A stretch of DNA of 62,157 bases, filler included, from Craspedostauros australis (lineage: Eukaryota): assembly GCA_030167865.1 (NCBI GenBank). It is 6 parts of 6 records of this genome, joined end to end, with 100 filler letters (N's around TTAATTAATTAA, not from the genome) between each part and the next. Parts side by side here need not be neighbours in the genome. Positions count along the whole stretch, not along the records: positions 41,556 to 52,894 come from JALAGF010006681.1; 5 more parts are not named here. One strand, 5' to 3'. This document shows positions 1 to 62,157 of the stretch, one piece after another (within the stretch, counting starts at the first letter, position 1; the number at the start of each line of letters is the position of its first letter). The translations under genes were made by a program, and so were the position numbers. The notes below the pieces were generated by a model. The model had not been told where the DNA came from. It searched no databases and saw only the letters and a list, made by a program, of their open reading frames with translations.

Positions 1-237
1 TGCACCCACCACCTGACAGACAGCAAGCCAAAACGACATTAAAAATAAAGTTCATACAAATTTAACTAAGATATTCAGAATAAACGATAGCCAAGCGTCC
101 GAATGAACTGTCTAGTTTTAATTTTAAATGGTGCGTTGTTGAGATATAACATCATAAGCAGTTGTTTGGATGGTTTTNGGTGTGCTCTANTTTAGTCTAC
201 TTTATCACGACTCATCACGAGTAAAACTCAAAAAACA

Positions 238-259
238 CTCCACAACTAGTGTTATCGTG
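238..259. repeat. Copy of a dispersed ~22-bp TIR-like motif (CTCCACAACTAGTGTTATCGTG), probable right end of a DNA transposon
   Basis: Near-identical motifs at ~38281-38301, 53569-53590 and 55095-55116; the preceding sequence is AT-rich and non-coding. Confidence 0.5.
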
Positions 260-904
260 AGTGCATCAACTGCGACCTGGAGGTCGTAGCAGTACGGAAC
301 ATGTGCGCAAGAGAACTCGTTTTGTCGAAACAAGAGAGAGCAAACCGAACACGATCGGAGAAGTTGACACAAAACGGTATCTTCTCGGAGAAGTCCAAAT
401 CAGGCGTTTCCTGACGTTGAATCGTCGATGCGAGACACATGCAACATTGCACATAATATAACGTAAACTTAACGTATGTTTCAGTTTGGATAGGACGACG
501 AGCGATAATCGTGTCCGAGCATCACGCCTGCCATGACATTCCACAACACAATTTGAAGCGGAGGGAACATGACATCTCGTCACATCGTGTGGCGTGAACA
601 CAACACATGGCAAGGTATAGTATGGCGTGACGAGCGAAACGAGGGCGCACGCGTGTGATCAGTCCTTCAGCATTAGATATCAGTTTGATCGAAGTCAACG
701 ATTGATTGATCGATTGATTGACCAATTGATCTATTGATCAAATGAGGCATTACCAAAGAGGAGCCACAACAGAACAAGCGAAGACGAAGTAGAAGTAGAA
801 GAGGAAGGCGCACGCACACAGAGAGATCGAACAGAGACATCAAGCAACCGAGGCGGGGTGCAAGGCAATTGGGAAAGCATCGCGACTGTGGAGCTGCAGA
901 CGCA

Positions 905-1717
905 ATGAGGTTGTTTGGCAGAGGCCGCACGACTGTGCAACAGCCCAGAAGCTTCATGGTCATCCATCCGCAGACGACGGAGACCGATGAGGACGGGGAT
1001 GGCACGGAAGTTATTGCCCATACATCCAAGTCCGTTGCATCCGCCTCCAAGGCATCGATTGCGGATGAGGCGACGATCCTGACCGAAAACCGCTCGGGAA
1101 GAGCCTCCACCAGAGCCACCGTGACCTCAGAAGCACGAGATGGTTCCGACTCGGGGCTGCGCATGAGATTAGCGGGCAAAAGGAAGAGCACATCGCCGGC
1201 GCGAAGGGCAACTGCGAAATCCATGGAGCGCACGTCGCTGTTTTCCAAGAAGGGCAAATCCAAGTCGAACAAGGCCAGCAAAAAGCAACGTTCCGCGTCG
1301 CCCAGAAGAACGAGGCAATCGTCGCCGCGGCGTGTCAAGAACAAACGAGCGCAGAGCCCCATGCGCAAGTCCAAGTATTCTCGCGGACGCAGCACGACGC
1401 GCAAGACCTTTGTGCGTCTTGGAGGCAAGTCACCGACGAAGCATCGCAGCAAGAGTGTGCCACCCACGCGGCGGTACCGTCGTCGCAAGCCTCGCAAGCC
1501 GACTTCCCTGGCCAGCACGGATGAGGTGTATCCTGACTTTCATGCCAAGAGGCAACAGCCGGTCAAGCCCAACCTGGCGGAACCCGAGACCAATTCCATG
1601 ACCGTCATCCATGAGAAGGAAGAACCGGCAGTTGGTTTCGTTGCGCAGCAGCCATCATTCTCGTTCTTTGCCTTTTTGCGTTCACTGATCATGTCCTGCT
1701 ACAAGCCCTCAATGTGA
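905..1717 (+). CDS. Hypothetical Arg/Lys/Ser-rich basic protein
   Basis: Frame is open from 746 and the first ATG is at 905; basic tract with SPRR/SPAR/SPTK motifs; no recognised domain; 5' end uncertain. Confidence 0.5.
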   Translation: MRLFGRGRTTVQQPRSFMVIHPQTTETDEDGDGTEVIAHTSKSVASASKASIADEATILTENRSGRASTRATVTSEARDGSDSGLRMRLAGKRKSTSPARRATAKSMERTSLFSKKGKSKSNKASKKQRSASPRRTRQSSPRRVKNKRAQSPMRKSKYSRGRSTTRKTFVRLGGKSPTKHRSKSVPPTRRYRRRKPRKPTSLASTDEVYPDFHAKRQQPVKPNLAEPETNSMTVIHEKEEPAVGFVAQQPSFSFFAFLRSLIMSCYKPSM

Positions 1718-4700
1718 ACTGGAGCATGGCGCATCGCGACGCACACGCACAGCATCTCGTCAACAAAAGAAGAACAAGGATGATGAAGTGGACTGTTGCC
1801 GATCCCACTGATGTGAGCGAATCAGAAGCATGCTCGAACGATGGATAGAAAGGCTGCTCGAATACCTTCAGTTTCGCAGGATTGAACCTTCCACAATACT
1901 ATTCAATGTAGTGCATTCAAGCAATATATAATATTATATAATATAAGAATACATCACTCACTCCGTCCTTGCTCGTATCATGCGCACATCCACCCATGCG
2001 ATGGCTCAAACCCGACATTCCTCTGCATCTCATCAGCATGCCGTGCCCGGTTCCCGCATCCAAACAAGTAAAACGGTCCCTGGACGTCTTGGCGAATGTC
2101 TCTTCTTGCGGTCCCAACTTCATTTGTGTCCTTCCTTTCTGGAGCAGAAATCGAGGTTGTGACGCCACTATCGCTTTGCATCTTCGAACTCAGGAGCGTG
2201 CTTGTCTTGTTGCGTTTTTGCAGGTATGGGGCAGAATGGTACAATCTGAGCACCCTGTCGTTGTACGACTACGACACTAGCAGGATTAGGATCATTGTCA
2301 ATCGCGAGGTTCGTGCCAAAAATCCTGAACAGGCACTTGTTTGCCGCTCCCAATGGCACCGGATACGAGCTATGTGGCAGATACCCTCGTAACAATGTGA
2401 AAGGACGAGACAGCGCAGTATTATACAATTGTCGCGGCGTGGTGTCTCACTGGGATGCGAGCCGCAATGGAGAAGATCGGACATGATGATCTATCATCCT
2501 ACGAGTATCAACAGCAATTCTGATGAATACCATACGCATGAGCCAACAGCTCTTTTCGGGTACAAGATTCAGAAAGAGTCTGAAAGGATGCAGGCTGCCA
2601 CGATCAGAGACCTGGCGACCCTTATGGTGGATCAGAAAGATCGAATCTGAAAGATTGGATCGGAAAGATCGGACCACAAGCCCCCTGTTCAACGAAACGA
2701 AGAAAGGATCTGAAATTGAAGCTGGTCGTGAGTGTGGAGAGTGAGCCATCATTGTGATCGTGATCGGCATCGTTGTCGTCATCATCATGATGATCATCAA
2801 GGACGTCACACGGCTTCATCCATAGAGGTGGATCACAGTGCCCGCCATGAGTAAGCCAGATCATGGTACCGCGCGCCAAACTCTACCCCGCTGTGCTGTC
2901 TTTGCGCCACGTAGTCGTTGCGCACATCGAGATGCCCCAAATCACACACCCAAATCGACCACTGACGCGGTCCTACTCGTATGAGTGTGAGTCTGTCGAC
3001 CGTGTGATTGATCTCAGATGTGGTGGCGATGATGCAAATGGAGTACATGGATAGAATGGCAGATCAACCTTCCTCGGGATCGCAGATCGTGCGATACAAG
3101 ATGAAGCAGAGGATGGACCAAGTCGAACACGTCCGCATCACCAAACTTTGCTCTGCAAACGCTTTGGTCCGGCGCTCTTCCTGGTCCCCCTCCGATCGCG
3201 TGGATGGCGGCATCGGAACAGTTGTGAATGAACTGATGCAGAGTGTTGCCAGAACATGGCGGTTTTGGATCAGAACAGGAGAATGTCACGGACGTGCACA
3301 CCGAGGTCGCTTCCACCACAACAGCAATGTGTGTCGTTCCCGATCCCTGTTTCGGCGACGGAAGGGGGAGATGGACAAAACGCGAGGGTGCCGCGACACA
3401 GGTTTGGCGAAGGCGACATCTGGGACTATGGCGAGAGATAGCGCTCTTGGCTACCCGAGCAACGTCCGAGGGATGTCATCGTCCAAGACCTCATTCGCCC
3501 ACGACAGTCTTGGTGCCAATCACGATCACGGAGGCGCGATGGGAGACCCACCCGAATTGATTTCGTGATGTGCAAAGGTGACCAGAGCACGACAAGTTGT
3601 GTCACAGAGAGAGTTGCGTTACGGCAACCGAGGTTGGGCGCATTTCCGGTACCTTCGGAGAGGCCTTCGATCGACGGAACCCCAACCGCAAACACACATT
3701 CACAAATCTATTCTACGAGCACCACACTCGATGGACGGCAGCAGGAGCGGCAACCAAATGATCAAGCAGTTGCTCATCCCTTGGGAAATACCGCTGCAAT
3801 TGGCCAGGATAAGAATATCCACCAAAGGAGATGTCAGCGAAGGTCGACCGATGAATTGTTGTTAGCGGTCGCACCTCGTTGTCCGAGATAAAGCACGAGT
3901 ATGAGGACGTGGAAGAGGAATCAAACCGGCTGTGTTCCTTCACAAACTCTGGCCTCTGAGGTTTCATCTTCACCCCGTTTCTCCACCACGCAACGTACCG
4001 GTGCAGCGGTACCGCCGGAACGGACTGCGTGTGGATCCTTCGTTGAAGGACATTTTGGAAGGGGAGTGATGCTGAGTCATCTGCGCATAGGTGTCCACTT
4101 TGTGAGGCTCCCCAGTGTCAAGGCACGTGCAGCGCAGCGAAGCTATTGCTTGGCTTTGGGGCGGACCGGGACATGAACATTGTGATGATGTGACACCGTT
4201 TTGCACTGATTCGCCCTCTGGCGATTGCGATTGCGATTGTGTGGTTGGTCGTACGCGTACGAGCTGCAATCGGCCGGAATGACGCTGTGCCTCAGTGCTC
4301 GCAAGTGAGAGACCAGCGACAAAGAGAGAGAGAGAGGTCCAAAGGGTGTCAGAGAGCAGAGAAGCGATGGCGGAGCAACGCGACGAGGAAGAGGATCTCT
4401 GGTTCCGACATTGTCAAGGGAGCTGCCGGTTTTCTTCTCGCTGCTGCTATCGCTGTTCCTGCCGCCGAAGCTGTCACGGTTGCCGCTGTGATGGGTGCCA
4501 AAGTTACTGAGGTTGTTAGCACTTCCTGGTTCGCCCTCTCGGTTCTTGAAGGTTGGCTTCCATCTCCGTCCCTCGTGATGTTGTTTGTATGCGAGAGAGA
4601 GGCAAAACAAGACGTCTGACATGGCGGATCAGAGCTTCGCAAACCAGTGCGCTGGCAACACAGCATCCGCGAGATGAAGGAGGGTGTTCTACTCAACGTG

Positions 4701-5858
4701 CTCGTTTTTGTACCTGTAGTTGTGGTCGTAGAGTAGTTGACTTGTTCGATGAAGAGGAGAACGACGTAGGAGCTATGGTCCCTTGTGAGTATTTGTGGAA
4801 GGCAGCAACATGATCACGCAGCCCAACGCGAATGGGTTGCAGCAACACAATGGAGATGTTTTTGCAAAGCAAAGGAACGTGGAGCAGAGGCGAGCAGAGT
4901 AGAATAGCTCTGTTCTTTTGTATTGAATTTATGGAATCGTGCGAAGCAAGACGACGCCAAAATCGCAGACGAGGTTAACATTTGGTGAGCAACACACAGT
5001 CATCACCAATACGAAAAACCAGCTTCAACATCGGAGATAGCTGAAAAGCAGCTTTTGTCTTGATTCGGGATGTCCGCGTTGGGGAGACACATTTCTACCG
5101 TCACTCGGAGTTCGCAATGGATAAACTCAGTTTATGCGGAGCGTACGTCTGAGAGGCATTATGCCGCAAACGGCACTGCACACGTGATTCATGCTCGTTC
5201 CTCTTCGAAGAGGGTCGTGGTTGCCACGCATCGACGTCACGAGGACCAATTCCGAAGTTCGAAGAACCACTGCCCGTGCAGTGTCAACTCCACGAGTACG
5301 TGCCCACGAACACAACTGCACAACCGCAAAAACACAACGATTAATCCTCACAAAATCAAAAGCACACAAATTGAAAACAGACCAAACAAACAAACCACAA
5401 ACAAACAAGGCACCAAAACGTAAAGCACGCACTCAACTCACAGCGGACGAAGACGCTCGTTGACTCACTGACTCACGCAACGCGACAACCAAACAAATTG
5501 AACTTCCAATCCAATTCGCCAAACATTGCACACCTTGTCACAAGACATAATCGAAACACGCTCGCGAAACGAAAAGGAACGAAGCAGAGACACATTGATA
5601 CGTGCTCTCCCGACCCTTGCCACAACAAACGGTGCCAACTTCTCGCCACACAACTCTCCAGAGAGCAAACTCACAATCGTAGTCATACCAGCGTAATCGT
5701 CACCAGCACAATCATCGCCATCGCCACAGCGCTACTCCACTCAGTTCCACATTCTCTTTGTGGAAACGCTTGAAGCGGAAAACGAAAGGCACAAAGCAGC
5801 AGAAGAAGAACGGCAAGAGAGCATCTCCGGCTGCTCATCTCACAAAAAGCAAACCAGA

Positions 5859-5948
5859 GCAACTCCACAGCAGCACCCGCAACTCCACAGCCGCAATCGC
5901 AACTCCACAGCACCCGCAACTCCACAGCCACAATCGCAACTCCACAGC
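5859..5948 (+). repeat. Minisatellite, 5 copies of GCAACTCCACAGC core (17-20 bp period)
   Basis: Cores start at 5859, 5879, 5899, 5916, 5936. Confidence 0.8.
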
Positions 5949-6410
5949 AGCAATCGCACTGCAACCCATTCCATTCCCATTTCATCAATACACAGGCACC
6001 ATCACGTTCACGATGATGCATCCGCAACACCTGCCGCCAACGCGCGTGCAGATGACACACCCAATGGACGCCGGCGGCACATCACGGCAGGACTGTCTGC
6101 CCACAAAACCCACGCGATCGTGGTGCAATGACAATAGCACGACGACGTCAAGTCGAACGCATCAGCTGACGATATCGTATCTAAATCGGGCGTTGGAATG
6201 CATTCAGGAAGAACCGTCGTCGACGTGATCCGAAGACGACCGCGAGGTTGATCGAGTGGATGGGCGGCGCATCACACTTTGGAACATACCGTAAACGATA
6301 GATATACACACATACGATACAACACAGAAACGCACTCAATCTCTCCATAGACGCACATGTCATGCAAAAACTATGTACTTATAATATGATTAAACTGAAG
6401 ACGACTGCGG

Positions 6411-7361
6411 TTACTGCAACAACAGATCTTCCATGAGGGTGCGTTTGGTGGAGGACGACTTCGAGGACGACTTGTCGCTCGTATCGGCCGCCGAACTGCT
6501 CTCATCGCCGAAGCTGATATGATCTTCGACGTCAAGTGCGGCATCGTCGATGCACGCCGCACACTGAGTGGTCATGAAATCTCCATAATCCTGAAACTCC
6601 TGCGCCAATTGCGAATGCAGGGCCGACCAGAACGACCACGATGTCGCTGGGGCGTCCGAGTCAGCGCGCGAGACGTCGGACTTGAGGAGCAACCCCTCCC
6701 TATGCTGCTGCATCAACTCCTCGTGCTGCTGCTTGCGCTCCTGCTGCATCTGATACTGCTGCTGCCGGATAGCTTCGCGCTTCATGAGGTACTGCACGCG
6801 CTGCTGTTCTAGCTTGGTCTGTTCGCGATCCGACGATCCGCGCGCGGCTGCGGATTTGTTCTTGGGGGGCTCGGGAGTGCTGTTGCTTTCGTCGGTCGGC
6901 GCCGTCGTCGTGACGGTGTCCTTGTCATCGGAGAGGTCGGAGACCTTGCGGCGCAGCGGCACATCGTAGTGCAGGGCCGCGCGCGATCGTGTGACGACCC
7001 ATCCGTTGCTCATGGCGGAGTCGGTGGAGGGGGCGCAGCGCAGCGAGTTGGTCCCTGCCACCGATCTGCTGTAGCGGCGATTGCGGCGCGGGCTGCCACG
7101 TTGTTGTTTGGGGCGATGGCGCGATGATCTCAGAGCGTCATGGCGCTGTTTGCGCGGCGTGGAAGGCTTCTGTTCTTCTTCTTCCTGCTCCTGTGGGTGC
7201 TTGTACTTGTCGTCGCTCTTGTCGTTGTTGTTCTCCTGTGGCTCTTGCTGCTTCTGATCCACCGGCTTGCCTCCGTACGAAGGGTCCGAGATGGCGGAGA
7301 TCTGACTTGCCGCATCATCCGTTGCAGCCCTGGTGGACTCGCGATGGCAGACGTTCGGCAT
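6411..7361 (-). CDS. Hypothetical low-complexity/coiled-coil protein (316 aa)
   Basis: ATG-initiated ORF, coding-like codon use, Q/E-rich helical segment; no known domain. Confidence 0.6.
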   Translation of the reverse strand: MPNVCHRESTRAATDDAASQISAISDPSYGGKPVDQKQQEPQENNNDKSDDKYKHPQEQEEEEQKPSTPRKQRHDALRSSRHRPKQQRGSPRRNRRYSRSVAGTNSLRCAPSTDSAMSNGWVVTRSRAALHYDVPLRRKVSDLSDDKDTVTTTAPTDESNSTPEPPKNKSAAARGSSDREQTKLEQQRVQYLMKREAIRQQQYQMQQERKQQHEELMQQHREGLLLKSDVSRADSDAPATSWSFWSALHSQLAQEFQDYGDFMTTQCAACIDDAALDVEDHISFGDESSSAADTSDKSSSKSSSTKRTLMEDLLLQ

Positions 7362-8610
7362 CTTGCTCGTCTTCTGTTCCTGGCAATATATGGTACTGAT
7401 ATAGTTCTTGATACAGCTCTGATATGGAGTGCTATTTGGGATGATAGCACCGAGAATGGAATGCTTCTTGTCGTCAAGCGGAGTGAAGGCAGATGAGAGT
7501 CAAAGAGAATCAGGCAGCGCAACGCCTCCGGAGAGTCAACTCAACGCAGCTCAAGCGTCCTCGAGTATAGCAGATCGCAACTGCTGAGTGTTGCGCGTGA
7601 GAGTGATGGAAGTCTTGGTGAGAATGGCAAGGATTCCACGATGAATCCGTAAACCTCGATGCGTATCGTTGGGTCTCTCTCAACGATTGCGGATGGATGT
7701 GAATGGAAATACGGCTTGTGTTGTGCCTGTCTTTGCCCTGTGTCTTTACTTCACTTCAGTTGCTGTCTCTCTCTCTGTGTCTCTTTGACTTGCTTGCTCC
7801 GTTTGTGTTGTTTCACTTTGCTCCACTTTCCCATTGAGGATGGATACAACCGCTGCTCTGTTCTGTTCTGTTCTGCCAAGTCGACAAATCTTGGCTGGTG
7901 GTCCTCTCCAATTCTTTGGCCACTGTGAGATTGCGCGACAGAATCCATCCCGTGTTGTATCCAACGAAAACGACACCAACGGTGACAATGATGTCGATCG
8001 TCATCTCACTCCAACACACACACACGTGCGTGTGTTTTATCCCGCCAAATCCGATACACATGGTCGCGACTTCGCCAATACCACCGACCCAACGCACACG
8101 CATTTCCGTTGAAATTTTTGATTTCGGTATCACTATGGCACGCAGTAACGACAAATATTTCGAGGCGCGCGGACAGGCGGAAAGAGTGAGAAACGGTGAC
8201 TGTAAACTTTGGCCATTCAAAATCATTGCGCGCAACGAAAAGCCGAAAAGTTGGGATGCGGCGAAGTGGCGAGAGAGAAGACACCATCCATCTCTTGTTG
8301 AACGATGCGATCATCCTGTCAAAGTTTTGTCTTGTTGATAGTCTGGCTTGTGAGTGACTCGTCTTCTCCATTCAGGCATCCACAACGAACTCACAAGCCA
8401 TTCAGGCATCCAAGCTGTTCAGAAGCCATCCACAGGCCATCCAACAGGAACTCACATTGCGAACAGAACAGACCCACAAACTGAACAAGTCATCATACAG
8501 CCCTCGCACGGGATTATGCCATAAACAGCAACACAGCAACACCAGCACAGAGCAGGCAGTAGAAGACAAAGAGGAAGAGGAGGAGAAAGAAGAGGAGGAG
8601 GACGATCAAG

Positions 8611-9864
8611 ATGTCGCCCCAAGCAGACGTCCTCGCCGCAACCTACAACGGTTATCTGGACAACAGCGGCGGATCGCGTCGCAGCGGCAAGATCCACAGC
8701 GATCGACCATGGGACGACGGCAACGACGGTGACGATCACCGACCCCTGCGCAACGACCGCGAACGCATGGCCCGCATCCAGGCAAAGAAGGCGCAGTACC
8801 GACGCAAGATGATGCAGCAGACGGAGGAAGCGGTGGATCAGAATGGCGGAGTCTCCCACATGCATGGCTTTGTCGTTCAGAACCGCCACAACAACGGCGA
8901 CAGCTACCAGCAGGCATTCTTCAACAGCAGGCCGCAGTACCAGCATCAGCACAACTATCAGCCGCAGCCTGTGCATGTGCATCAGCAGTCGCAGCAGCAA
9001 AGGTTCAATCACATCAACAACGGCATCAACAGCAGCATCGACAACGACGAAAGCAGCGTGATGAGCCACGAGAAGATCCTGCAGGGCATCACCAACGAAC
9101 CCCCTCCACCGGCGGCCATCTCCAGCAGCGCCAAAGCGCGTGCGGCACGTCAAAAGAGGTTGGGCAGCACTCCAGTGACGAACAAGGAGAACGTCCACGT
9201 CCACGACGCCTCCGCCCATCTGCGCCAACTGCGGGCCCGCCGCGTGCGCCAGGCCTTGCGCGTCACGGACGACGAGGCGGATCAGGTCGAAGCCATGCGC
9301 GAGCGCCGTCACAAGGAAGCCATGCGCGATCGCGTGCTGCAGCTCGAGCGAGAGCAGCTCAAGCAGCAGCAGGAGGCCGAGCAGCGACGGTTGGCAGAAT
9401 TGGAGCGCCAGCGGCAAGCGGCCTTGTTCAAAGAAAGGTTGGCGTTGGAAGAGCAGAAGCGTCAGCTGGAGCAGGATCAGAAGATGATGCAGCTCGCGGC
9501 AGAACAGCGGGCTCAACAGGAAGCGGCCATGCGCGTTCCGCAGCTCAAGATCGTTCCCGTCGAGGAAGTCCTGCAGCACAGCGACAGCGAAGATAGCGTC
9601 GAACACAGCCGAGACCTTGTCGACGACAGTGTCGAACACAGCCAAGATCTCGTCGATGACAGCGTCGAGCGCGATCAAGAGGATGCCATCCTCGAACAGG
9701 AGGCCCCCACCATGCTGGGCGACCTGCAGGGCATGTTCCAGAGCCTCGATGTCACCAACCTCATCGGTCTGCGCTGCGGATGCTTGGAGAACGTCGATCA
9801 TCACCAGTCCCACAATGACAGCGATCTCACGGAACACGATTTGAGTCTTCGCGCCGTGCGTTAA
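8611..9864 (+). CDS. Hypothetical Gln-rich coiled-coil protein (417 aa)
   Basis: Long ATG ORF with strong third-position GC bias; E/Q/R coiled coil; 11-aa repeat DSVEHSxDLVD. Confidence 0.7.
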   Translation: MSPQADVLAATYNGYLDNSGGSRRSGKIHSDRPWDDGNDGDDHRPLRNDRERMARIQAKKAQYRRKMMQQTEEAVDQNGGVSHMHGFVVQNRHNNGDSYQQAFFNSRPQYQHQHNYQPQPVHVHQQSQQQRFNHINNGINSSIDNDESSVMSHEKILQGITNEPPPPAAISSSAKARAARQKRLGSTPVTNKENVHVHDASAHLRQLRARRVRQALRVTDDEADQVEAMRERRHKEAMRDRVLQLEREQLKQQQEAEQRRLAELERQRQAALFKERLALEEQKRQLEQDQKMMQLAAEQRAQQEAAMRVPQLKIVPVEEVLQHSDSEDSVEHSRDLVDDSVEHSQDLVDDSVERDQEDAILEQEAPTMLGDLQGMFQSLDVTNLIGLRCGCLENVDHHQSHNDSDLTEHDLSLRAVR

Positions 9865-9926
9865 CCACACTACACTCGTTCCTGTAGTATCTTGTAACAA
9901 TAGACGAACGACTTACAGACCGACGC

Positions 9927-11636
9927 ATGTGCACAATGGGCCTCAACAAAGATTGTTCACAAATCGGATGCAAGATGATGCGACATCGCAAGGCAAAGAC
10001 GACAACGACCAACCACACGATCGTGGAGACGACCATCCCCCGCAAGCGCAAGCGTCGTCGGCGGCTTGGCTTGGTGCTGGCTCTCATCGTCGCTGTCGTC
10101 GTGTGCTTGTACAGCTACACCGCACGCACCACAACCACAACCATCTACACCAACACCATCGCGCGAGATCGCTACATCTGTCAACATCGACTGCGCCATG
10201 AGCTGCAACTGCCCGATACCGCCTGCAATGAGCCGCCGCGCGTTATCTGGGACACCCCGGCCTTGCGCAATGCCCACAACATGCCGCCCATCACGTTGCG
10301 CTTCGATGGAAGCCAAGCAGCCGCCACCAAGAAGGACTGCCGCGTGCCGTGTCAGTATATCGGAGCGCCGGAATCCGTCTCGATCGTCGCGATCGACGAC
10401 ACGGACTGGAGGTTCGTATTCTCCATGGAAGGCGCGGCCTATTATCCCGAGCTCACCATCAAGGACACGGCCTATCGACAGGATCATTACTACGCCACGA
10501 CGTCGTTTCAGTCCGAGGTCCCGCTGCCCTACTTTTCGTGGCAAGAGTACGATATACACTCCGTGCCTGCTGCGAGCAACAAGAAGAAGGCAGCCACGTT
10601 CTTGGCCAACAACTGCGATTCCTTGAGCGCCCGCGAGAGCGTCGTGCAACAGATGATGGACACGGTCGGCGGCATCCCCATCCTGTCCTTCGCGTCCTGT
10701 CTACACAATGCGGATATGCCCTCGCTGCACAACAAGACGGCCATCCTCGAACAGTACATGTTCCATCTATCCTTCGAAAATCAGCGCACGCCCGATTACG
10801 TCACGGAAAAGCTGTGGGGCGCCTTGGCGGCCGGTACGGTGCCCGTCTATTTGGGTGCGCCCATCGCAGATCTGCCGCCGCACTCCGTCATCTTCGTCGA
10901 CGACTTTGAGACGCCGCAGGCGTTGGCCTTGTATCTGCGCCGCGTCGCCGACGATCCCGTCCTGTATGCCCAGTATCAGGCATGGCGCAACGAACCATTG
11001 CCGGAGTCTTTTGTGCAGCGATACGATTTCACGCACACGCATTCGTACTGTCGCATGTGCCAGTGGTCCTACGCCAAGATGTACGGTCTGGTGTGGAATG
11101 CGCAAGCGCAGCGCGTGGAAGATTTCGCGTATCACAAGACGTGTCACGAAGGATGGATCGTGCGACCCTTCGTGGAGCGGTGGCTCAATGTGAGTGCACC
11201 GTCGTCGTCGTCGTCGTCGTCGTGCCGATGGACCGATGCCAATCGCCGCATGACATCGACGCAAGGCGAATGGATCCGCGATGTGCATCACAATCGTGAC
11301 GGCGTCACCGATTTCACCATGAATACGAAGCATCGTTTGGAACTGCAGTTTGATCCGAAGCAGAGCTACACCTTTCGTGCAATTGGTGACACGAAATCCA
11401 TCCTGCAGACGGATGATGTGCGTTTCACGTTTGTCTACTTCGCCGGGACAGCGGTGTTGCGGTGGACGCCAGAGTCGGTCGTCAGGTTCGACAAGACGCC
11501 GGACAAGTTGCGTATCATAGTGGAGCCGTTGGATTCGTTTCATGAGGAAGGTGCAAAGCAGCGCGTCAACTACTTTGGTCGTATCATGACGCAGGATTTC
11601 TTGTTTCCAGCCAAGACGGTCGTCGTGAGCAAGTGA
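9927..11636 (+). CDS. Alpha-1,3/4-fucosyltransferase (GT10 family), type II membrane protein
   Basis: GT10 signature YMFHLSFENQRTPDYVTEKLWGALAAGTVPVYLG; SMEG motif; basic tail followed by TM helix LGLVLALIVAVVVCLY; true start may be ATG 9975. Confidence 0.92.
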   Translation: MCTMGLNKDCSQIGCKMMRHRKAKTTTTNHTIVETTIPRKRKRRRRLGLVLALIVAVVVCLYSYTARTTTTTIYTNTIARDRYICQHRLRHELQLPDTACNEPPRVIWDTPALRNAHNMPPITLRFDGSQAAATKKDCRVPCQYIGAPESVSIVAIDDTDWRFVFSMEGAAYYPELTIKDTAYRQDHYYATTSFQSEVPLPYFSWQEYDIHSVPAASNKKKAATFLANNCDSLSARESVVQQMMDTVGGIPILSFASCLHNADMPSLHNKTAILEQYMFHLSFENQRTPDYVTEKLWGALAAGTVPVYLGAPIADLPPHSVIFVDDFETPQALALYLRRVADDPVLYAQYQAWRNEPLPESFVQRYDFTHTHSYCRMCQWSYAKMYGLVWNAQAQRVEDFAYHKTCHEGWIVRPFVERWLNVSAPSSSSSSSCRWTDANRRMTSTQGEWIRDVHHNRDGVTDFTMNTKHRLELQFDPKQSYTFRAIGDTKSILQTDDVRFTFVYFAGTAVLRWTPESVVRFDKTPDKLRIIVEPLDSFHEEGAKQRVNYFGRIMTQDFLFPAKTVVVSK

Positions 11637-13967
11637 ATGTTTGGAGGTGAGGGAGTGTGAAGCATCGCACGTATTCCTAGTCGTATGTATGTGCATGTAG
11701 GATAATCTTAGCAACGCGAGAAGCAACGTAGGGTGTAGAGTTTGGTTCATTGCAATGTTTGTGTGCGATCTATTATATTCTGTTATGTTTGGGTGCCCAG
11801 GTACTCCGTCCTGTTGGTGTTGGCCTGGAATGTCATGATGACGAGAGAAAGAGAGGAGGGGCGTGGGCCAAACCAAGCCTACGGGACAACAGCGCAAGGT
11901 AGAAAGACGACGGTATACCATACATGACACATGCCGTCTATCGTACTTGTAGGAGAGTGACGGTGCGCATTGGCTGTTGGTACTATTTCTATTTTTATGG
12001 GCACATCCACAGCAGTAGCTTTGGCAAATGCCGATCCAACCAAACGCTCTTGGTGGGTGTATGGTGTTGTAGGTCGCATCTACCCACTTGAGCAGAGCAT
12101 GTGTGATCAGACACCATTGCTGCTGCGGAGTGTGAACCTAGTTTCCTGTGATGCTGCTTCCGCCACTCATTCGTTCAGATGTCCGGCGTCATGAAAAGCA
12201 GGATCTGCCACCACAGGGCGACAAACATTCCTTCATCGTGCCAGTACGAGTACTATCGTACTTGTGGAGTATGCGTGCTCTGAATCTTTCATTGTGCCGT
12301 TGCTTCATTGATTTTTTGTTTCTTGATTGGTTGGTTGCTTGGATGTTTGCGTAATGAAATGTAGTGCTGTGTTGTGTAATGTTGTCACAAGATGAGGCGT
12401 CATCGAGTATTTACATTGGCATGGATCCATCATCGATGGCGTTCCACTTCCCCTTTCCGCCGGCGCCGCCGCCCTGCTTCTTCTCCTTCCTGTCATGTGA
12501 TGTGATGCAGTGTGCGTGGGTGCGTGCGTATTTCGTGGATTGATTGATCGATCCGAACGCAAAGACAAGCAGACAGGCAATGTGTGGTTCTGTGTGAGTT
12601 CGCATGATCGAAGGTGGACAGAACAGTACTACCAGCAGCAGTCGCAGCAGGCACCAGCAACAGCAGAAGGACAGGTATAAAAATCGAACTCATGGCGTCA
12701 ACCAACACGCAGTTGCAAACGCAATCCCACAGCCGCAAATGAATGATCAACCGGGTGGAGATGACGAGACGGACGTACTTGTTTGGGTCATGATCATGCT
12801 TGCGTTGGATATTTCGTGATGCTGATCCTTCTTCACCGACGCGAGTTTCTGGAATTGGGGACTTGCCCTTGTGGAATTCGTCTCTGCAATGTTGCGAAAG
12901 TAAAGTAAAGCACAGTGAAGTGAAGAATGAAAAGTGAAGGAAAGAAATGAGTGTTTGGGAGCGAGTCGACTGAGGTGAGTGAATCCTCGTCGCACAGTGT
13001 TCGCAGTATGTATCCACAATGCGAATCCGTGCCATCGTCGTCATGGTCGTTCGTTTGTTTTTGGTGCTTTGCTTGATTCCACGACGTTGCTCATTGCTTC
13101 ATCGCTTCCCTCTCAACGCCGGGCATTACGTTCGTATCTTGCCTGATCCATTTCTCCACGTTCTCATCATGGCCTGACACATCAAGATGCCACATCAAGG
13201 TGGATCATGAAGAGTCCGCTCGGCTGATGGATGCCGACTGATCAACCGACTTACTGCTTTGGGTGCACCATGGTTGTTATTTCCTGTTGTCTGAGCGTTG
13301 CTGTTTGAGTGTTGTGGGTTGCTGTTGCTTGTGTCGTTTGCGTTTGTTTGTTGCTCTTGATTTGGATTTGTGAGGTGTATTTGTCTGATGAGTTCGGGTT
13401 GCTTTGGTTGTGCTTTGGTGCGTTTTGTGGGCAGAAACAAACTTTGGCAGATCTGTTCCAGAGTTTCTCTCGCACTGTTGCGTGTGACATCTGCGGAGTT
13501 CCCATTTGCGAACATCTTCGTTGACTGTTCTGCGTGTCAGCCTCCGTTCCCGAACTTCAACGAGTCCCGAACTCCAAGAAGATCGTTCCTTCCAAAACGA
13601 CGTCACATCTCAAACGTGCCATTTGATGCGCTGCGACGACACGACTCGGCGACTCGTGTGGAACAGCCAATCCCGATAATCTCTGACTCATCTGCGAGCT
13701 CTGTCAAGATCAGACCTCTTGAAATGGCGTTGTCTGGAAAGGCTAACGAACAAGACTAGAGATTGTGAGTGATTTGGAGCCTTCGCGCCAAAAATTCAAG
13801 ACTGTATCCTTTCATCTCTTCACTCCCGCACGAGGACCAGACACTCACTCTTGCTTGATCAAAGTGCGATAAACAGACAAGGTCACTGTATGAAGACTGC
13901 ACTCCAAACCATGTTGTGGTTTCGCAAAGTGTCGCTAAATGAATCCTGTACTCCATTCCCCATTCCA

Positions 13968-15422
13968 CTAAGCTCGACATTGTTGCTCCTTGATCGAATC
14001 TTCCACACTGTCCCCGTCGGAAATGGAGGCCGGGATTTCCAAGTCATCGGTGCAGGAGCAGTTGAACCATCGCATCATGCCGGGATGCTGTTGCTTCCAC
14101 CGTTGCTGCTCCGCTTGCCGAGCCCGTTCCATCCAGGTCAGCCGACCGGACGGAAGATGCCGGCTCGTCGTGGCAACGACGCTGCTGTCCTCCGTGATCA
14201 CGCTGCTGCCCGACAGATTCAGCTTGTGCCCCATGAACTCCCACATCAGCGCCTCGACCTGATCCATCGCGGCGTGCCAATCGTAGTACAGCGACGGATG
14301 CCGGTGGAAGGCATCGAGCTTGCAGGCCACGTTGCGCAGCTGGTGCGGCAGCTCCCACGCGAATGACACGGTCTGCAGGGCCGCGTGCTCCACCTCCAGC
14401 AGCTCGACGCTGCGGCGACCCAACAACCGCGCCACCCTGCATTTGGCGCGCTGTGCGTGCGGTGAGAAGGCCGTCATCATGGCCAAAGGCACGCGCTGCG
14501 TCACGGAGATCTGCGGCCACAGTCGCGTCGATTGGATCTCGCCGTAATTCAGGTACAGGATGGCCGGCCACCAGTAGAAGTCGGGTTGCGTCGTTGCGGC
14601 GGTGCAGCCCATCGCAGATTCTTTCTGCTGCGTCGAGCTCGAAGCCTTCTTGCCGTACGTGTAGCGCACCCAGATCAGACGTTCCTGCAGAATCAATTCC
14701 GGCGGCGTGTATTGGAATGGTATTGGGATGCCCCATCGCACCAACGTTTGGATGCGAGATTGTGCCGACGTTGTGGACATTTGCAGCGCTTCCGAAAATA
14801 GCGTGGAAGAGTCGTCGTCGTCGCCATCGTCGCGTCCATCGTTTTCCTTTTGTTGTTGTTTGGATTCAGTTCGATCCTTGTCGGTCAGCGTGTCATCATC
14901 ATCGTCGTCCTCATTTCCGGTGCGACTCTCAATGATGGACTGCGCTTCCGATTCTGTTTCAGAGTCACCAGAATCATCATCATCATCATCATCATCGTCG
15001 TCGGTGTGATGATCGTCACGAGAATCCCGTCTTCGGTCCGACGAACGATGGCGCGGTCTGTGTTTGAACCTGCGCCGCCTCCGTGGTGAAGTATCTGGTG
15101 GTGGAACATGTCTGGGTGGTGGCGGTGGAGGGTGTCTGCTGCGGATGTCGGTTGTGCGTTGCAGCAGATTGTCGCGATGCTGGAATCGCCTGGCCCTCGA
15201 CGGTCTGGGAGGCCGAATTGTGGCGTCACCTTCATGTTGCTGCGTTTGCTTGTTGCGGACAGACGACGATCGTTGGCGGTGGGATGATGGTACTATGGAT
15301 CTGCGGCCGCTGGAGGCAGTGGAAGAGCCAGCCGAAGATGATTCCTCTGGGATGGGATCGAATATGGGTCGGAACGACCCCGATCCCATCAAGCTCAGAT
15401 CGTTCGGCGAATGGGGCGACAT
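13968..15422 (-). CDS. Hypothetical protein with PWWP-like domain (484 aa)
   Basis: Disordered basic and acidic N-terminal half, then ERLIWVRY...FYWWPAILY resembling the PWWP beta-barrel core. Confidence 0.7.
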   Translation of the reverse strand: MSPHSPNDLSLMGSGSFRPIFDPIPEESSSAGSSTASSGRRSIVPSSHRQRSSSVRNKQTQQHEGDATIRPPRPSRARRFQHRDNLLQRTTDIRSRHPPPPPPRHVPPPDTSPRRRRRFKHRPRHRSSDRRRDSRDDHHTDDDDDDDDDDSGDSETESEAQSIIESRTGNEDDDDDDTLTDKDRTESKQQQKENDGRDDGDDDDSSTLFSEALQMSTTSAQSRIQTLVRWGIPIPFQYTPPELILQERLIWVRYTYGKKASSSTQQKESAMGCTAATTQPDFYWWPAILYLNYGEIQSTRLWPQISVTQRVPLAMMTAFSPHAQRAKCRVARLLGRRSVELLEVEHAALQTVSFAWELPHQLRNVACKLDAFHRHPSLYYDWHAAMDQVEALMWEFMGHKLNLSGSSVITEDSSVVATTSRHLPSGRLTWMERARQAEQQRWKQQHPGMMRWFNCSCTDDLEIPASISDGDSVEDSIKEQQCRA

Positions 15423-18400
15423 GGTGATGCCCGTTGCTGCTTATTTGCAAGTACTTGTGCTGGTGTTGCGAATGTCGATGCGAACGCTGCTTGCACTGTT
15501 GCTCCTCCTCTCTCCAAAATGATGACTGCTTCCAACGTTGTCCTCTCCGTCTCTCACTCTCTCTCCGTTCTCCAATCCGATACTGCACCCCGTTGTTCAC
15601 TGTGCTCTAGAGAGTGCGCAACAGGTCTCCCACCATTGTCGTCCCCTGCAATGGCTGTGATTGTGCCTCCGAGCCAACTCGATTGTGCTTGGAAGTCCCA
15701 ACGTCAGTTGAAACGGCGTCGTTGGTATTGGTTGTGACACCTCCCACCACAGCACAACCGTTCAATCGATGTCGGATGGAGAAGAGCGGATGGAAAAGTT
15801 GGAAAGCGCGCAGTTTTGTTGAGATGCGCGGTTGGCGATCGCATACCCTCGCTAAAATGTGAGCCCTGACGATACCACATCGACAAACGTGGATTTCTGA
15901 TCTGGCGCGAATTTCGATCATGGAATTCACTCCCGAATTCGATTACATGGACTTTGGAACTGAAGCTAGAGAGAAAGGGAACCGAAACGGAACACACAAT
16001 GATGTGCACAGAAAACGGAGCAGAAGCATGATGGCCACCATGATCACGATGTTGTGGAACCGCACAAAGGAACCGTCCAAAGCGCACAAAGCGCAGCAAC
16101 ACCCACGTTCCAAGACGGATGTTGGCGGGTGACGAAAGCTCCTCAACTGGCGCAGAGGAGAACGATTCGCGATAGCTGAGTTGCGTCAAAGAGCGAGTGC
16201 CACCAGTGATGGACCGGACTTGCTTCGCTTTCTGCGTTGCGTGTGAGCATTTTCTTCCCATCTCTTCACCCAGGCAGACACGCCCGAGGGACGATCCTCG
16301 TTTGCCTGGATGCCTGGGAGCAGGAGAAAACGTCGACATATATACAGCGGCTGGGAAAATACAGTCATTTACCGTAATTTTATGCCGCACATTTCCCAGG
16401 ACTAAAAAACGAGTCCCATTGCATTTGTCAGGTATGATGCGTAGCGCTTTGTAAGAACTTCACATGTACCATGTCGACTACTCCATGTGTTGTACAATGA
16501 TACCATCAGCTTTGTGTGTCGCTATTTCCGAGACACGTCCAAGTCGTGTTGTCTTCGTTGTTCCAATAATGACGTCGACAACCAACTTGTCCAAGCAGTT
16601 GCTGGTTGAGGCGCTTGCGTTCCAGTCATTTTCCCGAAGAGCGTTTTTGGATCGTTCTCACCTAGTCGCTCCGCCCATGCACGTTTCTTCGCAAATCGGA
16701 TTGCTGTTGTTGTCTGACGTGAACTTTGCCTCCTCACCGCTTCTGGCGAAAGGCAACAGAGCGTTTTGTCGACTTGTCGCTCCGATAGTTCGCCGCTTCC
16801 ACATGGTCTTCGCGGAGGCTTCTTCGTTTGTGTTGGCATCCCTCTCATCTGATCTGACCTTTCAGCAATGATCACTTCAATGCAGGTCNNNNNNNNNNNN
16901 NNNNNNNNNNNNNNNNNNNNNNNNNNNNNNNNNNNNNNTACCTCCCTCCTGTATTTGGATCCTGTCTGCATCGCAGCACCAGCAACTGCTACAAATGCTG
17001 CTACAACTATTGAGATGGTAGCAATAACTCGTGTGATTTGAAGTCGTCACTATTGTATTATATCTACTGTTGCTGTTGCCAATGTCGTGGCTGCTTCGTG
17101 ATGGTGGCTTGAAGTCCCGCTGTCGCTGCAATTGCTGTCATCGTCAACGATGCCGTCGTTGATTTGGGTTGGCAATCCTTTGGCTTCTGTTGTTGACGCC
17201 ACGCTTTCCCGTGCACGACCGCATCCTCCGTGCTCTGCATACCACTACGATCACTCCTCCTTGCGCGTTTCGCTCTCGCTCTGCGGATCATGTACTAATT
17301 GGCAATGACGATGCGGTGGCTATTTGGCACGTGAGCAGTATCGCCCAGCGTTCCTTCACACTCACGAGCAAACAATGCTATTGAGCCCATCACAGGGCAT
17401 GTAATCGTAACATTCATGTTGTTGCGCGATACGCAGATTGTGCTCGGTGGGGATGGATGACTGCGAGCGGAGTAGGTCGGTGTGGTCAAGTGCATCATGC
17501 GTAGAACAGAGCAGTCATGGTTCGACGATGGCAAAGCAGCCTATTTGCACTCATGACTGATACCACTGGTTGCCTGATCTGTGCACTGAATGAAACAACA
17601 CAACAGTACTTGCAAAGGAGATGATGCGAAGAAATGCCGGTAGAGTGCGACCACCAGCACAAGCATGAGTGGCAAGCAAGACCTGTGGTTGGTTTCCACG
17701 TATTCACAAAGGTGGAGAGATACAGGTTATGTTGGAGTGGAACAAAGTAGCGTAGTGCAGCGCCCGTGTTTTGATACAAGCGAGAACGTGAAGAGCGCCA
17801 GCACAAGTTTCAGCGCGCCGCGTATCGTTTTCGGGTTGCCATCACCACATCGCCGCACACGAAAATTGCACTGCGCACTCAAGTTGGCGTGCGGGGGAGC
17901 GTCACAGAAGAGGCGACGCGGAGAAATGTGCTGTTTGATTGTCGCCTGGGACAGAACACTTCCGAGTTCTCCATGTCACGCAGAGTCCCCAACATTGTCC
18001 GAGTATTTGGTGAAGCACAAATATGCTCTTCTCCAGTGCCGCACAGACAGAGTTGTGCATTTTGTCGCCAGAAGACCATCGTCACAGACGTGGCGGAAAA
18101 AGAACAATGCCATGTGCATAGTACTTATCCTGGAAAGATGAGGACAGCATGCTTGTTGCAATTGCGCGTTGTTCTTCTCAACGTCATGGCTGCGCTGCTT
18201 CCCCACGACAGAATAATCGCATGCGCTATGCGGAGAAAAAGGAATGGTGCGACATCCGACGTTCGTGTTCGTTTCGGAAGAGCATGACAGATCTGCATCG
18301 TGGCATACCAAGGTTTCTCGCAGGGAAGCATGCATTTGTTCCGACCACAAGCCTAAATATGTTTTGCAAAATGATTGGTCATGATGCAGCAACAAAACGA

Positions 18401-19020
18401 TTGTTGATGTGCTTCGAAAGTGCGCGACAGACCTGCGTTGGTGCCCAAGTTGCTGCCCGCACGTCGCTTTGTGCACCTGATTGCTTGCGTCATTGCGCAT
18501 GCGCAGTAAATGCACCACGTGTACATGTGCATGTACAGGGCAAGCACATGCGCACGGAAAGTACATGTGCAGTGCATGCGCAGAAATCACGTCTCCTGAT
18601 GTGTGCATCTGCGGTGTGTTTCCCCAACTTCATGCATCTTCGCTTCATCCGCACAATTCCCAACGATGGCCATTCATCGGTGCATCCGCACAATTCCCAC
18701 GACATCACTGCGACACTGTTCGGTCATGACTGTGACATACAGAATGTTCTAGATCTAGACAAGACTGTATAGACTAACATCATTGATCACTGAAAAGAAT
18801 CATAAAACGAAGAAAAAGATGATTCTATTCAGTTTCATCGCTATCTAATGGCCAAGAACACTAGTAAGTTATTTGATCCTCTGTTGTTTATTGCTTTTGA
18901 GCACTACAAGTTAAAGTGGATGTAACACCGAAATGTCAAGAGGTGGGATCGGATTCATGTCGTATCAGACATACACAAGACATGAGAAAGACATATTTTT
19001 GCATCAAAACACGAGACGAC

Positions 19021-19225
19021 CCGGATGTGCAGAGAATGTGCAGATCGTCGGGAAGATGTTGACAAATGTGCGGATGCGGGGAAAATGTGCAGATTGCAGG
19101 GAAGATGCTGACAGATGTCCGGATGAGCAGTACGAATGTTGACGAATGCGACGTTGTGCACGAAATGTGCAGATCGCAGGGAAGAAGTCGACACGTGCGC
19201 GGATGCGCGGAGAATGTGCATGATG
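19021..19225 (+). repeat. Degenerate ~49-bp tandem repeat (CGGATGYG..GARAATGTGCAGAT..CRGGAAGA) within a CpG-decayed region
   Basis: 3-4 diverged copies visible by eye. Confidence 0.65.
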
Positions 19226-22200
19226 TGCAGTGCATGCGCGAGGAATGATGTGTGGAGGATGTTGTTGTAACGAACGTGCACTGGCACCATCCGCATGCAA
19301 ATAGCCTGCACTGCGCAGCGCGTTCGATGACAACCACACATGCGGAGAGGCGCATGACGTCGAACATGTGCATGCGAATGTGTGAAGTGTTGCTGACAAC
19401 TGAGTTGTGCAGAGCAAGAGTCGATTCACAACGCGCAGAGACGCACCACTCTTTTCGCAGGACGCGTCGACATCTTCGTCGAATGTGCACATCCTGCACC
19501 TGTTCTGCAAAAAGGTCATGAAGTGCTGGTTCGCATCTCTTTTTGCTCCCCCATGACACAATCACTGATTGGTAATTGTGCCACGGCGTTCCGACGGAAA
19601 TTCTTTTCCCCACCAAAACAGAGAATACGATCAACTCAATCGCGCACCATCGACACATCCGCGCCTTGACGAAGGAGGATCCGCCTCCGGCGCACATGCC
19701 CGCGCTCCCCATGCAGTCATCACAGACACAGTCGCAACAATACAGAAGTGCAACACCCTCTTGTGCTGTGGTGACCTGTTGATGGCGATTTGACTTCTGA
19801 CAATGCTGCATGTAGTGGCACCTCATTGTTCTCCCTGACGTCGCTGTGTTGCTCGCGAAAAGAGGGAGAATTGTTCAGGTTTCTGCAGTGTGCATTGAGA
19901 TCGCGACATCATTGTGAGATTATTGGACGGATGCCTTGTTCTTCCCCAACTCTTCGTGTGTGAGCGTCAACTCCAATCCAGGCGTTGCCACCACCCACGT
20001 CATACCATCCGAATGCGTTGAAGCACGACTAATGCAGAACCTCCTCGTGTCTGGCCATCGGCATCATCATCACTGATCGCAGGTATCGCACGTGTATGAG
20101 TATCGCAGTAGCACACACTGTCACACAAGGCAAACCCGCGGTGACACCAGCCAGTTGCGTGCAGGCTTGTGCGCAAGTTTCGTCATCACGTTGTGCACTG
20201 CAGTGACACGTGAACAATCATGTCATCGCAACCATGCCAGTACAATACAAGCCAAGATGAGCAGTACTATTCGAATGACAATCATCTTGCTATTGCAACA
20301 CACAAGTGCAGAAGTGTCTGTACAATACACCACATCAATGGCAACTGGTTTGTGACCTGAATAGAGTGCGAGCAGAGCAGGGTGGAGTAGAGTATAGGAG
20401 GAGGAGAGGAGTAGCTATCAGTGCAACAATGCACAAATGTGCCAACAACAACGGTTCACTTCCATTTTGTGACGACAGCGGCAGCATGTTTGTGTGGTTC
20501 TGCTCTCGGGGCACATTGTGTGTTGTGTTCTTTGGCGCACACTGAGATGGACAAACTTGCACCGCGGAGAACACATGCTTTGTCGCCCTCTTCGAAATCA
20601 AAGAACACTGCCCGCGACCAATGAGCTTGTGTTCGAGGAGGCACAGTTGAAGTTCGCCAAACACTGTCGTCGCCGCAAAATCTACCGAAACCGGACGCGG
20701 CGAATGACACAGAAACGAGACTACGGGCGCGTGTTTTTGGGTCCGTGCCAGAATGCCGCGCGAGACCAACGCACAACAGAAATGGCTCAAAACCACCACC
20801 AAACCATGCACGACGCAAGCCATGGCAACGCAGTGGGGTCGGCATCGGTGGTGTATTGCTTCAAAACATGCATCACAATGCATTCGTTGACAGGAGGATG
20901 ATCAGCAACCACGAGCAGTTGATTCCTCTATTTGTGTTGGCGATTTGCGCTCGATCGAACAGAGACACCGAATGCATGAGTGTGTGTGTCGTGCCCGTCG
21001 GATGACAGTGCAAGCGAGTCCAACGCCGAGAAACACTCGGCGCTGTGTGAAGGGCATGAACAACGCAGAAACCAGCGAAGAACCAAATCACCACAACAGG
21101 CGCCAAAACCAAGGAGCACAAACGCCGACAAAAGGAAGGAGGACGACAAACGCGAGCTCTGCTTGTTCTAAATCAGCTGTGTGGAACTCGCACAGAAATA
21201 CTATCGATACTACTCGCGTTGAACTGCATTGTCGCAATAGTGTCGGTCATATCAGTCCATAGTTGGGGAAGCAGTCCGTGAACAAATGCAGAAAATACGC
21301 TCTTTTTTTTGCAGGGCGCCAATTTCTCCTGCTCCCTGGGAGGAACTGAAGAGAGACCGTGCGACCATGGTGTCGACTCTTGGGGCGGCCGAGGGAACGG
21401 TGCGGCGAGCGATAGCTGCGCAGCGCGTCTGCAAGCAACATTTTGGTCGAGGGGTTCTCGTTGTGTTTTTCGCTGGCGTGTTCCCGGCATGTCATGGTGG
21501 CGCGGGCGCGAGAGTCGCAGCTGGCGGATGTGACGGACAAGGTGGCGCTATGTGCTTGACTGATGCACGTACTCCTCTCTCTCTCTGCTCCGCTTGGCTC
21601 TCCTTTGCTCCCTGCTGGTGTTGGCACGCATTGTCTACTGTGCTGGGCATGACTGCGCAGAGAAGGAACAGACATGTGAGGCATCTTGACTCCGTCTGCC
21701 ACGGCGGTATCGATTGAATGCCGGGGTGGCGCCAAATTCGCGGTTGGTCGTCACGAAGTGAACGCACAACACCGATTGATACGGTTGGCGCGAAAAGTGC
21801 GGATCGGGTTGATGGATGATTGACGAATGTTGGCTGTTCATCGGTGATCGGCAACGGCGGAGAGCAGTCTTGGCTTTTGGTTGCGTTTGTACGTGTGCGA
21901 CCTTTGGAACGTGCCCTGTCGTACACAGGGAGATGCGCGGGCTGCTCGTTCGTTTAGCAGCAGGGAGCGTCACCTGGTCCCCGTTTGCAGCGGATGGAAC
22001 GCAGTCTGTGAGTGCCTGTTAAGTGTGCGCAGGGCATGCTTCCCACGACGAGTGTCAAGACTATGTGTCCGTGGGTGGACTCCGCAATCGAGAACCTACA
22101 GCAAGGGGAGGTGATTTGGCTCGTCCCGATTCCATTCCGCATTCGGGTTGTCGGCATGGAATGAGAAGGTGCCTCTCGGGACGCTTCTCTTGCGACGGTG

Positions 22201-22605
22201 GCCGTTTCGATTTTGTGAGCCTCGATGATCGTTCGCATCCCGACGTTAAGGCCCTGCCTGCCGATCGCCAGGCCCATCCGTACTTGTACGAGTGTGCAAG
22301 ACCCCCCTTTCGCATCGATGCGATGGTCTCACTCCTCTGCCTCTACCTCTGCCTCCGCCGTGGGGCACCTCTTCAACAAGCAGTATCGTGTGAGGAGGAG
22401 GAGGTGAGAAAGGAGGGAATGTGCAGAGACCACTGCGCAACTCCGACAAGGCTGGTGCAATGCTTGTGATTCCGCACAGACATCCCATCGCCCAAGCACA
22501 TCCAAGATCTGCATCCCCCCATCGTCATAAATTGGCCAAGCCCTTCAGGTCAAACGCAATCCTTCCAACTAACTCACTGGCGACACTCACAACACTCGCG
22601 GCACC

Positions 22606-25600
22606 ATGAAGGACGACAACGCTCTCTCCAACATTGACGACGTGGAGTCCGGCAGCACATCGCCATCTGCCGACAATGAGTCGCAATCCACCGATGAACT
22701 CCAGGCCGTCCGTGATGATGCGAAGCAGGACACGATGCACGTGCAGCGATGGAGGTTCCTGGTGACAGGCGCTCTATTGATCACTGCAGTCGCCGTCACG
22801 TGGTCGACGTATGCGGTATGTGGATGCAGGCATGCTCGTTGAGTAGCTGGATACCGATTGCGTGACCGATGTCAATGGGAGATGGTGTTGCTGTTCCAAC
22901 CTCGCTTGCTCACCACCTCCACCTGTACATCGCTCTCGTTTGATCTTCTTCCTTCCATCCTTCCATCCATGCATTCGTACGCATCCATTCACTTTTCACT
23001 CCAACATCGACTTCAATGCAATACAACCGAATTTCAACTCCCGTTCCACAGTTCCTCCACGATGAACAAGTGGACAGCTTCAGGACAGCCGTAAGTTACA
23101 TGCCGTTGTATTGGAGATGAGTACCCACACGCGAACGGCCTGTGCATAGCGATGCCATCCATTGCACCTCACGACGCATTCTCATTGTTCTGTCTCATCC
23201 AAACACTGTGCCATGCATGGTACTGTGCTACCCCCACTCTCTTTTACTCCACGATGCTCTGCAACAGTTCGATCAATTCTCTCGAACAGTGGGCGATGCT
23301 GCGCTGGAACAGCAAAGGAATCTCGACATTGGATTCGAAGGGTTGGCAAACGCGGTCTCGGCGCACGTTCAGAGCACCAACCAATCATGGCCATCTGTCA
23401 CCATACCGTTTTTCCGTACACACGCGGCCACATTCCTGCGCCAATCCAAGATGGAAGTCACCACCCTCCTGCACAGGGTTGATCGACATCAGATCGATGC
23501 GTGGGCGGAATTCGGGGAACAGAACCATGAAGCCATGATGGTCGAAACGCACATGCTGGAGAATGGGAACACCGACGATCTCGCACGTACCGATTACCAT
23601 CCCTTCATCACGCGGTCATCACCGAACGGTTTCATCAAGGACATCGACCGGGATTCGTACTTCGCGTCATGGGAGTACGCACCGGCGCCGTTCACGTACC
23701 AATCGCTGAATTGGAACGTCCTGTCCGTGCCAGAATACCTGGACGTTGCCAAGGCAGCCTTCGAGATGAGGAACCAGACGCTATTTTCCAGCGTGCGGCC
23801 GTACACGGCGGTGGTGTTCAGCGAGGAGGAGCATGAGGCGATGCACTCCGCTCTGGCGGATTCCAGCACGGAACATCCCCACACATTCTTCTTTCGGGTC
23901 GTCAACGCAGAGGTTGGCAATCCAGACTCGGAGATTGTCGCCTTGCTCGGAGGTGGAGGGTCCTGGGATGCCGCATGGCTGAACTTGCTCCCGGACAACG
24001 TGAAAGGGTTGTTTGCCATCATCAGCAACAGCTGCAATCAAAGCTACACCTACGAGATCAACGGCAAGGACGCGATCTTTGTCGGAGAAGGTGAGTTTTT
24101 TACGAGTTGGCTGGTTGGTTCCTATGGTCGCCTTCTACTTCTCGTGCATTTCCAACTGACACGGTTGACGCGCAATGTTGTTCCTTCTCTTGCTCCGTCT
24201 CCTCCCTTCCTCTCTTTTCTCATCTCTGCTCTTCTCGATGAATATTCGTTTCTGTGCTCAATGCTCTATACTCTCTCCGTATTCTGATCTGCTTGATCGA
24301 ATCCATCCCCAACAGGCGACAGACATGATCGTGACTACGAGAAGTACCGCAGGGTCGTCGATCTGGCAGTGTCGCATCATCCCAAGTTTGAATCGACGCC
24401 AGGTCACTGCCGGTACCGCATGGAGATCTATCCCTCGAAGGCTTTCGAGGAGACCTACGACAAGATGACGCCCGAAATCTTTACGATCTTCGTTGCCATT
24501 ACCTTCGTGATGGTGGCTGTGGTTTTCTTCGTCTACGACATGTTCGTGTACCGTCGAAACGAGAAGCTCATCGAGAATGCCGCGCGGTCCAACGCAATCG
24601 TTTCCACCCTGTTTCCAAGCAACATCCGCCGTCGGATCATCAAGAATGACGAAGTGAACGGCGGCACCGCCGACAAACGCATCACAAGCCTCAAGAACTT
24701 CCTCTCCGGGGATCGCGCCACCCACAACATCAAGAGCAAGCCGCTTGCCGACCTGTTTCTGGAAACCACGATTCTGTTTGCCGACATTGCAGGATTCACT
24801 GCTTGGAGCTCTGTTCGAGAACCAACGCAGGTCTTTACCTTCCTCGAGTCTGTCTTCGCTTCCTTCGACAAGCTGGCGAAGGCACACCGGGTATTCAAGG
24901 TCGAGACGGTCGGCGATTGTTACGTGGCAGCGACCGGGCTCCCTGACCCCAAGCCAGATCACGCAGCCGTCATGGTTGGGTTCGCCCGCGATCTACTGTA
25001 CCACATCGATTGCTTGACGAAGGATCTGGAGATCACTCACGGACCCGACACCGGCGACCTCTCGTTGCGTATCGGCATGCATTCTGGCCCCGTCACTGCT
25101 GGCGTGCTGCGCGGCGAACGAGCGCGGTTCCAGCTGTTTGGCGATACGATGAACACAGCTGCGCGCATCGAGCACACGGGCGAAGTTGGACGGATTCAGG
25201 TGTCATCCGACACCGCAGAATGCTTGCGGCAAAGCGGCAAGAGTGATTGGCTGATCCGCCGAGAAGGCACGGTGAATGCCAAGGGCAAGGGGGAGATCCA
25301 AACGTGAGTCCATTGTGTGGATGGTGCGGACTATGCGGATTCAACAGGGCTGGAATGGATTGATTGGGATCCATCGGATGGTGCACGGGCCGTCTGCTTT
25401 CTTGCTGGTGGTGCCAACGACCTGCCTGATGCCTTCGGGATTCGCACCATCTCATGCACCATGATTGCCCGCAGAGTACGCTCTACTTTCATTTCATTGC
25501 GTAATACTTGCTTTCATCTCGTCCTCACATCACCACCATCAAAACCTCTTCGCTCGCTTCTCGTTCGCTCCCATCTTCGTCGTGGTTCTCCGCTGCGCTC

Positions 25601-27179
25601 CTGTTTTGGCAACCCTCGTCGTTGCACTCGCAGGTATTGGATCACCGACGAGCATTCATTCGTCGATGGCAGCAACAAACTGGAGGCGAAGCAATCAGAG
25701 CGCGCGAACACAGTTTCCACCGACACCAACCGAAGCGAGACGGCGCCAATCAGTGATGAGCACACCGACAAACAAAGGCGGTTGGTCGACTGGAACGTCG
25801 AGATGATGCTTTTGATGGTGCGGCAGATTATCGCCCGCCGGAACGGCTTGAACAAGGCGAGCAAGAAAGGCTTCATGCATAGCAAGAAGGCAAGTCTGAC
25901 AAGCGCGACGTCCCAGGTGGAGGATTTCGTCCCGTTGGATGAAGTGCAGGAGATCATCCACCTCCCGGACTACGATCCAGAGATTGCCGATCATCAGCTC
26001 GATCCAGATCTCGTGGACGTTGATGACGCGGTGGTAGAGCAACTCCATGACTACGTCACGAACATCTCGCGCATGTACCGTGACAATCCCTTTCACAACT
26101 TCGAACATGCGTCGCACGTGACCATGTCCGTCATCAAGCTTTTGGCGCGCATCGTCGCTCCCACGGATTTGCAAATGGATTCCGACATGCGCGGCGGCAC
26201 GGACAATGCTGCGAATAGCAGCAGCGAAAGATCTGTGCACGGCAACCGCGGCCACCGCCACCGTCAGAACAGCAACGACAGCACCGCTAGCGGCAGAATC
26301 GAGCAGTTCAACGATGAACACCAGCAGAAACAGCACCATCATGGCATCACGGAGACCTTGCACGATCACACGTACGGGATCACGTCGGATCCGCTCACCC
26401 AGCTCGCGTGCGCCTTCTCGGCTCTGATCCATGACGTAGATCATAACGGCGTCCCGAACGCCCAGCTGGTCAAGGAGAACACACGAATCGCACAGATCTA
26501 CAACAACCGATCTGTGGCGGAGCAGAACTCGCTGGTGTTGGCGTGGGATCTCTTCATGATGGACGATTACGAAGAGCTGAGGGCCTGCCTGTGCCCTACC
26601 AGCAAGGACCTCGCGAGGTTCCGGCAGCTCGTCGTGAACTGCGTCATGGCGACGGACATCGTTGACAAGGAGCTGAAGCTGCTGAGGAACGGTCGTTGGG
26701 ATAAGGCCTTCCAGCACCGACACGAGGAATCGCACCACGACGCCGTCAACCGCAGGGCCACCATCGTGATCGAGCATCTCATCCAGGCCTCCGATGTTGC
26801 GCACACCATGCAGCACTGGCACATCTACCGCAAGTGGAACGAGCGCTTCTTCTACGAGTGCCACGCTGCCTATCAGAATGGCAGGGCGGGGGAAGATCCC
26901 ACCATGAACTGGTACAAGGGCGAGCTGGGATTCTTCGACTTTTACATCATCCCGCTGGCCAAGAAGCTGAAGGACTGCGGCGTCTTTGGCAAATCCAGCG
27001 ACGAGTACCTGAACTACGCCATGGCCAACCGCAAGGAATGGGAACGGCGTGGCGAGGAGATGGTGAGCGAGATGGTGCGCAACCTGCACGCTCACGATAA
27101 TGAAGCGCACAGCAGCATGCCGCAGGTGCGACGGAGCGATTCGCACATCAGCATCCCGTATGGAGAACGCAGAAAGTGA
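22606..27179 (+). CDS. Receptor-type guanylate cyclase / cyclic nucleotide phosphodiesterase fusion, 5 exons (22606-22815, 23052-23090, 23268-24090, 24316-25303, 25634-27179), 1201 aa
   Basis: All four introns are GT-AG and phase-compatible; two TM helices flank an extracellular domain; class III cyclase motifs FADIAGFT, KVETVGDCY, RFQLFGDTMNTAARIE, KGKGEIQTYW; PDEase_I motifs FHNFEHASHV, HDVDHNG, ATDI, ASDVAH. Confidence 0.95.
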
Positions 27180-27590
27180 GCATGCGCCGACGGGGATGGA
27201 TTGCATGACGTGGGGAGCTTTGATGCGATGCACGATGCAGGAAGATGTAATTTGCGAGACTGGTGGAGGAACGGGTCTTCCTACCGAGACGAGGATGCAT
27301 GAATGAGCATGTTCTCTTGCGTATGGCGTGCTTCATTTTGGTTGATAATGTGTAGCACTATTGCGCTCTACATGCTCCACCAATTCTTCACATTCTTACA
27401 ACACGAGTCCTTTGTTCTGAACAGATGTGAGGGTTGCACCATGGTACCATTTCTCCATTCTGTCATGCCGTGACTTCCCTGCCTTCAGTCCTGCTGTTCT
27501 GTTGCTAATACATGTACGTACTACTATTAATGTGTCATTGCTGCTACGAGTGGCGCTGGGTTATTGTTGCCGTTGCGAATCATCTGCGCT

Positions 27591-29227
27591 CTATTTGAGA
27601 AGGTTGGCGTTCTTGACGCTCTTGCGACGCGATGTCTTCCTGACCCGAACATACTCCTGGAGGTGACGCTTGGGGTTCTTGCTGCCATTCGCCTGGCGCT
27701 GGTAGGCAGAGCAATCGTAGGTGCCACCGTAGCAGGCCTGGGTGACTTGGACCTGGTAGTTCCAGCAGACGAGGTTTGCCTGCTGGCATGGTCCCGAGGT
27801 TCCTCCGTGGCACGGTCCGCAGGTGTGCACGCCGTCGCCCCAGCCGACTCCTGTGTTTGTGGAATCAGCGGTTTCGCCAGAGGTTTCGTCTTGAATGGAA
27901 TCAGCGGCGGAAGGTGCTGCGACTGTCTCGGTTGGTTCATCGGTGGGGGCGGAAGTTGGCCTGGCGGTTGGGGCCGAGGTTGGTTCTGAGAATGGTGCCG
28001 GTACCGTTGGTGTGGGTTGGGAGCCGTTGCCGGTGCGTGGAAGGACAGTGACCTCGGCGCAGTTGAAGAATTGCTGCAGTTTTGCGTCACAGTAACAAAC
28101 GGAAAGAGTGGGGGAATGATGTGAGAGAATGGCACCAACGATTGAAGAGCACTTGGCATTGCACCATTTATCCACGCGCATAGTCGTCCCAGCGCATCTA
28201 AGCACACACACACACACACTCGCACAAACACCAAGCACCATGCTCCAAAGCAACTCACTTCAGGTGCGCCGCCGCCGACACTGCCATCGTTGGGCAAAGG
28301 CCACGGGCAGTTGGAGACGCGCGGATTCCAGTAATGCGGCTTGACATTTGGGTTGTCGGCATTGTCTGTGAAGTAGTCTTTGTAACCCGGTGGCAAGCAG
28401 CTGTTGGCCGTGACGTAACGCCATTGCAGGAGGACCTCGTTGCCTGACATGCCTTCAGGCAGCCTGAAGGTCATGGCAAAGTTGAATCCGTTGAACCCGG
28501 CACCGCCGGCGTAGTAGCCGCGTTCGGGGTTGTTGATGTCTGTTGTTCGTGGTGGCGCAGTGGTCGAATGGTGGCAATGTGAGAGACATGGAGGCGTGAG
28601 ATTTGTGTGAGATGGGCTTGCACGCATCAATCACATGAATGGAAGCGTTGGCGCGCAACTCCAACCATTGATTGGTGGCCACATGGGCGATCCAACAAGA
28701 ACAAGAACAGTGTCAACAGCAACAGTCGCAATCACAGCAACAACAGCATGATGAGAGCACCCACCTGCCGGCATGGAATACGCCAGATCCTCCACGAAGG
28801 TGAGGACGTTGGCATCCAAGCAATCGTTGGTGGATTCCCGGCCTTTGGGACAGGCCTTGACCTCCATGTGCCCGCCATGATGCGCCCACAGATTGGTGCG
28901 CAGCGTGATGACGTCGCCCTCCGTGTAGACGGCCTGCGAGTCCCATGGCATGGGCTCATCCGTCGAATCCAACCAGCTGTCGTAATCGGCCGGTGGTCCC
29001 GGTGTGCCGCACATGTCGCGGTTGCGATTCAGGCATTGCGCGCAATACTCCTTCTTGGGGAAGCCCCGCTTCTTCTGTCCGTCCACGCCGATCTCCACGG
29101 CGACCTGGTTGCGCGAACGCGGTTCGTACAGGAGACCGTGGCCGTGGACGCCGATGATCAGCGTGGACAGCGAGGCCGCCATGGTCAGGAGCAGGCCCGC
29201 TGCCGTGGATGTGCTTCTTGGCGCCAT
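27591..29227 (-). CDS. Secreted lytic polysaccharide monooxygenase-like protein (AA15/chitin-binding type-4-like), 3 exons (29227-28765, 28539-28259, 28073-27591), 408 aa
   Basis: Signal peptide followed by His1 (VHG|HGLLYEPRSRN), second His in AHHGGHME, VLLQWRYVTANSC, PEQFFNCAEV; P/T-rich linker and Cys-rich C-terminal module; GT-AG introns join in frame. Confidence 0.88.
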
Positions 29228-30605
29228 GGTCTGTTTCTTGCTCGTTCTTGGTTCCTCGTGTTTTCAAACAATGATCGATGAATGGAAAACAAAGCGGAAC
29301 AAACGAGAAATGAGAGTCAATGCGCAGAAAGCAAGAACAACGCGCGGTGGCTCGTCTTGTCTGAGTTGCGTGTGTGTGATAATCTCGCTCGCACAGATCA
29401 TGTCGCAGCGGTAGAACTCCGCCGCTGTTGCGCTTAAGTATTGCGGCGTGATCGTTTTCGTCACCCAACAGAAAAAAGGTGCAGAAATGGCGCCAACACT
29501 GTGCATCGCGATGATCGCGATTGTCGGTGATGTCCACCATCCATGACGATTACCATCCATGACGATTGCTTCCGAAGGAGTGTTTCCGCAACATTATGGC
29601 TCATCTACAAACTCAGACTCCGTTCTGTTGGCCAATTCTGCGAGTATCGATCTGTTGCGTCAATTTGCATTGTGCGACGCCACGTTGCATCGTGCAATGT
29701 TGCGTGACTGCAAATCCCTCCACTACAAAAGCGACGCCAACGAGCGAGAACCATGTCGAGCACCAACTGCGCTTTCGTCACAACCTCATCAACAATAAAC
29801 CAAACGCAACCACGCCAACGGCACAAACAGCATTGTGCAACCAAGGATGACAAAGGCTCCCAACAAAATGTGTGTTCCTCATTTGGGCCTGATCTCGGAC
29901 ATAATGACGAGACTCCGCAGCAGGAATAAGAAAACTCTCTGCAGGAACGTTAAGTACGGACTTCTTTGAACAATAGCCTCGAGACTCACATTTCGGTCTT
30001 GTCATCTGTCCCTCATCAATTGCCTTCCGCCGATCCAACCACAACGCGGTTTCGCGCAACACTGGCGCGAGACGGAAGCGGAAAGCTGTAAAGTTCTGGT
30101 TCTTGGGAATCGAGGAGTTGCGCATAGTTTGGGCGTGAAAGGAACTCTGTTCTCCTCTGCTCAATGAATGCGAACTACGGTCCTCTCCAGTTCATGGTCT
30201 ATTTTACACGAGGAAATTCACTAACCAGGTCGTTTTGGAGGCCAAAGTCCACTAACCAGGTCGTTTTGGTGCCCGACACGATGATTGGATGACTGAAATG
30301 GCNNNNNNNNNNNNNNNNNNNNNNNNNNNNNNNNNNNNNNNNNNNNNNNNNNNNNNNNNNNNNNNNNNNNNNNNNNNNNNNNNNNNNNNNNNNNNNNNNN
30401 NNNNNNNNNNNNNNNNNNNNNNNNNNNNNNNNNNNNGAGAGGGTTAAACCAACTATATTGCATACTGACATCGGTCATGGGCATGTACCTACCTTGGGAC
30501 GGTCCAGATCCAGCTGCAACAAGTGATAAATCTCATATAGCCAGTTCTCATGATACCGTTCGGTCACTGTGTGTACTATGTTGGTCATATGTGCATACAA
30601 AATGT

Positions 30606-30705
30606 NNNNNNNNNNNNNNNNNNNNNNNNNNNNNNNNNNNNNNNNNNNNTTAATTAATTAANNNNNNNNNNNNNNNNNNNNNNNNNNNNNNNNNNNNNNN
30701 NNNNN
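30606..30705. other. Artificial contig spacer
   Basis: N44-TTAATTAATTAA-N44 (stop codons in all six frames). Confidence 0.97.
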
Positions 30706-33700
30706 TCGGAAAGCGTGGAACCATGCTTTTGGCGGTGCCCCTGTCCGGTCAATGAGTGTCGTGACACATCGTTTCATGTACAGGATGGCATTGTGTTCGG
30801 CCGGGTTCTGTTGCTGGTTGTGTGGTTCTGTCAGCCTTGATTTGATGTGGAGGTCCCTAAGAAGCTTGAGGACCTTCTCTCCGGTCTGTTCCTTCGCGTT
30901 GTCGCTGTGGAAGGCCCANGGTGCNCCCTCNGTCCTGATGAANTCCTGGAAGGCGACGAAAACTCCTTCTTTCTTCTTCAGGCCATATGCGTTGATCATG
31001 TGGGAGGATGTCCCGTAGAAGATTTGCGCCATGGAGTATCTGTCTCCAAAAGACTTGACGTTGGAGAATATGGTGTCTGTCGCCACAATCTCCCGGATTC
31101 GTTGTCGTCGCATCCACTCGAATCTGGACTTCTTGTGCCTTCGCATAGGGTAAGTGATCACTGCCCGCATGAGTTGTGTGGTTCTGGCNNNNNNNNNNNN
31201 NNNNNNNNNNNNNNNNNNNNNNNNNNNNNNNNNNNNNNNNNNNNNNNNNNNNNNGGACTTCCATTTGGCTCGGAAAGGGAACCCTTGGTGGCTGTACTCG
31301 GTCATAGCTTCCGCAGGGTGTCGGTCCATGGTGTTCATGGGATTGTCCTTTCCTGGATCATCAATCCCAACCGGGTTCTCGCCCTTGGAGTGCCCGTGGT
31401 ATTCAGGTATGCTTTGCGGGTCTCCCCGGAGGTTGTCAACACGTGTTGCCTTGGTCACGCCGATTTCGTTGGGGATGCGAAATGTTTCCCGATTTCTCTG
31501 GAACGCCGGTTCAGATCCTACCGAGTGTAAGGATGAGATGACGCTGTCTGCCTCGTCGTCCGGGTCTGATACCTTTGTCGATGGAACGTTGGTTGACTCG
31601 GTGTATCCCTTTTGGTCCGTTCCTACCGCGTTGGCCTCGCGATCGATGCCCAGCTCCCTGTATAGGTGGTCGATGTCTCCCGCGGAGAGATTGTCCACCA
31701 TGTCGAAAAGGGTGCCTTGGATCGAGATGGCTGTGTCGGTAGCCGATTTCGCGAACGTTACCGTGTCAATTGCATGTGACATTCCGATGAGCTCCTCGAG
31801 GCTTAGAGTGTCAAGGAATGCGTCCACCTCGGGGTACTCCTCGTGTACACGGTTGGGGTTTCCTGTGGCGAGCTCATCTGGGTGACGGGCGTTGGGGTCC
31901 ATGGGTTCTCTTCCTTCCATGGGATTATCCGGGATACCGTCTATGGCCTGGCGTGTCCTGGGTTCCGTGGGATCCTTCGATGCGTTGTGGGCGTTTGGAT
32001 CCATTGCTCCAGCGCCATGCGGTGCATCAGGTTGGTCATCCCAGTCGACTACCTTGTCTCCTCCGATTGGGTCCCTGGTAAGGTAGCAACCCATGGGCAC
32101 GTTGCATACGTGTCCTCCTTGGTGATCCGAAGGGTTCCATCCTTGCTTTGGGGTGATGTCATAGGTGGGCAGACCCTCATCGTCCTCCATGATGGGAAAA
32201 ACGTCGAACGTCATCAGCGCGTCTCGCATCTCCAAGTTGATCGTCGTGTCTTCGTCAGGCATTAGGCATTGTCGACCTGTGCCTGGTGTCGAGAACGATG
32301 CCCGGTGTTCCGACGAAACCGTATCGAGGACGGCTCCACTGGCCCGGATTTGGTGGTCGGAGAGTAGCGTCACCCGACTATCAACGTTCAGAGCGGCTTC
32401 GTAGATCCGGAGGATCACTTCGTTGCCTTCTCTGGTCCTGGCCTTGATACTTGCGTCTACCACCGCGAGGTTATTCTTCCTCATCGTGCTGGCCACGGCA
32501 CCGACGATGTTGTACGTCCGATGCGGGTAGATGTAGTCAATCTTCCAGACCCGGTCCTTGTTCCCGATAACGCAGCATTGTGCGCCTCCGTCGCATACCG
32601 CGTATGTTTGCGGAGAGAAGGTCGCCAGGTTGATCAGCTGTTCGGGTACTGATTGGCGTTGTTTGGATTCTGGTGGGTCGATGGGGCTTGTGGCGTCAGA
32701 TGAATCGCTCATCGTGATCATCTTCACGAGCCGGTCGTTGCCGTTCTCCTCGTGTCCTCCATAATCGACCAGGAACTTGGCAAGCTCCGAANNNNNNNNN
32801 NNNNNNNNNNNNNNNNNNNNNNNNNNNNNNNNNNNNNNNNNCAGAGCGGCTTCGTAGATCCGGAGGATCACTTCGTTGCCTTCTCTGGTCCTGGCCTTGA
32901 TACTTGCGTCTACCACCGCGAGGTTATTCTTCCTCATCGTGCTGGCCACGGCACCGACGATGTTGTACGTCCGATGCGGGTAGATGTAGTCAATCTTCCA
33001 GACCCGGTCCTTGTTCCCGATAACGCAGCATTGTGCGCCTCCGTCGCATACCGCGTATGTTTGCGGAGAGAAGGTCGCCAGGTTGATCAGCTGTTCGGGT
33101 ACTGANNNNNNNNNNNNNNNNNNNNNNNNNNNNNNNNNNNNNNNNNNNNNNNNNNNNNNNNNNNNNNNNNNNNNNNNNNNNNNNNNNNNNNNNNNNNNNN
33201 NNNNNNNNNNNNNNNNNNNNNNNAGGAACTTGGCAAGCTCCGAAGCGTCAATCGAGGATAGGTCCGATCCATTCCCGTCCTGGGAATCAGATCCCTCGGT
33301 GGATCCTGCGGTGTACCTAGCCAGGTTCGCGTGGGTGACACCTCCATACTGCTTGCGTGGCTTGGTTTCCTCCCCTTTCTCTGGGGGCTTCACGCTGGCA
33401 GGTGGTTGGGGTTCTTCCTGCTCCTTCTTGCCCTCGACGCGGGTGAATCCGGATCCGTTCCGGTCGTTATTGCGGCGGGCCCAGCGGAGGGAACTGCGGA
33501 GTTTCATGATCACTCNNNNNNNNNNNNNNNNNNNNNNNNNNNNNNNNNNNNNNNNNNNNNNNNNNNNNNNNNNNNNNNNNNNNNNNNNNATGGCATTGAT
33601 GACCATCTCAGTGTTGGATTCACCTTGATCTTGGTTGGTTTCGGTGGTTGCCTTGAAGATCCTGCGTTTGCCGGACCTTGATCCCCGTTGGTTGTTGGCT

Positions 33701-35990
33701 ACCGCATTGTCCCTGGCGGACTCGGAGATGAGGTACATGCAGGTGGCTCCCATTGACTGCATGTCCGGGCTTCGCTCGATGCTCCGAACCATGGTGCGAA
33801 CGTTGATGTCGTCGCAACCGATGAGGTGGTTAAGGAGCGTGCGGCGTTGTTGTGCGTCGGAGACTTGTTGATCCGGGTTGGTCGCCAGGAAATTCACGTT
33901 CGCGAATATATCCTGGATTTCCTTCACATAGGATCCCAGGTCCTGTCTGCTGGGGTTGAAGTCGTGTACCCTCTTCATCAGAGAGTCGACCTCCATNNNN
34001 NNGATCCAGTCGTTATCGTAGGTATTGAGGAGTTCATTCCAGAATAGGATACCGTCCTCGGTGAGGAGTCCTCTGGTGGCGAGTCCATGTGCTGGGCCGC
34101 CGGCAAAGACGGAGTATAGTCCCGCGAATAGGGTCCTGACGTCGCTCGCGACCTGTTCTGGCGAGGTGGTTGTTGGCACTCCTGTCACCGGGTCGATGTG
34201 GTCCCTGATCGCGTGGATTCCTTGGGAATGGTATCGGTGCCGAAACTGGTCATTGATCAGGTACGCCATGTCGTTTCCAAGGAGATGGGNNNNNNNNNNN
34301 NNNNNNNNNNNNNNNNNNNNNNNNNNNNNNNNNNNNNNNATCCCAGGTCCTGTCTGCTGGGGTTGAAGTCGTGTACCCTCTTCATCAGAGAGTCGACCTC
34401 CATTCCTCTGATCCAGTCGTTATCGTAGGTATTGAGGAGTTCATTCCAGAATAGGATACCGTCCTCGGTGAGGAGTCCTCTGGTGGCGAGTCCATGTGCT
34501 GGGCCGCCGGCNNNNNNNNNNNNNNNNNNNNNNNNNNNNNNNNNNNNNNNNNNNNNNNNNNNNNNNNNNNNNNNNNNNNNNNNNNNNNNNNNNNNNNNNN
34601 NNNNNNNNNNNNTGATCGCGTGGATTCCTTGGGAATGGTATCGGTGCCGAAACTGGTCATTGATCAGGTACGCCATGTCGTTTCCAAGGAGATGGGCGTG
34701 GATTTGGTGTTTCACCACTTGAAAGGATGCCGCATCACTCGTGAATTTGACGGAGTCAGGGATGGGGCGTCGCTTCGGTAGCTTGGTCTGGGCGACTGGT
34801 GGTTCGCTGCGGGTGGATCCTCGATGGGGTGCATACCCGGGTTCGTGTTGTCCGTGTGGGGTGTTCGGGCCCATGTTGCGTGGGTCATGTCTTCCGGAAC
34901 CTCCATTGGGATCGGTTGGGCGGTACCCATACGCGGGCGGTCGTGGTGGATACCCGGGGTGAGGGTGTCCAACGGGGGTGAAGGNTCCTTGTGGCATTGG
35001 AAAACCTCCGGTTCCATGGGGAAAATGGCCCATGGGGATAGGGATNCCAATGGGCGGGAATCCTCCTGGGTGGGTTCCGTGGTACATCGGAAGCGGTGGG
35101 CCATGAGGGAATTGGTTTCCCATGTTAGGGGGATACCCATACGGGTTGCCGCCGTTGTGTCCATGGTTAACTGGAGGCCCATGGTTGTCGCAGTGCGGGC
35201 GGTTTGTCCCATGGTTCGTAGGTAGGTTGCTGGCAGGGTTTCGGTTCACGGGTTCGTGTCCGTTGTTGCCTCGATAGTTACCCACGCCATGTGAGGCTGG
35301 TGTATCCGCGATACCGTGGTAGGGATGCGGGTTCCGATTGTGGGGTGGACGGTTCCCATCGTTCTCTGGGTGGTTCATTCGGGGTGCATTGGTACCTCCT
35401 GGGTCTCTGGCGGTCGTTTCGGGGGCGAAGGTTACTACCTTGGCGCTGGTTGGGTTGCGGTTGTAATCGCCGATCGTCGCGGGGTCTACGTTGGGGAAGA
35501 GTCGGTTCCGTCCTGTGGGGCCGCGGTTGTCGGGTACGTCTACGGTTTCGTCATTACCAGGGTGTTGGTCGTAGTCAGTGCCTGGTTCGGTGTCTTCGTT
35601 GGGTGGGGTGGTACCACGGGTGTCGATGACTACTGGCGATGTGTTTGATGATCCTTGCTTGGCGATGCTGGAGAGTTGGGTATCGTTCCGGAAGTCGGGT
35701 GGAGTACGGTTCGGGGTGTTCCCTTCAAGCATGAGGGAGAGCCCAGATGGGGTTCCTCCTGGGTGGCTGTCGTTGTCGCGTCCGGTTCTACGGGTAGATG
35801 TTTCTGATCCAGATGAGACGCTGGTCGCGGATGCATTGGAGAGTGCCTTCTTGTGTTCCCCGATGGCCTCCAACCACGCTTTGTGGTGGTGGCGTTTGCC
35901 GCATCTTTCGGAACGGCAGAAGTCTGCCATGGCTTTGGCGGTGGTGGCCGTGTCGACGAACATCGCGTCAAGGGTGGATTCGAGGGTGGA
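30706..35990 (-). mobile_element. Diatom CoDi-like Ty1/copia LTR retrotransposon, internal fragment (gag-protease-integrase), gapped
   Basis: Pro/Gly/His-rich gag, aspartic protease YAVCDGGAQCCVIG, integrase IVATDTIFS...FHSDNAKEQ...TEPHNQQQNPAE; protease precedes integrase with no RT in between. Confidence 0.85.
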
Positions 35991-36090
35991 NNNNNNNNNN
36001 NNNNNNNNNNNNNNNNNNNNNNNNNNNNNNNNNNTTAATTAATTAANNNNNNNNNNNNNNNNNNNNNNNNNNNNNNNNNNNNNNNNNNNN
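35991..36090. other. Artificial contig spacer
   Basis: N44-TTAATTAATTAA-N44. Confidence 0.97.
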
Positions 36091-36929
36091 GGGGTGGCAA
36101 TAGTGTCGATGTTTCCGGTTTGGTCCATGGTGAAGGTGGAATCTGTGGACGGGCGCAAGTTGCCGCCAGCTGAAATGGCGCCTGGTTGGATCGGGACGGT
36201 CAGTGGCGGGTCATCCGTTGGCTGCAATAGTTCCTTGTCATCCTCCTCCTTCGTTTCAACTGAGTTGCGACTGGGCATAGCGGCCCTGCTGGGATTGGAA
36301 TCCCGTTGCGGCGTCCGCGTGCCTCTGGGGTATCCAAACTTAGTCCTCTTGCGGGTTCCTGTGCCACCGGCGGTCCGTGTGCCAATGGATGCCTCGGTGG
36401 TCCTGAGGGACGTAGGGATAGCCCCGCCCTTCTGCGACATCGCGTACGCATTGGACGAATTGGACGCATTGGACGCTGCGATGTCCTCTCTCGATGCGTC
36501 AACGCCCGGTACAGACACGGCTCCTGGTCGCCGCGGTGGCGGAGGCGAAACGACTGATGCTGATACTGACGCTCGTGGAGGTCCTGACTTCGGTTGCTCC
36601 GATCCAATGGGGGAGAAGGATCCACTGGTGATGGGGGTCATTTCGCTGGGTGAGAGCAGACCAGCGGCGCGCAGAGCTCCAGCCCTGGCCTTTGCCTTGG
36701 CGCCTGCGTTGGCAGCAGAGCTGATCCTGGTCGATCCACCGCTGCGACGTTGTCTAACTCGGTCTCGACCGATGTGGACCTCCCGACGGTGGGCTGCAGG
36801 CTTTCTGTCTTCAGCAGCACTGGCGGCGTCATCGTTGTCTTCGTTTTCTTCGTTGTCTTCCTTCTCCATCACGCCATTGCCTTCCTTGTCATCGCCAGGG
36901 CTCCTTGGTGGTGGCTTGCGGTCGTCCAT
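36091..36929 (-). CDS. 5' part of a hypothetical protein, truncated by the contig end
   Basis: ATG at 36929 (MDDRKPPP), frame open to the gap; disordered sequence with PGAVSV/PGAIS motifs of the kind seen in N-termini of diatom membrane proteins. Confidence 0.65.
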
Positions 36930-38078
36930 CACGGTGGCGTCTAACAAGTGGAGTTGAGTCGAGCGAAGTGGAGTTCTGCCCTTCGTCGTTTATGCTGGAG
37001 GTCGTCAACGTCGTTGTTGTTGTCGTTGTTGTTGTTGTGGGATGAAGAGTCCTCTCGCCTCAGGTATGTTGGAGTGTCAACCAAGTGCGATCTGCAGAGA
37101 GTTTTCGAGGCACTTTGAACAGGCTTCGCTGGTTTTGTGAAGGATTTTGGAGAATTCTGTGTTTTGTGTGTTGTTGTTTCGTCCTTCCATGTTTGTGCTG
37201 TGTCAACTGGTCTTGACCCGAACATCACCTGTACCCAGAAGTTGTTCGTGGCGTCAACAGGTTGCGCTCGGCCAGTGAGATCGACAAGTTGAAACACGAT
37301 AGGACACGAAGAGAAGTGTCACAGGGAATCGTCGTGAAAGCCACAAAAAAGCAGTTGAAGTTCACTGGACAACAGACAACTTTCCATTTAGTGTGTCCAA
37401 TGTCGTTGCTTGAAATTCACTTTTGGCGCGAAATCTTCCAACTTCGACAACAGGAAAATCCTCCTTTCTCTTTTCCTCCCTTTTCCATTCACGGATCATC
37501 ACTGACTCAAATTGCACGATTGACTCGATCCAAGCCGTCCTGGGAACAATGTGCTCCCCTGAATCCTTGTATTGCAACTTGTCTTGATTCCCTTGTCAGC
37601 TATGACACCTACTTTCACTCCACAGCCATAGCAAGGAGATCCAGCCTGCTTCAACACAATCAGGGAATCCGACTGTGTATTCCAACTACCAATCTGCTGT
37701 GTCTCCACTTGCAACCTCAACAAGATGTCAAGCTCTTGTACTTCAATGCTGGAAGACTGTTAGATTCTATTTCATTAGTTGTGATAGGTACTGCACAGCT
37801 TGTTGGCAAGTTCCGTGGACGGATACCTTGTGATCGTGGAAGACAGTGTTGGTAGTTACGATTCTGTTTGCTATTCCATTCCGTGGACACTCCAATCCTC
37901 TCGGTGTCTCTTGTTCTCTTGCCCGATGCTCTTGGCACGTCTCTCTGTTTTGTAGGTCAGTCCCACTATGAGTTGGTATGCGAGATTCTCTCTCTCTCTC
38001 TTTCTCTCTCGATATCACGTGTTCATGCCACGTATTAGAGCACTATCGAAAAATCACAAGGGGTGAGCAAAAGCAAAG

Positions 38079-38148
38079 TACCATCCCGGGATTCGAACCC
38101 GGAACCTCAGTTAGAATTACTGGTGCTCTACCGTTGAGCTACAGGCAA
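38079..38148 (-). pseudogene. tRNA-like sequence (pseudo-tRNA or tRNA-derived SINE head)
   Basis: D arm GCTC-AACGGTA-GAGC, T arm CCGGG-TTCGAAT-CCCGG, A and B boxes intact; acceptor stem poorly paired; anticodon loop AATTCTA non-canonical (nominal TTC). Confidence 0.7.
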
Positions 38149-38739
38149 TGCGATTGCTGATCCGAACACAAGTGAAATTTATAGATAGTGGGGGCTACGG
38201 GAGTAACGTAATTAGCACTATTCGATTTTGTGCTGATACTCCCCTACGCTACTAGCTGCGGAGAATGTAAAATACACCAAACGATAACGCTAGTTGTAGA
38301 GTTTTTGGCCCCTTCTGGCCCCTTGTTGCCACTGGTTTGCTTGCTTTTGGGAGCAACGGCGATTGTACATTTAGAGCTATTTCGTGTTGTCTCCCTATGA
38401 TCCGTCTTCTACGTCATATGACGGATTCGGCGTCATGCAAAACCACTCACACCACAAGATGTGAGTGCGTCTCGCAGCACGTGACCCTTGCTCCGCGGCA
38501 CGACGTGACGGCTGCGCGGCGCACACCAGTTGCGCCGCAACACAACACACACCATTCACAACACAAAAATAACGGTCCTCGTGGCAAAAATCACATCACT
38601 CATCACAAAACACAAAAAAACTCAAACACAACACATCACGTCACAATCCTCCATGCCATCAAGCAGACGATGCGCACACAACCATTCGAACCACAGGTGT
38701 ACCTCCAACATATAGTACTACTACTACTACGATTTGCAG

Positions 38740-41295
38740 CTACACCTCTGCTGTGTTGGCATCCTGCTCTGCTTTGCCGTGATGCTCGGTCTTGCCGACG
38801 AACATGGCCACTTTGAATGTGTTCATGGTGGGTGCTGCCTCGGCCTTGCTGTTGTTGTTGTTGTTGTTGTGAGGCTCAATGATCTCGGCTTTGCTCTTGC
38901 TGGGCGTCTTCTTCTTCTTGCCTTTCTTCTGTTGCTCAGCCTCCTCGTTGGCTTTGGTGGTCACAACGATTTGCTTCTCCAGCAACGGAATGAGGCTGCT
39001 GGTTGGTCGCAGGTTCGTTTTCAGGCATTGCAGACCACTGACAGCCATCACCTTGAGCGCATCATCGTACATACCTTTGATGTCGGGCTTGGCGTACTTG
39101 AAGCCAGCTGATTTGCCTTTCTTGCCTGTTGCGGTTGGCTTCTTGGTGGTCGTGTTGGTTGCCTCATCCTCCTCCTCCAACGCGAAGTCCGTGTGAGACA
39201 CGGTAACGCCGATCTCGTTGCCGTCCTTGTCAGTTTCAGTGAACGATTGTTTCCGCACATTCATGCTGAGGCCCTTGCGCTCCGTCACAAACTCGTCACC
39301 TCCTTTCGCAGCACAAATTGCGTAGGCGATCTGATGGTGGCGAACATACGCGCGAGCGACCTTGTCCAGCCCAAATTGCTCCCAACAGGTTTCGCAAGCA
39401 CCCCACAACGCCTCGGTGGTGAACATGCGGCTCCCGTAGTGCTTACCTTGATGTGCTGACACGTGCTTCGACATCGCTGGGAATATCGCATCGTCTTTCA
39501 CATTCGTGATGGGCGAATTCGATGGTTGAAATCGTAAGTGCCATCCGCGACTGTCAAACTCCTCGTTGATGAACCTGAGTAGTTCCGTGTCTCTGTGTGG
39601 CCCCGCGCCATCCATCTGGTACCGAATCACCACGTTCTTACCCGTTTCGGCCTTGATTTTGCTGGCGAGCGAATCCAGTGCAGGGAGTTCTTTTTTGCGG
39701 AAGAATTTCTTGAGGCTGTACTTCGGCTTGGGCTTAACACGATGACCATCTGTTTCCTTGCTGCCCGTGATTTCCAGTGGTTGGAAGTACAGTTCACCCT
39801 TCTTGCGAGAGATTTTCTTGGGATCAGGAAGGTGCTTGTACTGGGTTGCCGAGACCCAAGTTCGCTTGTACGTGGTCTTCTGCGCTCGAGCCATGCGCCC
39901 AACACGTTCGAAGTTATCCTTATACACCTTTCCTCCGTTCTCAAAGCGGTTGTTTGTTGGGGCGAACGCTGTTGATGCAATCGCCATGGTCTTGTCAATG
40001 TGGCACTTGTGGTGCACAGGATGGTCAACAGGCTTAACTCCCATCTGGGGCACATGTTTGAGGTTGCGCCGAGCAACAATAGAGTAGAACCACTTCTCGT
40101 CCATGTGGACAACAACAACTTGCGTATTCCGGAACTGCTCCGCTGATTCCCAGAACACACAGAAGTCCTTGGCCCAGATGTCGCGCTTCACCTTGATGCC
40201 ACCCTTGATCTTGGGGAGCATTGTTGTACTGCGGTATTCGCTGCCCTCCAACCCCATCACGTATGTTCGGATGGTGTCTTTGCAGACGCATTGGACGTTG
40301 CCCCTTCCTGCTAGTTCGCGTGCAACATCGTCCCACGAGATTGCGCCATTGCATCGTTGCAACACATCCTGGAGCTCAAATTGCAGGAACGGACCGCGCT
40401 CCAACCACGAATCAGACAGGGCTTTTGCGGATGCCAACTCTTGAGGCGAAGCAGAGGCAAATGCACAAGAGATGTCATCAGTTGTCAACCGTTGTCTTGG
40501 ATGTTTAAGCCGCAGTTGTTTCGCAAAGATGGCACGCGGCGTGAAGTATTGCTGTTGCTTCTTGGGGCAGGTGAAGATGGTGCTCCCCGCGTCGCTGCGC
40601 TTCTTCCGTTCCATCTTGTTCTGTTGGAAATTCTTGATATTCCGGGCAACAGTGGTGCGGTGAACATCCCAAGCGTGCGCGATCAATTTCGTGTTGGCTG
40701 GGACCGCACCCAAATTGAAGTAGAGAACGATGTAGCTTTGCAGTTCATCTCTGCCAAGTTGTTTCTTTCTATTGATGGTATTAGTGTTGCTACACCCTCC
40801 ATCCTTTCGCATCCATCCTTTCGTTGTTGCACCTTTCTCCATCTGCTTCGTGAGACGGGCGATGGCTGCTGTCCTGTGCTCTCGTGCCAGCTCGAGAAAA
40901 GCCGCGATGTTGGCTTCTTGCGATTCCTTGGTAGTTGGGGATGGTGTGGGGGGCTTAGCCTTGTTGTTGGCACGCGCGGCAGCGACGGAGCGATGCTGGG
41001 GAGAAAGGAGGGAAGGCTGAGCAAGGCCACCTGCAGTGCGAGTCCGTGCGAAGGTAGCAAGGCTGTGTGGCGCGCACAGATCCTCACGAACAACGTACAT
41101 TCGGCTCTGCCCCATCACTGGGGTCACCATGACCATTGCCACCTCTCCTGGTGCAAGAGGCCCATCGCGTTTGACTGTAGCGCCGTCCGTGGTCTGCTTC
41201 ATTGCAAACTCAACATGGCATACGCCTAGGTCACGGATCCTGTCATTTGAGTCCGTGTGGGGTGCCACCTTTACACAATCACCAGCGCGCAGCAT
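38740..41295 (-). mobile_element. Tc1/mariner (IS630 superfamily) transposase ORF, 851 aa, DD38D triad
   Basis: VHMDEKWFY, YQMDGAGPH and QPSNSPITNVKD resemble plant/oomycete mariner motifs; HTH-like IAHAWDVHRTTVARNIK. Confidence 0.88.
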
Positions 41296-41455
41296 GCTTG
41301 CGAGGTGAAGAGTTCAGTGGTTGCGGGATGATACAACTACGTCCAATGTGGGTGAAGGTTGATAGAACTGCGTTATTGTGTGTGCTTGTTTGAAGTGATG
41401 GTTTACAAAGTTAAGTTTGTTGAGATTATGAGCTCATCAATAAGAGCTCATCATC

Positions 41456-41555
41456 NNNNNNNNNNNNNNNNNNNNNNNNNNNNNNNNNNNNNNNNNNNNT
41501 TAATTAATTAANNNNNNNNNNNNNNNNNNNNNNNNNNNNNNNNNNNNNNNNNNNN
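41456..41555. other. Artificial contig spacer
   Basis: N44-TTAATTAATTAA-N44. Confidence 0.97.
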
Positions 41556-44500
41556 CCGGAAGCCAAGCTTGATCAGGATGTCCACAAGCTTCTTGTTCCA
41601 CTGCCTTGCGCTCTGAACCAACCCGTAGATGGTCTTCTTTAGTAGCAGGCATTCATCCGGTTCATGCTCCATTCCCTTGGGGCATTGCATGTAGATCTCT
41701 TCCTCGAGATCTCCGTGCAGGAAGGCGGTTTCGAAGTCGATGATGATGCTGTCTGTCTTCAACAACATCTTCATGGTCAGCATCACTCGGTACGTTGCAT
41801 CGTGGATAACNNNNNNNNNNNNNNNNNNNNNNNNNNNNNNNNNNNNNNNNNNNNNNNNNNNNNNNNNNNNNNNNNNNNNNNNNNNNNNNNNNNNNNNNNN
41901 NNNNNNNNNNNNNNNNNNNNNNNNNNNNNNNNNNNNNNNNNNNNNNNNNNNNNNNNNNNNNNNNNNNNNNNNNNNNNNNNNNGTCATGTCGTAGAACTCC
42001 TTATTGATGGCCTCCCGCCATTTCCTCCGCTTCGCTGGATCTGCATGATCCCAGCATTCCTCGAAGGTGGTTGGGTCCAACATCATAGCCGTGTATGCGT
42101 GCTCGGATGTCTCGTTCCAATCCCCTCTCTCGACTCGTTGGTTCGCTGCAATGAATTCATTCAGTCTCATTCTCCCTTCTGTGGTGTCGATCATTAGACT
42201 CGCCACGTCTCGATTGAACATGGATATGTTCGAATGGAAGTCTCGTTCGCCCGTGGTTGCATGGATCGTCTCAGCTGTCTCAGCTGGTTCATCCTCTCCA
42301 CTGCTTGATTCTGAGTCGGATTCATATCCTGGTGGATTGTTGGACGGGACCAAACCCCGTAGCATCCTTGACATCTTTGCCACAGGTCTTGCTGGGGGTT
42401 GCTCGATCTCTCTGCCTTCGGCGGCTTGTCTTCGAGTCACCCGTGTGTCGTCCCTTCCGGATTCATCGTCGTCTTCATCGTCCGATGGATCGTCCCCTTG
42501 GGCAGGTAGCAGTTCATCTTGCTTCGATGCATAGCCTGCGGTGTCTTCGTAGTCTGTTCCGGACTCTCTGCTTCGATCAGCTGACACAGCCTTCGCCATC
42601 CTTGCGATACTTGTATCACGCTCCCAAGTCACCTTCGTATTGCGGAGTGCTGCTCCTGCATCGAAGTCGTCGTCTTCCAGATCCACCATTTGTGTTCTGT
42701 TGGCATTCTCAATACCCTTGAATTGCCCATACGACTGGTTCATCCATGTCACGTCTCTGGTGATTAGGATTCTCGTGGTTGCCAGGTTCATCATGCGGTA
42801 TACTCCATTCGCATGAGACTGTCCGTATCCGACGAACATAGCTGGCTTGGATCTGTCATCCAGTTTCGCTTTGATTGCGCGACTGCCGATGTAGACCATT
42901 CCAATCTCCCCGAAGATACGCAATCCTCTCGCGTAGGTTGGGGTCTGTCCATTGAGTAGCAGGCATGCAGGATCCCTTGATTTAGTCTCGACGATGTTCT
43001 CGATCTGCGTTGCGTTCCTTGCTGCCTCTGCCCATAGTTTGCCGCGCAGTTGTCTCGGTAGGTGCGCCTGGTTCAGCATTGACCTGACCTTACCATAGAG
43101 GACCGCGAATTTTCGTTCCACTCTTCCATTCTGTTGAGGAGTCGAAGTGGCAGTGTACTCGAAGGTTGGGGCGAAGCCTGCTCTTAATAGTAGGGCCTCT
43201 GCGCTGTAGTTCTCTCCTGCATTGTCACATCTGACATTCTTTACTGTCACTTGTTGATTGCCTGATAGCCACTTCAACAATGATAGTAGTCTGGGGCCGA
43301 CCTCGCTCTTTTCCTTAACGAAGTAGCTCCAGCAATAGTCGCTGTAGTCGTCGATGACCAGCAACCAGTATTTTCCATGTCCAAAGCTCGTTGCTTGGAC
43401 ACTTGAAGTATCCATGAAGAGTCGTTCTCCGACCTTCTTCGCCCGTAGTTGGAGAGTTTTGGTCAGGCGTTTTTGCTTCGCCTTTCCAATCGCGCAGTCC
43501 TTGTATGGATTGAGGGTCCCAGTCACATTCCATCCATATTGTCTCGCCGTCCTGGAGATCGTATAAGAGTCAACGTGGCCTAGCATTTTATGGAGCTTAT
43601 TCACATCCATGGGCTTCTTTGTATCAAGCCCGACATTCGCCATCTCCTCGCTCTTAGGGGCAGGCACCATGTTTACACCGAGCACGCATCCGCTGTGAGT
43701 TGCCATGATCCAATCGAATCGGATGCGCTGCCCGTTCTTGTCCAGCACGATGATCACGCCCTTGTTACTGATGTTAAACCCGTTATGGAGCGCCTTGCCG
43801 ATGCTGAGTAGGTTGACCCAGAGCTTAGGCACGTATCGCACTCCCTTCAGGATGATGATGGCGCTCTTACCGTCCTTCTGCATCACCCGCATGCGTAGGT
43901 CACCGACCTTAGTGGCGCGGAGGAATTTTCCGCTTCCCACCTTCACAGAGAAATTCGAGAGGCGCACATTAGTCATGCCCTCATCATTATTAGTCAGGTG
44001 ACATGATGCGCCAGTATCTCCCAACCATGTGTTTGCTTCATGTTGGTCTGGTGCAATCAACTCGCGATTGCTCTCACTCGACTCGTGATCCTTGATCACC
44101 ATGGCCATCTCGTGTCCGAATCTTGCTCGGTCGAAGTGTTCCATCAGTTCGAACTTATATTCCGGGCTCCCCTCCATAGGTCTGACCTTTGGGAGTTCTG
44201 GGCACTCCAAGCCGTCTCGCACTTCGGTGTCGTCCCAGCCTCTCATCCATGAGACGCGTTGGGTACACAAGCGGCTCATCCTCAAGATGAGGTGTTTGGG
44301 GAGTAGTGGCAGCCTTTTCTCTTTGAGCAGTTCGTTGACGACCACAATCTTGCATGATAGGTCGTATGCTCCATCGAATCCGATTTGGGTGAGCATGTAG
44401 TAGAGCTCTCGGGTTCCCAAGCAGTAGGCTCTCTCCCGAATGGATTCCCTCCTCACGTCGTAGCACAAAATTGCGCCATTGATTCGAACCTGCACGGCTT

Positions 44501-44777
44501 CCAAGACGTTGGATAGAGAAACCCTCACAGCGTCCTCCACTGAGTCGAATCGGCTCAGGATCGCTCGACGGCGAATCCTTTCCGGTTCGGTGGTTGTCGG
44601 GATCTTTCTGAACGCCCAAGGGGCACGGATCTTGAACACGTTGAATTCGGTGCATTCTGTACACCAGGAGTACATCGCTCCACGCGCGAGGCAGATTGGG
44701 CACCATGCATCCGTTCTGCTGCGTTCGCACACGCGGTCGATTTCGTCACGCAGGAAGTAGTCGATGGCGCTGCTCAT
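41556..44777 (-). mobile_element. Ty1/copia element A, pol (protease-integrase-RT, truncated by contig end)
   Basis: WLGDTGASCHL protease; HKMLGH zinc finger; integrase FMDTS, VRCDNAGEN, PQQNGRVER; RT IDFETAFLHGDLEEEIYM, KKTIYGLVQSARQW. Confidence 0.95.
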
Positions 44778-45734
44778 GTGAGTGGCCGTTGCTTCCTCTC
44801 CTTGCGCAGGTGGCGCATTGTTGACATCGACCCCGGCATTGCGACTTCGGTGTCCCCAATGCTCTCGTCTGATTCGAGCAGGTCATCGTTCATGAGGTCG
44901 CGGATGTCTTCGTTGGTTGGCGATTCGACTCTCTCGGTCGAAGGATACGACTCCATGATTTCGAAGAGATCCTCTTCGAGTCCATCCTCGAGTTCGATCT
45001 CATCGAGATCGTCAATCTCAACGAAACCACCGTCTGTGATGACGAGTGCCATATCGTCCATCCCGTCGTCGGCGTCCATTGCCATGTTGGCGCTCTCATC
45101 TTCCTTCATTGCTGCCTTCAGCTTGAAGCATTGGATGATCTTGTGCCCTGCCTTTCCGCAGTAGTTGCACTTGCCATCGAATCCCCCTTTCTTGGATCCG
45201 CCCTTGGCGTCGGCGTGGTTGCCCTTCTTCTTGGACCCACCGCCTCTCTTGTTGTTGCCTCCCTTGGCTGGCACACGACAGTCCGCCTTCTTGTGCCCGT
45301 AGGCACCACAGTTGCGACAGTTTCCCTTGAACTGTCCAGCTTCGAACAGAGCGAGCTCCTCGTTGCTGCTGTTGCCTGCGCGCTTATAACCATGTTTGAG
45401 ATGGTGGCGGTCGTAGGTAAGGCTCACAGCTTCGCGGATGTCGCCCACAGTCATCTCTCGTTCCTTTCCGTGGAACTTGAGTTCGAGCAGCTTCACGTCC
45501 ATCTCGTACTCGCGGCAAAGTGCGTTGAGCACGAGCATGTTGAACTGCTCCGCATCGATGATCACTTCCTGGTCGATCAGTCGGTTGCGAAGGACCTCCA
45601 TGNNNNNNNNNNNNNNNNNNNNNNNNNNNNNNNNNNNNNNNNNNNNNNNNNNATCCGGATTCTCTCCCTTCTTCAATCGCATCGCATTGAGCTCCGCCAG
45701 CAACTTTGCCTTCATAGGCGCAGTGCGCTGCTCG
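44774..45734 (-). mobile_element. Ty1/copia element A, gag (5'-truncated by insertion of element B)
   Basis: Two CCHC knuckles CRNCGAYGHKKADC and CNYCGKAGHKIIQC; gag-like frame continues upstream of 45715 up to the LTR of element B. Confidence 0.9.
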
Positions 45735-46592
45735 TATCGAGATGTACATGTGAGTATATGTCGAGATGTACGCGTATATGTGCATCGTTCACCCGCTATT
45801 CTCTCATACGCACTTGGACGGTATAACTATACTCGTGTCGATAGTATACTGTGATTCGTCAGAATTACAGCGGAAATGGAACACACGAAAAAGAGCAAGA
45901 TTTCCGGAGGAAATTTGCAATCGACGATTTCTGAGAGAATCAGAAGATCGTCCGTCCATCCATCAATGGTACCAAGAGAATCTCGAGGTACTTCCCAACT
46001 AAACCTCAGATGACGATATCATCTGACAGACTACTGCATCACCAATGGAACATGACATCTGGAGAGCAGAAGGACGCCTACTGACGTTGACAGGATGTCG
46101 ACGTGGTGACACGATGACATCTGTCTCCAACTCAGAGCAGGAGGCGAAGATCCGATGACCCATGAAGATTATGGATACTGAAGGTGAACTTCAAATGGTA
46201 AGTACTCATGGAGTAGGAACCAGTACTGAATGAACGAAGTGTCGAATGCGGAGTACGCATCGAACGTGTAGTATCGCGTAGCATGAAGGACGCGATGCTG
46301 AGACAGAGAGAGAGAGAGAGTACAGAGAGGAGCGAGAGAGCATCTTGCGTACCGACTCATAGTCGGACAACCAAATCTACAAGACAGATTGAAGCGCCGA
46401 GAGCATCGGGCAAGAGAATGGGCGTACACCGAGAGGATCGGAGTAGCCAAGTAATGAAATAGCAAACGAACGACTATCAATCAACACCACCCTCCACGAT
46501 CGTAGGCTACCAATCACGGAACTTGCCAACACGTTTATAAACGATAGATCAGGGCGAGCCTGATTATCGTATCGTGCGAGGAAGACGAACAT
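45735..46592 (+). repeat. 5' LTR of copia element B (boundaries approximate)
   Basis: TGTCGAGATGTA at 45759 (degenerate duplicate at 45735) and the block at ~46080 match the minus-strand 3' LTR starting at 60410; lies directly upstream of the gag ATG. Confidence 0.7.
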
Positions 46593-47845
46593 CATTCAAG
46601 AGCAGCAGGCTGAATGAGCGAGGAAGAGGAACTGAAAGACATCCCTCTGTCCAATCCGACTATCAAGAGAGAAGAAGGTGCGAGTGAGGCTCCACCACGA
46701 CAAGAGAAGGAAGCAGCCGCGGCTACTGTCCTATCAGGCGCAGACGCAAGCGCGATCGACGAGACCGAAGAAGAACGGTCTGCAAGACTACACCGTAAGG
46801 AGAAGAGGATTCTCAAGGCGGTCAAGCAAGAGGAGACTGGTGTGACGAAGAGCATTCGCACAGCCAAACAGGGTGGGAAAAGTGAGACACCATCAGGAGG
46901 AGAATTTGTGAGCAAATCAATCCTCGCGAAACAACCAGCGAAAGTCGAAGAAACGACAACACAGAAACAAACGGAAATCAAGGGCGCGAGCGCACCAACA
47001 ACGAAACAACAAGACAAGATGGCAACGCCAGCCAACACGAACAAGCAACGCATCAAGGCGCCGATGTTCAGTGGTGAACAGGAAGATTACAGCGCATAGG
47101 AGTCCCAAGCAAAGGCATACGCTCGTACACAGAAGACGAGAGACGTGATGTTGGGCAAGACGAAGATCCCAACAGTGAGTGAGATCGCGGCAGCCACCGA
47201 CGACATCAAGGAAGCGATGGAGGAAACCTACGAGCTGGGATGCGACTGCTTCAGCAATCTGATCCTCATGATGGATGCAGAGAAGGGAAAGGGCAAGCAG
47301 GCCATCCAATACATCAATCAATGCATCTCCGACGATTACCCTAAGGGGAATCCACACGCGGCGTGGAACGTTCTCGCGGAGAAGTTCCGTCCATCCGATG
47401 CGGTGACGAAGATCAAACTCAAGCGTCAATTCAACAACGAAAATATGAAGAAAGACTCAGACCCCAACATATACATCACGCGACTTGAGATACTATGCTC
47501 GCGTCTCCATGATGTCAGATACACGATCACCAACGAGGAAATGATCATGCAAATCCTCAGTACGGTGAGCGTGGAATACAGAACACACGTCGTGAGTTTC
47601 AACCACCAACTCACGTTCAATCCGACAGTGATCACCATCAACACGATCAGAAGAGTACTCCATGAAGCACACGCCACTCATCAAGGCGGAAAGGCGTATA
47701 TCGACGACTTCCAGGACAGCAACACGAAGAGCAATGACACCAGCTTCACGAGCACCGGTAACTTCAAGGGTACCTGTCACAACTGTGGTGTGTATGGTCA
47801 CAGATCTGCAGATTGCCCTGAGCGTAAGAAATCGAACAACAAGAA

Positions 47846-47846
<1 letters not shown>

Positions 47847-47876
<30 letters not shown>
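47847..47876 (+). repeat. (AAC)10 microsatellite encoding poly-Asn in gag
   Basis: Read directly from the sequence. Confidence 0.9.
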
Positions 47877-47878
<2 letters not shown>

Positions 47879-48082
47879 GATGAACGGAAAACGCAACAAC
47901 AACCGCAACAAGGGAAGCGGCTTCAACGGCAAGTGCAACTACTGTGGCATCTTCGGACACCGCGAGGCGGAGTGCCAAAAGAAGAAGGCCGACGAACAGG
48001 CCAACACAGCAACAGAAGGACATGACAAGAGCGGACACGAGATGGTACTCTCAGCAAAGGATATGCCGCTCTGCATGTTGGT

Positions 48083-48957
48083 TGTCAGGAATCGGGTGTT
48101 CTGAAACACCATATTGCCGCACCTCCCAAGAGTAAGGAGCCGAACGTGGGGATATTCTACATTACCGCAACTCCCACGTTTGATCATTGTGACACAGAAA
48201 AATGTGAGCTGCACGTAACCCGCGGTGGAGAACACCACGTGCCGAATGCGAACCATGCCTGACGTTCATGACTCCAATGCAGGAATGCGAATCACACGTG
48301 TATGNNNNNNNNNNNNNNNNNNNNNNNNNNNNNNNNNNNNNNNNNNNNNNNNNNNNNNNNNNNNNNNNNNNNNNNNNNNNNNNNNNNNNNNNNNNNNNNN
48401 NNNNNNNNNNNNNNNNNNNNNNNNNNNNNNNNNNNNNNNNNNNNNNNNNNNNNNNNNNNNNNNNNNNNNNNNNNNNNNNNNNNNNNNNNNNNNNNNNNNN
48501 NNNNGTCGACCAGAGTTGATCGGAGATGATCGGAGATGTCTGATGATCAAGGAGCTGAGCGAGCTCCCAACCAAGGCGTTCCCGCAACAGATGAGAGATC
48601 GTGATCTGATCGAATGAGCCGATCTGTGTCACGCCTACGACTCGGTGATGTCTAAGGCATCGGAACTATCAGCGGAGGACAACGTGCTAATGTGCACGAA
48701 TATGGGGTACTCGGTGNNNNNNNNNNNNNNNNNNNNNNNNNNNNNNNNNNNNNNNNNNNNNNNNNNTGCATGCATGTCCATGATGAATTTGCGATGAATG
48801 CAAGATGGATGCCTGCTAGACCAACAGAGGGACCCATGGCAATCTCAGGAGGAGATTGGACTTTGCAATCGAGAGCAATGAAGAGCTCACAGTTCAGAGA
48901 AGTAGATTCTAACAAACGATTAGTTTTCTGCTATCACACCACCCCGGATTTCCAACA
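48083..48957. mobile_element. Inserted TG...CA element, copy 1 (solo-LTR-like), TSD GTTGGT
   Basis: Ends TGTCAGGAATC...GATTTCCAACA; GTTGGT at 48077-48082 and 48958-48963; internal N gaps make the length approximate. Confidence 0.9.
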
Positions 48958-49751
48958 GTTGGTGTCCGACGACTACATCGAAGACTCCTTCTTCGATAAC
49001 TTCATGTGCGTTGGGAGTGACGACGATGTGCAGGATGATGAGATCGTCCCGGAAGGGCTCAGCGAGGAGCCCATCGCCCACGAGGTGGACCCAAGACGCG
49101 AAGTGAGCTACAAATGCTGTTTCAACGTGAACGACCTGATCGGTCCATATGGCGATGGAGCTGAGATGGGCAACGAGGCTATCGACATCGACGTCGAGGA
49201 AGCCATGAGCGAAGATGACGACGACGCCGACAAAGACGGCGCAAATGAAGACGACGACGACGCCTCCGGAGACGAGGCGAATCGCGGCGAAGCGCCGCCT
49301 CCTCCAGCAGTGGGGAATCACAGAACGGGCATCTTCGATGAAGAGGACAGCAACGAAGCTGAGGATCGTCCGAGCGACACCTTCAATCTCCACAAACACG
49401 TCGTCTATCCAATCAGAATCCAATTTCCATCGGAACCAAACCCCAGAAGAGTCGACGACATCTACCAACTCGAGACATTCCCAGAACCAACGATCACTGC
49501 AAGAAGAATGCAGAAGCAACTCATCTACGATGCAGTGTTGACTGCCGGACTGCCAATGTTCCCAGGAACCGTAAATGGGGGACTACTGCACGTATGGGTG
49601 GACATGGTGAGCACCATCCTGTCCGAGAACTTCAAATCGATTGAAGATATCCTCACCAACGCAGCCATCCTCAATCGACTCTTGGAGGCAGCAGGAGAGG
49701 AACCATTCCCAGAATTAGATTTACACTATGTCCTCGGAGGATGCATGCAGG

Positions 49752-50569
49752 TGTCAGGAATCAGGTGTTCTGAAACACCAAATTGCCACACCTCCCAGGA
49801 GTAAGGAGCCGAATGTCATGATATGATACATTACCGCAACTCCCACCCTTGGATCTTTGTGACAGAAAAATGTGAGCTGCACGTGTTTTGCGATGGAGAA
49901 CGACACGTGCCGAATGCGAACCGTACCTTGGCGTTCGTGACCTCAATGCAGGAATGCCAATCACACGTGAATGTCGCAGGGGGCAGGGATGTTGGAATCG
50001 TGACCAACATCACGATACGAGTGACTACGGCCCCCATGTTGCAGCCAATGAGAAAAGAGTACTGGAGGAAGGCCAATGTCACGAAGTGTGAGATGGCCTG
50101 TGAACGAACCTGGTATGAGGAACCTCCAGGAAGCCGGTGAAGTGATCAGCAAAGTAATCAGAGAAACGACAGGAGAAGCATCGGAGATGATCGGAGATGT
50201 GTGATGGTCGAGGAGCTGAATGAGTTCCCAACCAAGGTGTTCCTGTGACGAATGGGAAACCGTGATCTGACCGAATGAACCGATCTGTGTGATGCCTACG
50301 ACTCAGCGATGTCTAACGCATCAAAACTATCAGAGGAGAACAACGTGCTTTTGTGCACGAACATGGGGTGCTCGGTGGTGCATGCATGTCTATGATGAAT
50401 TTGCAATGAATGCAAGATGGATGCCTGCTAGACCAACAGAGGGACCCATGGTGATCCCAGGAGGAGATCGAACTGTGCAATTGAGAGCAATGAAGAGCTC
50501 ACAGTTCAGAGAAGTAGATTCTAACAAACGATTAGCTTTCTACTATCACACCACCCCGGATTTCCAACA
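49752..50569. mobile_element. Inserted TG...CA element, copy 2 (818 bp, solo-LTR-like), TSD TGCAGG
   Basis: Same termini as copy 1; TGCAGG at 49746-49751 and 50570-50575. Confidence 0.92.
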
Positions 50570-52894
50570 TGCAGGTGCTCCTGCGCGAGCGACCACAGGT
50601 CACACCATACGATCCAGTCACCAGAACTCATCGAAACAGCACAGTCCCAACGGACTACGCACAACTACCCAACGACATGGATGATGAAGATCATCACAAC
50701 CCGTACGACAAGTATGGAGTTCACAAAGATGACGACGATGGCAGCTTCAACGACGAGATAGCTGCAGCAGCCGTGGAGCAGCTCCATGAGCTGAGCACCA
50801 AGTACAAGGACAAGGTCAACAAGGACACCTGGCTCGCCGACAGCAGAGCTTTGTGTCATATCGTCAATTTGTACGCCGCTCTGTTCAACGTGCGGCACAT
50901 CAAGTCTTTTGTCCAAGTGGGAGACAGCACGAAGCTGGACTCTCCCAAGATGGGATCCATTTGCTTGAAGGTCAAGCAACGAGACAACACTGGCCACATC
51001 ATCCGGCTCGATGATGTGAAGTACACACCGAAAATGGCGGTGAACCTTTTCTCTACGAACAAGGTTCTGTACAACGGTTACCAGCTTGGTAACAACGGCA
51101 TTCTGATGGACATCATCAACGGATCCGGAACAAAGATCGTGTTCGATCGAGTCTTCCCCACATCCAATGGATTCATCACAGGAGTGCAGATGCATCCCAT
51201 CAAGCCATCGGACGACGACAAGGCTTCCGCAGCTATCATCAAGAATCCATCCAAAGAGATCAGCGCAGTGAACTTGCATCGAATGCTTGGCCACGCGCCA
51301 CTCGAGACCATGAAGCGGACGGCCGCTCAGTACGGATGGAAGATCATTGGAAAGATGCCGGTATGTTGCGACTGCGCGGTCGCGAACGCGAGAGTGAAGA
51401 ACATCCCGAAGGCAACAATCCCAAGAGCAACTCGCCACGGCGAACGTTTCTTCATTGACATTAGTTACACTAAACACATAAGCTTTGGAGATAAACGCTC
51501 CTGGACCCTGATCGTGGACGATTGCACGGACTACTGCTGGAGTTTCTTTCTCAAGAACAAGAGTGACCAACCAGGGTACATCAAAGGATTCGTCCAGACG
51601 ATCAAATCACAGACTGGTGATCAACAAATCATCTTCCGAGGAGACAACAGCGGAGAGAACAAATCCACACAGGATATTCTCATCGATGCAGGACAGAACA
51701 TGAAATTCGAATTCACAGCATCGAACACGGCGCAACAGAGCGGTAGAGTGGAACGCAAGTTCGGCGTACCTCTACACCAAGATCCGCTCCATGCTCAACG
51801 GAGCACAGCTCGACGAAGAGTATAGTCATGGCCTGTGGGCAGCAGCTGCGAGCACTGCTACCGCCATCGCCAACATCACTGTAGCGAAGAATCAGAAGGA
51901 GTCACCACATCGCCAATTCTTCGGCAGTGATCCACCATATGCGGATGCACTCCGCACATTCGGAGAGGTGGGTGTCGTGAAGACCACCTACGGCGGGATC
52001 ACCACCAAACTCAAGAACAGAGGAGAAGAGATGGTGTTCATCGGATATGCACACCAACATGCGTCAGGAGTCTACAACATGTACAGGCCATCAACAAAGT
52101 CACTGGTCTGCTCTTGCGACATCAAATGGCCCAACCAATCATATGGACAGTTCCGTGGCTGGGCACCAGCACCGAACATACCCAGCGAAGCAGGAACAAC
52201 GGACGCAGACGGCTTCACAACCATTGGACGGAAGGGAGCGATGTCAAGGACGGCAACACGTCAAACGACAGAACCAAGGAGAGTATCCTTTGCAGACAGC
52301 AACAGGTACTACATCCTATCAGACAGCGATGATGAGGATAATGAGGACGACGGAGTAGTGACTCAACTAATTCAGAATGACGAGGAAGATCGGAGCGAAC
52401 CCAATCATGAGGATGACGAAATCCTACCCTCCGGCGACGAAGCCGATGATGAGACAGGCGTTACTCCTCCGAACACACCAGCGAGGTCTACACATGACAC
52501 ACCATCAAGATCTCCACCAAGCAAACCAAACAAGCATGACATAGCTAGAAAGGAGAGGATCCGACGTCACGAAGCACGAGGCAGGAAGGGAGAAGCTAAT
52601 CCCAAGTCAACTGCAGGGAAGAGTATTCCCAGAGCTCTGCGCGAGCTCGCAGACTTCAATGAACGAGGTCGAAAGGAGGAAGGCTATGAGAGCAAGTCAT
52701 CATCCAATGAAGCGAGTGATGAACTCAGCGATGAGATAACCGACGAATCCAACAATGAGACTACAGATGATGAAGAGATTGAAGACGAAGGAGAAGAGAT
52801 CGAGATCACTCACCATAGCACAACAGGGCTGTACGGGATGAACGCAATCATCACCGAGGCACCAGCGATCGACATCGGACTGTCGATGCAGGAC

Positions 52895-52994
52895 NNNNNN
52901 NNNNNNNNNNNNNNNNNNNNNNNNNNNNNNNNNNNNNNTTAATTAATTAANNNNNNNNNNNNNNNNNNNNNNNNNNNNNNNNNNNNNNNNNNNN
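52895..52994. other. Artificial contig spacer
   Basis: N44-TTAATTAATTAA-N44. Confidence 0.97.
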
Positions 52995-53568
52995 ATCACA
53001 CCACAGCACTACAAGACCAGACCGCGGAAACCGAACACCCACCACTCGCAGTGCCAGGTTGGGCGAGCAAAACAACACGGACCAACGCCAAACTACCAGG
53101 CTACATCGCGGACAAATTGAAGGACATCTGTGCAGCGTCCGCGAAGGACCCGAAGAACAGACCGTCCGAACACTAAGCACACGAGAAACTGATGAAGGAC
53201 GAAAAAACCAAAACGGACTGGTACGTACAACTGCACGCAAATCCCATGCGTGTCAAAGCCTCGTTGTTTGCAGCGTACAACGCCAAACAACGCAAGGACA
53301 AGAAGCAGGCCGCTCTNNNNNNNNNNNNNNNNNNNNNNNNNNNNNNNNNNNNNNNNNNNNNNNNNNNNNNNNNAACAGCATCTGCAATCGTGGCGACCCA
53401 CAATGCGCCAGCTGCAACAGAGGAGGAACGAAGAGAAGAAGAGTTGCGGAGAGAGGAGGAGGAACTGGACCATCAGATGTGGTGTGATGCGCATACGATG
53501 TAGGCAAACACAGAAAGTGAGGCTGTGTTGGATGATGGGACGGAGATTTTGTGATGGGTGTGCATCAC

Positions 53569-55116
53569 CGCGATAACACGAGTTGTGGAGTTTTGTGGGT
53601 GCCCGGCCAGGCTACTAAAACGAGTCTAGATCCCATCCAAAAACACATCCAAATATCGGCTTATCATGCTATATCTCAACAACAAATCGCTTAAAATTAT
53701 ATCTAAACATTGCGTTCGTACACATGACTATCGGTTAATCAGAATATCGAAGTTAAATGAACATAGAAAATATTTTGGAAGTCATGTTGGTTTGCTGTGT
53801 TTTGTGTGGCGGATTCGGAAAAAATTGTTGATGCCACAATGTTGCCCTCCAATGAGCACACATGATCCTCATCTTCATCCTTGTATTTCAGCAAACTGTG
53901 CATACCATTCGCTCTGCATACCTCCCAGCTATCCGCTCCATGAAGGATGGCCACAGATATCGGCTCTGCATGCAGCAATGCACCCACGCACTGAAACAGA
54001 GCGATTTCGAAAAAGCGCTTTCAATCCGCTTGCAATGCAGATTTGGATCCGTATCTCGTCCATACGATCCTTTCAGCCCCTCCAAGCGCTCCTCGTGCAT
54101 TCCCACACTCCATGGCGACACNCGGATGCATCCAGAATGGGCTGGGCGTGCATGGCCGACGTGATACACCTCCACAAGATGATGTGGTGGTGCATTTTTT
54201 GCTCCCACCAACAATGACCATTCTGCAGATATGGTCGGCTGCAGCCTCTTCCAGACAACTTGAGCAGAGCATACTTCGCGATGCCTGTCTTCAGCCGATT
54301 CCGCACGCATCTTGTATTGGGGCCTTGGCGATTGAGGGGCGTCGTCCCATCGCTCCTTGCAGCCAAAGCCACGCGACCAGTGCCGCGCAAGCCTCAACCA
54401 AAACTCCTCAGAACCACCTTTTCCTCCGCGCGGAGACCTTCCCGGTGCTCCGTGAGCCTCAAACTTTGAGGGCGCCTTCTTCTTGCCTTTTCTGAGGCGT
54501 CTTGCGTATCCGCAGGCGCTGATTTGACCTGTGTGTGGCACACATAGGCCAAAACCAACGAGCCGATTTGGAGCCAAATCGTGATCGTATTTCTGGGGCC
54601 TACGACGGCCCCAAATCAACCCCTCTTCCCGCCTCCGTTCGTCCACCCACCAAACGTTGCGTGNAGNTGACGGCGATGTNCTTGGATCTTGAATTGGCCG
54701 GCTGGTTGTTGCGGCGCCAAGCATACCGTTCGACGGCCATTGTGGTATTTTTTTGGTGTTGCTCCATTTTCATCTTGGTGTGTCGAGTTTGCCACTCTCA
54801 ACCGGCCTCACATATTGGGGGATGTGGAGATTTACCTCCAATTGTACCGACTGTCCAAAAAGACCACAACACAAAACACTCGAGGAGTACCAACCCCANN
54901 NNNNNNNNNNNNNNNNNNNNNNNNNNNNNNNNNNNNNNNNNNNNNNNNNNNNNNNNNAGCAGACCTGCTGATGTTGCGCATCGTGATATCATTGGTGTTT
55001 CATGACGAAGTATCCAATTTCGTGACGTCGATGACGGATTGAACAAGCACATGTTGTAAGTAACGTAAGTACGCATTCGCCGCTTCCCCCAACATTCTAC
55101 AACTAGTGCTATCGTG
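53569..55116. mobile_element. Candidate non-autonomous TIR element (~1.5 kb)
   Basis: CGCGATAACACGAGTTGTGGAG at the left and its imperfect inverse TTCTACAACTAGTGCTATCGTG at the right; no credible ORF inside; no clear TSD. Confidence 0.45.
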
Positions 55117-56317
55117 GATGGACTGTTGGATGGTCCCATCCGAACACCTGAAAAAGAGACTAANNNNNNNNNNNNNNNNNNNNNNNNNNNNNNNNNNNNN
55201 NNNNNNNNNNNNNAAAAAGAGACTAAACAATTCAAAATCAGAACAATGTCGCTGAAACAAAGAACAGCAAAGGGTTAAATTGGATCGATGTAGTCGGCTG
55301 TCAAAGGCTGAAACCCGAAAGAGATCGAAAAATGCGCATATCCATCGGTCCATAAAACTTAAAATAGGATCTAACTCAAAAATGCAACGGTTAATTATTT
55401 GTATTAGACCTAAAAGGATTATGAATATGTGCTTGGTTAGTATGTAGGAGAGAAAATTTCTGGAGGTCTATTTCAAACGATTGGTCGACTCACTGATCGG
55501 GCTCATAGTTTCCTCTCCCCTATTTCGATTCATGTCGCAACGTTTTGCCAATTGGAACAAGGGATTTTGTTTTTGCATTTTGTGCTACAGCTGTAGCCAA
55601 CGTTTTCGGCCACAATTGGATAGTTTTGGATCACAATAACAGCTGTGTAGATCGTGGTACACTTTCTACGCAAGTCCCGAACAAAAACAGGGCAACAATG
55701 GCATCAACCACAGTCAAACTCTCAGGACTTGGCTCGTACAGACCTTCCTAAACTCATCTTTCCATTGTGGAATCACATGGCGTTTATATATGCAATACCA
55801 AAGTTTGGTGGCTGTTGCTCTCTTTCTCGGCGAGAACTGATACGATCCATCAAGCACCTCATCATTCACGGACGCCATTGGCTTGTGTTTGGCGTGTTTT
55901 CTTGTTCTGGTTGTGCCATGCAACTGATCCAATCACCCCTGACGTCATGATGACGCAAGCGTTGGAACCAGATATCTCCGAACTTGCCGCCGAAACTTTG
56001 GATCGAAGTGGTCAAATATCATTCCGCCTGCCAAGGGACCACTAAAAGCAGGCATACCAACACACCAATAGGCTCAACAAACACATCAAGATCGACGAGG
56101 CAGGAGTAACAACAAGGTAGTGTTCTTACTTTCCTGGACAGTAATTCGTCTACAGTTTACGTATATGTAAAGAGATATTCGATTGAGTGTCAACAAAATC
56201 AAGTCTGAGGTCGGGAAAATGGATCCAAATTCTGTAGCCAACTGTAACCAACAATTGGCGATGTTTTAGGTCTGCTTGATAGCCACTCATGTTATCGTGA
56301 CCGTTTTACATTTGGCG

Positions 56318-57041
56318 CAGGTCGTAACCTCGCAAGCGGCCATTTTGCTTGATTGGAATAGGCTTAAATCCTGGGCTTGAACAGCGTTTTGAGATGCGCA
56401 GCCGCACATTGCCTTCAGGCCTGATTAAGGGCCTTTGCTATCATAGTGTTGGCTGTTACGGATGCCTGCCGGAGTGGTTTCTGTTTTGGGACGTGACGGC
56501 GCAGAGGCTGCCAGACGCACATGTTCCCGCACAGGACGGCGGTCCCAAACTCAGAGCCACAACAGACGCGACCTCACAAGCGGCCTTTTGCAGGACCGGA
56601 ATAGGCTTAAACCTGGGCTTGAAAAGCGTTTGAGATGCACAGGATAGCCGCTCGTTGCCTTCAGGCCTGATTAAGGGCCTTCTTTGGCCAGCACAGGCCT
56701 TCGCTATCCTATTAGTATTGGCTAAAACGGGTATCTTGATACAATGCCTGGAGGAGTGGCTTCTGTTTAGGGGAGCGATGGCGCAAAGGCTGCCAGACGC
56801 ACATGTTCCTGCACAGGATGGCTGTTTGTCGGGCTCACACACAGAGCCACAACAGGCGTAACCGCGCAAGCGGCCGTTTTGCTTGATTGGAATAGGCTTA
56901 AACCCTGGGCTTGAGAAGCATTGTGAGATGCGCAGGGTAGCCACTCGTTGCCTTCAGGCCTGATTAAGGGCCTTCTTTGGCCAGCACAGGCCTTTGCCAT
57001 CATGATGTTGGTCAATGTGGCCATCTTGATGCTGCCGGAGC
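56318..57041 (+). repeat. Tandem array of ~2.6 units (periods 244 and 290 bp) upstream of the NikA-like gene
   Basis: Anchor C(G/A)CAAGCGGCC at 56331, 56575, 56865; invariant blocks GGAATAGGCTTAAA, CCTGGGCTTGA, TTGCCTTCAGGCCTGATTAAGGGCCT. Confidence 0.9.
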
Positions 57042-57196
57042 TAGAGCCAGAGCCGGAGCCAACGACGACCGAAAAAATGAGGGATCTGCTCACAACTTTT
57101 CCTCCCCCACCAAGGAAAAGCGCCGCACTCCACAAAGCTCGCCAACAACCTCGTGTGTGTCAAACAACAAAACAAAGAACGAAAGAGAGATCCACC

Positions 57197-59116
57197 ATGA
57201 AGTTCTCCACCGCTTCCCTATCCCCGCTCCTGCTCGGAGCCCTGGCAACCGTAAGTCCCACCACCGCCGATGTCAACTCTGCTGCCCTCAAAGCAGCAAT
57301 CGAATGCAACAGCAAGTTTGATCCTCTCATTTTCGTCCTTTTGGAAGATGAGGCGGTCAACGCGGCGATTGAAGACGATGTTCGCAACGATCTGGCCGCG
57401 GTGGGCTTCGATGTCGAATCTCGGTCCTTGTCCAAGGCCGAGATCAACATTGCCCGTCAAGGGGGCGACTTCCACTTTTCCATCAGCGAAACTTGGGGAG
57501 CCCCTTACGATCCTTTCTCATACGTAAGCGGATGGATCGATGGCAACGGCGGTGCAGGTGTCTTTCCCTCCATGGTGAACTTCGAAGCACCATCTACTCG
57601 CACAGAACTCCTCGGTAAGGTCAAGGATGCCCTCCAACAACAAGACCCCGTTGTCCTCAAGCCCAAATGGGAAGAAATCCACAAGTACTACCACGAACAA
57701 GCCATCATGTTGCCGCTCTACGGAAAGCGTATCCCGACGCTCTTCAACCGCCGCTTGACAGGATACGAGCCCGGGCATCAACAGTTTGACTATCCCGTCC
57801 ATCGCCTGCGTCCCGTTGATGGATCGTCCAATTCTGTGACGATTGCCCCCGGCGCCCGGACTGGTCTCTTCAAGACTGTCGGCACCATGAACGCCCACGT
57901 GTATGGCCCAAACGAGTTTTTCTCCAACAACTGGGTCTACGAAGGCTTGGTGGCCTACAGTGCCGGCGCTGCCAACGGTGGAGTCATTCCTGCCCTTGCC
58001 ACCTTCTGGGAGGTTGCACCCAATAACATCGGCGGTGACGATTACACCTTCACTCTTCGCCAAAATGTCAAGTTCCACGATGGTGCAGACTGGAACTGCG
58101 ACGTTGCCAAGCTCAACTTTGATCACATTTTTGCCGGGGCATTGACTTCGGAAAAGCACGGTTGGTATGGTGTGGGCCTCTACACCAAAGAATGGAAGTG
58201 CAACAACGACTACGAATTCGTCGTCCGTACCAACCAAAAGCACGGTCCATACTTGCAAGAACTTACACTCATTCGTCCAGTCCGCATGATCTCTCCCAAT
58301 GCCTTCGTGAATGGGAACAGCACTGATCCGCTCTCAGCCAACTCCTGTCACTTGGATTGGGGCACTGTCAAGGTTGAAGAGGGTAGTGAATTCAAAGAAG
58401 AAGTCAGCTGCGCAGGCATCCAAGACATTGCTGGTACCGGTCCCTTCAGCTACGTCACCAAGAACGTGGGAGACGGCATTGAAACGAGCGTCATTTTTGA
58501 GGCGCACGAATCATACTGGGGCGGCGCATCGGAAATCAAGCGCGTGGAAATTGTCCGCTACGCCACATCGGCAGAAGTCAAGGAGGCCTTGCTGAGTGGC
58601 GAATTGGACATCGTGTGGGGTGCCGGCGTCTTGTCGGATGCTGACATCGTCGAAATCCAAAACGATCCCGCTATTTCTGAACAGATCCAAGTCTCTCATT
58701 CTGATGATGTCCAAAATGTCATCTTGCTCCTCAACTCAGGCAAGGCTCCGTTTGATGACATTAACGTCCGCAAAACAGTCATCCACGCCATCAACAAGGA
58801 AGCCATTGTGCAAAAAGAGCTCAGTGGTCTGCAACAAGTCGTCAACTCCATCTTCCCCCTCAAGGCCCCCTACTGCGACGTCGAATTGACTCCTCGCTGG
58901 GACTACGATCTCGAAAAGGCCGTCCTCTTGAGCTGTGATGGCAAGGCCGGAAACCCCGACAGCGACGACGACGACTCCGACGCCCTCGCCCTGGGTCTTG
59001 GTCTTGGTTTCGGTGCGCTCGCTCTCGTCATGGTGGTCGTCGCCATCACCCTCTACAACAAGAACAAGACTCTTCAGGAAGAACTCGAGATTAAATCTGG
59101 GGCTGTGAAAGCTTAA
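57197..59116 (+). CDS. nikA: NikA-like (solute-binding family 5) nickel/metallophore-binding protein, circularly permuted, with signal peptide and C-terminal TM anchor (639 aa)
   Basis: CCACCATG start, signal peptide MKFSTASLSPLLLGALA; TWGAPYDP, VYEGLV, YTFTLRQNVKFHDG, YLQELTLIRPVRMISP, GTGPF, NSGKAPFDDINVRKTVIHAIN; TM segment ALALGLGLGFGALALVMVVVAITLY; intronless. Confidence 0.9.
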   Translation: MKFSTASLSPLLLGALATVSPTTADVNSAALKAAIECNSKFDPLIFVLLEDEAVNAAIEDDVRNDLAAVGFDVESRSLSKAEINIARQGGDFHFSISETWGAPYDPFSYVSGWIDGNGGAGVFPSMVNFEAPSTRTELLGKVKDALQQQDPVVLKPKWEEIHKYYHEQAIMLPLYGKRIPTLFNRRLTGYEPGHQQFDYPVHRLRPVDGSSNSVTIAPGARTGLFKTVGTMNAHVYGPNEFFSNNWVYEGLVAYSAGAANGGVIPALATFWEVAPNNIGGDDYTFTLRQNVKFHDGADWNCDVAKLNFDHIFAGALTSEKHGWYGVGLYTKEWKCNNDYEFVVRTNQKHGPYLQELTLIRPVRMISPNAFVNGNSTDPLSANSCHLDWGTVKVEEGSEFKEEVSCAGIQDIAGTGPFSYVTKNVGDGIETSVIFEAHESYWGGASEIKRVEIVRYATSAEVKEALLSGELDIVWGAGVLSDADIVEIQNDPAISEQIQVSHSDDVQNVILLLNSGKAPFDDINVRKTVIHAINKEAIVQKELSGLQQVVNSIFPLKAPYCDVELTPRWDYDLEKAVLLSCDGKAGNPDSDDDDSDALALGLGLGFGALALVMVVVAITLYNKNKTLQEELEIKSGAVKA

Positions 59117-59317
59117 TTAGTTATCAAGTTGAGATTCAATGAGGGACAGACTAGTACCGAACACGGTATCAACCCGATGGGAGAAATTCCTGTTTTGGCG
59201 CGAAATCTTCCGACTTGATTGACCACCAAACCTTTTTCTCCTCCTTTCTCTCCTCCATTCACGAATCCATCATGACTCAAACCTGACCGACCTGACTCAC
59301 ACCCCACCTGGGAACTA

Positions 59318-59417
59318 NNNNNNNNNNNNNNNNNNNNNNNNNNNNNNNNNNNNNNNNNNNNTTAATTAATTAANNNNNNNNNNNNNNNNNNNNNNNNNNN
59401 NNNNNNNNNNNNNNNNN
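59318..59417. other. Artificial contig spacer
   Basis: N44-TTAATTAATTAA-N44. Confidence 0.97.
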
Positions 59418-59959
59418 CTGAACACATTCAGCCACGCTTCCGACGATACACATCCAAAGACGCACATCCAACAATGCAGTCTCCATCCGCTTTGTTGGAG
59501 GCGATGGCAGCATCAAGATAGCCAATTCTATGCATTGCCCATGTGTATCACAGCCAGCCAACAACTGCCAACTTGCAATGATCATGGCGTTTATTCCAAA
59601 CATAAGCATTGTTGTGTTTGGCATGTGCTTGTTGGCAAGTCCCAATATTGGTACACTTGCTGTTGCTTGCGATGAAGATGGTGGTGGTGGTTGATCTTGA
59701 TTCTGTTTGCTATTTCATTACATAGAAACCAATACTCTTGGTGTTGACTCCAGTGCTCCTGGATGTCCTGTCTGTTGATCCAAACCAACCATGAGTCAGA
59801 TGCAGAGGTGCTCCCTCTCATGATGCTCATCATCGTCCCTGTACTTCTCTCTTACGCTTGTTTGCGTAGCACTCCTATGAGATCCTACACATTCGATTCA
59901 TTGTTCATCACCTTATCTTCCATGAGCATACTACCATGCGCACGTGTAGGCGCTTTTGT

Positions 59960-60410
59960 CTAATTCNGAACTCCTTCTTGACCTTTCAAGATCTCGACGA
60001 CCAATCGTCATTGAATCTTCCTTGTTCTCTGCCGGATGTTGAGACAGCTGTTGATGTGGTGACACAATGACATCCTGTCAATGTCAGCTGCTCTCTTCCA
60101 TGCGTTTTCTGATTCTTCATTCCATCATCATATGGTGGTCAGATGGTCAGGTCGTCATTTCGGGTTTAGTTGCAACCTCCATCGATCCTTGCTCGATGCC
60201 ATGTCGGCTAGCGGACGTACAAAAGCCCTGATCTTCTCAGGTTAGATTGTCCCAACGTCCCCATGTGATTCTTGGGTGATTTGGTGTGTCCGAGTTTGTT
60301 TTGTTGTTCTCAAACAAGAAACGTTCGGAACACGAATANTGTCNACGCTAGTTGGTCNAGTCGANGCGAACCAATTGGATGGGCAATGCACATACATATA
60401 CATCTCGACA
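59960..60410 (-). repeat. 3' LTR of copia element C (start precise, far end uncertain)
   Basis: On the minus strand the purine tract ACAGGAAAGG (60420-60411) is followed by TGTCGAGATGTA; similar to 45759 onward. Confidence 0.65.
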
Positions 60411-60439
60411 CCTTTCCTGTGTGCATTCAGTCACTCGAA

Positions 60440-62157
60440 TGTTCTCGATGTGTCAAGGTATGACTTCTCGTGTTCACGTTGTAAGTTGGCCTTGATGTTC
60501 TTGGTGAAGCCGTCGCTTGTGTTCTGCTCTGACTTGACGAAGATGATTTTGATGGTCTTGTTGGTTACCATGTTCCTCATGTAGTGATGGCGCACGTTGA
60601 TGTGCCGCGATCATTGGGATGTTGATGGGTTCTTGGCGATGAAGATTGCTCCGATGTTGTCCACNNNNNNNNNNNNNNNNNNNNNNNNNNNNNNNNNNNN
60701 NNNNNNNNNNNNNNTCTTCACTGGGACGCCCACACTTTCGAGTAGCTGCATGACAAAGAAGATCTCTTTTGCTGCTTTGGAAAGAGCAACGTATTCTGTT
60801 TCGGATGAGCTGAGTGTGACGGCCTTCTGTGCTTTGGATCGCCAACAGGTTGGTACCTTGCACAGGTATAGGATGAACCCTCCTACGCTGATTCTCGTGT
60901 TCTTGTCCCCTGCGTATTCGCTATCACAGAAGAGCTCCATGTCCCAGCTGTCGTCGTCTGGACGTGCTAGATGGATCTTCAATCCATAGTCCTTTGTATC
61001 GATCACATACTTGATGATCTGATACATCTCCTTCATTGCGGCCTTGGTGGGCCCGATCAATACCTTGGAGAGTTCCCTCACAGGGTTCACGATATCTGGT
61101 CGCGAGTGCTTGATGAGGAAGAGTAGCATACCGACACCTCAGCGGTATTCGGCATGTTCTTCCAGTCCGACCTTCTGCAGTCCGTTATTGTCGGATGGTC
61201 GTACGATGATTTGGCCCAGGGTTCCCGGTGTCCCATAGCGTTGCATCTTCTCAACCTTGGTTCCGAACTCTTCGATGAGGTGTCGGATGAGATGGGGTTG
61301 ACGCAATGTCGCTCTAGTCTTGTCATGGTTCAGTTCGATGTTGCAGCTGAGATAGTCTCCGAGTCCGCGCTCGATTGTCACCTTGAATTTGCTGCCTTGG
61401 ATGTCCTTCAGGAATGTCTCCAGTGCCTTGGAGTCTCTGCAGCAGAAGCAATCGTCCACGTAGATGGCCACAATCATACTTCCTTTGTTCGTCTTCCTGT
61501 AGAACAGGCACGGGTCTGCTGTGCTCTGTTCGAAGTTGATATTCTTGAGGGTCGACACCAACATCTTGAACCATTGCCTGGCGCTCTGCACAAGTCCGTA
61601 GATTGGCTTGTGTAGAGTCAGGGTTTCGTCTGGTTGATGATCCATTCCGTTGGGGCAGTTCATGTAGATCTCCTCGTCGAGGTCTCCATGTAGGAATGCC
61701 GTTACGACATCGACGAGTGCGCAGTCCATCTTCTTGATNAGCATGATCACCATCATGACCCNATAGGTCACGTCATGGATGACAGGTGAGTAATGCTCTT
61801 GGAAGTCTACTCCTGCGACTTGTGAATAGCCACATGCAACGAGCCGTGCTCGATGTGTGCCGTTATGCTTTAGCTTGAAGACCCATTTGCACTTGCAGCA
61901 TCTGCGGCTGCGTGGGATGGCGTCTTGTTTGATCTTGCTATACACCTTGCGTGTATCCATTGAGTCGAACTCCTTTTTGATGGCTGCTCGATATCCCCTT
62001 CGATGGATGGGATCTGGGTGATTGAAGGCTCCATCGAATGTCGTTGGCTTGATGTGCTTCTCGGATTCTTCGCTCTGGTCCTGCATCGAAAATCTGATAT
62101 CAATCGCTGGTGTCTCGGTAATGATTGCATTCATTCTGTATAGTCCTGTTGTGCTAT
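60440..62157 (-). mobile_element. Ty1/copia element C, RT-RNase H, degenerate (in-frame TGA at 61139-61141, frameshift near 60612)
   Basis: CKWVFKLK, RARLVACGYSQ, VDVVTAFLHGDL, IYGLVQSARQW, IYVDD, SRPDI, FCDSEYAGD, LSSSETEYVAL, VDNIGAI. Confidence 0.95.

Follow-up and report, generated by a model that had tools for sequence, protein, structure and literature searches.

Two independent LTR-type insertions, probably nested solo LTRs, in a copia retrotransposon of Craspedostauros australis

The window (the whole stretch of Craspedostauros australis DNA that was analysed, 62,157 nt) contains a retrotransposon that is interrupted twice by copies of a shorter repeat (Table 1). The host is a Ty1/copia LTR retrotransposon. 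Its domain order, PF14223, PF00098, PF22936 and PF25597 (SH3_retrovirus), is that of copia and is collinear with a full-length copia element, P0004, residues 11-310 of which align to 47052-48017 by tblastn. The two families in host fragment 1 are well supported (PF14223, E 5.6e-12; PF00098, E 1.5e-07), while host fragment 2 matches no Pfam family and has no relative in two large protein searches. The reverse transcriptase portion lies past the contig end, with an N44-TTAATTAATTAA-N44 linker beginning at 52895.

Table 1. Coordinates of the copia host, the two nested repeats and their target-site duplications (TSDs) in the window.
Feature	Position	Strand	Description
Host copia gag start	46614-47099	+	ATG 46614; in-frame stop 47097-47099; frame resumes at 47100
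Host fragment 1	47100-48082	+	Retrotran_gag_2, two zf-CCHC knuckles, beginning of gag-protease linker
Copy 1 left TSD	48077-48082	.	GTTGGT, direct reading
Repeat copy 1	48083-48957	+	Non-coding, TG..CA, LTR-type; nominal length 875
Copy 1 right TSD	48958-48963	.	GTTGGT, direct reading
Host fragment 2	48964-49751	+	Acidic gag-protease linker
Copy 2 left TSD	49746-49751	.	TGCAGG, direct reading
Repeat copy 2	49752-50569	+	818 bp, gap-free, non-coding, TG..CA
Copy 2 right TSD	50570-50575	.	TGCAGG, direct reading
Host fragment 3	50576-51764	+	Linker end, protease (Pol_BBD), integrase N-terminal part; until frameshift
Host fragment 4	51764-52894	+	Next frame: integrase SH3-like domain and spacer; cut by contig end

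The long linker is shared with other elements. A neighbouring minus-strand copia, 37% identical to the host (135/365), has the same plan of gag, long linker and protease, and long linkers also occur in the full-length relatives P0004 and P0007. Nine relatives of this neighbour were found at an E cut-off of 1e-10, and the best full-length protein among them is 38% identical. The initial annotation had described the host as otherwise decayed, which overstates the damage: it carries a single in-frame stop (47097-47099) and a single frameshift (near 51764/51765).

Both repeats begin with TGTCAGGAATC and end with CACCCCGGATTTCCAACA by direct reading (termini TGTCAGG...CCAACA). These are TG...CA ends as expected of a solo LTR, in agreement with the earlier description of the element as LTR-like. 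Each copy is bounded by a perfect 6-bp TSD, which is the upper end of the 4-6 bp typical for LTR elements. At copy 2 the element's first T is also the next base of the target, which lengthens the flank match to 7 bp (TGCAGGT). The outer flanks of the pair differ (GTTGGT against TGCAGG), and the sequence that separates the repeats is in frame with the host on both sides. The locus therefore holds two separate insertions rather than one LTR pair, as the initial annotation had proposed. When each repeat is deleted together with one TSD, 47100-48082, 48964-49751 and 50576-51822 join into 1006 codons free of stops, with the joints KDMPLCMLV/SDDYIED and YVLGGCMQV/LLRERPQ. The rejoining of the three fragments was thus correctly reported, but it follows automatically from removing a repeat with one TSD and is no extra evidence. 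Two nested insertions into a copia frame are in themselves an ordinary event.

The repeat is non-coding. None of its four ORFs (0/4) matches a Pfam family, a search against Rfam returned no match at E up to 1, and scans for tRNAs and for bacterial promoters and terminators gave nothing informative. At 818 bp, copy 2 lies within the range of a few hundred bp to ~1 kb found for non-coding solo LTRs. The tandem-repeat scan picked up a 10-nt unit, present 2-2.6 times, as the sole tandem repeat inside it. Copies 1 and 2 are identical at 536/616 comparable columns (87%), with 10 gap columns. Copy 1 is interrupted by N runs at 48305-48504 (200) and 48717-48766 (50), so its length of 875 is nominal and may include hidden sequence. 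The 3' 191 nt are better conserved between the copies (180/191) than the remainder (356/425; Fisher p 2.4e-4), as is expected of LTRs, in which R-U5 should be better conserved than U3. To compare the ends in inverted orientation, the first 30 nt of each copy were locally aligned with the reverse complement of its last 30 nt; the score obtained was reached by 33/2000 shuffles for copy 1 and by 275/2000 for copy 2. Inverted similarity beyond TGT..ACA is weak, a pattern that would suit an LTR more than it would a TIR transposon.

The sites of insertion resemble each other. Both copies are in sense orientation within the gag-protease linker, and their target contexts, which lie in one codon phase, agree at 11/15 positions (random site pairs give P 0.0075 and 0.0068). 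The two targets share TGCATG-NN-GGTG (P about 0.007), and apart from these two sites the 4572-nt host contains no TGCATG. The TSD register is shifted by 1 nt between the copies relative to this shared motif. Since chance alone does not explain the sense orientation and the use of the only TGCATG sites, a target preference must be assumed. The shared 12-nt context is a feature worth following, as a sequence-specific target of an LTR-type integrase would be useful knowledge.

Further copies and relatives were sought in several collections. A blastn search of the window with copy 2 gave 3 HSPs, all of them to copy 2 itself or to copy 1, and the terminal motifs, allowing up to 3 mismatches, occur in the window at the two copies and at one 3-mismatch site (34944-34961). 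The 3'-end 21-mer of the repeat has 0 matches in metagenome, prokaryote-genome and viral contigs, and the 5'-end 29-mer has 0 in metagenome contigs. No relative of the host linker with empty sites was found among longer proteins (4183 candidates scored), and no linker relative at E up to 0.001 was found among 1.84 billion representatives.

The borders of both copies can be read as splice sites, a possibility raised in the initial annotation, and its sequence readings hold. Excising 49751-50574 as a GT..AG unit gives the pre-insertion sequence of copy 2 exactly, and excising 48081-48958 at copy 1 keeps the frame, with 3 bases (a Leu codon) more than before the insertion. Frame-keeping GT..AG borders, a feature of introners, are thus present at both. 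Both copies contain a CTAAC, 46 nt (48909-48913) and 50 nt (50521-50525) upstream of the junction AG. The caveat that an earlier AG follows also stands: ATTAG comes after CTAAC in both copies, with its AG ~10 nt downstream, and after it come 33 or 37 nt that contain no AG and are 68-70% pyrimidine. The donors, GTTGTC and GTGTCA, are weak, as cautioned, and lack the +4/+5 AG of GTGAGT at 25304, the one clear native-looking donor in the window.

The splice positions are not consistent across the two copies. In copy 1 the donor begins 2 nt upstream of the element and the acceptor finishes 1 nt downstream of it (donor -2/acceptor +1), whereas the distances in copy 2 are 1 and 5 nt (donor -1/acceptor +5); copy 1 has a second frame-keeping solution, donor +1 with acceptor +1. 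The only donor position common to both (GTCAGG, element base 2) frameshifts copy 2. Under a strict test, requiring an in-frame, stop-free GT..AG built from TSD and terminal bases only, both sites pass, as do 163/2948 simulated insertion sites (5.5%; ~0.3% jointly), a criterion picked after the data were seen. Exact restoration, as in copy 2, occurs at 89/2948 simulated sites, and with 3 nt of slack 1112/2948 random sites pass. Most of the splice dinucleotides come from the target context that the two copies have in common.

In simulations, 2% neutral change leaves 10% of 1006-codon frames open, and at 6.5% per site the probability of no stop is 0.0005. Given the intact host frame, the copies cannot have reached their 13% divergence by neutral change at this locus.

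Taken together, these observations show two insertions with their TSDs, a non-coding repeat and a copia host; that an LTR-type element inserted itself twice is the probable account, and a solo-LTR origin appears most likely for each repeat. The copia element (gag from 46614, cut at the contig end, 52894) was struck twice independently. On each occasion a full-length element of another LTR family would have been inserted by its integrase, with a 6-bp TSD per event, and its two LTRs would then have recombined to leave a non-coding ~0.82-kb solo LTR. The source elements of the two copies would already have been ~13% diverged, and the integrase apparently prefers targets like TGCATG-NN-GGTG. With such a target and TG..CA ends, GT and AG would come to lie at the borders incidentally, and GT..AG removability would be without function. 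The insertions would break the gag-pol frame, with translation predicted to stop 7 codons into copy 1. The differing splice registers are what chance would give, which counts in favour of solo LTRs.

Some observations sit less easily with a solo-LTR origin. A full-length parent and a third copy were not found in the window or the contig collections, and the term LTR is based on the end structure. Two full-length insertions are needed, each reduced to a solo LTR, in a short-lived host copy. Both insertions pass the strict GT..AG test, and both are in sense orientation at the host's only two TGCATG sites. If the reading is right, the pair is a clean textbook case of nested transposon insertion, of use mainly in the repeat annotation of the draft genome.

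It is unlikely, though worth weighing, that the repeat is instead a self-standing 0.8-kb element, non-autonomous and strongly selective for TGCATG-NN-GGTG, which an integrase of retroviral type or a transposase would mobilise in trans. The 11/15 match of the contexts in one codon phase and the confinement of TGCATG to the insertion sites would be expected of such an element, and two events would suffice instead of four in a young host. The TGT..ACA ends of copy 1 also carry some further inverted similarity, but that of copy 2 is not significant. The 1-nt offset of the TSD register against the shared motif counts against such an element, and two copies are too few for a target logo. We know of no DNA-transposon superfamily that pairs TG..CA ends with 6-bp TSDs at ~0.8 kb.

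An introner-like element is a rather less probable candidate. In this case a 0.8-kb LTR-type element inserted at protosplice-like sites would be spliced from host transcripts, with TSD bases and TG..CA ends forming GT..AG and the conserved 3' part providing the branch point and pyrimidine-leaning tract; the host copia lineage may have carried both copies as introns, with the frame under selection. The passing of the strict test at both sites and the exact restoration at copy 2 agree with this, but the criterion is post hoc, over a third of random sites pass with slack, and the shared target motif itself provides the G...GGT bases. The spacing of CTAAC from the junction and the AG-free pyrimidine stretch resemble an intron end, but the early AG intervenes and the donors are poor. 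An intron of ~820 nt would also be long for diatom-like algae. The sense orientation of both copies, the better conserved 3' 191 nt and an open frame around copies too diverged to have aged neutrally in place are consistent with splicing; against it, the copies need different splice positions, and both lie in a transposon with a stop and a frameshift rather than in a cellular gene. Functional introns formed by solo LTRs have been published (Gozashti et al. 2025, PMC12130899). A bolder version, in which the repeat would be an intron generator with a strict TGCATG-NN-GGTG target and the copia lineage would carry two as working gag-pol introns, is a long shot, although it would explain 1006 open codons around copies that differ by 13%.

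An assembly artefact, in which scaffolding over a dispersed repeat created an apparent second insertion, is scarcely credible and was rejected. The contig is a gapped draft, copy 1 has its N runs, and the window consists of contigs joined by N linkers, but copy 2 is gap-free, both copy 1 junctions lie in real sequence with the same TSD, and the host frame runs across both sites, which a misjoin would not yield. A single TRIM/LARD-like element, with the repeats as its LTRs and 48958-49751 as its interior, is the least credible reading and was likewise rejected: two direct repeats do lie ~0.8 kb apart, and the GTTGGTG that follows copy 1 and the purine-leaning stretch that precedes copy 2 loosely resemble a PBS and a PPT, but the outer flanks differ, each repeat has its own perfect TSD, the would-be interior is free of stops and in frame with the host at either end, and 87% identity is too low for one element's LTR pair in so intact a host. 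A tyrosine-recombinase 'core' model was discarded as well; the left junction has a true extra 6-nt duplicate.

The solo-LTR reading finds its closest parallel in the diatom copia elements CoDi1-7. According to Maumus et al. 2009 (PMC2806351), diatom copia LTRs span 153-844 bp, and TG/CA termini are present in 23/26 families. Solo LTRs and nested LTR-retrotransposon insertions of this kind resemble the present repeat in their TG..CA ends, short TSD and non-coding body; its 818 bp falls within the published range, and it too is inserted inside another retrotransposon. The present repeats differ from CoDi1-7 in that searches of the window and contig collections showed no full-length parent, in the 6-bp TSD and in their near-identical 12-nt targets.

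With respect to introners, the comparison is looser. Those of Micromonas and Aureococcus, reportedly described by Huff et al. 2016, co-opt the TSD as a splice site; they are DNA elements of small size, present in thousands of copies and spliced at fixed positions. The idea of TSD bases and element ends creating splice dinucleotides is the same here, but the splice position is unfixed between the two copies. The initial annotation's view of introners as mostly short DNA elements no longer holds: intron-creating elements derived from LTRs have been published, and the cases presented by Gozashti et al. 2025 include solo LTRs of a Copia family in P. virgatum (PMC12130899). The criterion for an introner given there is that many similar copies serve as introns in different genes and resemble one another up to the exon-intron borders but not in the exons (PMC12130899). 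The present repeats are like these in being a sense LTR-type unit in a coding frame, with GT..AG at the border and frame-keeping removal. However, many of the copies treated there coincide with introns that are annotated in cellular genes, backed by transcripts and spliced at consistent sites (PMC12130899), whereas here two copies, known from sequence, lie in a broken transposon with inconsistent registers. If spliced, the repeat would be a stramenopile-like addition to the published LTR-derived introners.

Spliced RNAs of LTR retrotransposons provide the precedent that the boldest intron reading needs. One is the Ogre intron, which belongs to an LTR retrotransposon with spliced RNA. Another is BARE, described in PMC3735527 as a copia-type element that uses splicing of its own RNA. 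The introns of BARE and Ogre are part of the element's own design, whereas the repeats here are nested insertions of another repeat; if they were spliced, a retrotransposon tolerating another element's insertions as introns would be the more unusual point.

The two direct repeats of about 0.8 kb that interrupt the copia frame (copy 1 and copy 2; see table) are identical at 536 of 616 positions (87%, comparable columns only); the length of copy 1 is nominal, as N runs of 200 and 50 lie within it. Each repeat has its own target-site duplication (TSD), and the outermost flanks of the pair differ (GTTGGT versus TGCAGG). When each repeat and one TSD are left out, the three host pieces form 1006 stop-free codons, with joints at ...PLCMLV/SDDYIED... 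and ...GGCMQV/LLRERP.... This bears out the initial annotation, which had seen two separate insertions rather than an LTR pair and had rejoined three ORF fragments into one frame. No third copy was found in the 62-kb window by blastn and motif searches. The likely explanation is that an LTR-type element with a target preference landed in the host on two independent occasions, giving nested copies that are probably solo LTRs.

Coordinates of features in the window
Feature	Position	Strand	Details
Copy 1, direct repeat	48083-48957		starts TGTCAGGAATC, ends CACCCCGGATTTCCAACA
Copy 2, direct repeat	49752-50569		starts TGTCAGGAATC, ends CACCCCGGATTTCCAACA
TSD of copy 1, GTTGGT	48077-82 and 48958-63		perfect, 6 bp, direct
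TSD of copy 2, TGCAGG	49746-51 and 50570-75		perfect, 6 bp, direct
Host gag frame start	46614		ATG
Host Retrotran_gag_2, two zf-CCHC knuckles	47100-48080
Host Pol_BBD protease	50575-51822
Host integrase SH3-like domain	51704-52894
Second copia-type element (neighbour)	41508-45826	minus	head to head with host
Third copia-type element, RT-RNase H part	60455-62155	minus	RVT_2 E 8e-42; 50% identical to P0004
Three successive same-frame ORFs	23121-27179	+	guanylate/adenylate cyclase E 6.5e-45, then cyclic-nucleotide phosphodiesterase E 2.9e-26
729-codon ORF	56927-59116	+	bacterial solute-binding protein family 5, PF00496, E 6.1e-44; contig of its own
Long open frames, 1253, 593 and 857 codons	30658-36038 and 38740-41313	minus	without Pfam family
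Gap-adjacent duplicate pairs	32389/32842, 33933/34340, 34206/34613
N44-TTAATTAATTAA-N44 blocks, six-frame stop linkers, n=5	30606-30705, 35991-36090, 41456-41555, 52895-52994, 59318-59417

None of the four ORFs in the repeat matches a Pfam family and the repeat has no Rfam match; by these signs it is non-coding. Its ends are TG..CA, its TSD is 6 bp long, and copy 2, at 818 bp, lies inside the 153-844 bp LTR range of diatom copia families, 23 of 26 of which have TG/CA ends (PMC2806351). Inverted similarity past TGT..ACA is weak, being equalled by 33 of 2000 shuffles for copy 1 and 275 of 2000 for copy 2. Conservation between the copies is higher in the 3' 191 nt (180/191) than in the remainder (356/425; p 2.4e-4), and the terminal motifs had no matches in metagenome, prokaryote-genome and viral collections. 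The best fit is probably a solo LTR; that the repeat is a self-standing non-autonomous element is unlikely.

The surrounding frame is, by its domains, a copia-type retrotransposon, collinear with the full-length copia polyprotein P0004. It carries one in-frame stop in gag (47097-47099) and a frameshift near 51764, and the contig end cuts it before RT. Its protease motif is altered at 50840-50860 (WLADSRALCH versus WLGDTGASCH in relatives). Both insertions sit within a long gag-protease linker that the host shares with the neighbour, P0004 and a further full-length relative, P0007. The 262-residue middle host piece has no Pfam family and no relatives in either large protein search; therefore, no empty-site relative was obtained. 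The neighbour has a 1124-codon open frame with Pol_BBD, SH3_retrovirus and the start of RVT_2, where the contig end cuts it, and is 37% identical to the host in PR-IN (135/365). Only ~790 bp separate their gag starts, which means that the 5' LTR of one or both elements must be short or truncated. The DNA of the third element is 71% identical to the neighbour's RT start (41583-41810).

The pre-insertion targets, TGCATG-TT-GGTG and TGCATG-CA-GGTG, have the same codon phase (C-M-x-V) and agree at 11/15 positions, a match with a probability of 0.0075 (19,746 pairs) or 0.0068 (39,281 pairs) among random host site pairs. The 4572-nt host contains just two TGCATG sites, and an insertion lies at each. 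This pattern points to target selectivity; the TSD register shifts by 1 nt between copies relative to the motif. The targets at 48072-48083 and 49742-49753 (CATGTTGG, CATGCAGG) resemble the element ends joined, ..CAACA/TGTCAGG.. (CATGTCAGG), a likeness that may be chance or integrase preference.

The GT..AG dinucleotides proposed earlier as intron borders are present: excising 49751-50574 (copy 2) returns the target sequence exactly, and excising 48081-48958 (copy 1) leaves one additional Leu codon. The branch-point-like CTAAC was likewise recovered 46 and 50 nt upstream of the junction AG (copy 1, copy 2), with an early TTAG ~10 nt 3' of it and then 33 or 37 nt free of AG and 68-70% pyrimidine. 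In-frame rejoining is uninformative on splicing, because it is automatic on removing an insertion and one TSD. Copy 2 with a 6-bp TSD was inserted in silico into each of the 2948 interior sites of the reconstructed host frame in turn. Exact GT..AG restoration followed at 89 sites (3.0%), and an in-frame GT..AG without a stop, built from TSD and terminal bases alone (strict test), at 163 (5.5%), rising to 1112 (37.7%) with 3 nt slack; pass counts were independent of insert orientation. Both actual sites pass the strict test (joint chance ~0.3%), which is real evidence for the intron reading, though the criterion was picked post hoc.

Against this, a spliced introner-like element would require different registers relative to the element end (donor -2/acceptor +1 in copy 1, donor -1/acceptor +5 in copy 2), and use of the donor common to both copies, GTCAGG at base 2 of the element, puts copy 2 out of frame. 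Neither GTTGTC nor GTGTCA, the donors in these registers, has the AG seen in a native-looking donor, GTGAGT (25304), and the host copy already has its stop and frameshift. At both sites the donor GT comes from the shared target motif, which at site 1 also gives the G completing the acceptor; at site 2 the acceptor AG comes from variable bases. Splicing of the repeat appears quite improbable. The copies diverge by 13%, yet 1006 host codons are open; simulated frames stayed open in 1/2000 cases at 6.5% neutral change per site and in 10% at 2%. Either the source elements had already diverged, the ordinary alternative, or selection preserved the frame during drift of the insertions, a scenario that would require splicing.

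The copies lie in a gapped draft contig bounded by the linkers at 41456-41555 and 52895-52994, but the TSD pattern and the host frame rejoining across both sites make a single LTR-interior-LTR element or an assembly misjoin, even taken together, very improbable. The stop-linker blocks make the window a chain of separate contigs, so adjacency across them is meaningless; it holds 46 N runs (1796 N in all), many of 50-200 bases. N runs and gap-adjacent 84-264-nt duplicates, 97-100% identical, lie scattered among the long minus-strand frames; the duplicates look like gap-edge assembly duplications. The PF00496 ORF may have come from bacteria contaminating the assembly, or may be a transferred gene. 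The ORFs at 23121-27179 have the look of a cyclase-phosphodiesterase fusion gene containing short introns, with GTGAGT at 25304 and, at 24316, a pyrimidine tract and CAACAG; such fusions have been described in diatoms. Together with an Atlas lead to Bacillariophyta clusters (score 0.90), this gene hints weakly at a diatom-like alga.

Solo LTRs and nested insertions, the preferred reading here, are routine. Were the repeats spliced, they would add to a kind already in print: in PMC12130899, LTR-retrotransposon-derived introners make up ~12% of confidently classified families and include solo LTRs forming functional introns in P. virgatum.

Follow-up and report, generated by a model that had tools for sequence, protein, structure and literature searches.

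The 639-residue protein encoded in the Craspedostauros australis window (the whole stretch of DNA that was analysed, 62,157 nucleotides from assembly GCA_030167865.1) is probably a type I membrane protein with a complete, circularly permuted NikA/CntA-type ectodomain, most likely an orthologue of the diatom protein ZCRP-B, and would handle chelated zinc or cobalt. Its chain runs from a putative signal peptide to the last third of NikA, a linker of about five residues, the first two thirds of NikA, a second linker, one transmembrane (TM) segment and a tail of 22 residues (Table 1).

The gene is a single uninterrupted ORF devoid of N's (57197-59116, plus strand), and the motifs listed by a first-pass annotation, made from the sequence alone, are all found in its translation, in the order given there: TWGAPYDP (residues 99-106), DYPVHRLRPV (198-207), VGTMNAHVYGPN (228-239), VYEGLV (247-252), FTLRQNVKFHDG (285-296), HGW (321-323), QELTLIRPVR (354-363), GTGPF (413-417) and YDLEKA (570-575). 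Likewise, the refined junction lies within the interval proposed at the time (~57791-57841). The first block contains TWGAPYDP, with W100 and Y104, as well as Met126 at the position of NikA His416, while the second block contains Y236, W323, R360, GTGPF and an insertion with two cysteines (Cys384...Cys405). Judging from the sequence, an N-terminal signal peptide is plausible; the start of the leader is alike in the homologues, several of which reach the hydropathy threshold there, and its residues 1-20 have a pLDDT of 45-53 in the AlphaFold model. At the other end, the predicted membrane anchor is borne out by a Kyte-Doolittle 19-residue mean of 2.57 over residues 599-617 and by an AlphaFold helix (593-632) that encloses this hydrophobic segment, which has counterparts in most full-length homologues. 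Just before it, the pLDDT falls to 66-69 (residues 581-600). In the closest homologues, the tail follows the pattern Tyr/Phe-Asn-Lys-Asn-Lys ... Glu-Leu ... terminal Ala-x-x-Ala.

Table 1. Features of the permuted gene and its upstream flank, in window coordinates.
Feature	Position	Strand	Basis or remark
293-bp tandem repeat, 1.9 copies	56462..57001	.	Shortly upstream of the gene; Tandem Repeats Finder score of 778, with 84% matches
Putative signal-peptide-like leader, residues 1-~24	57197..57268	+	Hydrophobic LLLGALATV; cleavage site inferred
Block corresponding to the last third of NikA (mature ~347-500), placed first	57269..57820	+	phmmer, BLASTP, alignment to P0222
Junction, residues ~209-213, from old C-terminus to old N-terminus of the fold	57821..57835	+	
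Block corresponding to the first two thirds of NikA (mature ~1-320)	57836..58951	+	BLASTP, Pfam SBP_bac_5
Acidic and Gly/Leu linker from ectodomain to membrane helix, residues 586-598	58952..58990	+	Translation
Single transmembrane helix, residues 599-617	58991..59047	+	Kyte-Doolittle, AlphaFold helix
Short cytosolic tail, residues 618-639, and stop codon	59048..59116	+	Pattern recurs in the closest homologues

Alignments to NikA give two swapped diagonals, as the first-pass annotation had anticipated, rather than one collinear match. With BLASTP, residues 228-585 align to positions 36-348 of the E. coli K-12 NikA precursor (E = 8e-45, 29% identity), and residues 52-174 to positions 372-489 (E = 1e-8). 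A phmmer search against PDB chains recovers three segments on mature NikA: 227-379 on 13-156 (independent E = 9e-20), 397-578 on 145-318 (2.7e-16) and 49-175 on 347-468 (2e-4). The same swap is seen with the nearest unpermuted relative of eukaryotic type (P0222), of which residues 15-415 match window positions 57815-58882 and residues 457-636 match 57266-57808. At the family level, Pfam PF00496 (SBP_bac_5, the cluster C solute-binding proteins) scores 151.8 bits in two stretches, against a gathering cut-off of 32.4, its best stretch placing residues 263-578 on profile positions 2-272 of 368. The best-scoring named family is the NCBIfam equivalog of NikA (TIGR02294: 244.8 bits in three stretches, under its curated cut-off of 393), followed by CntA (NF047575: 176.5 bits, far under its curated cut-off of 800).

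The AlphaFold model of the 639 residues, with a pLDDT of 90.2 and a pTM of 0.84, is confident over the junction (pLDDT of 96 for both residue blocks 201-210 and 211-220) and has the NikA/CntA fold. Among solved structures, Foldseek matches it best to NikA from E. coli and Brucella (E = 7e-21) and to CntA from S. aureus (5.5e-18 to 1.1e-17). These alignments cover about 385 columns, with TM-scores of 0.51-0.56 per target, as expected for an order-dependent alignment that can take in the larger block only.

At face value, a permuted order might reflect a mis-assembly, an erroneous gene model or bacterial contamination, since runs of N's are frequent in the window, a scaffold that also has five artificial joins, and the gene occupies an uninterrupted piece of 4.1 kb (55214-59317) between scaffold joins. 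Matches to copia, GT10 and PDEase are also present in the window; given the short extent of this piece, these neighbours lie off the contiguous stretch of the gene. Such an artefact is nonetheless so extremely improbable that we regard it as ruled out: the ORF is intact and N-free, the model is confident across the junction, and the same order recurs with a junction of fixed length (FDYP..., a Gly/Ser linker of 3-5 residues, TVTIAPGA...) in all 66 aligned sequences, which come from many sources, some of them on contigs of 0.56 to 3.5 Mb. Among close homologues, 89 of 94 yield a single HSP through the junction, the five others being fragments (353-425 aa) that start at or past it. Bacterial loci never feature the permuted order (0 of 78): 76 have the NikA order and two a single block, after manual reading reassigned L011 and L067 to the NikA order (automated count: 74 and 4). 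The permuted order is thus a family trait. Named homologues belong to Bacillariaceae, Thalassiosira profunda, Nitzschia inconspicua and Triparma laevis, and some sit on contigs of about 3 Mb, which agrees with the eukaryotic rather than bacterial setting assumed from the outset. In the ESM Atlas, one sequence (P0080) falls in a generic SBP_bac_5 cluster labelled Bacillariophyta.

Unpermuted relatives with a C-terminal TM segment also exist in eukaryote sources, for example P0316 (Octactis speculum), P0222, P0192 and P0146. We label them eukaryotic collinear proteins on the strength of a single named protein (from Octactis speculum), a single MMETSP transcript and their TM and tail features, and we found no published name for these NikA-like, TM-anchored proteins from marine eukaryotes. 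Their identity to the protein of the window is about 27-36%, and they share its C-terminal TM segment but, unlike it, they keep the NikA order, so that the anchor follows the old C-terminus. An insertion with two cysteines is common to both eukaryote-type forms and missing from three bacterial sequences in an excerpt alignment of 13 rows. Furthermore, 46 of 75 collinear relatives carry a cytosolic motif, (R/K)EKxGxPxF, as do 8 of 92 permuted proteins (the 6 of these 8 that were placed in the tree branch early), against 0 of 51 bacterial-type proteins.

In a careful tree (64 rows, 549 columns), the permuted proteins form one clade (support of 100/96) nested among the unpermuted tethered relatives, and this clade groups with the main collinear clade (99/96). 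Moreover, the split between the eukaryote-type proteins, permuted and unpermuted, and bacterial NikA is maximally supported (100/100), which answers the call of the first-pass annotation for a phylogeny including bacterial proteins. From this nesting and the shared features, we infer a single rearrangement of the ectodomain within an already tethered eukaryotic ancestor. Since unpermuted tethered relatives exist, the anchor is older than the permutation, and the initial idea that the tether was added together with the permutation has to be abandoned. The signal peptide and the anchor would have been retained through the rearrangement, while the anchor, once attached at the old C-terminus, would have come to be attached at a surface loop that was cut (NikA ~320-345). 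No tandem-duplication intermediate (N-M-C-N-M-C) was found in the eukaryotic family. Several candidates were rejected: P0325 is fused to another kind of SBP_bac_5 protein, and its C-terminus is garbled; P0276 and P0303 cross the junction only in appearance, the alignment of P0276 running by chance into a fused PF01497 domain; P0333 consists of two near-identical permuted units in tandem; P0334 is a multi-domain gene model; and P0204 is a distant, prokaryote-type double SBP_bac_5 protein, which shows only that such tandems exist.

Conserved cysteines flank the cut on both sides, and these invariant residues look like disulfide partners. Cys37, near the N-terminus, and Cys580 (or Cys560) would be the candidate pair. 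It is conceivable, albeit rather doubtful, that the permutation became fixed a single time, in the ancestry of diatoms and bolidophytes, and was adaptive, combining an anchor moved to the cut loop, a disulfide staple and the delivery of zinc or cobalt independently of an ABC permease. If so, the moved anchor would alter the orientation of the cleft relative to the membrane, a new disulfide between the cut-flanking cysteines would replace the lost peptide link, and the rearrangement would contribute to the very high-affinity zinc uptake of diatoms, chelated zinc or cobalt being delivered without an ABC permease.

Regarding the ligand, the first-pass annotation took the protein for a cell-surface nickel receptor (Ni-histidine or Ni-metallophore) feeding urease and Ni-SOD, with the aromatic and arginine pocket kept but no histidine at the position of His416. 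The description of the pocket was accurate. Of the residues listed for NikA (Y22, M27, W100, R137, W398 and Y402; PMC11091072), the equivalents of Y22, W100, R137, W398 and Y402 are identical in 66 of 66 aligned sequences, and that of M27 is Phe in 64 of 66. His416 aligns with Met126 (phmmer against PDB chains), and its column is hydrophobic throughout the 66 sequences (Met 41, Leu 16, Phe 8, Ile 1). The invariance of five chelate-holding residues, along with NikA being the best-scoring named family and the best PDB match both in sequence and in fold, speaks for nickel. However, the TIGR02294 score is under its cut-off, and the residue lost in every aligned family member is the sixth nickel ligand of NikA (PMC11091072), essential for nickel uptake according to the title of PDB entry 3qim. 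The equivalents of R97, Y382, R386 and S415 are changed too, and the published response, which comes from the only experimental work on NikA homologues of diatoms, is to low zinc and cobalt (Kellogg et al. 2022, Nat Commun 13:1995, PMC9010474). The nickel reading is therefore weak, and we deem it improbable.

Another reading makes the protein a nutrient receptor or sensor for a small non-metal ligand (peptide, opine, glutathione or a heme-like compound), whose rise under low zinc or cobalt would be indirect. Members of SBP_bac_5 bind peptides, opines, glutathione and heme, going by the names of the PDB matches; where NikA has its protein ligand to the metal, none is visible here; and the paper of Kellogg et al. 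reports a gain in cobalt uptake on overexpression for ZCRP-A, none being reported there for ZCRP-B (PMC9010474). We nevertheless hold this reading to be unlikely, as the metal-chelate binders NikA and CntA are the nearest proteins in sequence, profile and fold, far above DppA, OppA and HbpA, the carboxylate-binding arginine and aromatic cage of NikA are invariant, and low zinc or cobalt specifically induces ZCRP-B in three diatoms (PMC9010474).

Under the preferred reading, a ZCRP-B-like receptor for chelated zinc or cobalt, the ectodomain would close round a small, metal-carrying chelate with a carboxylate group, in contact with both Arg360, a conserved residue, and the Trp/Tyr cage. A hydrophobic residue occupies the position of His416, so that the metal would probably be ligated by no protein side chain. 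Bound zinc or cobalt might then be kept at the cell surface and passed on without a NikBCDE-type permease, by way of another transporter or of internalisation. Two observations weigh against this reading: we found no obvious zinc ligand set (His or Cys cluster) in the pocket, and no gain in cobalt uptake is reported for ZCRP-B overexpression (PMC9010474).

The family itself is most likely already known: the diatom homologues of NikA were described as ZCRP-B (Zn/Co Responsive Protein B) by Kellogg et al. (PMC9010474), the named proteins being XP_002297477.1 (T. pseudonana) and XP_002183815.1 (P. tricornutum). According to that paper, ZCRP-B has an SBP_bac_5 domain, is 30.5% identical to E. coli NikA (E = 7e-49), localizes to the cell membrane as a YFP fusion and has homologues widespread among marine protists, while no NikB/C partner was found in the proteomes (PMC9010474). 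Based on family membership, the protein of the window is most likely its orthologue: both are diatom-type SBP_bac_5 proteins at a similar distance from E. coli NikA (29% here), both span the membrane once and have most of the chain outside the cell (as predicted here), and neither has a NikB/C partner (for our protein, within the window). One difference is that the TM segment is C-terminal here but near the N-terminus in the published prediction for P. tricornutum ZCRP-B (PMC9010474). Two proposals of the first-pass annotation, the tethering and the lack of NikB/C beside the gene, hold true, and both had already been published for ZCRP-B (PMC9010474).

In contrast, the permutation appears unreported. 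Kellogg et al. show a "complete sequence alignment" of ZCRP-B with NikA and CntA, and their main text and supplementary file 1 contain neither "permut" nor "rearrang" (PMC9010474). We found no report of a natural permutation of NikA, SBP_bac_5 or ZCRP-B in openly accessible papers and preprint main texts nor, more generally, of a naturally permuted solute-binding protein of the SBP_bac_5 class in the openly accessible literature. This matters in practice, as ZCRP-B serves in the ocean as a field biomarker for zinc stress, and one preprint found its own apparent ZCRP-B matches to be bacterial NikA (10.1101/2023.11.05.565706). The permutation provides a simple structural test for telling diatom-type proteins and bacterial NikA apart: a peptide or read spanning the junction, or joining the former middle of the fold to the TM helix, must derive from the permuted form. 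Conversely, any collinear treatment (end-to-end alignment, homology model or tree) misplaces about 180 residues, including half of the binding pocket. Finally, since collinear relatives survive beside the permuted form, the states before and after the rearrangement can be compared directly.

Among characterized systems, E. coli NikA, the binder of Ni-(L-His)2 and other metal chelates of the NikABCDE importer (PDB 1uiu, 1zlq, 3dp8 and 3qim), has the same fold and is the best match by sequence and structure. The protein of the window differs from it by its permuted chain order, membrane tether, extra Cys-Cys insertion and hydrophobic residue at the His416 position. As first noted, NikB-E are missing from the window, where tblastn with the E. 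coli proteins returned only one match, at chance level (nikC, E = 0.72). The second-best system by profile and fold is S. aureus CntA (Opp1A), a staphylopine-metal binder (PDB 5yh5, 5yh8 and 5yhe) that binds nickel, cobalt and zinc as chelate complexes (PMC9010474); CntA is collinear and partnered with the CntBCDF permease, whereas our protein is permuted. In terms of function only, the closest analogue is ISIP2a (phytotransferrin), another single-TM, surface-tethered metal binder of diatoms induced by the scarcity of its metal. Its fold is different, its metal is iron and it has no sequence similarity to ZCRP-B, for which it was nonetheless proposed as a model by Kellogg et al. (PMC9010474).

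The gene for the NikA-like protein is one open frame of 639 codons with zero N, and its translation contains, in the order given, all nine motifs that the first-pass annotation had listed when proposing a permuted, membrane-tethered NikA homologue. Computed alignments now take the place of that first comparison and bear out the permuted architecture. With the sequence of the annotated E. coli K-12 locus as NikA reference, the two significant BLASTP alignments come in swapped order (residues 228-585 against NikA precursor 36-348, 29% identity, E 8e-45; residues 52-174 against NikA 372-489, E 1e-8), and phmmer against all PDB chains finds the same swap in three stretches, its best matches being NikA entries (E 3.7e-45), followed by S. 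aureus CntA. Given these swapped alignments from both programs, the circular permutation is real and far beyond chance. The Pfam profile SBP_bac_5 scores 151.8 bits on the protein, and the top two NCBIfam profiles are nickel_nikA (244.8 bits, under its cut-off of 393) and CntA (176.5 bits against a cut-off of 800).

The AlphaFold2 model, computed from a 66-sequence alignment, has a mean pLDDT of 90.2 and a pTM of 0.84, with a pLDDT of 96 at residues 201-220, which span the junction, and a long predicted helix at residues 593-632. In a Foldseek search of the PDB the best matches are the NikA proteins of E. coli and Brucella suis (E 7e-21), ahead of CntA. About 385 columns align, and the per-target TM-score of 0.51-0.56 is as expected of an order-dependent aligner able to match only the larger block.

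Among 5.8 billion proteins, a word-indexed search picked out 94 close relatives, which share 40-73% identity with the protein. Their sources include Bacillariaceae sp., Thalassiosira profunda, Nitzschia inconspicua and the bolidophyte Triparma laevis, and some are encoded on contigs 0.56 to 3.5 Mb long. A single alignment piece crosses the junction in 89 of the 94, and each of the other five is a fragment (353-425 aa) that starts no earlier than the junction; the 20 weaker matches of this search are all collinear with NikA, and none crosses the junction. Compared with NikA, 92 of 332 collected proteins carry the block equivalent to its last third before the one equivalent to its first two thirds. 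The junction is of constant length across the 66 full-length members aligned and reads QQFDYP..., a Gly/Ser linker of 3-5 residues, then TVTIAPGA.... Among 78 bacterial and archaeal loci (one genome per species), none is permuted: 76 follow NikA's order and two hold a single block, after two loci (L011 and L067) were reassigned by hand to NikA order from a scripted tally of 74 in NikA order and four other. As judged by sequence comparison, the permutation is thus a family trait and not an accident of the scaffold.

The window is broken by five joins (44 N, the 12-base stop linker TTAATTAATTAA and 44 N) and by many plain N runs. As a scaffold of short pieces it lends itself poorly to neighbourhood arguments across joins, and the eukaryotic neighbours, among them two typical eukaryotic genes and, in three stretches, Ty1/copia-type retroelement ORFs (gag, zinc knuckle, Pol beta-barrel, SH3-like and RVT_2 domains, broken by N runs), are not physically contiguous with our gene, which sits within 4.1 kb of unbroken sequence. 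It is therefore the family evidence that speaks against bacterial contamination. NikB-E homologues were sought in the window and none is present, in line with the earlier remark that the contig holds no ABC permease. Directly upstream of the gene is a tandem repeat, crossed by spurious ORFs on both strands, which may belong to the promoter, be left over from a mobile element or result from assembly.

Features of the window and their positions
Feature	Position	Strand	Remarks
GT10 fucosyltransferase-domain ORF	9927-11636	+	
3'5'-cyclic nucleotide phosphodiesterase-domain ORF	25317-27179	+	
Artificial join	30606-30705		
Artificial join	35991-36090		
Artificial join	41456-41555		
Ty1/copia-type ORF	41508-45715	-	
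Ty1/copia-type ORF	47145-52942	+	
Artificial join	52895-52994		
Uninterrupted piece	55214-59317		
Tandem repeat	56462-57001		293 bp, 1.9 copies, 84% matches
NikA-like gene	57197-59116	+	
Artificial join	59318-59417		
Ty1/copia-type ORF	61139-62134	-	

A sister set of about 600-830 aa per protein, longer than the permuted form, came to light in an exhaustive HMMER search and a further word search (one protein is from the named dictyochophyte Octactis speculum, another is an MMETSP transcript). These proteins are collinear with NikA, and their terminal transmembrane helix leads into a conserved (R/K)EKxGxPxF. By regular expression, this motif occurs in 46 of 75 collinear, 8 of 92 permuted and 0 of 51 bacterial-type proteins, and two further permuted near-variants, including a Triparma protein, were recognized by eye. 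Lying directly after the helix on the cytosolic side, it may be a candidate sorting or endocytosis signal; the tail of the 639-aa protein is without it. In a 13-row excerpt alignment, a two-Cys insertion between the IRP motif and GTGP is shared by all five collinear and all five permuted eukaryote-type rows, and is absent from the three bacterial rows, E. coli NikA included.

For a maximum likelihood tree (LG+C20, 549 columns), 64 rows were hand-picked (27 permuted, 17 collinear eukaryote-type, 20 bacterial-type), five distant outgroup rows were left out, and the permuted blocks were rearranged to NikA order by script. All permuted proteins group in a single clade (ultrafast bootstrap 100, SH-aLRT 96, and present in 99% of 200 bootstrap trees), which joins the main collinear clade (99/96), while the bacterial sequences split off (100/100); two proteins (P0146 and P0148) branch outside these groups, and quick trees are concordant. 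All permuted members in the tree that bear the tail motif (six regex-matched and two near-variants) fall outside the crown group, five of the eight constituting the second-deepest permuted lineage. With the bacterial sequences as root, the tree suggests a single origin of the permutation from an ancestor that was collinear and tethered. The cut falls in a surface helix-loop-strand (NikA precursor 335-365). A Cys stands at the ectodomain's new C-terminal end (position 580, 65 of 66 sequences) and another at the new N-terminus, 6-9 residues ahead of its first strand (63 of 66, over two alignment columns); together they would form a putative disulfide across the cut. Permutations usually arise when a duplication later loses both its ends, a plausible route here, and no duplication intermediate was found among the collected family proteins.

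Some members have unusual architectures. P0333 (EukProt, 1320 aa) has two near-identical permuted units in tandem, then one transmembrane helix, so that collinear order reappears across its middle; it stems either from tandem duplication in the recent past or from the merging of gene models. P0276 (1079 aa) joins a collinear NikA-like domain to PF01497 (Peripla_BP_2), then a transmembrane helix and the tail REKQGKPIF, i.e., two different binding-protein folds on a single tether. Eight permuted members (P0044, P0062, P0069, P0076, P0078, P0082, P0084, P0085) lack helix and tail, and their hydrophobic extreme C-termini look like a GPI-anchor signal, hence tethering may be kept by different means.

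The NikA pocket comprises His416, Tyr22, Met27, Trp100, Tyr382, Trp398, Tyr402, Arg137, Arg97, Ser415 and Arg386; His416, in lobe II, is the protein's own metal ligand, and Fe-EDTA is bound without engaging it (2024 structure paper, PMC11091072). Equivalents were read from the HMMER alignment to NikA and the columns of the 66-member alignment. Tyr22 (Y236), Trp100 (W323), Arg137 (R360), Trp398 (W100) and Tyr402 (Y104) are kept in 66 of 66 members; Met27 becomes Phe (F241, 64 of 66), Tyr382 an almost invariant Asn (N84) and Ser415 (S125) Ala in most members, and Arg97 (K320) is variable (Lys 19, Trp 17, Tyr 15, Arg 7). His416 corresponds to M126 (Met 41, Leu 16, Phe 8, Ile 1). The first reading, that the aromatics and Arg persist and the His does not, thus holds family-wide. 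The portion of the pocket gripping a chelate that bears a carboxylate is thus kept and the protein's own metal ligand lost, a state that fits binding of a fully chelated metal and speaks against binding of Ni-(His)2 in the manner of NikA. The nickel assignment proposed earlier is wrong, or at least unsupported, the His416 position being hydrophobic in 66 of 66.

Kellogg et al. 2022 (PMC9010474) describe a diatom protein annotated "bacterial extracellular solute-binding", ZCRP-B, whose abundance climbs steeply when Zn2+ or Co2+ is low (T. pseudonana, P. tricornutum and Pseudo-nitzschia delicatissima). It resembles E. coli NikA (30.5% identity, E 7e-49) and CntA (25.6%), has one predicted transmembrane helix and, as a YFP fusion, localizes to the cell membrane. 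They found neither NikB nor NikC in the proteomes, and in their proposal ZCRP-B is a high-affinity Zn/Co ligand on a tether, which would supply ZIP transporters or be endocytosed, ISIP2a-like. By text search, permutation is unmentioned in the main text and supplementary file 1 of PMC9010474 and in preprints naming ZCRP-B, and a full-text literature search, with subscription journals outside its scope, turned up no account of a natural permutation in NikA or a family-5 binding protein. For specialists the finding holds moderate interest, and in field data the junction offers a practical marker that tells bacterial NikA from the diatom-type proteins. Our protein agrees with the ZCRP-B description in all testable features, from which we infer that it is most likely a ZCRP-B orthologue, the comparison being with the published description. 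The family is already known as ZCRP-B; what appears new is the permutation, its having arisen once from within tethered relatives of collinear order, the retained putative signal peptide and anchor, and the lost His ligand.
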